Part shown: one piece after another, positions 1 to 64,000 of the stretch
Numbering within the stretch: position 1 is the first letter of the stretch
Layout: each line of letters opens with the position of its first letter
NCBI GenBank assembly: GCA_015680685.1
Contig: MNCI01001451.1
Coordinates: forward strand, 737,228 to 801,227
Source of the DNA: Gnetum montanum
Taxonomy: Eukaryota; Plantae; Gnetophyta
DNA: 64,000 bases
Direction of reading: 5' to 3'
Notes under the pieces: generated by a model
The model's input: the letters and a program-made list of their open reading frames with translations, nothing else
What the model was told of the DNA's origin: nothing
Database searches by the model: none
Program-made: the position numbers and the translations under genes

Positions 1-1519
1 TTCTTGATGATGTTTTCATAACTCATAGCATATATGTTTTTGCTCTTCAATAGATCCAAAGGGTCTATGGACATCATAAAATTTTAGTTTTATATTTTTG
101 GAACATTGTAGGAAAGAGTGATGCAATGTGAAGTGTAACTTTTCACTAATGTGAGGTAGTTGGACTAGAACTAGGTTTTTTGCTTAAGAAATGAAGATTG
201 GAACAATTGTAAGAAATTAAGATGAGAGGTAAAATGACCTAGAACCAAGTTCTTCACTTTGAAAAATAAAGATTGGGATGGTGGCCAAAAATTAAGATTG
301 ACCAAATCTTATACAGTTATCATAATGGCTTAGGCTCATGAATGAATAATAGGAAGTGTGATGAGTTGGTATGGACTATAGAGTATTTAGCTCTAAAGTA
401 ACACAGTGATACAGATTTGTACAAAGATAATTATGAGATGATATATATCTAAGGTGGATCCTCTATATTTTTTTAAATATACCACTTATGCTTAAAAGGC
501 ATACTTAACAAATAGAAAGGACACCATGGATGCTAGCCTAACATAGAGTTGATGGTTATGTGACTCATAAGGTAAAAGCATGCATTCATTTATAGATATT
601 TGTTTACGAAATGATAGGGAATGTCAAATTGAGAGTCAATTGATTATGTTCAAGTTTATCCAGAGGAGTCCAAATTCTCTTGATTTGGTTTCCATATCAT
701 TAATATTACCCCTTTACATTGATCACATTTTGTGAAAAATTGTAAAATTATGCAAAACACTCCTTTGCAACTCATCATTACTTGGTTGCACATGGCTGTT
801 ATTACTCGTGCATATACATATTAATTACAGGTAGAAGAGATACCCGAGTTCCATCACTTCCATCTTTCCTATGCTAAATTAAATTAGGAAGCATTTTTAG
901 GTCTCATTTGGAGAAGTGTGATAGAGTATCTTATGATGTCCGTAAGAAAAACTTTTCCATGTTAGCTTGTCTATTATGCAAGCAGGTAAGACTTAACATG
1001 CTTTTCATTCTTTCAGGTTAGTGGCTTCCAAGCACAATTTTTGTACGACTCGTTAGTGGTAATGGATGGGGAACCTGAGATAAAATTCATCGAACAATTT
1101 TTTAATTAGCCTGCACGCATTTGATGGTGTGTCAGATCACATGATTAGCATGGAGAGCACTAGCCAGGTTTGCAGTGATCAGGTGCATTTTTTCAAAAAT
1201 GTTGATTCAAGGTAGATCTGCCGTTAAAACTTGGGGATTACACCTGTAAACAACTGATGCGTCCTATTTCAAGAAAAACCTGCAGCAAAACACAATCCCT
1301 GTAAGTCTGGAATATGCTTAGAACATGTACGATTTTAATAAGGACAAACAAATAAACAACACTCACCTCTTTAAACGAGGACAACCAAACAAACAACACT
1401 CCCCTCCTCAGATAACCTTTCTTGCAGCTTGATGATCATGGTATCATCTTAAAAAAGCACAGGTAAAAACATATGTCGAGTCTCAACTCACGTACGTACA
1501 CCTTGATCCTTCTGAAAAG

Positions 1520-1960
1520 AAGCCAAAGTATATATGGCTTAGGACGAATAGGTAGGGTCAAAGGGCATTGCCTTGACGGATATCGCTGAATAACCCAGAA
1601 AAGCCCAATAGTTGATCTTCAGAAAGTGAGAATCTGGCTAAGTTCTGCATATATTGAGGAGGCACGAGGAGATGAATTCAGGATAAACCCTCTTTTGATG
1701 GTAATAGCAGGTGAAGGAATCTTAGTTACAATATTCAATTCCAAGAACATGGCTGAAAAGCCATTGATATGAATGCATAATTTCATGGTTAAGAATGATC
1801 GGCTCCTGAATCAATCTACCTTGAAGGAAGCCAACCTAGTTAAGGTACTGAACGGTAATAATGGAGGCGATTATAGAGGTTAGGCAAGTAGACGCAAAAC
1901 TCGATGATTTTGAATAGAATTCTATAGAGAACAGTACACACCCTTATGGATTTTAAACCA
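1520..1960 (-). mobile_element. Old, degenerate LINE reverse-transcriptase fragment
   Basis: Minus-strand translation gives KSIRVCTVLYRILFKII (cf. RPISLCNVLYKIISK), VGFLQGRLIQEPIILNHEIMHS and DIRQGNAL*PYLFVL (cf. RQGDPLSPYLF), broken by stops and frameshifts. Confidence 0.7.
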
Positions 1961-2003
1961 TGGGGATGAAGGCACCTCCACGAACACATGGGGGTGCGCA
2001 GCC

Positions 2004-2261
2004 TTAGGGGTGGGTCGGCAAGTGACGGCAAGCGCATTGCGGACGTTCAAGCTCATGGAGCAGGTCCAAAGTGTTGCGATGCTCCTCAGTATCCATAAAG
2101 TTCGCCGCTTGTTGGATGCCTTGCATGGTGGATTCCCGCCTGCTCCGATCCGCCGGTGAGTCGCCCGCATCCGGATGATAACGTGTTGAGGTTCGTCGGA
2201 TTTGTCTCTGGAGCTCTCCCCAGGAGCTCTCACAACTAATACCAAGGATGAGGTAGGGGCA
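2004..2261 (-). other. DnaJ J-domain at C-terminus of LINE ORF2 (copy A)
   Basis: CPYLILGISCESSWGELQRQIRRTSTRYHPDAGDSPADRSRRESTMQGIQQAANFMDTEEHRNTLD. HPD codons at 2169-2177; fits the J-domain pattern PYxILG...YHPD...A...D...R..D. Confidence 0.8.
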
Positions 2262-4040
2262 TCGCCCCCCCTAAGCCACTGACGGGCACTGTGCTCGTGT
2301 GCCCGGTCAAGCTGTCTTTGTCTCTGCTCCTCCTTCTCTCGTAGGCACTCCTACTCCACTTTTTCCACCTCCTCTTGTGCTCTTCGGGCTGCGTCTTCCT
2401 GTCTCAACTCCTCTCTCACCTGGGCCTGGATTTCGTCAATGAGCCGGGCCCAAGCAGCCTCCGCCAGAAGCTCATGTTGTTGTAGCTGCTCCTGTTCCCA
2501 CTTGTGGAACTGGGCTTCCAGGTCAGCCCGAGACTGGGCAAGGGCCTCATTCCACTTGGCCTCCCACTCCCGCCTCTCCGCCCCCTGTGCACGCTGCTCG
2601 GCTTGTTGCAGCTCCTCAACCCAATTGGAGCGGTCGCTGGGGGGTCCGTCAGGGGGGAAACCATCCTGATAGTAGGGGGCGCGAGCTTCGTTGGGAGTGG
2701 CGTCCCCAAGCGAAGGCTATAGTTGTCGAAATCCAGTGAGTCTCTTGGCTGGTTGGGGCCGAGGGGGGAGGGGGGGCAGCAGAGGTGCCCCCCGAGGGGC
2801 AGATGATGACAGACTTAGCGCCCCCCAACCCCCCTCCACAGAGCCAGGATTAAGCCCGAATGCCAACCGTGTCGTTTGAGAAGAAGGACCTCTAGAAAAA
2901 AATGCAGGAGGTTAATCTAGAGGCCTAACTTCAGACATTGCATGAAGACAAAATGTAATCCTTGAAGTTTGGACGCATTGCCGAATTGAACGAAGAAACG
3001 GTCCACCAAATCAACCGTCCAGGCCCAGAGACGAGGGAGGGAAGATCTGGGAACCAGGTGGCTCTGCGTTCGTGGCACGGGTCCATTGAAAAAGAGCTCA
3101 GCGTCCTGTAGGCCTCGGGTGGTGGGCAGGACGATTTCTCCAACGGCCTGGGCCCCTAGGCAGCTGGCGATAGCTGACTCAGTGACGCGAATCTCGCATC
3201 CTTGGAAGAAGGTCCGATCGCAGTCCCAGTTTGCGAAAAATGCGTCGTCTGCCAGGTCTGGGTCGCCGACTAGCCGCTGCAACGGGCCAGACCAGCCACA
3301 CTTGGTAACCAGCCGCCAAAGCTCCTCATCATCCCGAAAGGCAGCGCAGTCAAGTTCGTACGTCGGCATGATACCCATGGTTGCTCTAATTTCGCTCCAT
3401 GCACGACACGTCAGAGCAATTATCCGCCGAGGGGAGGGGAGCCTATCCTGCTGGAAAACAGTGCGGTTGCACGTCTTCCAAGCGACCCATAAAAGCATTG
3501 ATGCCCAGGAGTCGCCTGTCAACTGTCTCAGGGGGGGCATCGCCGCTTCACGCCAGGTGTCGCACATGCAGGCGCATTCATAGATGAAATGCACGATTGT
3601 TTCTAGCGTGACGCCACAGCGAGGACACGTGTTGTCCTGCATGATGCCACGGCAATGCAGGATGGCGCATACAGGGAGTGCTTCAGACCATACCAGCCAT
3701 AAAAACATTTTGATTTTTTCTGGGAGCTGCCCGTGCCAAATCCACTGCCAACCGTCCTGTGGATATTTTTCTGATAGTAGGGCACGTGGCTCGAGGTGCA
3801 ACCAACCCTAGGTTACCATTGTTCGTGCGTGCTGACAGAGCGTTTGCCATGGGCACGAGGCACGTGTTCCAGCTTCCCACTGCGTGTATTTACTATTGAT
3901 GATGCGGGCCCACTGGCTCCGTTCCTCATGCCTGCGCATTAAACGGTGTAGGAGCCGTTGCTGCCCCAACATGATTTCGTCCTCAAAGGATGTAATGCCC
4001 AACCCCCCTACCTTATGAGGGCGCACAATGCGGGCCCAAT

Positions 4041-4352
4041 NNNNNNNNNNNNNNNNNNNNNNNNNNNNNNNNNNNNNNNNNNNNNNNNNNNNNNNNNNNN
4101 NNNNNNNNNNNNNNNNNNNNNNNNNNNNNNNNNNNNNNNNNNNNNNNNNNNNNNNNNNNNNNNNNNNNNNNNNNNNNNNNNNNNNNNNNNNNNNNNNNNN
4201 NNNNNNNNNNNNNNNNNNNNNNNNNNNNNNNNNNNNNNNNNNNNNNNNNNNNNNNNNNNNNNNNNNNNNNNNNNNNNNNNNNNNNNNNNNNNNNNNNNNN
4301 NNNNNNNNNNNNNNNNNNNNNNNNNNNNNNNNNNNNNNNNNNNNNNNNNNNN
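4041..4352. other. Assembly gap (312 N)
   Basis: Run of N next to a poly-C tract. Confidence 1.
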
Positions 4353-6790
4353 ACGAGGTGAAGCTTGCCCCCCCCCCCCCCCCCCCCAAATGAAGCTTCG
4401 GACCATTTTGTTGATCTGTTGAGTGATCGCAGTGGGGGGAGCGGCAACGGCCGCCACAAACTATGTGACAACCATGAGAATCCCAGTTGCCACCAGGAGG
4501 CGGCCCTTGCGTGTTAGGAAGCGATTGGCCCAGTGGTTCATCCGCTTTTCGACCTTAGCCATGAGTGGGCCCCACGAATTGTTCTGGCCCCACTGGAACA
4601 GTGGGATGCCCAAGTAGGTGTCTCCTGTGGTCCCAGGTTGGCTGTCTAGGATTTGCACTACTCTGTCCTTGACTTGTGCATCAACATTAATGAAATGCGC
4701 CACAGACTTAGTGTGGTTGATTTTCAATCCTAATTCTTCTGCCAGTCGGGTCAGGGCCATGTTAATAAAGCGTGCTTGTGGGGCCGCTGCCCGACTGAGC
4801 AACATAGTGTCATCGGCGTAATGTTCGGCTCGGCAGGCGACCCCAGCAATGTCCAAGCCTTCCACCCCGGGTGTGCTGCAGTAATATTGCATGAGATCCA
4901 TGGCAATGATGAAGAGTAGGGGCGAAAGTGGGTCACCTTGTCTTAACCCCCGACTAGGGGATGAGAAACCCCATAGTCGCCCCCCCCCCCCCACATCAAA
5001 AGAGAAACCGGCGGAGGACTGGATGTGCATACACAGTTGGATGAAACTGTGATCAAACCCTTTTTGATGCATAATGGTTTGCAAGGCTTCCTAACTGAGT
5101 GTATCATAGGCCTTAGTTATGTTAAGTTTGAGACATAGGCTAGGGAAGCCTGTAGTTCGGAGGGAGTGCAGCACCTCCTGCATGAGGAGAACCTGATCTT
5201 GGAGGGTCCTACCTTGCACAAAGCCAGCCTAATTGATTCCCACCAGTTTGGGTATAAGAGGCCCAAGCCGGTTGACTAGGAGCTTGGAGAAGATTCTGAT
5301 AAGGACATTGCAAACTCCAATGGGACGGAAGTGTTCCAGGCGGTGGGCGTCCAACTGCTTGGGGATGCATACGATTCGAGAGCAATTGAGTTCCCTTCGC
5401 ACTTGTCGCTTGGCTAACATGAGGTTGAACGCATCCAGGATATTGGGCCCCACAATATCCATAAAACTCTTGAAGAATTCAAGGGGCCAACCATTGGGTC
5501 CAGGCGCTTTCCCTCTCGGCATGCTATTGATGGTGGTAGTCAGTTCCAGCTAGGAAAAGGGGGCCATCAGTCGCCTATTGTCTACTTCGTGGAGCACCTT
5601 CTCCACGTGGACCGAGATGGGTTGAGTTGGCTGCTTGGTCCAAATGCTTCCCCAGTATTATGACAGCCCATTGGCTATCCCCTATGGGTCATCAATAACT
5701 TCACCTGTCTGGGTTCGGAAGCAACGGGCCTGGCTTTCACCACAGGTTTTGGCCATGGCAAAGAAGAATTTTGTCTGTCTGTCCCCTTCTCAGAGCCATC
5801 TGACCCAGGAGCGCTACCTCTAATATGTTTCCTTCTCCAAGTCAAGGTTCTGGAGTTGCCGTAGGAGACGCATCTCCTCCACATGCAAGTCCTCCCCAAT
5901 CTCCTGCCGTGCCTGGATTTGACCAAGCTGATCTCGGACCATCCTTTGACCAAATCTGAAAGAAAATTTCTCCTCCACTGAGAGGGCCCAGATGGCCCAC
6001 TTTAGATGAAGCAGGGCTTCTTTGAGGAAGTTTCGGGGGTCAACCTTGTCAGGTTGATAGTCAGCCAAGATATCCTCAACCAACGGCCGTAACCATGGTT
6101 TGGAGAGCCATGTGACCTCGAAACGGAAGGGGCCTAGGGCCTGGGGCTTATCCGTTCCGAAGGAACAGACCAGCGAGCAGTGGTCGAAGGCAACTCTTTC
6201 CTACCCCGTCACGTGCACAGTGGTGCGGAGGAGGAGATCGGAGCTGACCCAAACCCGATCGATGCAGGAGAGGATACGGTTTGACCCTTTTCGTCGATTA
6301 CTCCAGGTGAAGTGGCAGTTTTCAATGCGTAAGTCAACAAAGGAGTGAGTGGCCAGGAAATTGAGGAACTCCTAGGCACCCAAAGGTGGGGGGCAACTCC
6401 CCCAAACTTCTCCCAAGGGTGTAAGCGCTGGTTGAAGTCGCCCACTACCATCCAGGAATGATGGTCTGGCACCAACGGTGCCACCCAGTTCAGCTCCTGC
6501 ACTCGCAGCTCCCAAGCTTGCGCCCCGTAGAAGTTGGTCAGCCAGATTCCTTGGGCAGGAATCTTGATGGTGATGGCCCACGGTGAAGTGTCTACCAATC
6601 TCATGGTGTATCGTGCTAGGATGGCGAGACCCCCAGCCTTGCCCTGGCAGGGGTGCATCTGGGCATCCAAACCTTCCCATTTGAGAAGGTATGATTCTTC
6701 TGCCTGTAGCTTGGTCTCCTGGAAACAGACGATGTCACAGTTTTCTTCTTTAACAATCCGACGCAGGGTATTTCTTTTGTAGGGGGTACT

Positions 6791-8366
6791 TGTACTGTCT
6801 GAAATCGTCGGTCTCTGGCTAGAATGAAACAGAAACCTGGAGATCCCTGGACAAGCACAGAAGACCCTACCTTCGCTTGAGGGTAAGCTGGAATTAACGA
6901 AGGTAGAGTACCTTGAGTGGTCTACACGTGGATCAGACAAGGATTTTCCCGAACATACATCGATATACTGTACGATGGGTTATGCGTAAACGGCGTAATT
7001 AATGTAAAACGGAGTGTAAATGTACAGGAATGTAAACGACAAACATACAGTAATGAACGAAAACTGTAACAAATCTTAGCAAAAGAAATTTGGCAATATT
7101 ATTGCAAAACGGAAGGTTACAATGCACCGATCTAATGCAGTTGTGAATTTATCACAAGGCGGACGAAGAGCCCCCGTGGATGCGGAGAGATGAAAGTGTG
7201 TCAATTTGAACTGCAGGCACAGCGTGAAGGCTGTATGCTCAGCGTGCAGGGTTGAAGTCCAGCGTATAGGATGCAAGGTTCTGGATTTTCTCAGTGTGGG
7301 TTGCCCGAATTTTTGCCTAGATGCTTCTAATTTTTCCAACCCTGATCTGGTCAAAAGTTGGGGTTTTTATACAAGTTTAGACGTTGGACTTGGATCTAAG
7401 AGGGGATGATTGGCTGTGGAGTGCTGGACTCTTGGGTCTGGTGACATGTGGCGCGTTGACCGAGTGCGAAAGAATAAAATTTTACAAGTGTACAGCGAGC
7501 TGCACGCCAGCGTATACACGCTGGGCGTGTGAACTCGACGTACAGACTTGATTAAAACAAAAAAAGTCATTCGGCCTTCGGATTTGAATTCGGATGTCAC
7601 GAGAATGCTGCATGTGGATGTTCAGCTTGGTTGGCCTTGATCTGACATGATTCTGGAGAGCTTTGATTGGTATACGTTGTGCCACACACTGGGCGTACAC
7701 ATTGTACATGTTAGGCGTATACGCTAAGAGTACACATTGTACATGCTGGGTGTATACACTGGGCGTACACATTGTACATGCTGGGCATATACACTGGGCG
7801 TACAAGCTGGACGTACACATTGTACATGCTAGGTGTATATGCTGGGTGTACAAGATGTACATGCTGGGTGTATACGTTGAGCGTACACGATGTTCATACT
7901 CAGCGTATGAACTCCAAAGTGCATGATGTCGAGACCAAAATTCGACTTTCTAGAGCCCATGATGACACCTGATAATTGCTCTATTCCTGTGAGTTTATGC
8001 CTTGTACGAAATCTTACTCTAAAGTGTTGTTTTCATGCCGTCTTTGGGATCGCATGCTGGGCGTACACATCAGTCGTACGTGCTAAGTGTACATGTGAGG
8101 TGTGCACGCTGGGCGTGTATGCTGGGAGTGTACGCTGCATACTGCATACTTAGTGAAAACCCAGTATCTTGAGCTCCGAAGTTGCCATGTTTGATGCTAG
8201 ATGTCGCCGTGGTCATTTGCGGGTCCCAGGGAACCGTTTCTTGTTGAGTTCGACTATGCTTAAAGCTGTCTGTGGGGCCCTCAAGCTTCAATCATGTTGG
8301 GGAGCGTCATGACTTAGCTCGACTCTTGTTGAAAAAGTACTAAGCTCAGAATTTTGTGATGTTTCA
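6791..8366 (-). repeat. 3' LTR (about 1576 bp, TG...CA)
   Basis: Direct repeat of 24023-25501. Minus-strand ends TGAAAC...AGTACA; TATAAAA box near 7365; internal 'ctgggcgtacac' repeats at 7685-7890. Confidence 0.92.
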
Positions 8367-8380
8367 TTGGCCCCTCTTTG
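8367..8380 (-). promoter_or_regulatory. Polypurine tract
   Basis: Minus strand CAAAGAGGGGCCAA immediately precedes the TG of the 3' LTR. Confidence 0.75.
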
Positions 8381-9423
8381 TTGACGCTTGGAGGAATCAA
8401 CCCGAGAAGTGTCGACAAAGAAGTACAAAACACCATAAGCAACTTGGTAGAGACATTGTCCTTTGGCACCTGGCCAGACGTCATCGTACCATGTTCAGTA
8501 GTACATAGGATTGGAGAAATGAAATTTGTATTAGGTAGGGGAATGGGAACTGTAGGGATTGGTAACCAATCAAGGACTTGAGCATGGTGAAGGGGGTGTC
8601 CGAGTATGTGTGCGGGTCATGCTAATCTTTGTCAATAGCTATTGTTTAGCCATTTTTTAGCAGATTTGGGATCAAAACATGACGTGTACGTCCTTTGGTG
8701 GCACAAGACTCTTGTTTGGTGTTTAAGAGGACTTGTTGGCACAACCAAAGCCACGTGATGATGTGTTACGTTCTTTGGAGGAACAGGGCCTTTGTTTAGT
8801 GTTTAGAGGGAATTTGTTGGCGGAGAGCCAAAGCCATGCAATGAGATGTTACTTGATCGTTTGAGACATGAGCGTTTGTTTTCAAGACAACTGCCTTCCT
8901 GCTAAGGGCTTGGATGGGAAGGGCTGAGGTTTTTTTTGTTTTTTCTTTTTGCACATGCTCAAATGCCATGTTGTGGGTTACAACTGCTTAAGAGTGTTGC
9001 AGTGTGCAACAATGTGTTCAATGTTTCAGGCTGTACTGGGTGTGTCCGGGATGTAACTAAGTAGAATATGTTGAGGGATATGTGGGATATGTAACAGGAG
9101 ATGTACTAGTGAATGGCTTAATTAGTCTTGTCACATGTGTTATGAACAACGTCTTACCTTACTGCTGTGACGAAGTGCATTCTTGTACGAACACCTCTAA
9201 GTGTCATCCTGCAAACACAACTCCAAGAAGACAAGAAAACCATGAGTGAGTAAGCAAGCTTAGACTTGAACAGCTACTGATGAAACAAAAGCATCGGATG
9301 AGATTTTAGGCACTGTATATGAATAGCAGCAATGTTGTTAGGATCAGTTGATGGCGAGCAAGGCAGCGGCTTTGATGAAGTTTGAATGCAGCTACAGATC
9401 GGGAGGCTAGAGATGAAGTTGCC

Positions 9424-9717
9424 AGTTTATAGTCATAGCGGACTATTGTGGATAAGTTTTATGTCATGACCCATTGGACATTGCCCGTTTAGCGTCGTGG
9501 CGGACGGTACATTGCTAGTTTCTAGTCTTCGCGGACCGTGAAGAGGCAAACCAGTTTATAGTCTTAGCGAACTCTAGCGAATGAGACTATGGCAGTTTAA
9601 TGTCGTACCGGATGGGTGGTAGTTTATTGTCATTGCGGACATTCTGTGGTATCAGTTTATCGTCATGATGTCAGGACGAGCTGTGGTATCAATTTACCGT
9701 CATGATGCCAGGACGAG
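9424..9717. repeat. Array of about 9 degenerate AGTTTA+hairpin motifs (cluster A), just downstream of integrase
   Basis: Examples: agtttatagtcatagcggact, agtttattgtcattgcggaca, agtttatcgtcatgatgtcaggacga. Confidence 0.8.
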
Positions 9718-9719
9718 CA

Positions 9720-12700
9720 CGTACCTGAGTCCATACTCAAACGTGGAACGATTTCAAGAACAAATGGTTGGTCGAAATTGCAAACTCATTCCTTTCCATG
9801 TCAGCTAATTTGAATGCTTCGTTGTCGTACACTTTGGTGACCAAGTAGGGCCCTTCCCAATTGGCTAAAAATTTGTCCAAGTGTTCCCGAACGGCTTTGA
9901 GGACAAGGTCGCCTTCCTTGATAGGGCGCTTATGAACATCGTGTCGATGGCGTTGTCGTTGTCATTTTTGGTACCACTCAATCTGATCGAGCGCACGTAT
10001 ATGTTCCTCCTCCACCGAGTCCAAGTCAACAATGCATAGGTCATTGTTTCGCCCTTCGTCAAGGAGTCCAGAGAGTGTGATCCTTAAAGACAGTACCTGT
10101 AACTCCAAGGGTAAAACAACTTCTGAACCATAAACAAGACTATATGGCGTTTTACCTGTGGAAGTCTGATGCATAGTACGATAAGCCCACAGCACATATA
10201 CTAGCTGTTCGTGCCATCTTTTCTTACTTTGGGTAAGCATCTTTTTAAGTACTATAATGATAGTTTTATTTGTGGCTTCAACTTGTCCATTGCTCTGAGG
10301 GTAGTAAGGAAAAAAATGAATGTTTGATCCCTAGGCTTTCACAGAAAGTTCTGGTTTCGACACTGCTAAATTGTGGCTCGTTATCAGTGATGATGGTCAT
10401 GGGGATGCTAAAATGGGTCACAATGTTTTCGAGAATGAAGTTGCATATGTGTTTGGATGTGGTTTTTCTAAGGGGAATAACTTCTACCCACTTCGTGAAA
10501 TACTCTGTCGCAGTTATGATGAAGCTATGCCCTGAAGAAGATGAGGGTCTTATTGGCCCGATAAGATCTATCCCCACTTTTGGAAGGGCCAGGTGATTTG
10601 CGTTGTATGCAACTCATTTGGTGGAACATGTATCAGATTACTATGTTTTTGACAGATACTGCACGTTTTGGCCTTGGAGAGAGAATCATACTCCATGTGT
10701 GGCCAATAATAGCCCAAACATCTTATTTTCATTGCCATTGCTTTAGGTGCTATGTGCCCTCCGCATTGTCCATCATGTACTTGCTCGACGATGGTTTCGG
10801 CATCAGCGCTACTAACGCATGTTAACAGTATGCCTTCGTAGGATCGACGACACAACGTGTCCTCTACCAGTGCATATTGTTGAGAACGTTTTCATACTAC
10901 GTCCTTTTGTGCATTCGTTAGGTGTTGTGGTGTTTCACCGTGTATAAGGTACTCTTTTATGTCGTTATACCATTGTATTGCATGTGTTGTACTAACATAT
11001 GCAATCGGTAATTCATTAAGAGTATCAGTTATGGGTTTAGCACAACTGATTATAGAGCTAGGCAACATATGGAACATGTTTGGCGATATGTTTAGAGCTA
11101 GCGTGGCAAGTGCATCTGCAACAGTGTTATCGTTTCTAGAAACATGTTGCACGTCCATACTTTTGAATTGCTTTAGTAAGTGTTTAGCTAAATCACAGTA
11201 TGGTTGTAAATGTTGCGCTTTACATGTATAAACGTCTGTGACTTGGTTTAAAACTAGTTGTGAGTCTCCTCTAACTACAAGTCGTGTGATGTTGGAAGCT
11301 AATGCTACCGTAAGGCCCCTAAGGAGACCTTCATAGTTTGCTATGTTGTTGGTACAGTCAAAGTTGAAGCGGTAAGCAAAGGGTCGGATCTCCCCAGAGG
11401 GATAGGTGATGATGACGGCAGCACTTCCCCCTCAAGAGGTGGATGCTCCATCAAAGTTCAAAATGGCTTCGTACTCATCGGGAACTATGTCTATCGCGCT
11501 CACATTTTCGTCTGGAAACTCTGGCTCTATTGTTGCTTGATCATGTGTTGGTGATGTAGTCAAGTTGGTTTGCTATGGCTTGACCCTTGACTGATGACTG
11601 CGCTATGTAATGTAGGTCGAATTCAGCTATTATGGCTTTCCAACACGCTATTTTACTTGACTCGTAAATGTTACCGGTGACGGCCCTGAGCACATTATCT
11701 TTGTAGATTATGTTGGCTTGGTTATGGAAGAGGTAATGTCGCCATTTCTTTAGGGAAAAGACAAGGGCTAAACATGACCTCTCCACCTCGTTTTCGTGGG
11801 CCACTAATGCATGGCTCAAATAATAAACAGGGACTTCAGTTCCATCGTCTCGTTTCTGGTAGAGCATAGAAGCGATGGATGAATCCGANTGTCCGTCAAT
11901 TTTTCTATGAAACACCTGATGAACTGTAATCTACCTTGTAGATCCCGAAGTTCAGTAATGTTGCTTGGTGGTTTTAGATTGATGACAGCTTTAACCTTAT
12001 CTGGATCCACTTGTATTCCTGTTTCTGACACTACAAAGCCTAGCATCTTACCCGTTTTTACTCCGAAAACACATTTCTTTGGGTTGAGCCTAAGTTCATA
12101 TTTTAAGTAACGTTTTAGGATCAAATCTAAATCTTGGATGTGTTGCTTTGGTGTTTTTGATTTAATTGCGATGTCATCTACATAATCATTGAGCGAATGA
12201 AGTATGTAATCGCTAAAAATAAATGTCATTGCCCTTTGATATGTGGCCCCAGCATTCTTGAGACCGAATGGCATCATTGTGTAACAAAAGGTACCCCATT
12301 GTGTCATAAAGATAGTCCAGAGCTGATGTTTCGGGTTAATGCGTATCTGGTTATATCCTGAGAAGCCATCCATAAAAGATAAGAAGGCATGCCCAGCAGT
12401 TGAGTCAACAAGTTGATCGATGCTGGGTAGGGGGAAATCATCTTTTATGGTCGCAACGTTGAGGTCCCGAAAGTCAATGCATAGGCAAATGCTTCCGTTC
12501 TTCTTTGGGACCATGACCATGTTGGATACCCAATCAGCATAGTCAACAGCCCGAATGAAACCTGCCTGATAGAGTTTGGTGATCTCATTGCGAACTGCCA
12601 ACACTACCTCAGGCTTAACCTTTCATGCTTTTTGTTTCACTAGCCTTAATTTTGGATCGAGTATAATATTGTGCTGGACAATTCAAGGATCTAACCCAGA

Positions 12701-13045
12701 CATGTCAGTGTAAGACCAATCGAATGCTTTTATCTTGTCTTGAAGCACATGTTCTATGTCTCTAGCCAGTTGAGGTTGCAATAGTGTGCTCAATTTTAAT
12801 ACCTTAACTTCACCATCAGGCATAGTGATGGGGGTTTCAGTTAAAGGGTCTTCAGTGATGCTATCAGCTTCTATGTCGAGGGATTTTGTCATACCTTTGT
12901 AGCTGTCTAATGTTTGTTGTGTTGAGGCTATGACTGTGTCGTCAGTTGATGGACCTAAGTCGATGGAATTTATGTTGATTTCTCTTGTGATCTTTCCGTA
13001 TGGTCCATCGATGGTCAATGGTGTAAATAGATGCTAGTAATCCAT
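9720..13045 (-). pseudogene. pol: RT, RNase H, archaeal-type RNase H, integrase (disrupted)
   Basis: RT 11816-12604 (LCIDFRDLN, MPFGLKNAGATYQRAM, YVDD); RH about 11541-11900; aRH about 11090-11470 (NFDGAS, TNNIANYEGL, GDSQLV, HVSRNDNTVADALA); INT about 9720-10860 (HDGQCGGH, CSIC, WGIDLIGP, ITDN, NWEGPY). Confidence 0.93.
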
Positions 13046-13128
13046 CGAGCTTGCTCCTGCCAATAAACAGAGGGCAGAGTGAGTTAGTAGGGGTTGTTAA
13101 CGTAAATCATGTGTCTATATACGGTGGT

Positions 13129-13328
13129 AGTTTATCGTCGTATCTGGACGCATGGCAGTTTAAGGCCTTACCAGGCCGAATGTGGCAGTTTAAGGCCTTA
13201 CCGGGCCGAATGTGGCACTTTAAGGCCTTACCGGGCCGAATGTGGCAATTTAAGGCCTTACCAGGCCGTATGTGGTAGTTTAAGGCCTTACCGGGCCGTA
13301 TGTGGCAATTTAAGGCCTTACCGGGCCA
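13129..13328. repeat. 30-bp tandem repeat x6 plus one variant (hairpin cluster B)
   Basis: Unit tgtggcagtttaaggccttaccgggccgaa. Confidence 0.95.
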
Positions 13329-13528
13329 TTTAACTGTGTGTTGATGACGTCTAGTTGATGTATGATCTGTACTGAAGAGTTTGCGCCAAAATGTTCAGTG
13401 TGGGCAACCGCAATTGCATTGCCAGGGAATATGGTACATGGTAGTGTTCATTATCTGGTTATTTTGTTTTGCATTTTCTCGTACCTTGTACCTTGAATAA
13501 ATTTGATTAAATTTAATAAAATATTCAA

Positions 13529-13561
<33 letters not shown>

Positions 13562-13592
13562 AGCGGCAGCGGCGGCAGCGGCAGCGGCGGCG
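13529..13592. repeat. (GGC/AGC)n trinucleotide microsatellite
   Basis: ggcggcggc...gcagcggc run just left of a TATATA tract. Confidence 0.95.
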
Positions 13593-13605
13593 GGGTCAAC
13601 ATGGG

Positions 13606-13618
13606 CCTATATATATAC
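13606..13618. promoter_or_regulatory. Candidate internal (possibly bidirectional) TATA element
   Basis: cctatatatatac lies between the head-to-head RT frame (-) and the antisense gene (+). Confidence 0.4.
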
Positions 13619-13830
13619 TGGCAAGCATGAGTGTGAACCTGTCAGTTATTGAGGGCAGCGTAAACCTAAATCAAACCGCAGTGTGAGTGTAAACCTAAGT
13701 CGCAGCATGAGTGTAAACCTAAGTCGCAGCGTGAGCGTAAAGAACCAAACCCCAGCATGCAGGATTCAGCTCGGTGTACAGGATTAAACCCCAGCGTGAA
13801 CCTGTGAGATTTAGCGTACAGGACGTTGGA

Positions 13831-16800
13831 ATGGGCAAGGGCAAGGAGGTAGAAGGCTAGGGGAGGAAGGGGCCCGACTTGACCTTCGCGGAGGAAAGTG
13901 AGGCCATGCTGCAGTGTTTGCCTAGGCCTAGGATTTCATCATGGCCTGGATCAGTGCACAGGTAGGCTCTAATCTCACCTCAGTTAATTGCTTTCTGGGC
14001 GTACGGGATTTGCGCGAGGTCTTTGGTTGTATGTTTCGACGTGCAAGGACGAGGCTGAGCGTAGATAATTTTTGCAGCGTGCAGGGTCTGCATGCTGAGC
14101 GTAGACAATTTTTGCAGCGTGCAAGGTCTGCACGCTGAGCATAGATAATTTTTGCAGCGTGCAGGGTCTGCACGCTGAGCATAGACAATTTTGCAGTGTG
14201 CAGGGTTTGCACGCTAAGCGTAGATAGTTTTTGCAGCGTGCAAGGTCTGCACGCTAAGCGTAGACAATTTTTGCAGCGTGCAGGGTTTGCACGCTGAGCG
14301 TAGACAGTTTTTGCAGCATGCAAGGTCTGCACTCTGAGCGTAGATAATTTTTGCAGTGTGCAGGGTCTGCACGCTGAGCGTAGATAGTTTTTGCAGCATG
14401 CAGGGTCTGCACGCTGAGCGTAAATAGTTTTTGTAGCGTGCAAGGTCTACACGCTAAGCGTAAACAATCTTTGCAGCGTACAGGGGATGCACGCTGAGCG
14501 TAAACAGTTTTTCCAGCGTGCAGAGTCTATACGCTGAGTGTAAATAGTTTTTGCAGCGTGCAGAGTCTACACGCTGAGCGTAAACAATCTTCGCAGCGTA
14601 CAGGGGCTGCACACTAAGCGTAAACAGTTTTTGCAACATGCAGAGTCTGTACGCTGAGTGTAAACAGTTTTTGCAGTGTGTAGAGTCTGTACGCTGAGCA
14701 TAAACAGTTTTTGTAGCGTGCAAAGTCTGCACGCTGAGCGTAAATAGTTTTTGCAGCGTGTAGAGTCTGCACTCTGAGCGTAGACAGTTTTTGCAGCGTA
14801 CAAGGTCTGCACGCTGAACATAAATAGTTTGCAACTTTTCGAAGTATTGGCCCTCAATGTGGAACTTCGTTTCTTTATTTCATTTCCGTGTATAACTGAT
14901 TTACCATGGCATTTTGGTTATTTACAGGGATCCTGAGCCTTTCCTCTTAGTGGTTGAGTTGGTTAGGGTACTGGCCTGGTTCGGGCCCCTTGATACCAAC
15001 GAACCTACCCCTGATATGACTATTGATAACAATGGGGTATGGTTCAGGGAAGGAGCCTGTGAGTTCCTTGCCTTCATTTTAGATGGATTCAGGATAGTGA
15101 TATGGTCCCATCTAAGCGAACAAGTAGCGCGGAGCGTGCTTGAGGTAATGTTGCCAGGATCTTCAAACGGCGTCATGGCTTTCATGGTGGACATTGACGA
15201 GGGACTGCTTGCGATTGAGGACGGTCCCCCTGGAGGGCCCAGATCTACCCATCCGTTACTGTGCATATGGGACTTATTGCCACATGTCCCTCACTATCTC
15301 AATAGCACCTTATTTTTGGCTGCGCGTGCGCATACATTATTTCAGAATCCTCCGAGCACGGTGTACAGGGTGGAGAGGTAAGGTTGTTTAATTTGTCGTT
15401 TCTATTCTGTTGTTTAGTGTTTGCTCCCGTTCTGACAACCATTCTTTTGTAGGCCCCAAGTTGACAAAGATGGAATATGCATAAGTGATGACGGACTTGC
15501 ACTGGCTCACACCGCTTTAGAGACCTTCATGGCAGGTCCCACCCTCCGTGGAGCTGTATTAGCTAAGACTAAGGGTGACATCGTTCATTTTCATAAGCGA
15601 TTTTCCAAGGCGTTTGCGCAATGCGTGGCTCGAGGGTGGTTGCATGGAGATTGGTCACGCAATGGACCGATTTTCCCCTATGATACTGACTTGGGTCCTA
15701 GCAACGTGAATCCCACAACTGAAGGTAAGTGATGATATTTCTTTGACGCCTTAGTTTGTTTGTTCGGTTGCAACATTGGTCATACCGGTGCTATGGTTTT
15801 ACATTGTTTTTACAGTTAACATCCCCCTCGGCGGAGATCCTATTACGACAGGGCGGACTGAGAGCACCCTGTCGATGAAATTTGGGGAGGTCAGCAAGGT
15901 GCAGCGATGGTTGCGTACTAGTGCCCCACCATCTATTGTCCGTTGTTTGAATGATGCCAGCCTCATGGAGCTATTTACAACCCCAAGCTCTGATGTCTCT
16001 GTAGCTGAAATGATTGGAATTGTTGATTCGTTCGACAACTCTGTGACTTACTACAGCACCCGTATCAAGGGTGTCAAAATAGTTTTTCATCTGTCAGCCA
16101 ATTTCTTTTCAGACCTCTTCAATGTCCCAGCAGATGGTGTGAACGTGGTTTTGGACAGGGTGCAGAAAGAGCTCCATGTGGTACGTGAGCTAGAAGATTG
16201 GTTGGGCATTCTCAAGGGCTCTAAGGGGTTCCCTATGTAGGGAACATCAAAGGTGGTGGAAGTCAATGAACTATATCCCTTGTTTAGGGCACGGGTGTTT
16301 CCTAAATCCCTGTCTCAAGTGAAGAGTCTTGGGGTGGAAGCCGTGCGCATCATGCGGACCATTTTAGAGGCCGGGATGCGTTATAATTGGGCCTAATTTT
16401 TATTGTCGGGTTTCCATAGGGAGATAGTGCGGTTGCGTTCAAATGTTGAGGCACAGTCCCATTTTACTTTCACATTCTTTGCCGGTTATCTATGTCGCCT
16501 AGCCGAGTTTTTGGTGGTTCGTGCAGATAGCAAATATGTTTTTCGGGATCGTACTCAATTATCTCGCCCATGGATTAACCATTTGTTCAAGGTAGCTGAG
16601 TCTCAAGATGCACCCAAGGGGATCGATGAATCAATTTCCATCACAACAAAGGGGTCATCTAGTGCTTCAATCCATATACGTGATAGTGTGGGGTTGGAAC
16701 CAGACAATGTGCCCTACACTGTTAGGAGGGCTGATCGGGTGATCAAGGAGACCATCGAGAAAGCCAAATCGAAGATTTAGAAGCGCGAACGCCCTAAAGA

Positions 16801-18572
16801 GGTGGCCTCAACTGTGGAAGAGCCAAGGGTGAAGCGTATACGATTCAAAATGCCTACTTGAGGTAAGTCAACTTGATGCACTTGTTGTATTGCCATTATC
16901 GTCATTTTTGTCTTACTCATTTTTTTTTCCTTTTGACCATTTACATGAAACTAATGTCTTCAGACCTGACTCGGGAAGTGAGAAGATAGGAGCTAGAAAC
17001 GATTATCGATGAGGAGGAAGTCCCAACGGATTTAATTGAGGAGGAAGAGGTCGACAAAGATCAGGTGGAAGTGACCGAAGAGCTGGCAGAAGACACCATG
17101 GAGACAAAACTGGTCGATGACTGAGATGGTGTTGATGAAGTATTTAATAGCTTCCTTAAGGGAAGATTGGACCTTGGTGACCCTCCGAACCGGGAAGGGA
17201 ACAGAGAATCTGGTATATTTTCTTTTGTTTTATTGTGTTGCCTTGTGAATCATTTTTTCCATTATGTGGTGTTTTAATTTTATGTTTTTTTATCACTTCC
17301 AGATGAAGATATTAAAACTAGGACAATTCCTACCATGCGATTAGAAGTGCCTATGATAGTGGTTCCCCCTGAAACGACCACTAAGGCTAATCCATCTCGT
17401 ACTCATGAACCATTTACTTGGACCAAGATGCCAAGCAAAATGGATTTCGTCACCAGTATCGTCGACGAGGTGGTCGAACGCATTCAGCAAGCTCACCCTG
17501 AAATAGGTACAGACGTCTCAAGCATTTTGCTGCTTTCGAGTTTCACATTTTTTTTTGCCATCTAAGATCTAATGCCTGTTTTTTTCGTGTCGGTAGGGGC
17601 TAAACTGAACTGGGATCCGTTTGAGGCTGTTTGTATTGACAGCTTGCCTACACTACCGCCAGAAGTTAAACAGGTACCGAGACAAGTCTATGATGAGGTG
17701 GCGGAATCTCTTGTGCACAATGCCAAATCGCTTTGGACCTGTAGGTGCTCCATTGAACAGCTATGGTTGCAGATCCAGGCAAGGGAAAGAGAGGTTTTCA
17801 AGTTATTGGCTGAACGTGATGATCTCAAAGCTCGTTATGAGTTTGCCTCGGCCAGATTAACAGGTGATCGTTCTTGGCGAACTTCCGAGATCACTTATAC
17901 CAGGTATCAGAACTTGCTGAATCGCCATGCATCACTAACTCGAAAACTAGCAGAGCATAAGGCCTAGATAGATTTACTGAACCTCAAGTATCAGGATTGG
18001 AAGGCTTTTGCTTCCAAGGTGCGGAAGTGGGGTCAAGATGAGAAGAACCATAAGCATCATTACAAGAAGTCATTACAGGAAGTATCTATAGAGAAGCGTC
18101 AGCTTGAAATGTTCGTAGAGGGTCTAGGTCTACATTTTGCATTTGATACCTTTGCTAAAAATACCATTGTTGAGATGGAATCGCCCAAGAGGGTAATTAC
18201 AACTACTTCTGGGGAGGTCTCTGTGGGTGAATTTCTCTTGAAATGTCCCACATGGTCGGTGCTTGACAAAGGGAAGGCCTTAGCAAACGTCAATCTGGGC
18301 CTCGATGGGACTGACTGGGCTAGCGTCTCCGAGGAGGAAATTCTCCGTCAGTTGGAATTTGGTTTAGGGGGGTCTCCTATGGTAAGCAGTTTATGACTTT
18401 TTTTCGTTGAATAACTTTTGGGATTTTTCTCTTTTCTTCTTGTGTTGATTGTTTCTTTTGCTTTTTATAGGGTCGAGGCGACGACAATGTTCAAGAAGGT
18501 GGCCCCAGCGGAGCGGGGACCCTTGGTGTCGGAGAGTCTGAAGGGGACAGCCCTCCCGTCCCTGATGTTTAG
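13831..18572 (+). pseudogene. Retrotransposon-borne antisense 8-exon gene (FCP1/NIF-like + Transposase_32/PMD-like + acidic/NLS + coiled coil), about 1080 codons, with premature stops
   Basis: Exons 13831-13961, 14928-15377, 15453-15724, 15816-16862, 16964-17212, 17303-17506, 17597-18381, 18471-18572. All 7 introns are GT-AG and phase-compatible; total 3240 nt, no frameshift, about 8 in-frame stops. Confidence 0.8.
14053..14832. repeat. About 40-bp minisatellite, about 19 copies, inside intron 1 of the antisense gene
   Basis: Unit close to gctgagcgtagacagtttttgcagcgtgcagggtctgcac. Confidence 0.95.
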
Positions 18573-18987
18573 TTTTGATTTTGAAACTATCTTGGCTCAT
18601 AATTTTACATGAATCGTAAACTGAATGTTTTGCCCTGGGTTGTATTGAACTAGTGAATGGAATCAGTTAACTGTTGTACTTGTCTAACTGTATATGACTA
18701 CATATATATATATATATATATTTGTATTTATTTTTTTTATATTTTTTTTTGGCTCTTGTTATTTAAACATAAACACGATGTGGCAATGTAAAATGTTTTG
18801 GTTTGTTTTGTTGTTTAAGTATAATGCACGGAGTGGGAATGCAAGTAGAAATGTAATTATAATCAAAGGATAATTGTGAAAAGGAAAATGTGAAAAAAAA
18901 GCTATTATTGATAACATGAGAATATAAGCATAAATTCGAACAATGAACTTGAATTTGTGAGAAAAAAAAAGTGTAAGCAAATGGTTT

Positions 18988-19188
18988 AGTTTAAGGCCAT
19001 TTCAGGCCCCATGCACTAGTTTAAGGCCATTTCAGGCCATGTGTAAACAAGGGAAGTTTCAAGTGACGCTGGTGGATTTCTTGATAGACCGACCATTTCT
19101 GATCGTGGCTAGTTTTATGTCGTTGCGAATATATGATAGTTTAATGTTGTTTCGGACTGTGAATATAGTTTAACGTCGTTTCGGACTT
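18988..19188. repeat. AGTTTA+hairpin motif cluster C, just downstream of the gag-PR stop
   Basis: agtttaaggccatttcaggcc x2, agtttaatgttgtttcggact, agtttaacgtcgtttcggact. Confidence 0.75.
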
Positions 19189-19197
19189 TAATGTCAT

Positions 19198-22100
19198 TTA
19201 TTGGCTTAGTAATTTTTTAATTTTCCTCATTTTAACATTAGGAGTAGCGTTAACGGGTATGATTCTATATTCAGCGTCTTCTTCACTTATCACGTTGAAC
19301 GGTAATTTGGCCCAAGGGATGTCTGACGGAACAATTCCCGCGTTAGTGCTTTCTGGTGTTTCTGCATGTACTGTAGTTTCTACGTTTGTTGTAGTTTCTA
19401 GGTGAGGCTGTATATGTACAATTTCAGGCTCGAGTATTTCTGTGTTGGGTAAATTTTTCTTTGCGTTTAATAGATTATTGCTTATTGGTTGCGTGTATCT
19501 TTGTTGTTCATTTGTATCATCTTGTTTAGGCTCTTCGAACTTAACCTCTAACCCTTGGTCTGTATCTGTATGTGATGAGATGGTAGGTGTAGCAGCCTCC
19601 CCGTGTATAATGATTTCGCCACCTTCGTAAGGTAGGTGAATCTCTTGGTGTATGGGGGAAGAGACTGCTTTTAGTTGGGCTAACCAGGGCCTTCCCAATA
19701 TTAAATTGAACCCTGGCATTTCATCAATGACCACAAAGTCGGCAAATGTGGGGAATTGGCCTCCTGCTATAAAGTCCAAAGTCACAGTGCCTTTTACTAC
19801 TATGTGTGATCCATTGAACGATTTCAAACATGTGGTGGCGGTTGGTCTAATTAGTTCCGTAAGCCCTAATTGTTCGACGATGGGATAGGGTATTACGTTT
19901 GTAGCGGCTCTGTCATCTACATGCACTCTATGTATTTTGAATTGATTTACCCGTATTGTTATGAACATAGGTGCAGTTGTCACTTTTCCTGTTTTCTCAT
20001 CCATTTTGATGTTGTCATTGTGGAAACCTAGTGACTTAGGAGTCAATCCTTGAGGCGAATACATTACCGCATGAATTGAAGGTTCATTTGGAGGTAAGTC
20101 CTCGCTTACTAGGATGGATGTCAACATGCGTACTAGGGCTTTACGGTGGGTTTGAGAAGTTAACACCAGGTCGTATAAGCTTAATGAAGTGTTTTTCTGT
20201 TTAAGCGCATGCGTGACCTGTGTTAGAGCTGTCGCTAGATCTTTACTATTGGGGGTATGTTTGTCGATAGTCATTTGGTCCATCGGGCCCAACAGTTTTA
20301 TCTCATGCGTAGTTGGTTTATCATTTTTATCCGTAGTCGCTGATCTAGACGTATCGTGCTTTCCAGATGATTCACCCTCATAGCCTGTGTTTGATTTATT
20401 GTTAGGTGATGTCATGGGTATTGCACTTAACTGGGTGGGCTTGGGAGGCCTAAGGCTAGTCGTTGACGTTCCTTCTCCAAGCGTTCCCATGTAAGCTTGT
20501 CTGCTAGGCGTTCTCGTGTGTGGTGTGGGGGAACAGTCGGTTTCGAAATCTCAAGTTGCTTTGGAATCTATACAACGTATGGAGTAGGGCGGGGTTGCGG
20601 TTGGACGGTTGAATGCGGTTGAGTGTCAGGCTGCCTAGGCACCTTAACAACATAGGGGGTCGGTCTATTTTGTGTTTGCGGAGTGGAGGATTGGTGGTCA
20701 TCAGAGCGTTCGGGTATCCTAACAACATACGGAGTTGGTCTAGCTGGGGGTTGTACCTCCATAGTTGCGACCGCAGGTGGCACTCGGACTACGTAGGGAG
20801 CAGGCAAGGTAAGAGGTGATTGTGTGTTTGCGGTAGTAGTGGCGGGAGGTACATGCACCACGTATGGTTTTTCATGTGGTGGTATGATAGAAGTTGCTAC
20901 TGCCGGGGGTATTCGGATGACATAAGGCTTTTGCGGGGAGTATGATGGTTGAGGCACAGGTGTTTGTACAGTGGGAGGAATCTGCACTACAAATGGTCTC
21001 TTAGGCATTTGCTGGTCATGATCGGAATGGATGGTGTTAATCCTAGGTGTTACCGATTCATTATCGAAGTAGATGGTGTTAATTACATATGGTGCTTCTT
21101 TAGTATTTAGAGGATCTTTATATACGTCCATGGCCTGGTTTTGCGATTGGACCGGGTTGGCTTCATCAAAAGTGATTTGACCTCTGTCGATCATCTGTTG
21201 GATATCTTGTTTTAGGGTGAAACAATAATCAGTGCCATGCCCATTACGTTGATGATAATCACAAAAACGGTCCATTCTAAAGCCCTTTGAAACCAGGGGT
21301 TCATCTAGTGTTGCCAGGCTTGGGTTCTGAACCAATTGATAAAACCGATCATGTCTTTGGATTGTTGTGGGGGACAATTATTTATGTTTCATCAGTCCAG
21401 CCTTCAAGAGTTGGTCGAATAATTGCGAGGGTTTCATGGGCAATGGCATATATTGAGAGGGGTCCTTCCTCTCAAAGTTTCTCACGCGACCCGGTGTAGG
21501 ATTTTGTGATGTGGATGATTCGGGCGCAGACGCAAGAGCTGGTCTAGCATAATTAGTAGGGGCAGCAGGCGGTTTACCTTGTTGTCCCGCATTCGCTTGT
21601 TGTGTTTCCGCTACTGCTGCTATAGTTGTTTTAGCCTTTTCTTTGTCTTTCTTATTGTGTTGGTTTTTAAAGGCTGAATAGGCAGGGTCGTGGCTGTTTT
21701 GGGCTACCTCCTCTATGTTCTTGATTTGTACAAATGCCTGACTAAGAGTGCGTGCATTGAGATAATATAATTTGGACTTAACAAAATGATTAATAGCCCC
21801 TTTTAGGATGGTGAGGAGATACTTCTCCAGGATTGGCTCTTGGAGCTTATTGAGGGCAGCACTCCACCATTGAATAAATTTTTGGACAGGTTCAAGCAGT
21901 GCTTGCTTGACCTGTATGAGGTTGTCAAGTGTTGCTTCAGGCTTCAAGTTATACTTGAACCTGGTAACGAATTGGTGTAACAAATCTTCTAGAGAAGATA
22001 TTGAGTTTCGTGGCAAGGCCAGATACCAATCAAGTGCTCTCCCTGTGAGGGACATGGGGAACACTCACAGAATGGCATGTGGCCATGCTTGAAGTAGCAC

Positions 22101-23372
22101 GCATTCTAATCTAAACGTTATAAGGTGAGCATTGGGGTCTGTCTCCCCATTGTATTTAGTCAGCGTGGGTAAGGAAACACCCTTAGGTAGTGTTAGAGGC
22201 AGAACCGAAGAGCTGATAGGGTCATCGTGATAGAAGTCCACTACCTTAAGCTCTCCGTCTATGGCTGTTTTGAGGCATTTGACCTCGTCAGTTAGCTCCT
22301 GCATTAGCTTTTTGGCATCAGCCTAGTCTTGGGCACTAGGTGAGATAGTAGGTTGATGATGTTGTACAGTATACAAATTAGACTATTGGACAGTGGGCTG
22401 GAAGGAAGAAAGTTGTGTGGTTGGAGGTTGCGCTTGTGGAATATTTGTGGCAGGTGGCACTAGGGGTGGCACATTGTAGGTAAGGAATTGCTGCTATTGT
22501 TGTGGTTGTACTTGAGGGATGTTAGCAGGTAAAATTGTATGAGGCGGTATGTTATAGTGAGGGGGTTGATACGATTGAGCACCAATCGCAGCCCATTGCC
22601 CGGTCGTGCTTTGTGTTGGGACACTATGAACTTGTTGAGTTACAGTGGTGAAAGGGGCTTCTTGGGTTTGGATCCGTGGTATATAATGAGCAGATGTAGA
22701 AGCTGATATCACATGCGGCATCCCGATCACTCTGGGTGGGAAGGTTACTCCTACATTATTTTGAGGAGGTTGTATTTGCGAGAATGGGGATACTGTTGCA
22801 ACGGGGGGAATAGTAAGGGGAAGTGTGTTGAGTTGCGTATCGGTTACAGGAGGAATAGGGATAAGCGTGGATGGTTCCTATTGAGGTGTCTGTGCTTGGG
22901 TGATTTGAAATAACAGGTTTACATAGGTTTGTGGGCTGAGGGTATGATACGAATCTTCGTGCTCGGACTGAGCTGCAAAGTCATCCTCCTCTTCCAATTG
23001 AGGATTTGCCACAGACTGGTCCAGAAACTGATTCCTTAGTAGGAGGAGCTGTGAGATGAGCTCAAAGTAGTGCTCTGGGAGAGGGATGATATCATAAGGA
23101 GAAGGAATGAACTCATGTCCTCCCCTATGAAAGAGTTCGTATTGTCTCTTAACCTCCATTTCGATTTGATCTACAGCTAGGCCGGCTTGTATTTTTACGC
23201 ATATGAAATTGTATTGCTCCTGGGTTATTATGTTAAATGATGGGTTCCTCCCTTGTAATCTGAGAGACCGGTGAGGCCCTGCCGTGGGTTGTACTACGGG
23301 TTGTTGAACGGCCATGGGGCCTACGATATCTATGATGGGCTTGGTTGAAGTGTTGGGGTTCGCAGTGTTCAT
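19198..23372 (-). pseudogene. gag-protease of the Tat element (disrupted)
   Basis: Retrotrans_gag-like (KYNGETDPNAHL, FPMSLTGRALDWY), Cys/His box FCDYHQRNGHGTDYC, protease region (RVHVDDRAATNVI...LILGRPWL). In-frame stops separate the ORF-track pieces. Confidence 0.88.
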
Positions 23373-23446
23373 GATGAATGGTTGTGAATATAACACAGTG
23401 GAAGGGATATGAAACTGGTATACTTATCAGAGCATACACCTAAGTT

Positions 23447-23855
23447 CGCAGCGTACAGCGTATAGACTGGATCTCAGCGTATAGGCTTCAACGACCAGTG
23501 TACAGAGACAACATACAGCGTACAGGTAGGCTGAGCAGCATGTAGACAGAGTCTACAATGTACAACGTAGACTGAGCAGCGTGTAGACAGGGTCTACAGC
23601 GTATAGCATACAGGTAGGCTGAGCAGCGTGTAGACAAGGTCTACAACGTACAGCGTAGACTGATCAGCATGTAGACAGGGTCTACAGTGTACAGCATACA
23701 GGTAGGCTAAGCAACGTGTAGACAGGGACTACAGCGTACAACGTAGATTGAGCAGCGTGTAGACAAGGTCTACAACGTACAGTGTACAAGTAGGCTGAGC
23801 AGCGTGTAGACAGGGTCTGCAGTGTATAGCGTAGACTGAGCAGCTTGTAGACGCT
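23447..23855. repeat. Degenerate tandem repeat (about 40-48-bp units) in the element's 5' UTR
   Basis: Recurrent gctgagcagcgtgtagacagggtctacagcgtaca. Confidence 0.9.
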
Positions 23856-24000
23856 GGGAATTCTATAGAATAGGGTGCAAATCCGAGGAGTTCAGAAACC
23901 AGTTTAATGTTGGGGCAATGTGAATCTGGGAGAAACAGAGTACCAATCTGAAGTGCGAAGGTGCATGTATGAGATCAGAGTAGGTTTAAACAATTTTAGG

Positions 24001-24017
24001 CCCTCCTTCTAGCACCA
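24001..24017 (-). promoter_or_regulatory. Primer-binding site, tRNA-Asn(GUU)
   Basis: Minus strand TGGTGCTAGAAGGAGGG, 5 nt after the LTR end. Complementary (1 mismatch) to the plant tRNA-Asn 3' end ...CCCUCCUUCUAGCGCCA, recalled from memory. Confidence 0.85.
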
Positions 24018-24022
24018 TTTTC

Positions 24023-25501
24023 TGTACTGTCCGAAATCATCGATCTCCGGTTAGAATGAAATAGAAACCTGGAGATCCTTGGACAAGCATAAAAGACCCT
24101 ACCTTCGCTTGAGGGCAAGTTGGAATTAACGAAGGCAGAGTACCTTGAGTGGCCTGCACGCGAATCAGACAAGGATTTTCCCAAACGTACACCGATATAC
24201 TGTGCGCTGGGTTATGCGTAAATGGCATAACTAATGTAAAACAGAGCGTAAACGTACAAGAATGTAAATGACAAGCATACAGTAATGAACGAAAACTGTA
24301 ACAAATCTTAGCAAAAGAAATTTGGCAATATTATTGCAAAACAGAAGGTTACAATGCACCAGTCTAACGTAGTTGTGAATTTGTCACAAGGCGGACGAAG
24401 AGCCCCGGTGGATGCTGAGGGATGAAAGTGTGCCAGTTTGAACTGCAAGCATAGCGTGAAGGCTGTATGCTCAGCGTGCAGGGTTGAAGTCCAACGTATA
24501 GGATGCAGGGTTCTAGATTTTCTCATTATGGGTTGCTCGAATTTTTGCCCAGATGCCTCCAATTTTTCCAACCCTGATCTGGTCAAAAGTCGGGGTTTTT
24601 ATACAAGTTTAGACGTTAGAATCAGATTTGAGAGGGGATGATTGGCTGTGGAGTGCTGGACTCTCGGGTCGGGTGACATGTGGCGCATTGACCGAGTGCA
24701 AAAGAATGAAATTTTACAAGTGTACAGTGTGCTGCACGCCAATGTATACACGTTGGGCGTGTGAACTTGGTGTACAAACTTGATTAAAACAAAAGAAGTC
24801 ATTCGGCCTTCGGATTTGAATTCGGATGTCACGAGAATGCTGCATGTGGATGTTCAGTTTGGTTGGCCTTGATCTGACACGGTTCTGGAAAGCTTTGATT
24901 GGTATACGTTGTGCCACACACTGGGCGTACACATTGTACATGCTAGGCGTATACGCTGGGCGTCCACCCTAGGCGTACACATTGTACATGTTGGGCGTAC
25001 AGGATGTACATGCTGAGCGTATATGCTAGGCGTACACGCTGTTCATACTTAGCGTATGAACTCCAAAGTGCATGATGTCGAGACCAAAATTCGACTTTCT
25101 GGAGCCCATGATGACACCTGATAATTGCTCTGTTCCTGCGAGTTGATGCCTTGTACAAAATCTTGCTATGAAGTGCCGTTTTCATGCCGTCTTTGGGATC
25201 GCATGCTGGGCGTACACGTCAATCATACGTGCTAAACGTACATGTGAGGCATGCACGCTGGGCATATACGCTGGGCTTATACGCTGGGAGTGTATGCTGC
25301 ATACTGCATACTTAGTGAAAACCCAATATCTTGAGCTCCGAAGTCGCCATGTTTGATGCCAAATGTCGCCATGGTCGTTTGAGGGTCCCAGGGAACCGTT
25401 TCTTATTGAGTTCGACTCTGCTTGAAGCTGTCTGTGGGGCCCTCAAGCTTCAGTCATGACGGGGAGCGTCATGACTTAGCTCGACTCTTGTTGGAGAAGT
25501 A
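24023..25501 (-). repeat. 5' LTR, outer end truncated by about 27 bp
   Basis: Collinear with 6791-8339. Similarity stops at ...gactcttgttggagaagta, and LINE ORF1 resumes. Confidence 0.92.
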
Positions 25502-26600
25502 GGGGAGGTGGTGGTCATGAGGTGACTTTGGGGGGGGGGTTGGTTGGACGGGGGGCGCATTCGTCCTTTGTATCCCATGGTGACCCAGTTGCCCCCCTCG
25601 AACAATTGTCGAGCCGGGTCTCTCGGCCACGTCCTATGAAATCGACATTCCGCTTCAAGGTGTCTGGGCTTCTCGCAACACCCGCACCGGTCCGGCCTAC
25701 TCGCCTGGTGGTCCATACCACGCGTCAGGGTAGGATTCGCTCCCAGGTTCTCGAACATGACTTGGAGGGTTTCCTCCCCCCCGGGGAGTTCCAGTACCAT
25801 CGCCCGGACGAGGTCGGTCTCCGACAGATTGCGCCAAACGTAGAAACGTGCGAAGCCCATTCTCTCCATCGACTATGTAACGTGGTCGAAAGTAATAAAG
25901 TCACCGAAAAACCCTGCCACCTCCATCAGGAACTCGAGGTTCCAGAGTTCCCAAGGGATGCCGGCCACCCACACCCAGACCGGGGCCCGGGCGAACAAGT
26001 TGACCTCTCAGTGGGCCCCAGGATACCATGGGGTTAGGGCGAGCCCTCGGGCCCCGTAGAACCATGGGCCATCGAACAACATTGAATCTTTGGCCTGCAG
26101 GGAGGGGAGAATGAAGAGGAGCAGATCCTCAGAAAGGCTTCGAACATCAACTTCCCCCACCTTCCACTGTTCCTTCACCCACCCACGGATGAGGTCCAGC
26201 CGTGGGCAGGCCCCTTGGAAAATGAAGCGGCCAATGAGGCTTCTTTCCATAGTGCAGACACCCTCGGAGGGGGGGTGGTGGACTCGCAATCACAAGGTGT
26301 GGTCACTGCGGGAGTGGGCCGCGATGGTACCACTTGGTTTCTCAGCCCCCACACCAACGCGACCATCCCCAGCAGCAGTGGTTACTACAGTCGCTGCGTC
26401 AGTTGCTGCTCCAACTGTGGTGGAGGTTGTTGTTGTTGTTGTTGCTCCTGCAGTGGTTGCCGCGCCTATTGCAGCGTCGCCTGTTGTTGCTGCTGCCGTC
26501 GCCGCTACGTCTGCTTTTGCTGTTGCTGCGCCGGTTGCTGTTGTTGTTGCTACGCGGGTTGCTATTGCTGCTGCTGCTGTTGAAGCTTCCATAGCTGTTC
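25502..26600 (-). mobile_element. LINE copy A 5' part: ORF1 (Ala/Thr low-complexity N-terminus, DUF4283/RRM-like, CCHC knuckle), pseudogenised
   Basis: ATG at 26592. SLIGRF...WVKEQW...LFDGPWFYGARGLALTPW, PVWVWVAGIPWELW, FARFYV, CGCCEKPRHLEAEC; one frame with premature stops. Confidence 0.88.
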
Positions 26601-27853
26601 TAAAGTTCGCCCAATCATTTAATATGTTTTAATAATATTTTAATTACACTCTAGAAAATGTAAAGCTATTTGCACTTTTGTCATCTAACACATTGTAGGG
26701 TTGAGTCTGAGGAGAAGTCGTACCATTTTCAAAAAACATTTCTTAATGTTGCATACTAGCTCAAGAAACAAACTGTCTTTTTGATGAGGACTGCCCTCAT
26801 ATAAACTATGTTTGGAAAAACTTACACGTTTATTAATCATAGCAATGAAAAACTTCAGTTGTGTACACAACTGGTAAAACTCATTCAATCTTAAAATGCA
26901 AAACTTAGTAAAATTTTGCCAGAATTCTCACCCATCCTATAGGACATCCCCAACACATGTACATCCCTGATGAATCCAGAATGCAGAGAGGATTGGATTA
27001 TTACTCAAAAGTTGTAATGAGCATAGAAATTGTATAAAGGTAGAAAAATATAAAGTCTATACATTCAATATGCTTTCCTTGGCATATTTTAACATAGTTT
27101 CCTTGGTTCCGAATATTATTAAAATATAGTATTTTAATGTTCATCTTCTTCCCTCCAACTCCACATTTCCAAAATCGATTCAACCTCCCAAACTCATCCA
27201 GAAAGACGTTTTTCTAGATCTAGACATTCTGTAATGTAATGCATAGATATTTCCAATGTACTCACTAATGCAGCAATGCTTGCCAGCGTTTCATCACTTT
27301 GCATCCTCAATTTGTAAGAAGTTCAAAGTCAAGTCAAGATACACTCATAAGAGTTCAATGTCGTCAACTTACATGGATACATATTTTCAGCATGAAGCAT
27401 AAGCTAGAAACCAATATCGTATTTTTGAATTCAGTGACCTCAGAAATAATATTTATTTTTTACTTTTGATTAATATTTTCTTGTATTTTTAAAGAGGGTT
27501 TTCTCCTTCTCTTTACAAGAAACCCTTTAGTAAGAATTCAAAACTCATGAGGATGCTTTTGAATAAGGACAAGGCCTAATCCTTTTCCTAGATTGGAGGG
27601 GAGATTTTTTAGGATTGGTTGGACAAATGAAAACCTGAAAAGGCATCCCCAAAACCGTTGGATGGTTTCGTTAGACTTTCCCTTGAATGGTTTGATGTAC
27701 TTTGAAATTTTCTAATATTATCATTCATTTCTTTGGGGGTCCAACATCCCCCTCCCCCTTCCTCCCCCCCATCCACCCACAAAAAAAAAAAGGCCTAGTG
27801 GTTGCTGGTCATAGGTTGACGAACCTTAGAGTTAGTTAGGTAAATAAAAGACT

Positions 27854-28786
27854 TGTAGGCAAATGATTGATTATGAGTACTTGTGGCAATGTTACACATG
27901 CTGCACTGAGTGTAGATATGTTAGCAACCACATGGGTTATGTGTATATATCTTGGTTGGTATAGTGACCACATGGGTTATGTGTATACATGTTGGTATAG
28001 TGATCACATGGGTTTTATGTAAATGTTGGTATTACCTTATGAGCCATAGTAGTTATAGATGTATATTGTGATTACTCTATATATGTTTGCTTTGTGTGAT
28101 GATTGATATCTAGGATTGTGTGTTGGCTAAGAGTTCACTTGGTATAGATTATATTCATAGTATGTGTGATATTATATTTGCATGGGTTACTTAGAGCATG
28201 TGATATTGTATATGCATGTGTTACTTAGTGCGCATATGAGATTGACTATTGATGCAGGTTACTCTGTACCCCATTCCTCTCCTCTAGTGTAGCACTTGTT
28301 GGCCATCTAGTAGAGAAATTGCAAAGGCTTTCCACTTAGTTCTATACTGATATTATTTATTTACAGGTGGGGATAGTAAGGGTGTAGAAGAACACTAAGA
28401 GGTTTAAGGAGAGGAATGTTTATGGGGATTGTTTGATGTATATTTCCATATACAAATGTATAGTTTTCTGTAGACTATTGATATTTGCATGACCTAGGCA
28501 ATAGTATCATGTCTATATGTATATGTTGTGTGTATACCATGAGAGTAGTACAGGCTTTTGGTTTATGTAGAGACATGCAACAATGTAACTCGATGTGTTT
28601 GCTTGACCTTTGATTTGAAATGGTTGTGCACAACTTGATGTTACGAGAATTATGCATCATGTGGTTTATTCTTAATGTCTTTCCATGTAGTGCAGATTCC
28701 CAATTTGTCATGCTTCCATTGTGTTATTGTTGGCAATCCTAGACATCACTTTATCCTAGTTTGGTGTGGTAGGGCAAGGTGTTACA
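27854..28786. mobile_element. Possible LTR-like/solo-LTR remnant
   Basis: TGT...GGTGTTACA ends and internal repeats of catgggttatgtgtata; no target-site duplication found. Confidence 0.3.
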
Positions 28787-29894
28787 ATTACCCAAAGACT
28801 CAATACTCATCTCATCAAGGTAGGGCCTTAAGAGGGCTGATGGATGAACAAAAGCCTAATCTCTTTTCACGTGGTTATGCCTAGGATTAAAGTTAGGTGT
28901 AATCACTTGAGAAGCAAGCACCTTACCATTGCTCCAAATAGTGGCTCTTAAATTTTAGATATATATTATAAATATATAGCTAAACTAGAATTTAGTGTTA
29001 TGGAATTGGGATCAAAACTTTTTATTGATAATATTTATCTAAAAATGTAATGATGTGTGAAGTGAATTAGTAACATCTTTCTTAACAAACTAATGAGCTA
29101 ACCATTTTAAACAACCTATCACTAGTAATTAGACAAAACAAAAATTTCATTGTAAAAACAATAATTATAACACTAATTTGGGTTTCAATGCTCTATTAAG
29201 AGTTTCTTTTATTATAGAATTAAATTTCCATTAAAAAAAAGTCCTCCTTGTCTTTTAGTGATATCATTATGTAACTATCACGTAGGAAAAAATCATTGTG
29301 AAATCGTTCACCTAAATCACCGTCAAATCCTCCACTTTTCCGTTACCTTTAAGAGTCAGCCCAGCCTACAACCTTCATGAGCACAACACTTTTTTTTTAA
29401 TAGCCCCGTTAGCGATGTAAATTGAACCGAGCAATGTAATTTGTTGGGTCTCTATCCATGGTAGTTCTTTTCCCCATGTACAGTAGAAGTCCATATCATT
29501 TTTGGGTACGTCAGAAGCAATGTTGGAATTTGGAGATTCAATCAATTGTATATATGCATTTTGCGTACAATATGGCAAGCTACTTGTATATGGTATAGGC
29601 TAGTGCATTTTCTCTGAAAAATTCCGACCCTGGTCGGAAGTGGAAATCAGACTATTGACCTTTGTCCCTATAAACGCATGCTGAATGTTTTATTAACTGC
29701 ATTTCATCTCAGGATCCGCTTTCGCAGTTGTCCCCTTCTCCGAATTAGGCTAGCTAGCAGTGGAACATTCTTCTTGCAGGGATAAGTTTTGTTTTCTTGT
29801 ACATTTATACAGGATTTTTCAGAACAAACAAATCTGCAGCAGTATATTTATTTATAAATCTGTTATTGAAGGTGGAGGGATCTTTTACAAGTAG

Positions 29895-32800
29895 ATGACT
29901 ATCCAGTGTTTGGTTTTAGGTAATGATTGTGACTGTTGCTTACATTGTATTGAGTTTTAAAAATTTCAAAATTAAATTTTCATGATATTCTGTTTTCATG
30001 GATGAAGGTGCTGGTCAGGAAGTAGGAAAAAGCTGCGTAGTGGTTACCATAGGAACCAAAACAATCATGTTTGATTGTGGGATGCATATGGGCTTCCACG
30101 ACCATCGTCGATATCCTGATTTTAAGAAAATTCCAAAAAGCGGAAATTACACTGATCGCATTTCATGTGTAATAGTGACTCATTTGTAAGCTCACTGAAG
30201 GAAAATTTTGCTTACTTGCATGAGATAGTTTGACTGCTTTTCTCTTTATTCTAATCCCATGTTGTCTTGCCATGCAGTCATTTGGATCATATAGGGGCCC
30301 TACCTTATTTCACGGAAGTTCTTGGTTACGATGGACCCATATATATGACTGTAAGCCAACATACTATCTTGCTGTTCCTTTTATTTCATTACATTTAGAT
30401 TATTTTTAAGAAGGATTATCTTGTTCTTTTGAAAGCTAAGATGCTTAATCTTGTTATTCAAATTTTCCGCCATTTTCATATGCACTGCAAGTCTGCAACT
30501 CGTGATTATGACTAGCAATTAGTTCCTGCTGTTGAATGCTCCATATTATAGTATACAAATCCATTCCACCAATTTAAATGCACATATACTAGTCAATAGA
30601 TCTGGGAAAATATAAATATTTTAACAAACATTACAGTCTACATCAAGTTTAAATTAGATTGCATCGGTGACTGAGCATTGCTAGCCACCTGCAAGTTTCA
30701 AGTTTCAAATGCGTAGACACTATTGAAGCATCATAACGCTATCATAGTAGTAATAATCATCTTCATAAAGAACAGACGTCAGGAGGGGAAAATCACTTTT
30801 AACTGAGCTAGTATAAATTGACTTTCCATTGACTTCAAATTACCATTACCAAACCTTCTAGTCCCTATAGTTTTTACATGAACAAATTACTTACAACTAA
30901 AACAAGTGCTAGCTTAGGATTGTTATTAACAACCTTACCAATATAACGAACATTGTATGACATATATAGTGTTTATGTTAGTTGGCTTAAAAATCCATTT
31001 TAACCTTAATGAACATTTATTTTAGCAATGATTAAAAAAGCGGGTGAAATAATTTTTCGCTTGTTGAAAAAATAAAAAAAATTTAAAAGTTGGCATATTT
31101 GAAAATGCAATATTTTGAAGTTTTAATTGCACATCATATAAATATGCCTAATAAATATAATCAATATAATTAAAGATACATAAACTAAAAAAACATATTA
31201 ACAAAGAACATAATCAATATGTAAAGTTGCACTGTACATTACTATAAGCTTAAACACTATTAAGGTTCATTTGATAATGCATACTACATTAATGTCTAAT
31301 TGCAAAATATTCATAATATATGGAACATAAAGCAACAAAGTAACTATGAATCAAATGCATGTGTTGGTATGTTTGGTGTAACTCCATCTTTGTTTCCCTT
31401 GAACTTTCTTCTATGAAATTCAGCTTCTTGAATTGTTTCTTCAGAATCTACTCTAGTAGCTCAAAATGCCTCAGCATCTTGCTCTATTTCTAAATATTCA
31501 TTATGGGTATCAAAAGCTTCTAAAATTTACATCAAATGATACAGCAGCTGCTTTAGCCATGTCATTTTCATCCCTGTTAGGAATATGATAATCATCACTA
31601 TCTTTCACTATTAGAGTCATCATCTTCTACAAGATTAACATTAAGATCATCATTATCATCATTAATTTGTACATTATAAACCCTTTGAGATTTAGGAGTA
31701 GAAAAGGAAGCTTGTTAATTAATATTTATTAAAGTTTTTAACTTAAATAAAGATTGAGGGATTTTGAATTCAAAATTTTTCAATTGAAATACATTAGAGA
31801 TATTTTATTATATTTGAATTTTTTGAAAAAGTTGCCATTTTTGGTTACTTTTTCAAAAAATTTAGCTATGCTATTTTATTTTAAAAAGTCAGCCGAAAAT
31901 AATGAAAAAGTCTACAACTTTTCTTGAAGTGGTGAAAAATCATTGACTTTTTAATAACTGCATTTTACACACTTATATTTGGGTTAGTTTTCTGCTCCAA
32001 AATATTTTATTAGAAATTAACATGTTGGAACTTTGAATAAGATTGACAATATTTATTACCTGATCTTTTCTGATGAAGGGTTTGGTGTCTGCATTATCAA
32101 GTAAGTATGTCATGGGTTGGTGTATTATTTTCTAAGATCACTTTTAATGTGCGCTATTCCACTTTGGTCTGTGGGATGCTGCAGTATCCTACAAAGGCAT
32201 TGGCACCGTTGATGTTGGAAGACTACAGAAAAGTGATGGTAGATAGACGTGGAGAAGAGGAGCAATTTAGTTTTCATCAAATTCAGCAATGCATAAAGAA
32301 AGGTTCTAATATTTTCTTAATTCATCAAGTGCTTTTTGTATTGAAAAAATTGGTTCTTCTAATGCACTGTTTTATGCTTGGATCTCAGCATGACACATTT
32401 TCCTTCTCCTAAAATATCCATTATAATTAAATCATACATTTAATTTTTCATAGCATCTGTCAATCATTAACTGAATCTATTGTTTTCTGATGCTGGCATT
32501 CCTTTCTTTTATCAAAATCAACCTTTGCCACCGATACACAACCTCCAGGGTTTATTTCTAGTCCTTTCAATATTGATGTAAGCTACAAAAATGATAAGTA
32601 GCATATTTTCCATTGTTGCAGTTGGAGGCATACCTTATTGATTTGTTATTCATAGTATTGCTTTGCATGCATTTTCAAGTAGTTGATCACAATGATGCTT
32701 TGCATTAAAAGAGAATGTGTCTTTAAAGCATTTTAATGAGTTTACTAAATGTTTCCAAATTATATTTGTTTGTATGCAGTTACAGCTGTAGATTTGAAGC

Positions 32801-35800
32801 AAACTGTTCAAGTTGATTCTGATCTTAAAATTCAAGCTTATTATGCAGGGCATGTATGTTTTTGTGGTCTCTTGTGAAATTGTTATCTCTATGTTTTCTA
32901 TAAAATTTTGAGGTTAGTTTGATATTGGATGTCCCGATCTGTCTGGTGTAAATTGTACTTTTCTTAGTACCTTTTTTTTGGGTGCCTTGTATTAGCAAGT
33001 CTTATAACAATGGAGTTCCTTGTCTTAAGAAAATTGACATGGTGCGATAGAGATGCAAATCCATCTACAACTTCACAAATTACATGATTCACTTCTAGAG
33101 CTAGGTTGTATGATTTTTTTTTTTTTGAAGTATAAAATTTTTCTACTGAAAAGATTGGGCATTCTGCTTCTTGCAAATAACTAAAAGGGTTTATATTCTT
33201 AGGTTTATCTTGGACATTTGTCTTATGCTTGATGAGTTTAAATGTATTTGAATATAGCATTGTGTTTATTGTGCAGGTTCTTGGAGCTGCTATGTTCTAT
33301 GTTAAGAGTGGCAATAGCAGTGTTGTCTATACAGGTGATTACAATATGACTCCTGATAAACATTTAGGAGCTGCTAAGATAGATCGGCTTTTCCCTGATC
33401 TCCTTATAACAGAGTAAGTCTATTGCTTCTAGCAGTTCCATATTCTTTTAATGCTTTGGGTAACATGCTTGTATTTTCACAAATTTATATGCAAGTTCTG
33501 ATATGGCTGCATCTTGATGCCTTCAAGTCATAATCAACTAAACTTATAGGAATTGAATGGTTCCACGTTGTCTAGGCCACTTAGCTTATCCTTAAAAATC
33601 TCTGTATACATACATACATACAAAGTGTAATCTAGGACACAAAAAGGAAAATTGTATTGAGAAATTTATGCTTTATTTTGGGAGAGACACATGTAATACA
33701 TGTTTGTTGTGACAACATTTGTAAGAATGTTGTAATGGCTAGTTGTGCTAATATGTTTTTACTTTTAAAATTGCAGATCAACATATGCAATTTCAGTTCG
33801 TGATTCAAAACATGCACGTGAAAGAGAATTCCTCAAAGCTGTACAAGTTTATATCATTTTTGCTTGTTCTTTTACTTTTTGACATATTTTTTGTTTGAAA
33901 GCTCAGAGTTACTAGTCAATGAATGAAAGTTGAAAATGTAGATACCCTTATTCAATTTGTGTTTACAGATTTTAAACTATTATTTTCGTGGAAATTTTTT
34001 AGCATGCTCTTCTTTTTTATAAGTGATCTTTTTAAAAATATTTCTTAAGTTATTTGTTTCTCATTTTTTTGAAAATCTGTTTCTCATTGATGTTAACATT
34101 TTTTTCTGCCCAATCATTGATGTCCGTTAATTTTTTGTCAAACTAATATTTGTGACCTTGTTTTAAGTAATTGTAAGTTGTTATGTTATATTCTTTTAGC
34201 CATTGAAGCCAAGTATTGGTATGGTTATAGGTTTAATTGGACCATGCATGAACAATCAAACCCAAAACCATGATTAAACCTACATCACACATCTCCAATT
34301 CCAGGCATAAGAGGTAAGAAAGTTGAATACCACTAAAAATATTTCTAATTAATGCATGAAATATCAAAATACATCAAAAGACAAAGTAAAAGGATGCTGA
34401 GATCGGAAAGAATACCAAAGGTGAAAGCACTTTGAACACACAATCCAAGGATCTATGGAATTATTGAGCCTCCTATGCACACTAAACCTCATAACACTCA
34501 ACAATGGATGAAAGGCATGAGGCCTAGCATCCCTTACTATCCTCATCCACACAATTGCTTCTAGAGCACTACTCTTTCTCTAAGAAATCCTCAGTTGTGA
34601 CAAAAAGCTTCCAATTCATTGTCAATTTTGCCTTTTATAACTGTTGTCAATATTTTTTGAACGTTGCACATTGAAAACATTTTTTATAAAGTGTTGGGCA
34701 ATATATTGTGAGCAATTGCAAGTTGCACCTCCTTGCAGTCCCAATGTGATTGCAACCTCATGTAGGTCTCACCCTTTAGCGGCCACTTGAAGGTGCCAAA
34801 ATTGAGATGCAACTTCCTTCTTAGTGCAAGGGGACTATGAGTTGTAGTCCCTTTCAAGCCTAGAAAAACCAGCAGCTTCTTTTTACCAGGGCAAGGACAA
34901 TGTGGCTTGCAATTAGACTTGGAGCCCATTCTTGAGAGCAATCCTCATTTTCAATGTGTGTGGTTGGGTGCCACAGCCTCTAGCAGTCTTCTGGGCTGAT
35001 TGTGACCTCCTGCAAGTTGCACAACCTCACAGTTCCTTGTCCAAGCCCAAAACTTCATCAAAAATCAACTTTGGGCTCATTGTGAGCCATTGTGAGTTGC
35101 ACAAATTCACAACTTGAATTGTGACTGGTTGTGAGTTACACCTACCTTGCAGTTGCAAGATCAACTCCCAAAATACATCAATTGACCTCCAATTGAAGCC
35201 CATGTCAAGGGACATACTCCCTAAGATCCCTAAACCCTAGAAATGTAGGAAAATACAACTTTGATTTATGAGGTTTTCCTACACTAAGTATTCTCAAAAA
35301 GCATCTATAAAGAAGTCATACTTCCTAGAAATTTCCCTCTTCTACAGTGTAAATGTGTCAGGATTGGCTAAGTATAAACGAAAATCTTCTTGCCGAACTA
35401 AAATCAAGGTATATGAAAAAGCTCCTTTTAAGTTTTATTGTTAATTGCAGCTACTTTGAAGTTTCTTTGTTAATTGCAGTTCAAAGTGAAAATTAAAAGT
35501 GATTTCTAGATTGGCTTCCAACAATGAGTGAACCTTGCAGAATTTGTCACACCACTTTGACAATTTCTTTTTCTCTCTTTTCTTTTTGATTACACTAAAT
35601 AAAAATTTCAAAAACTTCAAACTGTTTCTGTACTCTTGCTATTTAAATTATTTTGATGGGTACTAATTTGCAAGCAGGAAAAGTACTAAAGACAGTTGAC
35701 AATTCTCTAAGGAATGCAAACATCCCATATTCCCTATAATGATTATGTGCTGAATTAATGGAATAAGTCAGGAAGGAGAGTTTATGGTAAATTTCCTACC

Positions 35801-38800
35801 TCAAGATGCATATGGCTAAAAGCTCGATAGGGCAATCCAGTTTAAGGTGAAATTCTACAACTATTGGTATCAAATATATTACGCAGCTGAAACAATGAAA
35901 AAACCAGGGAGAAAGAATACCAAGAACAAATAGGTACACTTTCAAGGATATACAAATCACAAGGGCCAAGTAACATGGCTTTCTTGCTTTTCTATGCATA
36001 TGGCAGAATTGCCCTATTTGGTTCTCTCCCAAATGTTGGATACAAGGGTGGATGGATAATAAAGGAAACATAGGTTTAAATAGAGGCAAGGTCATCTAGG
36101 GTTTCTTCTCATGCTAATTTCCAATGGGTAACTATGACTTAAAAATTATTTGGAATTAAAACATATTATCTTTCTAAATTTTTTTTTTGGAAAAATGTTC
36201 AAGCTGATATTAATCCAAAAAAAGAGGGAAAAATGTAGAAATGTATAGCATGGATCATCGCCCCTTGTCACCGAAATGCTTCAGCCACGTGATTGTGCCG
36301 TGAGGACCTATGCGCCATTGCAACATATGCCCCATCCATCACCCAATGCCTGAAAATCAACACCTAAACTCAAAAAGCAACGGAAGCCAAATAGATAGGG
36401 CCCTTGTGGAAGCCAAATACACAGGGCCCCCACGATAGCAAGAAGATTCATTCATTTCTTGTCCTCCCCCCGTGCGTGCACAGACAAGCCGCGCACCCCT
36501 AATGAGACGTGTCTAGTCCCGAACCATTGCACTCTGTGGTATTAGCCTGCCTAACCCACCCCATGACCTCAGCCCCCGCTGAAGTCCCTGATGCAGCTGT
36601 TGTAGTCATCGTTTGCTAAGCAGCGGCCCTCGGCCCAAGCACGACACATTGATTTTCCGCGAAGAGCTGTGCCAAGCCTGCATGGTGCTTGGTGAGCACA
36701 GCCTCCATCTAAAAATTAAAATAATATTTATCTCTTTTTCTCTAAAGTAGATTATTTTCCCTTAATGAGACTCAAACATGGGTATCTAAGGTCACTAAAT
36801 CCACGAAATCATGAGTTCAACTCCTCTAGCTCCACAACCTCCAAAATATAATTATTCTTATTGCTTTAGCGCATTAAATAGTTATTAAATGCATAATATT
36901 AGCCATAGCATGTAAATAATCATTCACATACACCATACTTGATGTAGAACCCTATGTGCTTTGGTCACTCCAACCCATGATACCTATCTAACAAAGCACA
37001 TAAGGTTATGCATATCATTTTGTTTTGGCCGGGAGGCCAACTACCAATCATAATCCTGTAATGCTAAGTTATATTTCATGTTTGACATGTGTTACGCCAC
37101 TGGAATATTTGGAAGATATATGGTAGACCTAAAACTACTCATTACAATGTAACAGTATACATGCTAAAGTACTTGAAGAAGACAAAGAACCTTGGGCTAG
37201 TATTCAAGCGAAATAATTAACTGATTGCAAGCATATTCAGACTCAGGCTATGCTGGATGTGTGGATACAAGATGATCAACATTAGGTTACTTGACTTTCT
37301 TGATATCTTCTAGTTTCTTGGAGATCAAAGAGGTAGAAGATAGTTGGAGATTCTTTAGTAGAAGCAAAATATAAAGGTGCCTTAGAAACAAGGAAGGAAG
37401 GAGGAAGAGTGGATGAGAAAGTTACTATCTTCATTGACCTTATGTGCATGGGGCCAATCAAAATGTTTGTAGATAATCAGTTTACAATTCACATGGCCAA
37501 GAACCCTATTGATTATAATTACACTAGACACATGGGTGCAAAGTTTTACAGGATATGTGAAACATGCCAACAGCTGAACATGTTGTAGATATTTTCATAA
37601 AGCCACCTTGCAAAGTGAAGTTTAAACAATTTAAAGATCTTATTGAAAATCCTACCTAGTTTAATATTTTTTCCCTCTCACACATTTTTTTTTAAATAAC
37701 TTACATATTTCTTAGTATGTTCTATGTTAATTTACAAGCTTATTGCCTTATATTTGTGTAAACCTTTTTTTTCTTTTTCTAAACTAGTTCTTTTTTTAAT
37801 TTTAGGAGTTTCTTTTCTTTTTTTAAATAATAGTTTTATCTATCTAAAACTAGTTGTTATATCTTTTAAAATTAATTTTCTTTTTCCCTTTTCTTTTTTC
37901 CTACAACTAGTTTTTGCTGTTGACATCTGAAATAGCCATTAATTGAAATGCTGTGCATGCTTTTGCTAATCCTTGAGAAATCAATTGCAATTGATGATGA
38001 ATATTGTATGATTTGAAACATCTTATGAAGAAATAATATGCAAGCTATGAATGGTACAATTCATAGTTTTGCTAGGACTAAGCAACACCTTACTCAGATG
38101 ATTGGATACTTGGGAGAATCAAGGTTGCTTAAGCCACCATTGTTAGTTTTTAGTATGCATTTGCATTTCACATATAGTTATTCTTCAAACACTAAGGTTT
38201 CCCTGAAAAATTTTTAATTTCATGTCATGTAGTTGTAGTTCCAAAACTTTCTAAACTTATAGGGAGGTGTGTTGACCTATATAAAAAGCATCACTATGTT
38301 TGGTAGTTTTAGTAGGTGAGTCTCATTTGTGGATTCCAAAAATCCTTTAACCCTAAAATGTCTTATAAAAAAGTGCTTCATCTACATGATGTATTGCATG
38401 AATTAGATTCATAGATTTGTTCTGAGTTGTTTCTATTGCATTCTACACATGCACAATTCTATGTGCAAGGCTGTTGTGCCATAAAAATCTTACAGCCAAA
38501 ATGAAAATAACAGTACCTTTTGCCCGCTGCCTATTCATCTTGTGTAAGGTGTAGTCATTGACATCTTGAAGGCTAGCATTCAAAGGTATATGAGCTTCAA
38601 AAAGCAGTTCAAGTCAGAGTATTTATTATCTCTATTATCTTTGTGTTAATGCCACATGTACAAAAGTAGGGCACTACATAAAATCCTGGAGTCAAGTGTT
38701 ATATGTTGTTTTGCATTACACTTCTTAATATCTACAATCTTAGCATGCATGTAAAATTGTAGAACTGAGTGTTAGTAGGTGACTGTTGCAACAAGCCTTT

Positions 38801-41800
38801 CCATGAATTTCTTTGAGTTTTCTGAAGCATTAATTGTTCTTCGTTAATGGAAACAAAAGCTTTTTAACATCAGGAATAGCTAAAGTTTCCTAGAAAGTTG
38901 TTTCTCCCTTTCTTTCCCATGGTTCAGTCTCTGATCAGCTTTTCCTTTAGAGAAATCAAAAACCTGACAAGCTTTTAAACATGGAATGCATTTAGGTATT
39001 ATAAGGGCTATGAGTTGATTGAATTCTGTAATTGCATGTATATCTTTAAGAAATATTTAGCAAACTCCATTAAATATGTAAGTACTTATAATTACATCAT
39101 GTCTTAATTCCAGTTTGGGAAAGTTGATTGAATTCTGTAATTGCATGTATATCTTTAAGAAATATTTAGTAAACTCCATTAAATATGTAAGTACTTATAA
39201 TTACATCATGTCTTAATTCCAGTTTAAGAATTCCCAAATGACATTTCGGTCACATGCATTTTCCCCAGCTTTTTTTTTTTTTTTGGAAAAATAATTATTT
39301 TTGTTCATTTGTTTTCAGATCCATACATGTGTTGCAGGAGGCGGCAAGGTGCTAATTCCAGTTTTTGCGTTAGGAAGAGCACAGGTATTAGTATTGTATA
39401 CAGAAGCAAACCACGAATATTTATAAGTGAAAATTAATTTGCAGCCTGAGAAAAAAAATTTAACCTTAAGAACCTTTACTAGAGACTATCATCATGATTT
39501 ACATGTAGGAAATAGATGAGCAGTGCTTAGCCACTATCCTCATGAACATCATTGTGCACATGGAAATGATGGTTCTATGAGGAAAGCTATGATGAATTCT
39601 AGGATAGTAGGAGAAATGACCATATAAACATTGGAGCTGTCTGAAATAGATAGAAATATGAGATACCACCTATCAATCACAATGGATTTCTGGTTACCTT
39701 TTAAAAAACATAGAGAAAATTTGAAATAGAATGAACATCAATTATTTAAGGGTCATAATGACCCATTTCTCTTAGGTTTTCATCTTTGATATATGTGGTA
39801 GTGCTTGTGAGTCTGCTTTGGTGTGATTATGAGTGGTTGTGCTCATTTGTAGAACTATTTTTCATCTGATCATGGCGATAAATTTCAGTGCAATTGATGT
39901 GCTTGGGATGATGAATTTAAGCAATGTTGATGTGATGATGGTGATGAATTTAAGTGCTGTTTTTTTTGGAAGGAAGGTTAGGTAAATCATATTAATAGAG
40001 TAAACATCAGGTACAAAACATATTTACAACAAAGGCCCCAACCAAAAATAGGGCAAGATCCCCCTGCAATAAGCCCTCCCCTGGCCTATACACACATAAT
40101 AAACATGGCAGCCATTAATCTGAAGCAGTCAAGACCAAAATTGGGCTGAGAACAAACCCAACCCCACCCAGACCCAATTCCCACATCCAAAAATGATACA
40201 CCCCCCAAGCACAAAAAAGAAACATAGGAGCCCCCCTAAACATGGCAAGGAAGAGAAGAACAAGTGCATTGGAGGGCCACTTTGCAGTGGACCCGATCTA
40301 AAATACCCTTGAGTTGTGTAGAGGCAACAAAGTTCGTCACCTGCTGAAACTCTAGAAAGTCCTGTTCCACCTACAAGCGCTCATCATCTGGCATATCTTT
40401 AGTCTTATCCGGGTGATACCTGGCAGCCACTAACTGGATATGCCTCCACAACTCAGTCCACAACACTTCATTGTTGATGCTGATCTGTTTATGTTGATGT
40501 GCTTAATGATTTGTAGGATTTGATGTTGATTGGGCAATCTATCTATGATTGCATTATTGTGATGGATTTGAGTATTATTAATATGCTTATGACTTGTATG
40601 TTCAATGTCACCTCTCATATGTATTGGTTGAATGGCCTATAATTCATTGTTGTGATTAAAACTAGTGTTCATGTGTACTGCTGTGGAAGCATGAGCTATG
40701 TAGTGGTTGTTGGTTTAGCATCTATTAATAAAATAAATGAAAGAAATGTTGAGAAGAGATAGAACTGAAATCTTGTATTGTTTATGAGATTACTACTATG
40801 CTTTGATTGTTTATCTGATTTATGACCTATATCCATTGGAATGATTTCATTTATTAATTAGAATGTTCTTTGTGAATTGTATATTTAGTATGGATGTCTC
40901 ATGTACATGCTTTGTTGTTTGTTGATATAAGTTCTGGATTCATTGTCTCTAGGTGCTACTATGTGAATGGTAATTATTGATCAATCAGATTTGGAAAGAG
41001 AAGAATAAGGTCATAATTGGTATGATCCAATGCTATTTTATAATCTTGATATGTGTAAATTATTTTTTTAAAAGAGGAGCCTGACCTATGAACCAGGTAT
41101 GACAATGTTAACTTTTCTTTTGGAGGAATAAAATTAAATAAATCAAAAATAAAATACCCTATCAATAGCTGTAGGAAGGTTGCATGATGACCTTTCAGTG
41201 CTCATAAGATGCTTATTGTATTGCTGGGTGCTTGAAGGAGAAGGTGTTTCCTTGGCATCATAGTTTAATTTTATGCTTTCCTTAATTTGGATGAGAGTTG
41301 TTTCTAAATGGACTGGGGAATACCAATAAAGATTTGGGGTAATTTGGCATAATGATTTGCCAACAAGGGTTAAGGATCCTTGATATGAGAATTGGTACTG
41401 CTGGTAGAAACTGAGAGTATCCTGGTCCCATCTTAATTTTGGAAATCTTAAAGTGAATTTCTGAGTATTGGCATTTTGGTGATTTCTCAAGTTTGGCATT
41501 AATTTTCTTTTAATAGAAGTGATCTTGAATTTTTTGTAATGATTCACCAACTTGTAGAGTTCTTAACCGTATGTTAAAACCTTCTTAGTTTTGATTTAGT
41601 TATCTTTCTACAATTTGTTGAGCAGAGGGGTTAATAAACAAAAAACAATATAATTTAGATGTTTACTTTTAGCTACAGATTTTCATGATTTGAAATTGCT
41701 GAAATATTGGCTGTGGACTCTAGGAAAACTAGATGGATATGATCCGAGAAAATTTCCCATATATTTTCTTCTAAGATGGGTCGGCAAATGTGCTGTATAA

Positions 41801-44800
41801 ACAGCTTGATAAGAATAGCCTTGTTTTTGTTATGGCTAAATGTATAGCAGATTATGATATCAGTAACAAATAACCCTTTGTTTAGTTTGGTATGGTAGCA
41901 AATGAATTTTGCATGTTTCCCTTTTAGACTAAAGCTAGAGCTGGAAGTATGATTGCATTACTGATTTCAGGATAGTATGAATTTGGATTTCTAATTACGG
42001 TCTACTTATTTCACATTTGCTTTGTATTTGAGATGATTTTGTATTTTGAATGTTGTTTTTTTAGAAGGAAGGTCAAGCAAATCATATTAACAAAATAAAC
42101 ATCAGGTACAAAGCAAATTTACAAGAAGGACCCCCACTAAAAACGGGGCAAGATCCCCCTCCAATAGGCCCTTCCCTGGCCTATACACATAGAAAACACA
42201 ACAGCCATTAATCTGAAGCAGTTAAGAACAAAACTGGGTTCAAAACAAACCCAACCCCACCCATACCCAATTCCTGCACCCGAAGAATCCACACAGCCCC
42301 CAAACACAAGCAAGAAACAGAGGAACCCCCTAAATATGGCGGGGAAGAGAAGAACAAGTGCACCTGTGGGCCACTTTATAGTGGACCCGATCTAAAATAG
42401 CCTTGAGTTGCAGAGAGGCAATACAATTTGTTGTCTATTGAAACTCTAGAAAGTTCCGTTCCACCTACAAGCGCTCATCATCCAACATATTTTTAGTTTT
42501 ATCTGGGTGATACTTAGCAGCCACTAATTGGATATGCCTCCGCAACTTGGACCATGGTGCTTCATTGTTGATGCCCAGAAGGGTATATGGGCATTTGCCG
42601 TTTAACAACCAATGCTGAACCTTGACCTCTTGAGCTTTTCCAAAATGCTACTGCATTTGGAGCTCTTCCATCAAGGCATTGTCGGCCTCCTCTTTATTCA
42701 TGGTTTTCAGACACCTAAGCTCTTCCTCCTTCTGACAGAGTTCCTCCCTCACTTGTCTATGTAGCACTTCCTCCTATTCTTGCCATCTCCGAGCTTCACG
42801 GCACTCCACCTATTGCCTAAGAAGCTCTAGCTTCTCTTGGTGTTGTCGCCACTCAGCCAACATCTTGGCATGAACATCTCTCATTTGCTAAAGGATGATT
42901 GCTTTCTAGCGGTTTCACTCCTCCTTGCTTGCTTGCACCACTGCATCCTACAAAAGTTGATTGATATCAGGAGTTTCCACCTAAGCTAGTTGATCCCCAA
43001 AATCTGGCATTGGGGGAGCAGCCGAAGAGGAAGCCCCCACACCCCCTACCAAAGAGTCACAGGCCACACCCTATAGTAATAATTCTTGTGGACTATTGGA
43101 TGTGGCACAGAATCCCATGGCCTAGTAGCTTGCTAGAGAGCAAGAATTAAGCCCGAATGCCAACCTTGACGACCCCTACTCAGGGACTCAATGAAGAACC
43201 TTGGCAAATTAATAGGGTGTGACTCCTTCATACAACAAAGGAAAGCAAAGTGAAGCCATTGGAGCTTCCAGCTGTTAGCAGACTAAACAAAATATCAATC
43301 GATTGGCTCTGTTGCTGCCTGCCACACAGTAGGCAGTGTTGACTTAAGCACCTGACCACTAGACATCCTAGGCCGATCAGCCGGGAAAAACATAGGTGCA
43401 TCTTGTAAACCCTAGTAGGTAGATTGACTTCACCAATAGCAGGCACTCCCAAATAATCCGCAATGGCTTGCTTAGTAAGGTTAATGGTTAGCCCCTAGAA
43501 GTAGGTGCAATCCCCCAGTCAATTGCATAGAAACTAGCATCAGGAGGGTTAGGGTCCCCAACAAGTAGTGGCAGCACATCAGCCCACTTGATCCGCTGGA
43601 CAATTTCTGACAACTCCCTTTTGTGTTGGATATATGTTGCCTTTGGCTCAAATGTTGGGGTAACACCCATAATGGCACAAACCTCCCTCCATAGCTGCAA
43701 TGCCAAAATCGCAACCAATTCTGGGGAAGTGACCTGTTCAGGCCAAAACACTTTAGCATTTCTAGCCTTCCACATATGCCACAACACTAGTGTAGTGAAA
43801 TTGTCTCCTATGGCCAGTAGTGACGGAGGCCGGTGCACAATCTACCAAACCACAACAACGAATGAACAACTTAAAAAGAGGTGTTGGGTGGTTTCAACAT
43901 TATTTTGGCACATTGGGCAGCAATCATTATTGGTAATGCCCCGCCATTGAAGATGCAATCTAATTGGGAGCACGTCATGTTGCAGTAGCCAAATGAAACA
44001 TTTGAGCTTCTCTCGCATCTTACGATGCCATAATTGTTTCCATCCATCCTGTGGTGGCGGTTACATGATTTTTAGTGTATCCATCGGTAGCAACCCCAAT
44101 GCACCCCAGCGCCCTAGCTTGTGTGCATGGGCGCAGATATTATGCCACACATGGGAATCATTTGGTCCTGACGCCCATAACATGTACTTTTGTCTCATTA
44201 TTCGTGCCCAGGGGGTTGGTGCTCATGCGTCTGCAACAAATGATTGATAACTAGTTGATGTCACGTAAACAAGATGTCTTCAAATTTCAAAATCCCCAAA
44301 CCAGGCCTAGTGACTTGATCCCAACAAATTAAGTGAAGTCTACTTCCCCCCTTCCCACTAGACCAAACAAAATCCCCAATAATTTGATTTAATTTTGCTA
44401 TCACCCCTTTTGGAGGGTTAGCCACCAAAGCAGTGTACCTAGTAACCGCCATTAGCACTGATGAAGCCAGTCAAACTTTGCCATGTCTTGATAAAAATTG
44501 GTTAGATCAATGCTCAATACGGCTCAAAAGCCGTAGTACTAGGGGCATCCAAGTAGTTTGTCTATGCCATGAAAATAAAAATCCCAAGTAGGACTCTTTT
44601 TCCACACCTAGCAACATTCCCAAAATTTGACAGACTTGCCGATGCACAGGAACATCTGTATCGAAAAAATGAATGGCTGACTTGTCCCTATTTGGCTGAA
44701 ACCCCACCTCCTCAGCCATCCAGTCAAGCGACTGGTTAATCACCTGTGCTTGAGGCACCACCACCCTAGTCATAATGATTGTATCATCGGCATAGTGCTC

Positions 44801-47800
44801 AACAAGGCTTGTGTAAAATTAAAAAGGTAAAATATTATTATGCCACTGAATGAATTTGAAATTGTTGTTTCATATTTTTCTTGTAGCCAATTGTTTGGCT
44901 GAACAAAATAGTTGATGGACTGTATTCAGATATAATTTTTTTATGGTCAGAAAAATCTGAATTTGATTCTTAAATAAAAAGAAAATCAGATCTGTACACC
45001 GTGTCAAAGGAATCTTGCATAGATTTTTACGTTAGCTATTTATTTTTCATAATTGTCTTTTATTAGGAAAAATAGTATTTTTGTTTTAAATTAAAATATG
45101 ATATGCAGGCTATATGAATAATACAATTTCAAGTTTAAATGTTTTGACATTTCTATTGCACCTTGGATGCATACTGTATATTAAAAGATATTTGCTGATT
45201 AGTTGCTCCCTCTTCCCTAACCTACATGTTTTTTTGGAGCAAATTTCGGGACTATATTAATAACAAGAACAAAATATGTACAGTCATGGACAAAACATTA
45301 GGGTTTGAGCCTTGGTGTAGCCACTCAAAAGAGGTTAGGCTTTCACTCACCCAAAGACCGCCCCAGGACTTTGCCTTAGCATTGAGCCTTTGGGTGATGA
45401 TCTTTTTGATCCTTTTTTTAATGAAGTCTTGAATGAGGGAATAAAGAAAATTATTAAATAATTTGTTAATTTATCATTTACTCTGTTGGTGCATAATGAC
45501 TTTTAGTTTACATTCTTGGTACACTTTGGTTGTAGCTAAGATGTTTGAAATGATGACTTTTTGGGAATTTGAGATAGTTTATGTAATTTGCTTTTTGTTT
45601 GACTTGTATAGGAGCTTTGCTTATTGCTAGATGATTATTGGGAGCGAATGAATTTGCAGGTTCCAATATACTTTTCATCAGGTAAATTGCATAAGAACTT
45701 TTAGACCGCCATTAGGCACTTCCCATGTTTTCAGCACATGCAGTGGATAATGTAATATCCCATTGGGCTTTGGTAGAGTGGTCCACTAACACAGTTATTA
45801 TGTTAACTAGGTTTGACAATACAATCAAATATTTATTACAAGCTACTTATAAGTTGGACGAATCAGAATATTAAGGAAACATACGTGACAAGGAATAAAT
45901 TTGACTTCAAACATGGTATGCTTGACCAAAGGGCATGCCTTGGCTATCTTCCTTGCACTCTGTTTGCTTGAATTTCTACGAATTACTGCATACATTTGGA
46001 TATTTCATTTTATGGGTAAAATTAGTTAGGGATATGTTTTTTCTATACAGGTGAAAACTAAAAAGAAGGTTTTTAAATGATATAAGTTTAGAGTACAACC
46101 ATAAATTTCTTGGGATTTTAAAGATCAACCAAGGAACACAATCAAGGATCCATTACATAAGCATCCAATGTAGAAAAGATAGGAAGAATAAAATGATCAC
46201 CTTTATGATTCTAATATATTTGGAACCTTGGTTTACAGCCTATAGGCTTGTGAGTTGTAAAGACACAGAAAGTTAAATATTATACATTCACGTTTTAACA
46301 TTTTATTGCCAACCATCATGTTCTTGGTTTGCTTTGAGTCACCTAAAATAATACAGGGATTTCTTTCCTTCCAATTTTGAAAGAGCACATGTTCTAGCAA
46401 TGTGCTCCAAACTTCATGAACGCATTATGCTCGATCATTTTATATGAGGTTGCTGCCAAAATTTTTAAGATTTTAGTGTTATAAAACGCTGACCTGTGGC
46501 TGTCTAAACTTATTTGAGATGTGAGCAGTTGCTGGTAGTTAATAAAGATGTGTGCTAGCCTTTGAGACATGAATCTCTAGAGCTAATGCAAGAGAAACAA
46601 TATATTGTAACAGCAAAATGGAACCCACCTACTAAAACTGCCAAACTTAGTGATGCACTTTATATAGGGTAACAGAGTACAATCACTATATGCATTTTTA
46701 GAAAACAGTTGCTGTTGCTAATCATTCTTCTTTGTTTCATCCAGTTATCTCTAGTTGAAATCTTTTCTTTTACGGAGACAAACTTATGCCATGGTCTCTC
46801 TTTATTTTCATGGTTGCACAAGATCTCAAATAATATAGTTAAAGGACCATAATTCATTAAACTACTATTACATTATTGGATTCCCAGCTTTCATGGTTCT
46901 TTATGCTGCATACATGCAAATATTGGTTGTAGATATTTTTAGACATCTTATTTTTAGATGCATACCGTGTCATATATATTGTGGTATTTGCCAATTAATG
47001 ATTTTACTTGTAATTGCTATGCAATACAATGGCATTTCAAAATTTTATATTGAACAATATGCAATATTTCTTTGTTCTCAACCTAACTGATGTTTTTCTT
47101 TTACGAGCTTTTCAGTTGCTAATTTTGATCGTTCTTTAATAAATGCACCTGGACCATGTGTTTTGTTTGCAACACCTGGAATGATTAGTGGTGGCCTCTC
47201 TTTGGATGTTTTCATACAATGGGCACCTTCAGAGAAAAACTTGATTGCATTACCTGGGTAACATTTTATCCCAAGTTACGTTTTTCAGTTGTGTTAGCGT
47301 TCATTTGTGATACGATTAATTCATGAGAACCTGTTTGGCTTTTGTTGATTATGTAATAAAGTCATAAAAGTATAAGGGAGACTTTGCAGATGATAGTGAT
47401 TGTAATTTAACTAAAGACCGTATCTGTAACTTGGACACAAATTCTAATAATTGTTTCTGTTGCATTCAGATATTGTGTAGCAGGAACTGTTGGCCATAAA
47501 TTAATGTCAGGTAAAGCTACAAAAATTAAGTTGGACAAGAGGACAGAAATTGATGTTCGTTGTCAGGTGACTTTCTACCTTTCCTCTTAGGTCATCTTGA
47601 AAGGTCAAGTTATGGTAGGATAATACCATTTCGAAGATCTTCTGTTCTAAAATGTTGTGTTTTGTAGTTCTGAATCTTGTGTTTATTGCACCTTTAATAT
47701 GATATTGTCAAATTTCTATTTTCTACTCTGATAGATAGTTAAGATATGATTTTTATGATCTTTTTATATTTTAAAAAATAATTGGCTTGTTTTTCTTTAT

Positions 47801-50800
47801 TCTACCAATGAAAATTGATTGCCATGCTATTCAGATGTATGGAATGCATTTATTAAACACTGATTATGATAATAGTTGCATTTTAGGTATTGCAAATTCT
47901 TTGTATATTTGAAAATTGTGCCTGCACTTTTTTTAAAGGTAGTGGCCACTTGGGGGAAAGGGTTGGGTGGGAGTGGGGTTCTTGATGTTTAAATTATTCC
48001 AATGAATAAATTAAATAGTCAAATAGTCAACTGGAGTAGGAATGGGAGTGAGAGGGTACAAGTGGCATGGATGAACAAGGATGCTAAGATGGTGTGGAGG
48101 ATTAAGAGGATTGGAGTGGTAAGGTGGAGTGAGCGTCAGAAAGGCACAAAGAAGAGAGGGGGTTGGAGTGGTGTAAGAAGGGAGGAGGATCAATAGGAGG
48201 GTTGGGCAGTAGGTGGTTTGGGGGCAAATGTTGGGTAGGAAGGCTTGTGAGTTTATGGAATGCAAGGATAGAGGGGTAGCATAGGTGGAGGCGTGGATGA
48301 GGTTGAAGGTTTTGATGGGCAAAGTACTTGATCATTGGGTATGGGTGACATTGAGGATGTTGCATGGGTGGAAGGTAAGCTTTGGATTAGGATTGTAGAC
48401 TCACTATTGGCGGAGGGGAAAAGTGCATTGGCTAAGTGTTTGATTGGGAACTTTGTATTGTCTAGCCTTGGATTGAGGCTTGAGCATTTGGTTAAATGGA
48501 TGGCCACGACTTGGAAGAACCCTGTTGAGATTAGGACTTTGGTTGGTGATCTATTGTTCTTTGCCTTTTTAGATATGTATAACAAGGAGATAGTTTTCTA
48601 GGGGACCCTTGGTTCTTCATGACCATGGGTTTAGCCTTGATGTATTGGCACTGAGGTGTCCATAGGGACTTCAATTTATTTGACTGCCCCTGTTTGGGTT
48701 AGGGTGCATAGCCTTCCTTGGCAGGTTTTTAAGGGGATTTTATTTCTCTTGATAAGTTCACTACATTTATAAGTTAGATGGGTTTTGTATGCTTTTGTGT
48801 CTGGAGGAGTCTCAAGCATGCAAATTTGGCATCTATAGTTCTAATGGAGATGGCTGTAGGCATAGAAACACTTAGGGTTGAGTTTGAGAATGTGCTTTTT
48901 GTGGACAGGAAAAAAGGTTTCGTTGGGATCATGAATAACCAACAATGGGGGTCTACAATAGGTGATGACAAGGTGTTAGTTCTGTAGAAAGCAAAATCGT
49001 AGTGGAGTGTATGTTTTGGAAGAAGTGTGAGGATTTTAGGGTTCCTAATCAAAGTCCTCCCAAGTTTTGGGGGACCTGCCAACAAACATGATCATATCAG
49101 GTCTTTGCTTCTACCTAGAAGCCAAAGGTGTAATAATGAGCTATTAGCCTAGTGGTAAGACTCTTGTTTTGGAAATCCTAAGTTGTGGGCTTGATTTTGG
49201 TGGGCAATTCTTAGTTATAAAGTTATGATTAGACTATATGTCTTAGTGTGTACCTATATTTCAATTATTCTGGGTTCCAACACCCCCTAGAAGCCAAAGG
49301 TGCAAACCTTTGTTAAACCCCTCAACAAGACAAAGGCTCCTACATCTACAAACAAGTTCTAGATCTTGTCAGAAGTGATAGGTGAGGATGAGGTTTATGT
49401 GGTTCTAGCCAAGCTGCCTTCTTCCCTAGGATAGTTGAGGTTGTGGAGGAGAAGCGGACATTGAATTAGAATGTGGTTTTGCTGGTTGTAATAGGGTTGG
49501 TTGTGACATCGGATAAAGCTGTGTCCATGCATGAGGTTGTGACTAGCTTGGCTAGGGTGGTTGGCTTTAGTGGGGTGATTGGATTAGGTGTGGAATTTGT
49601 TTTGGTGGATCCTAGGGTGTAGGTTATGGTTGGTTTGGATGTTGTTGATGCTATTGCATCAAAACTTCTTCCTCTGGGGCCTTGGGTAATCCCTTTGTAG
49701 GGTTTTGTGACTTGGGAGGATGTGTAGCACCTTATTCTAAAGTCCACCTTGCTTGTTGGGGATGAGGTGTAAGTAAAGTGTAAGCTTGGGCACCCCACGA
49801 TCACGACAGCCTAGGTGAGGCAAAGGATATACAGAGAAATATTAATTTGAAAAATGAGGGGACTTGAAGGAGGTCTACCAGAAAAGGTTTCACAATAGAC
49901 CATGAAGCATAACTCTTACAATAGATCATGAAGCATAGCTCTTACAATAGGCCATGAAGCTTAACTCTTCGAATTTTAGGGGGCAGGGTACTTTCTAGAA
50001 AAGAAATACCCTCAAGATTTGGTAGAGGAAGGAAGAAAAAACTGTGATTTGATTCTTCTTTAGCAGATGAAGGTTATAAAAAGGCATTAGGAGCTGTAGT
50101 AATGGTTTGGGTGGAATTCTTGCTTGGTCTTCCCATAGGGATTGGTTGAAGGACTAACAATTCTCTCTAAAGAGAGACTCAAGGTCATTTTTGAATTAGA
50201 TTGGTTGTAGATTGTCTATGATGATGCTTGGGATTTATGAATAACTAACTTCTATGATCCAAAAGGTAGAAGATAGGATCACTCATTGAAGTGCTGTAGT
50301 TCAATTGGTGTAGGATAGGGGAAAATGGATCATTGTGGGAAATCTTAAATGATGCCTTTTTGTGTGGCAGAAAGCAGGGGTAGATCCGTTTCCTCAATTG
50401 GTGTGGAGGAGATACATGTGCTAATGGATCAGTTTTTATTAAATTGACTTGCAACTCCATGGATGCAGCTTTACTTGGAGCAATAGGAGAAAGGGGACGA
50501 AGAGAGTGATGACCAAAATTGATTGGGTTTGGGTGTTTGCAAATCTGATGGGAGCTTATGATTTTTTATTGATAGAATTAGATATGAGGGTGTCAGACCT
50601 CATCAATGTTTGCTCTTAGTAGGATCAACAGTAGGTAGACATCCACCATTTAGATTGGAAACATTTTGGATAGGTAGACTTAAGTTTAGTGATGAAGTAG
50701 AAAGGATTTGGAAGGGCTATCGTATAAATGATGAATCCTTGAGACTTTATGAAGAATAGGTTCAAGAGAGTAAAGCAGTTCGTAAAGGAGTGGCCTTTGG

Positions 50801-53800
50801 AGGAGAAGTTTCCTTTTAGGTTTCTTAAACAAGGTTGGTTACAATGTTTGTAGGAGGTGCAATTTGGGCATGAATAGGGCTAGGATTGGCAAGAGGAGGA
50901 GGTAAAGATCATTGTAGAGTTATATGACTTCTATGCAAATGAATAATTCTATTGGAAGCAGACGTCTCACATGACCTGGTTAAAGTTGGAAGATTATAAT
51001 ACAAAGGTTTTTCATGTTGTGGCTAAAGCATAAAAAGGAGCTAAGAGAATACACATGATTAGGATGGGGGATATAGTCTCCATGAATGAGGATGAGATTG
51101 GTGTAGAAATGAAGGATTTTTGGAGACGTATATGGCAGAAGAAGGATACAAGAAAAATATCTATGCAGATTAGAAAAGTGCTTAATACTCAAGACAACAA
51201 CTAATTAATTGTTCTTGCTCCCAGTGAGGAAATGTGGGATGCTATATCCTTGATAAGGATTGGGAAGGTGCTAGGTCTAGATGGGTGGCCAACAAATTTT
51301 TTTAAAGAATTCTACAATCTGCTCAAGGACAATTTGTCGGATGCTTTTAACCTAATGTTGAGGCAGGGGCATGTACACAAGAAAATTAATTGTTCCATGG
51401 TGGTTCTCATCTCTAACTGAGCTGATCCCAATACACCATGTAATTACAAACCCATAAGAGTTTGCAATACTTTAATGAGGGTATTCTTAAAATTTTGGTG
51501 AATTACTTGTCTCCCATGTTGCATAAACTTTTTGGGGAGCATCAGGCGGGGTTTGATCCTAATTGCCTCATTCAAGGTTAGATCATCATGAGTCAGGAAC
51601 TAATGCACTCTATGTCCAAGCATTAATTCCTAGTTATGTTCCTTAAGCTCGATAGAGCCAAGGCTTATAATTCTCTTTTATGGGATGCATTACTAGAGAT
51701 TATGCTCAAGGAGGGATTTCATCCTCATTTTGTGATGCTATGCATTAACATTCACTAGACTGGAGCATACTCTATGGACATTATTGTCAAGTCAAGAGGT
51801 TTCTTTAGTCCACATAGGGGTCTTATGGAAGGAGACCCTCTTTCTTGATGTCATGTTATTGTTGTGACGGACACTCTACAAACAAACTTGGAGGTGGCTA
51901 GTGTCAAGGGCATGCAAGTTTGTGGGTTTAGGAGGTTAGTTAATCACTATGCTGATGATACCGTGCTCACTACTAAGGTGTTAGTTCTTGAAGCCAAAGC
52001 TATCAAGAAGGCTTTGGAAAGTTTTGAGGATGAGCATGGGTTGGTGATCAATTCGGACAAGGCGGCTGCACATTTCTCTGATACTCATCACAATTGGAAA
52101 GAGCAATTACAAATATTTTACTTGTGGAAGGGATTTATTTAGAGGATTCATTATAGAGTGTAGAGTTGGATGTGTATGTTTTCACTAGTAAGGGTAGAGT
52201 TCTTCTGGTTTCCACTATATTGGCAGCCATTGCAAGGTATGTTGCCTCTATATCTGTTTGCCCAAAGTAGGTGGTGTCCTGGGGGTGCCAAAGTTCAAAT
52301 ATTGCATTCTTGCTGGCTAGTTTTGCATTATTCGAAGACTTCAAAATCACGATGATGCAATCTTGGCTACACTTGTAATGTGAAAATATTCATCATGGTC
52401 CTCTTCACTAGCTAACTCTTGTATCTAGTGGGCTCTCTGCAATCATAATAATGTCGTCTTTGAGTTACATGTGGATCAGAATGGTACTTCGAAAGATCTC
52501 GTAATGGCAAAGTATAGGAATATTGATGGCTAGCATAAAATATGACAAGGATGTATAACAAAGAAAATGAAGATGTTTGGTTGGGTGTGTTCTTAATTCA
52601 CTGCAACCTGACCATCTTTAAACATTGTGCTCTTTGCATTGACGGGGGTTCCAACACAACAGAACATCTCATTTACATGTGTAGCTATAGTTGCCAGGTT
52701 GGGGCTCTTGTTGACATTTCTATTGAACAGAGTTATTAGGTGATAGCCTTTGTACCATTGTCGTGTGGGTCATCTAGAAAATTGGGAATCACGTTGTTTT
52801 GTTGGGGTACGTTGTTGTTGACACCCTGAGAATTGCTGTTAATAGTGTGTTGGCTTGAGAGGGAGATTGTCATGAACATGGGACAAAATTTTACTTTTGA
52901 GCCTAATTGTGTTAGCTTCATGTAGAACTAGAAGCTTTTGGAGCTATTGACTACAATTGGTTGTGATGTCTTGCCATTATTGCAGGGAGGATGGGACCGA
53001 AACACAACTACCTTTTTTCAGCACTAATGGGATGCGTATACACAGTTTAGGGGAATAAGGGTTCTTGTTTCTAAACAAGCTATTCCTAAGGTGTTGGGAA
53101 TTTTAGTGGATGGTGAAATTGTGTTGTCAACTGCCAAAGGTCTGTGGGATGTGGTTGACTTCTTTCCCGATAGGGTACCTATGGTGGCAGGTGGTTAAGT
53201 TGTGCATTCCTCTTTACTTCCTTTCTAGCAACCAGTTTCTGAAGTTATTGAAAGGTTTCTTGTGCAGTTAGGGAACATGTCCAAAGTCAATGGAGTGCAC
53301 TTTGCATTTCTAAAATGCTTGCTTTTGCACCATAGGTTGAATATACTGAGGTATTTTCTCACTTGCTTGTAGAAGTGACATCCCACCAAGCAAAAATGGA
53401 AGTGACTCTTGTTAGCTTTTAGGTAAAAATGATTGTTCAAAAATATTACTAAAAAGGCACAAATGGAAAGTATACCCTGTAAGTGTATAGTCAGTTCAGT
53501 AATGTATCCTATGGTTTGTATTAGGCTGGACATAGCTCATGTCACTACTATTATAAGTAGATTCATGAGAAATCTAGGTTGGACACATAAGTAGATTACC
53601 ATGAAATGGATTCTACGGTATTTAGAGGGAACTCAATCTTACAAGCCACCCATTGGAGGAGGAAATCTATAGGTGACAGGTTTTGTAGATGCAAATTTCA
53701 TTGCTAATTTGGACACTAAGCATTCAGTCTCTTATCGATTATGCGTGTATCTTTAGTAGAGGTGTTGGTTGGTTGTTAGGGTTACATCTGGTAAGTTAGC

Positions 53801-56800
53801 TAGTTAGATAGACAAAGAATGTTTGAGATTTAGCTTTGAAAAACTATAGGTCTAAGGTTCAAATCACTTTGGAATGAGAAATGAAGTATTCTTTCAAATC
53901 TTGGTTTCTTGTAAAATTGAATCCTACAAATGAAATGGATGGATGGATGATTCCTTATCTACCATAGAGGCTAAATATGTGACATTGGAAAAAGCTTTGA
54001 AGAAATGTTATGGCTTTATAGTTTTCTAACATCTTTGGGCTTTAAACAAAAGAACTATGATGTAAATTTTTTTAGACAAAGTACATAAAAGATCAATAAA
54101 TTATCATTTTATTACAGATATCCTAGAAGAAAGATGAATAAATGTGTAAAAAAATTCATACTATTAACAATGTTGCTGACAATCTAACAAAGATCCCTGT
54201 AATACAGAAAATAATTTTTTTGTAGAAAGCAACTTGAACTAGCAACAACACTAGCTTAAATGAAATTGGAAAGCGGTGCAGTAGTCCAGTCTTTGTTTTT
54301 GAAGTTTGACTAGATTTGTTTCCGAGGGGAGAAATTTGAAAGTGAAGCCAAATCTTTTACGCTTTGTAAAATCCTTTTTAATATTGTTTTAAAAGGTCAT
54401 GTCCCTTGTAATATTTAAATTTGTTTTTAAAAGGTTAACCCAAAGTTTTAAAGGGAAATATACAAGTTTCTCGAGGAAGGGGGAGGAATCATACATGGAC
54501 TAAGTTGGTGTAAAAGTTGCAAACTTGAATTGGCCACTGGGCTAACCATTTCCAAACTCGGAATGGGCAGATTTTGCTTGCAACGGCAGTCTTAATTGCC
54601 ATAGCCTGGTTTGTGGCATCTGTGGCATGTCCCCTATAAGCCATGATTAAGAAGATTGATTAGTTGGTGCACAACTTTATTTGGTCGGGAGAAAGGAGGT
54701 AACCACATGCATTTAATTGGGTGGGAAACTATTGCGTGTCCTAGGGAAGCTAGTGGACTAGGTGTATTTAAATTTGAAGATGAAATCTTGATGGGACATC
54801 AACGATTAATGAATCGCCTGCTACAAAACCAGGAGGGGTCTGCTCAATGGATTAAAATAATGGTCCAGAAATATAGACGTTGGGAAGCAGACCAACATGC
54901 CTTGCTGATGTGGAAGACACTTTGTAGGCATGCATAGGGTGTGTTGGGGGATTTTCCGCGACAACGTATCCAGGCGAAATACTCTCTTGTTGACGGCTGG
55001 AAAAAAAATACGGAGGGGCCAGCTGCTGGAAAAAATTAAGATGTTTATCTGGCTTATTAGCCATGATGTGCTTCCTGTGCAGGCTGTTTTGCACCGGTAG
55101 GGGTTATGAATTAATGATGAATGCTCATTATGTTCTAACAACCTCGAGACAGTGGCACACTTTGTTTATCAATGCTCATACATGGTGGACACTTTGCGGG
55201 CTATAATGTTGCATGGGCATGTAGGGTTAAGTGGAGATTCTAAGGCGGTGGTAATTCTCTGGGAGTTGTGGAGAATCTGTAATGGGGTTTCTTTCCAATC
55301 GGTGTGTTTACCTCTATTGGCACAAGCTGTGACTAATGATGCTTAGCTCTGGCGGGAAGTGATGGCAGCAATGGGTGTGACACCCACGTTTGAGTCGGCA
55401 TGCACAGTCTACCGTGCAAATCTGAAGCTCTAGTGGCTTGTTGAGGGGGTTGGGTGGGTGAAGGTCCTCCCTCAGTTGGAGGGGGATTTGGAGTTGGTCA
55501 ATGACCCCTTTTTTTCCAACTAGACCAGGGATGCTACTTTCCTTCGCAGGGTCAGAATCAAGCTGATTGAGATGGCATTGGCAATGCATCTGGGGGTGTC
55601 GGTGATGGGGAAAATGGTTTTGCCGATGGTGCATGGCCTCTAGGATGCTGAAATGTTTTTAATGGCATTGTGCCATGGACGAGTACCGGCCAAGTGCTGA
55701 AATTGGTGCTGCCTCTAATTTGGCAATAGATGGCAGAGCTTGTGGACTCTTTCCTGGTCCAATCTGGAAATGCATGGAAACCACAAAGTACGCACTTCAC
55801 CCTGTTGAAGTGTATGTGGCTTGGGCATGGGGTGAACCTGCCAAAGTTTTTCTTGGAGTCACTTTGCAAGCAACACTGGGGGCAACACTTAGGGTTGATA
55901 CTTGCTTTATGGTAGGACCTATATTCAGAACAAAACAAAAAGGACCATCAAAATAAACTAAAAATAGACCGGAGTGAAATCAAATGTTCAAAAACCAAAC
56001 CCCTTAGATGGAAAAATTGAGTTGCACTGAATGGTTCATTAACAAATTATACAATTTCTTTTAAAATCAATACATAACAACAAGCTGCGTTTTCTGATAT
56101 TATTTGTCTGATACAACATGAAATCAGACGAGCTTTGAATGGTCTATAGATTTGTTCAGTGGTGAGGAATAAAATGGATGTTAGTAATAACATGTGTGTG
56201 AAGGCAAAAGTCATGCAACCTGCAAGTTTATTTTATTTACTAATTAATTTACTTCATCGGCTAAAAATAATAGTGGCCAGATTAAGCCCACCCAATGACA
56301 TGTATTATTATTATTATCATTAATTAATTAATTTAGGTTTATAGCCATGTCCTTATTAATCTTTTTAAAATAATCGCCATCATTGATATCTATGTTTCCA
56401 TCTCTATTTACACTATTATGGTGTAATTTAAATTCTAGTGGCTCCCTAAGTTTTCACTCCAAATAGTTCTCTATTTTGCTATCACCTTACTTTTTTCTAG
56501 TTGTCACTTAGGTTAGTGAAATCTCTTAGAAAACTTCTTTCCATGTTCTGTTAATTTTCATATCTTCACTACTCGGTGCTCCATTGAACACCGCATTTCT
56601 CTGTATTATTAATTATCTTATCATTTGGAGAAGTGAAGAAGCTTCAAATTTGATCGATGGCTTAAAGACCACATGGAACCCAATGTTATTTAAAACATTT
56701 TCAGGTGTAACCGTGATTGGTCCATCTCATGGCATCGTGTTAAAAAATGATCATGAAGTTTGTATCGATATTCATCACTTGTTGAGTAAAAAGCTAGCAG

Positions 56801-59800
56801 TGAACCGTCGATTGATTTACCTTTTAAAAGGTTGGAATACCAACAAGGAACCACGTGACAGAAAAGGTCGCATTATTATCAAGTCCAAAGAATATTCTAG
56901 CTCATGTTGAAGAACAACTCTATAAAAGTACAATATTGTATTCTATCCATATTGTTGCTAGTTAAGCATAATTCTGTAATGTTTCTATTTTTGTTTATTA
57001 TGTTAATATCTGTCATCTGTTTCAATCATAGTTTTGGAGTGCAGATTGGATCAGATTAACTTTTCAGTCAAAAAAATTTTGGATCACAGGATCATCCTAA
57101 ATTACCACACACAATCATGTGGAATAATATAGTTATAAAACATTAAAACAATAGGGAGTTTAACGATTCCGCAATTCTGTGTCTTCTCAAATTTCCCAAA
57201 TCACCTGGAATCACATAGAATCATGGTCTCGTCACCCTTTGGAATGATGGAGAGAGTAATTCCAATCTGTTCCAGGTAGCTATGGTCTCAATTTGCGTTC
57301 CTCATTCAATTTTCTATTACTTATGCAAACCATCTGTTCTACAATCTGCTGTTCGTGACGTTCAATTCAAATCCTCCGCTTGAATTCCTCTAACTTTATC
57401 TGAATTTTTTATCAAGTTAAAAGTTTATTCCAAACATTACTAAAGTGTAAAAGGAATCGAACAATCATTCATTATTACTGCATGACAAAAGGAAGCGTAT
57501 GCACAGGTGCCCCGGCATCCTCGTTTGTCTACCAAGCAAACCTCCAAGAATCCTGAACCCAAAGATCATTACTTTTCCTACTTAAAGGCACCTGTTGGCT
57601 TTAATTTTACCATAAATGGGTTTGCAACAACAAATCAAAATTTGTCATAACAGAATTCACAAGATGGTTTTGTCCTTTTAAGCAGAAAAGCAGCCTTTGC
57701 TTCATTACAGACTACCCCTCCTTGTTTTCCTTGAACAGACCACCTTGAGTTGGGTCAACGTATCTCCAGGCTCCTTCATAAGGTATGCCTTACATCCATA
57801 ATTTTGTTATAGATATACGTTCATAAGCTGATTGCAGCATATCTAAAGTAGACCTCTTTTAGCAAGTAACAACATGGATACTCCATAAGTAAACATAAGT
57901 TACAAATTAAATAAAAAAAATTGAGAAAGGAAACAAAAGACATAATCAAATATTATAATTGTATGAAAATTCATCAAATATGAAAATATCTAAAATGTAC
58001 TGGAACTTCCACTTCTTGTGGTTTCAACTTGATACCAGACAATAGACACATCCGTGCATTTTTTAGGTAATCATATGCTCTGCACTTACAAAAGCCCATA
58101 AATAATAGTGTGCACTCAAAAAGAATTTCTGAATCAATTAGGAGATAAAATATTATATGCCACTTTAGTTTTACACGAGAAAAGAAAGAATAAAACCTAT
58201 ATGCTATCATCATACTTATCAACTTGCAAAAGTCCTTCTCCAGATGATAATTTCTCTTCTGGGTTTTCACTGATTGGGCATGCTGTGTTCTCTGAGGCCT
58301 TCCGTATAATATATGGACTAATGGGAAGTTCCTCTGCCTGAAAACAGTTGGAAAAATTATTCATTTTGTATGCATGTGTGATCTATATACACGGAAGTTA
58401 TCACATTACCTTCATTGCACTAAGTAACAGAGCAACACTTCCACATGCACATGGAGAAGCCATTGATGACCCATTCATCAACATACGGCGTTGCAGTGTC
58501 CATGTCGGGACAGGAGCAACTGCACCACCAGGAGCACTTAAACCCAAATCACCATCTATAGTAGGACCACGACTGGACCTGTTAGTATTCTATAATCCAT
58601 ATCATCACATTGAATACTTATAAATCTTTCATAAAAACCCATAGCTCAGTTTTAGATCTACAAATTTTTATCTAATATAAACAATAAAAAGGCAAAACTC
58701 TTCTACTTTAGCTATTCATCTCTATGCCATCAGACTTGGTGAATGCTTAACCATTAGTACAAACTCAAACCCTAATTATGTGTATGTAGGAACATGTCTG
58801 TGTATGCACATATGTGAAAAGAAATTAAAGTATTAATCACAATATGACATTAACGGTATAAGGTCTTATGCACAAGCAGTGACACCTAAACAACAGTCAC
58901 CAGCCAGGAACATAATAAGGATATATAGTTCAAGCTCACCCTCAAACCACATAAATAAGAGCTATATCAACCTTCTAAATACCCCTGCATTGAAGCTAGA
59001 GATGGCGATACTTGCAACCAAAATGAGTCATCACCAAATTTATAAGTACCATCAGTCTTCTACATACAGCTTAGTAGTTAATGCATCTGTCGCCCTCTGC
59101 AGGGACCTAGGCTTGAACCCCAATGCTGTCACTTATCACTATTGCAATGTTTGGTTGTGTAACAGAAAATTATAGGTGTCATTAGAACTGAACACTAGGT
59201 CATTTAAATAACTAAAACCATGCAGCAGCCAATTTTGCAAAGGGAAATATTATACATGGTGCCCTGGCTTCTTGCTAGCCCATCGTTTATAATGCTTACT
59301 TAAAAAACTTGTCATATTATTTTTTACATGTAGGTGAAATTTGAATTAGCAGCATTCCTTTTTGAAAATTTCCCAGCACCTGAAAAATATGCAACTACAT
59401 TCCCATGCCATGTATAGTAAATATAGTTAACGTAAACATTGTTCAAGCTAGCAAAAAGTTTGCATTTGAAAGTTTTGCTAAGGCTTCCTCACCATAGTTT
59501 CCCATTTCTATCACCCTGAACATGGAGACACATGTTTGGGCCAATGTTTTTTCTTAAGTCTTTTCTTTAAATTGAGTAGGTCAATAACATAGTTTGCTGA
59601 ATCAATAATCTAGATTTATAGGAATTTCGTTTGGTTGTGAAATTGACACTTTTCTCGGTATACCTGTTGTTTATTGAATTGGTCATTTAGGGCCAATGGT
59701 TTTCCCAAGTCTTTTCTTTAAACTGAGTAGGTCAATAACATTTTTTGCTGAATCAATAATCTCGATTTATGGGGAATTTGGTTTGGTTGAGAAATTGACA

Positions 59801-62670
59801 CCTTTCTCAGTTTACCTGTTGTTTGTTGAACTGGTCATTTAGATTCATGTGGAATTTAGCGAATAGTTTTATTTATGAATTTAGACACTATGTAACTATA
59901 TTTATGAAGCCCTTGATTGTGACTGCTCTATGTTGTCCAAGCATCTGTAGCCTTGTGGGGATTCTCGGTCCTGCGGAACTAGTTTTGTGTTTTCTTTGTG
60001 TTTCTGGTGGGTACCTGGGTACCTGTGGGGCCATTTATGGGGCCCCGTTTTTGATGTGGGGTTTCTTGGGTGGGGGTTTCGTTGGGGGTGTTTAGTTGAT
60101 TGTGGCCCTGTCTGTTAAGGTGTCTTTGGTGGTCTGTAGGATTATGATTGAGCAATGCCTCCCTAACGTACCCATATGAATTATGATTAAAAATCATTTA
60201 GGTTGTAGGATAAACACTTTTACCTAATGTCACAATTAGTAATTAGGTGATATGATGCATTTGTTTGATGTGCCTTGTTGGAACCATGCAAAATTTTTCT
60301 TGGGAACATACTAAATGATTTTTAATAAAATTTTCATTTCCATGTCTTTAATGGACGACTTGCATTATTTATTTTCTATGTATTATTTGAGTGAGGAGTG
60401 TTGGCAAGGTGGGCCTTTGGTGTTCAAATTACCAAGTTGGGTCTTGATATGCTTCAAAAATAGTGACTACAATGGCAATTGTGAGTCATGGTGGATTTCT
60501 TAGATGAGCTAAAATATGAGTTGCAATGGTGATTGCAAGCGGACTATGAGTTGAGATATTCATTCAATAGTAAATAAAAAACAAATGGTAAGGTCATAGG
60601 TCAAATGTGGGTTGCAGTGAATACTACGAGTTGCACTACGCTTCATGGTGAGGTCACATCAATGGTTGCAATTGAATTGCAAGTTATGGATTGCATAATA
60701 AACAAATTCCTAAAATTGAATGCAATTCAACTTTAAGTGGTAAGTTGGGTTGTGGTGAGGTCATAGTGATGTTTGTCATGCAAAAATTGAGGCAAGATCG
60801 ATTTAATTTGAGAGTTTGGGGGAAAATTAGGCTCGATGCTTTTGATGTTTTGTGACAATTAGTTGTCTTGGCAATTCTTAAATTTTTTTGAGAAAATATT
60901 TGGGAGTATATTACTGACAAAATATAGTATAGGAAATTACAAACCGTGGGTCATCAGCGATGGCCCTCAGTGGGTGGGGAAAAAACCCCTAGTCACAAAA
61001 CAATCCGACACCCCAACAGTCATGCCAAAACCACAAACCCCTTAGAAAACTCAGCAAATGCCTTGAAGCTGGCAGTATTTTGCCAATGCAAGCTCCTGAG
61101 CCTCATAGATTCAGGGATTCCTTTGAACCTCCTAATCTCTACCCCTTCTGAGCTAAACTGAAACAACAGGCCTTCTGAAACAGCCAAAAACTGTACATAC
61201 TCTATCATAGTTCATCTTGTGGCAACCCAATCCCTAATTTGATGTATTCTTGAATGAGCACTACTAGATGCAGTTGTGCATTGCACCTTTTAAGCAAGCT
61301 CTGTTCTGTAGCTTCACAATCTGAATGGGAATATTAAACACAACTGATTCCTAGGTAAGAGGGTGTCATGGCTCTTACCTCTCTACAGGTCTGGTCTAAC
61401 TTCCCACTCCACCCCTGCTTTCTGTTTTTGCTCCTCCTAATGCATGTCCTCCAAGCTCACACATGAAGCTCTCATCCAACTCTTTCACTGTCCTGCCATT
61501 TCTTCCTCCTCACTTTATATATTTTAAGCTTTTATTGTTTTGCTTTTGTAGAGCTAATTGTATTAGATATTGGTTCCTTCTTTTCATGTTTTAGTTGGAG
61601 TTCTAAACTATTTTATTTTACATTTGCAAACAGAGAATTTCCCGACTGTCCTTAAAATTTCTCTGTTTATTTCTTTGTGACAGATACACGTCATTTCATT
61701 CAGTGCACACACTGATGCTAAAGGAATCATGGATCTGGTCAAACATGTTTCTCCAAGGCATACTGTTCTTGTTCATGGTGAAAAACCACAAATGAAGGTG
61801 CTTAAATCAAGAATACGCAATGAGCTTGGGATTTGTTGCTATGATCCTGCTAATAATGAAACTGTTGAGATTCAACCAGATCATCCGATCAAGGTTGATG
61901 TTACCAAAGAGTTTATTAAAAGGAATAAGCAGCTTGCTCAACAGTTCCATGAAGAAGAAGTATCAGATATGGATTTATCTTTGCAGGGTATTAACAAAAT
62001 TGATGAATGCGTAAATGATTCCTTTCCAGTTGAAGGCATTGTGATACTCGATAATTCACAAGGTGCTAAAGTAAGTCTGTCAGAAGCATTGGATGAAGTC
62101 AACAAATACCGGTCTGATGTTACATTTGTATGTTGTTGTCCAATATATATCCAAACAGAATTACATGAGAGAGGCAAACTAGTCAATGCTGATGCAGATG
62201 GAACAAGCTCGCTAACTGATCAACCTTCTACGAAGAGACGTTGCACCATGGTTCTTGATAGTGATTCCAGGGACATGGATGAACAGGCTGACATGCACAA
62301 GAGGAAAATGTTTTCAGCAGAGCCAGTGGCCGAGATTACTGAAAATGCTCAAATTACTTCTCAGTGTCTGCAGCATGTGGTTTCTAATTTGTATGACAAT
62401 AATGCCGAATTTTTGTTTCTAATATATGCCAGGCTGGTTCAACATTTTGGAGCATTAATATTTGAGTTAGAGGGCCATTGCATTAAAGGAAAATCCATTA
62501 AGATTTATGTTTGCTTAGACAAACAGTGCTTTTACAAGACACATGATTGCCCAAGAAAAGGCCAGTTAGCTAAAGTTTTATGCTGTAGCTGGTCCAAAGA
62601 AGATACCAGACTTGCAGAAAAAGTTATTTATGTTCTTGGCATTATAAAACTAAATGCAAAGGGAGTTTAA
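29895..62670 (+). CDS. CPSF73-II: Cleavage and polyadenylation specificity factor 73-II / Integrator subunit 11 (metallo-beta-lactamase/beta-CASP endonuclease), 13 exons, 711 aa
   Basis: join(29895-29919,30008-30185,30278-30350,32185-32302,32780-32853,33277-33413,33777-33840,39319-39384,45612-45681,45811-45915,47116-47257,47470-47566,61684-62670) = 2136 nt, all GT-AG, open frame. Motifs [81 protein letters not shown] match plant CPSF73-II/INTS11. Confidence 0.96.
34560..35210. repeat. ttgcaa/gttgca-rich dispersed repeat (MITE/DNA-transposon-like), loosely related to 60420-60810
   Basis: Dense aattgcaagttgca-type motifs in both intervals; ends not defined. Confidence 0.3.
36178..36710 (-). 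mobile_element. Possible 5'-truncated retroposon 3' end
   Basis: GC-richer island in an AT-rich intron, beginning with a T11 tract (poly-A on minus); no recognisable domain. Confidence 0.35.
37050..37640 (+). mobile_element. Ty1/copia RT-RNase H relic
   Basis: [46 protein letters not shown]. Confidence 0.8.
39013..39225. repeat. Tandem duplication, 104 bp x2 (period 109)
   Basis: 39013-39116 vs 39122-39225, one mismatch. Confidence 0.95.
39960..40480 (-). mobile_element. LINE copy B: 5'-truncated, J-domain end + 3' UTR + poly-A
   Basis: [79 protein letters not shown]. Highly similar to 42056-42575; T-tract at 39960-39967. Confidence 0.9.
42056..44810 (-). mobile_element. LINE copy C: 5'-truncated at RT YADD; zf-RVT, extension, coiled coil, J-domain, 3' UTR, poly-A
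   Basis: EHYADDT near 44790; [13 protein letters not shown]...MGVTPTFEP; [10 protein letters not shown] near 43150; [32 protein letters not shown] (HPD 42501-42509); stop 42330-42332. Confidence 0.92.
47938..53390 (+). mobile_element. LINE copy D: near full-length, heavily decayed (ORF1, EN, RT, zf-RVT, part of extension)
   Basis: ORF1 KCLIGNF...TWKNPVEIR (48335-48601); ORF2 start near 49954; [13 protein letters not shown]; NHYADDT near 51945; [22 protein letters not shown] near 53260. Confidence 0.85.
49114..49302. mobile_element. 155-bp insertion flanked by a 17-bp direct repeat
   Basis: cctagaagccaaaggtg at 49114-49130 and 49286-49302; insert carries an A-box-like tagcctagtgg. Confidence 0.6.
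53400..54470 (+). mobile_element. Ty1/copia RT-end/RNase H relic with PPT and start of 3' LTR
   Basis: [17 protein letters not shown]...[37 protein letters not shown]; gaggggagaaatt-tgaaag near 54325. Confidence 0.85.
54480..55915 (+). mobile_element. LINE copy E: internal ORF2 fragment (post-RT, zf-RVT, Transposase_32/PMD-like extension)
   Basis: [63 protein letters not shown]...LGLILALW; collinear with copy A 2830-4570. Confidence 0.88.
59538..59842. repeat. Tandem duplication, about 152 bp x2 (diverged)
   Basis: gggccaatg...tggtcatttag repeated from 59538 and 59690. Confidence 0.92.
59960..60170 (+). mobile_element. Possible LINE 3'-UTR fragment
   Basis: G/T-rich segment (tttttgatgtggggtttcttgggtggggg) resembling the 3' UTR of copies B/C. 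Confidence 0.3.
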
Positions 62671-64000
62671 GTAATTATGGCCACGATTTTCTAGCTTCAT
62701 ACTATTCCTGTCTAAGGGCCCTTCCAATGATATTTCAGAATCATGGGTTTTGTAATTTTTCAGTATCTATGTAATTTTTAAGTTTTGTATCTTAATTTTT
62801 CACCCCATTTCAGATAACAGCATGGTTGTATTTGATTACTTTATTTCTGTTCTTCTGCTGCCAAATGCTCTATTCCCTTTAACCTGTGGATGCTCGTGGC
62901 TGTCGAAGGATTTATCATTTACAAAATAGGTGAGAATAAGTTGGTTATGAAATAAATGGCTTCACAAGTTTAATCCTGTTACATATCCGATGGTTACAAA
63001 TACGACCACCTCTTTAATTGACCAGGTGCTCTACGTAATTGGCTTGAGATGGGTTTGAGTTCAATTGATGAGAGTGTGGTGATAACTTTTGAAATTTTTT
63101 AAATACTAGGATCCGTTTAAAAAGGTTGACATACAGACTATTTATAAAGTTTTGAGAACCTTTAAGAACTTTTAGACTGGGTATAACATTCATTACTGTT
63201 TTATAAAATAAGCAACAGGATACTTGTCTTATGACACGATTGATTTACCATGATTAATAACAAAATTTACAGGTGGAAAATTATTAAGACTTGGACCATG
63301 GTTTTAGTGCGATGTTGTTGTTCTATAGAAGATTCATGGATGCCCCGATTCATATAAATTTTTTTCTAAGAATGTATTTTTTAGTACCCCTCTCCGGTGG
63401 TACTGCACAGATGTAAACTGTAAACTAAGCTTAATGTAAACCCTCGTGGTGTATAGTTACAAATACTCAAGTAACTGAGCATATTGAGATTCCCATAAAA
63501 TGCTTTGCATACGTTTTGTAGTTTTATTCCATTTCAAAATCAATTAATACTTTTTCAATGCCAATTAGAGATGTGACAAATTTAAGTTGATTTGAGTTAT
63601 ACTTCACTTTTCTAAAATGTTTAGTTTAATTTTAGATTTTTTATACTTATTGTTAGATCTCTAAAACTTCCTCATATATGAGTGAAGATATGTCAAAGTT
63701 TAACTTTGTATTGATTCCATTATTGTAGCTAGATCTAGCTATTTAATCTCATCTTGGAATTTGGAATTTGCAATGGTAAATAGTTACTATATGGAAGCAA
63801 TGATATTGTAATCTTTGTAACGATCTTTCTTAATTGAAGATTTAAGGAAGTTGCTTGCCATGATGCTTTGATGATTTCTATGTTAATATTTTGTAATTTC
63901 ATTTTGCATGTGTAGTATTTGTAACAAGTGGTACTATAGCCATGTTTTAATAAGTTGTGCAATTTTATTTTATTGGCTTAGCACAAAGTGTTCAAAGTGG

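Follow-up and report, generated by a model that had tools for sequence, protein, structure and literature searches.

A LINE family in Gnetum montanum carries, at the end of its coding region, a domain that is, as judged by profile match and the HPD motif, a genuine J-domain, the Hsp70 co-chaperone domain of DnaJ. The window analysed here, 64,000 nt of contig MNCI01001451.1 (assembly GCA_015680685.1), includes copies of this and related LINEs that we label A to E (Table 1). Classified by their domains, with endonuclease (EN), reverse transcriptase (RT) and zf-RVT in ORF2 and DUF4283 in ORF1, a typical marker of plant L1 ORF1 (PMC5203782), the copies are plant L1-clade LINEs. An initial annotation of this DNA had described an ORF2 that ends in the J-domain. 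The module does lie at the 3' end of the element, but an older ORF2 stop follows the globular domain that precedes it, and in copies A and C the reading frame of the module is offset by -1 from that of ORF2. In literature searches, no publication describing a retrotransposon with a J-domain came up, and the terms 'DnaJ' and 'J-domain' are absent from the main text of the plant L1 survey PMC5203782.

Copy A lies on the minus strand and reads EN, RT, zf-RVT, globular domain, Pro/Gly linker, E/Q/R-rich helical stretch and J-domain; all the elements that the initial annotation had placed after zf-RVT (globular domain, Pro-rich linker, E/Q/R stretch and J motif) are present. In its ORF1, DUF4283 (26011-26289) scores 32.1 bits against a cut-off of 27.2, while a CCHC-like motif at about 25640-25690 was read by eye and has no Pfam match. 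The probable start of ORF2 is a Met at about 25515, and the frame resumes in the N-terminus of EN beyond an 18.7-kb LTR retrotransposon, which splits the LINE and is no part of it; the LTR pair of this insertion is 85.5% identical over 1562 nt. An assembly gap (N run, 4041-4352) follows the RT. A stop-free frame of 296 codons (2920-3807) carries zf-RVT into the next domain, and the J module reaches to about 50 nt from the end of the element in copy A and about 280 nt in copy C.

Copy C has the same domain order as copy A. Copies B and C are 83% identical and end alike at an A-run, with a 3' UTR of about 275 nt before 7-8 A; a segmental duplication as the source of this pair was ruled out by their unrelated flanks. 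The two have in common an in-frame TAG within the J-domain (DDERL*VE), so the master copy from which they directly derive may already have encoded a shortened J-domain. The coiled coil and J-domain are absent from copies D and E, and downstream of ORF2 in copy D a short A-rich tail is followed by a Ty1/copia fragment. Pairwise amino-acid identities among the lineages of A, C, D and E range from 32 to 58%, and since all pairs are about equally distant, the distances favour no particular order of gain or loss.

Table 1. Features of the LINE copies in the 64,000-nt window (positions are those of the window)
Copy	Feature	Position	Strand	Basis or detail
A	ORF1 with DUF4283 and CCHC-like knuckle, probable ORF2 start	25502-26600	-	Pfam, reading frame
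A	LTR retrotransposon inside the LINE, 18.7 kb	6791-25501	+	LTRs 6791-8339 and 24023-25501
A	Apurinic-type endonuclease domain	6212-6790	-	Exo_endo_phos, 47.1 bits
A	Reverse transcriptase, split over several frames	4464-5549	-	RVT_1, 42.2 bits
A	zf-RVT	3553-3771	-	PF13966, 52.6 bits
A	Post-zf region and globular domain	2836-3552	-	Ends ...GLILALW, Trp codon 2836-2838
A	Junction: AGG (2833-2835), then G6-TT-G6 homopolymers	2821-2835	-	Direct reading
A	Linker, Pro/Gly-rich, variable	~2650-2820 (to ~2835 including junction)	-	Sequence reading
A	E/Q/R/A-rich helical, coiled-coil-like stretch	2272-2649 (E/Q/R-rich up to 2716)	-	QVREEL motif common to C
A	G7 run, frame shift between coiled coil and J-domain	2265-2271	-	Insertion behind 2264 in reads
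A	J-domain	2064-2258	-	DnaJ profile; HPD 2169-2177
A	Conserved C-terminal tail LD..H..C.C..LP.H. and stop (2004-2006)	2004-2063	-	Alignment with C
B	Whole copy, 5'-truncated, begins inside J-domain	39960-40484	-	3' UTR and A8 run; HPD 40407-40415
C	Whole copy, 5'-truncated in RT	42056-44818	-	Domain profiles, protein comparison
C	RT	44441-44818	-	
C	zf-RVT	43845-44060	-	61.3 bits
C	Globular domain, including 87-nt insertion	43049-43841	-	
C	TAG directly after LW	43046-43048	-	
C	Coiled coil	~42603-43000	-	
C	J-domain	42336-42602	-	HPD 42501-42509
C	Extension stop, followed by 3' UTR	42330-42332	-	A7 run 42056-42062
D	EN, RT, zf, globular domain	50037-53426	+	ORF2 end ..LLLAFR, TAA 53424-53426
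E	RT end, zf, globular domain	54481-55960	+	ORF2 end ..LILALW, TAG 55913-55915, A-rich tail

The peptide of copy A that runs CPYLILGI...RYHPD...LD matches Pfam DnaJ (PF00226) over profile positions 2-63 of 63 with 30.8 bits (E=3.2e-7), above the cut-off of 27.8, which bears out the J-domain proposed in the initial annotation. The HPD codons in copies B and C fall exactly where they had been placed. In copy C the DnaJ match is partial, at 23 bits over the half of the domain that precedes an internal stop. Among solved structures, J-domains are the best matches of the copy A domain. Its AF2 model, with a pLDDT of only about 61, shows four helices (I-IV) and places HPD in the loop that joins II and III, between the helices at 17-30 and 39-58, and with this model Foldseek returned J-domain entries as nearly all of the top 45 or so matches, at probabilities up to 0.99 and a best E-value of 0.056. 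By direct reading, Arg and Lys abound in helix II of copies A, B and C. The context of helix II and HPD, like a Trp conserved in helix I-II, is peculiar to the LINE copies. A word-indexed search with the J-domain piece gave no homologue, and neither a host donor nor a close relative was found.

The globular domain between zf-RVT and the linker is conserved at 35-58% amino-acid identity across A, C, D and E. Pfam at E <=10 gave no meaningful match to pieces of this domain, phmmer against 1.84 billion representatives returned nothing beyond a spurious match to an ankyrin-repeat protein, and Foldseek with an AF2 model built from a seven-row in-window alignment (pLDDT 61.8) found no match. The nearest language-model clusters are the Transposase_32 and ATHILA ORF1 families (ESM Atlas, score 0.88), a weak, feature-level resemblance. 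Like the PMD, Transposase_32 and ATHILA ORF1 families, the LINE domain is transposon-borne and has a similar motif, '..I.vt...Ia..LG....GE.V', but it has no Pfam, fold or significant profile match. That the domain is common to accessory ORFs of the LTR element in the window was considered and is not supported by sequence, the profile comparisons not being significant (E=0.078 and 0.31).

The LINE family is very abundant. Across three DNA sequencing runs, between 2243 and 4015 related contig pieces per run aligned to the stretch compared, with a summed depth of about 14000 over the J-domain, about 600-4400 over the zf and globular domains and about 10 in the flank. Similarity within the family ends near position 2002, at the stop codon of the J-domain, where depth falls from about 700 to about 10 and loose ends gather at 2002. 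This boundary, the 3'-biased depth and a copy B that begins inside the J-domain uphold the earlier proposal that the J-domain moves with the element. The few RNA reads are split evenly between the two strands and stem from many diverged copies. Words near-identical to the element also occur in sequencing runs labelled as five other organisms.

At the DNA level, copies A and C have a single 35-nt match, yet as protein their extensions align collinearly from the linker to a common stop codon, with QVREEL, QWL..G.CPY..LGI, YHPD, LD and C.C..LP.H in common, and tblastn of the J-domain between copies gives E=8e-14. For the pair B and C, pN/pS comes to 0.39 in the true frame (P=0.004), while the shifted frames give 0.60 and 0.71. 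Four of the six best-supported differences between copy A and the family in the J-domain are synonymous. Because the DNA of A and C is saturated while the protein remains collinear to a common stop, we take the J module to be maintained as coding sequence by selection, in agreement with what the initial annotation had suspected from motif conservation. A one-off 3' transduction, which the same annotation had raised as a way for the idea to fail, does not fit a module carried by two deeply diverged lineages and by thousands of read pieces.

The reading frame of copy A differs from the initial description, in which about 500 codons beyond zf-RVT formed one running frame. The roughly 516 codons present are instead spread over three frames and contain four in-frame stops: a TAG at 2917-2919 within the globular domain, one at 2815-2817 in the ORF2 frame, one at about 2717-2719 and one at 2351-2353. 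No copy in the window has an uninterrupted frame from ORF2 to the J-domain. The stop and frameshift in the coiled coil and J region of copy A are absent from most copies of the family. At 2351-2353, about 92% of the depth has CAG in place of TAG (A>G at 2353), and other family copies have one extra base at 2265-2271, giving the in-frame sequence ..QWLRGGRCPY.., a consensus obtained also from the loose ends at 2265 and 2270; with this base the coiled coil and J-domain come to lie in a single frame. The linker has the lowest read depth of the element. Within it, family copies differ in the length of the G6 run at 2788-2793, and insertions of C or CC behind 2787 appear in single low-depth contigs of DNA runs X1 and X3.

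We consider it fairly probable that the J-domain and coiled coil form a C-terminal extension of the ORF2 protein (ORF2p) that recruits Hsp70 and is reached by fusion or recoding. Lineages of L1-clade LINEs would have gained a module of about 330-390 codons, consisting of linker, helical stretch and C-terminal J-domain, behind the original end of ORF2; the module is copied as the 3' end of the element and has been retained as coding sequence. In copy A the module lacks a start codon and therefore is most likely made as an extension of ORF2p, either through a fusion in frame carried by active masters or through recoding where the old stop and the homopolymers lie. We infer that host Hsp70 in its ATP state would bind at the HPD loop and basic helix II and be induced to hydrolyse its ATP, so that Hsp70 would be loaded in cis on nascent ORF2p or on the LINE ribonucleoprotein (RNP). 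There it may benefit the element by helping so large a multidomain protein to fold, to assemble, to be remodelled or to reach the nucleus. The ORF2 proteins of LINEs are big, present in small amounts and difficult to fold, and chaperones of the host are suspected to assist the replication of retroelements.

The older ORF2 stop invites another reading, possible but on the unlikely side, in which ORF2 ends at the LW-stop and the coiled coil and J-domain are a regulated second product, obtained by UAG-G read-through, by slippage of polymerase or ribosome in the G-runs, or as a separate ORF3; this would imply short and long ORF2p isoforms in a gag-pol-like arrangement. The codon that follows the globular domain is a stop at the homologous position in C and E (TAG) and in D (TAA), but is AGG in A. 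Both module-bearing junctions contain G-runs (TAG-GGGG-TGT-GGGGG in C), and no length variant at or above 10% occurs in them among the family contigs aligned from the reads. In both copies the second G-run ends 15 nt from the Trp codon, so that A and C have an equal -1 offset in otherwise saturated DNA; however, the chance that two decayed copies have the same offset is roughly 1 in 8, and homopolymer lengths in the assembly are unreliable, the sole overlapping single-copy contig showing +1 in the G-run at 1989. Slippage in the runs of copy C cannot rescue translation because the stop lies before them, and programmed -1 ribosomal frameshifting was rejected, as no slippery heptamer upstream of the stop is conserved between A and C. 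The +1 variant of the run at 2788-2793, found in about 40% of a low depth in X1 and X3 and not in X2, offers an in-frame path, and a separate ORF3 has no conserved Met to begin from, with no Met codon in the 212 codons that precede the J-domain of copy A. Quite unlikely is a proposal in which the element encodes its own Hsp70 co-chaperone at a dose set by recoding at the old stop (UAG-G and G-runs), with a short ORF2p and, less often, a long form with coiled coil and J-domain that would bring Hsp70 to the RNP; if true, it would join gag-pol-like expression and chaperone hijacking in a way not yet described for non-LTR elements.

The location of the module, behind the ancestral ORF2 stop and near the end of the element, would also be expected if the 3' end of an mRNA had been captured, and the module could then be a useless passenger, the 3' part of a host J-protein mRNA acquired by template switching or 3' transduction. 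The lineages of D and E without the module and the premature TAG common to B and C agree with this, but saturated copies A and C still keep its frame, motifs and stop position, only the true frame has a pN/pS below 1, most of the family lacks the stops and frameshift of copy A, and the similarity among family members breaks off at the stop codon of the J-domain ORF rather than at the end of the element. Capture of a host mRNA could well lie at the origin of the module, but neutral carriage does not fit its conservation and is in our view highly improbable. Nearly as improbable is a role on chromatin, where by analogy the J-domain would mimic host J-proteins of methylation-reader or remodeller complexes and blunt silencing or boost transcription. 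Plant J-domain proteins of this kind exist, such as SLN, which acts with MBD5/6 (PMC10651127), and those that act with PKL (bioRxiv 10.64898/2026.09.14.751395), and the globular domain has its weak likeness to transposon-encoded families. Against this, no sequence link or close homologue connects the LINE J-domain with such host proteins, and the globular domain has no assignment by Pfam, fold search or profile comparison.

In their backbone domains, 5' truncation, A-rich tail and addition of a C-terminal ORF2 module, the copies resemble other plant L1-clade LINEs. One plant L1 subclade, in the 2013 account of Smyshlyaev et al., reportedly gained an archaeal-like RNase H at the C-terminus of ORF2. 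A passage of PMC5718144 cites Smyshlyaev et al. 2013 for this RNase H-bearing subclade. In contrast to those elements, the LINEs described here have the globular domain followed by the coiled coil and J-domain, with the J module behind an older ORF2 stop. In insect R1/TRAS LINEs, ORF2 bears an additional SF1 helicase domain at its C-terminus (PMC4686597, PMC5563155). As in the J-bearing LINE, a captured foreign domain extends the ORF2 C-terminus and is kept across lineages, but host kingdom, LINE clade and activity differ, with a viral helicase there and an Hsp70 co-chaperone domain here.

Among viruses, the large and small T antigens of polyomaviruses have their own N-terminal J-domain with HPD, which harnesses host Hsc70 for replication proteins, and are likewise products of a selfish element equipped with an HPD J-domain. 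Their J-domain is N-terminal and belongs to an animal DNA virus, whereas that of the plant LINE is C-terminal and lies behind a coiled coil, and the comparison is not meant to suggest homology beyond the J-fold. Host class III (type C) J-domain proteins, for example auxilin-like ones, have the J-domain at the C-terminus and neither a G/F region nor a zinc-finger client-binding domain. The LINE module is similar in that the J-domain is its sole chaperone-related part and stands C-terminally behind a long helical or disordered region, but it differs from these proteins in its helix II/HPD context and the Trp of helix I-II, and no specific host relative was found.

A LINE with its own J-domain would add a co-chaperone to the domains captured by LINEs, which include RNase H, helicase, esterase and others, and would amount to a natural experiment indicating that recruitment of Hsp70 can be limiting for a retrotransposon. 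The J-domain offers a concrete module for assay, with HPD compared to QPD, and since one genome holds sister lineages that have the module and others that lack it, their success can be compared directly. Given the abundance of the family, a stray 'DnaJ' annotation in this or a related genome may mark the tail of a LINE and not a gene.

The J-domain piece of copy A, one of five LINE copies (A to E) in the window, matches the Pfam DnaJ profile along its full length, with a score higher than the curated cut-off (30.8 bits, E = 3.2e-7). Its top solved-structure matches are J-domains, and its AF2 model, which is of low confidence (pLDDT 61), has four helices with the HPD between helix II and helix III. 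In a Foldseek search with this model, J-domain entries make up nearly all of the top ~45 matches; the probability reaches 0.99 and the lowest E-value is 0.056. The DnaJ J-domain that the initial annotation had claimed is thus borne out by profile, solved-structure and Foldseek matches, and we consider the assignment sound for copy A.

Translation of 1700-3900 and the list of stop-free segments place copy A on the minus strand as a LINE, with the probable ORF2 start coming after ORF1. According to a published survey, ORF1 of plant L1 elements typically has DUF4283 plus zf-CCHC (PMC5203782); because ORF1 of copy A carries DUF4283 and a CCHC-like knuckle, the element is a plant L1-clade LINE. From this knuckle to the probable ORF2 Met (..SHLMTTTSP..) at 25640-25515 (minus strand) there is no stop codon, and this decayed copy has ORF1 and ORF2 in one frame. 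The other copies were found by tblastn with pieces of copy A and by reciprocal searches within the window.

Features of the LINE copies and the inserted LTR retrotransposon
Feature	Position	Strand	Remarks
Copy A, J-domain piece	2007-2270	minus	stop-free, 88 codons
Copy A, HPD	2169-2177	minus	
Copy A, E/Q/R/A-rich stretch	2354-2716	minus	121 stop-free codons, continuing to 2272
Copy A, Pro/Gly-rich linker		minus	after globular domain
Copy A, globular domain end	2836-2838	minus	...GLILALW
Copy A, zf-RVT into globular domain	2920-3807	minus	stop-free frame, 296 codons
Copy A, zf-RVT		minus	52.6 bits
Copy A, N run	4041-4352		assembly gap
Copy A, reverse transcriptase (RT)		minus	RVT_1, 42.2 bits
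Copy A, endonuclease (EN)		minus	Exo_endo_phos, 47.1 bits
LTR retrotransposon	6791-25501		18.7 kb, 1.5-kb LTRs; inside copy A between ORF1 and EN
Copy A, ORF1	25502 to ~26600	minus	beyond LTR element; DUF4283 32.1 bits, CCHC-like knuckle
Copy B	39960-40484	minus	starts mid-J-domain; same A-run end as C; 83% identical to C
Copy C	42056-44818	minus	RT, zf-RVT, globular domain, linker, coiled coil, J-domain; ~275-nt 3' UTR, A7 run
Copy C, HPD	42501-42509	minus	
Copy D	50037-53426	plus	EN, RT, zf, globular domain; ..LLLAFR-TAA, then short A-rich tail
Copy E	54481 to ~55960	plus	EN, RT, zf, globular domain; ..LILALW-TAG, then A-rich tail

Copy A is a full element interrupted by another transposon, whose LTRs (6791-8339 and 24023-25501) match each other at 85.5%. 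Since this LTR element sits within copy A, copy A is older than that insertion; a clean 5-bp target-site duplication is not evident at the junctions. Tandem repeats in its LTR and internal region (7400-9400 and 13900-14900) yield long repetitive pseudo-ORFs (..LHAAKTVYAQRA..). Its accessory ORFs at 14914-15378 and 15776-18393 (both plus strand) have a weak NIF/FCP1-like phosphatase match below the cut-off (19.5 bits), and one accessory ORF has a motif (..F.dLFnVPadG..) resembling the LINE globular domain, the conserved domain that follows zf-RVT.

The lineages of copies A, C, D and E are roughly equidistant, with pairwise amino-acid identity of 32-58%, and the globular domain is conserved in all four. 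It has no match in Pfam and only a chance ankyrin match among 1.84 billion representative proteins; its poor AF2 model has no fold match, and a profile comparison with the LTR element's accessory ORFs was not significant. Its language-model neighbours are Transposase_32 and ATHILA ORF1 clusters (0.88), which we take as a lead only. Copies D and E end after this domain and have neither coiled coil nor J-domain. A Ty1/copia RT-RNase H-like fragment (53430-53540, plus strand) adjoins the A-rich tail of copy D: either D landed in a copia element, or such an element truncated it.

Copies A and C share a single 35-nt DNA match and no usable DNA similarity, yet their extensions align as protein from the linker's G-rich start to the end. 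Common to both are QVREEL in the helical part, QWL..G.CPY..LGI, a conserved Trp, YHPD, LD and a tail C.C..LP.H., with the stop codon at the same position; the J-domains match by tblastn at E = 8e-14. Judged from these alignments, neutral sequence would not keep such protein conservation. Between B and C, the true frame gives a pN/pS of 0.39 (P = 0.004) and the two wrong frames give 0.60 and 0.71. Within the J-domain, four of the six best-supported differences that separate copy A from its family are synonymous; these numbers are small and all in the same direction. The selection proposed in the initial annotation therefore agrees with both the B/C ratio and the collinear A/C protein at saturated DNA.

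Contigs from three DNA runs with the same species label, together with oligo-dT RNA reads, were aligned to 1900-4040, where 2243-4015 contig pieces per DNA run match at at least 85%. Summed depth on copy A is highest in the J-domain (~14000), falling to ~4000 in the helical part, ~600-4400 in zf and globular domain and ~10 in the flank; LINE 5' truncation produces such a 3' bias. Copies cease to resemble one another a few bases from the stop codon that closes the J-domain ORF, with loose ends at 2002. The flanks of B and C are unrelated, and B is an independent, 5'-truncated insertion. Truncation of B from within the J-domain, the depth bias and the similarity end all uphold the earlier proposal that the J-domain is mobilised with the element. 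Runs that carry the labels of five other organisms also contain parts of copy A's words. A one-off 3' transduction of the module is excluded, since two deeply diverged lineages have it and the read pieces run to thousands. The in-frame TAG of copy A at 2351-2353 is CAG in ~92% of depth, and the G7 run at 2265-2271, where copy A shifts frame from helical part to J-domain, has one more base in other copies, giving ..QWLRGGRCPY.. in one frame (insertion rows and loose-end consensus, in contigs and RNA reads). Neither the TAG nor the frameshift is common to most family copies.

How the module is joined to ORF2 differs from the continuous reading frame initially described: module and ORF2 belong to the same element, with the module behind the globular domain, but an older ORF2 end intervenes, and in A as in C the extension lies in the -1 frame with respect to ORF2. 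Directly following ..LW, copies E and C have a TAG (in C once an 87-nt insertion is set aside) and D has a TAA, while A has AGG; the stop at this homologous codon in C, D and E therefore marks the older ORF2 end, and the J module follows it. Copies A and C have the same spacing, 15 nt, from the Trp codon to the point where the second G-run ends. A designed frameshift at this junction is opposed by three points: A and C have no slippery heptamer in common, the stop of copy C lies upstream of the G-run, and a third G-run (2788-2793), where depth is low, has one more base in ~40% of that depth in DNA runs X1 and X3 and in none of it in the third run, X2, which opens an in-frame route. The junction G-runs show no indel at 10% or more of the contigs aligned there. 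An independently initiated ORF3 is unlikely because no Met occurs in the 212 codons before the copy A J-domain. We read the module as most likely a C-terminal extension of ORF2p, made either by plain fusion in active master copies or by recoding at the old stop. The immediate source of B and C may already have been defective, as they have a TAG inside the J-domain in common.

The 87-nt insertion of copy C (43049-43135, minus strand) is in-frame and CTCT-flanked, lies between ..GLILAL and LW-TAG and holds an ATG in good context (GCCATGG) in the extension frame; it is absent from copy A. Assembly homopolymer lengths are doubtful, as the only single-copy contig overlapping the stretch has one more base in the G-run at 1989. 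This contig, from an independent DNA run and bridging the 3' flank of copy A, has an added AAC behind 1929 and the added G behind 1989, which are polymorphisms or assembly homopolymer errors.

J-domains dock ATP-state Hsp70 through the HPD and basic helix II, triggering ATP hydrolysis. The long helical spacer would tether the J-domain to ORF2p, and the tethered domain could load host Hsp70 in cis onto nascent ORF2p or the RNP. The module likely originated as the captured 3' portion of a host mRNA that encoded a protein with its J-domain at the C-terminus, which fits because the module extends nearly as far as the element's 3' end; a word-indexed donor gene search with the J-domain piece found none. 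Among 12.6 million RNA records, 668 match 1900-4040, equally on both strands and mostly from diverged copies, which is evidence of diffuse transcription of the family, not of a functional product.

Literature searches and term searches within review and survey papers found no report of a J-domain in a LINE or any other retrotransposon. Among the nearest precedents are plant L1 elements with a captured RNase H, in contrast to the coiled coil and J-domain of copies A and C. Insect R1/TRAS elements have captured a helicase instead of a J-domain (PMC4686597), and other retrotransposons have captured DNMT, MBD or demethylase domains (PMC5890265, PMC6673714, PMC9289625).
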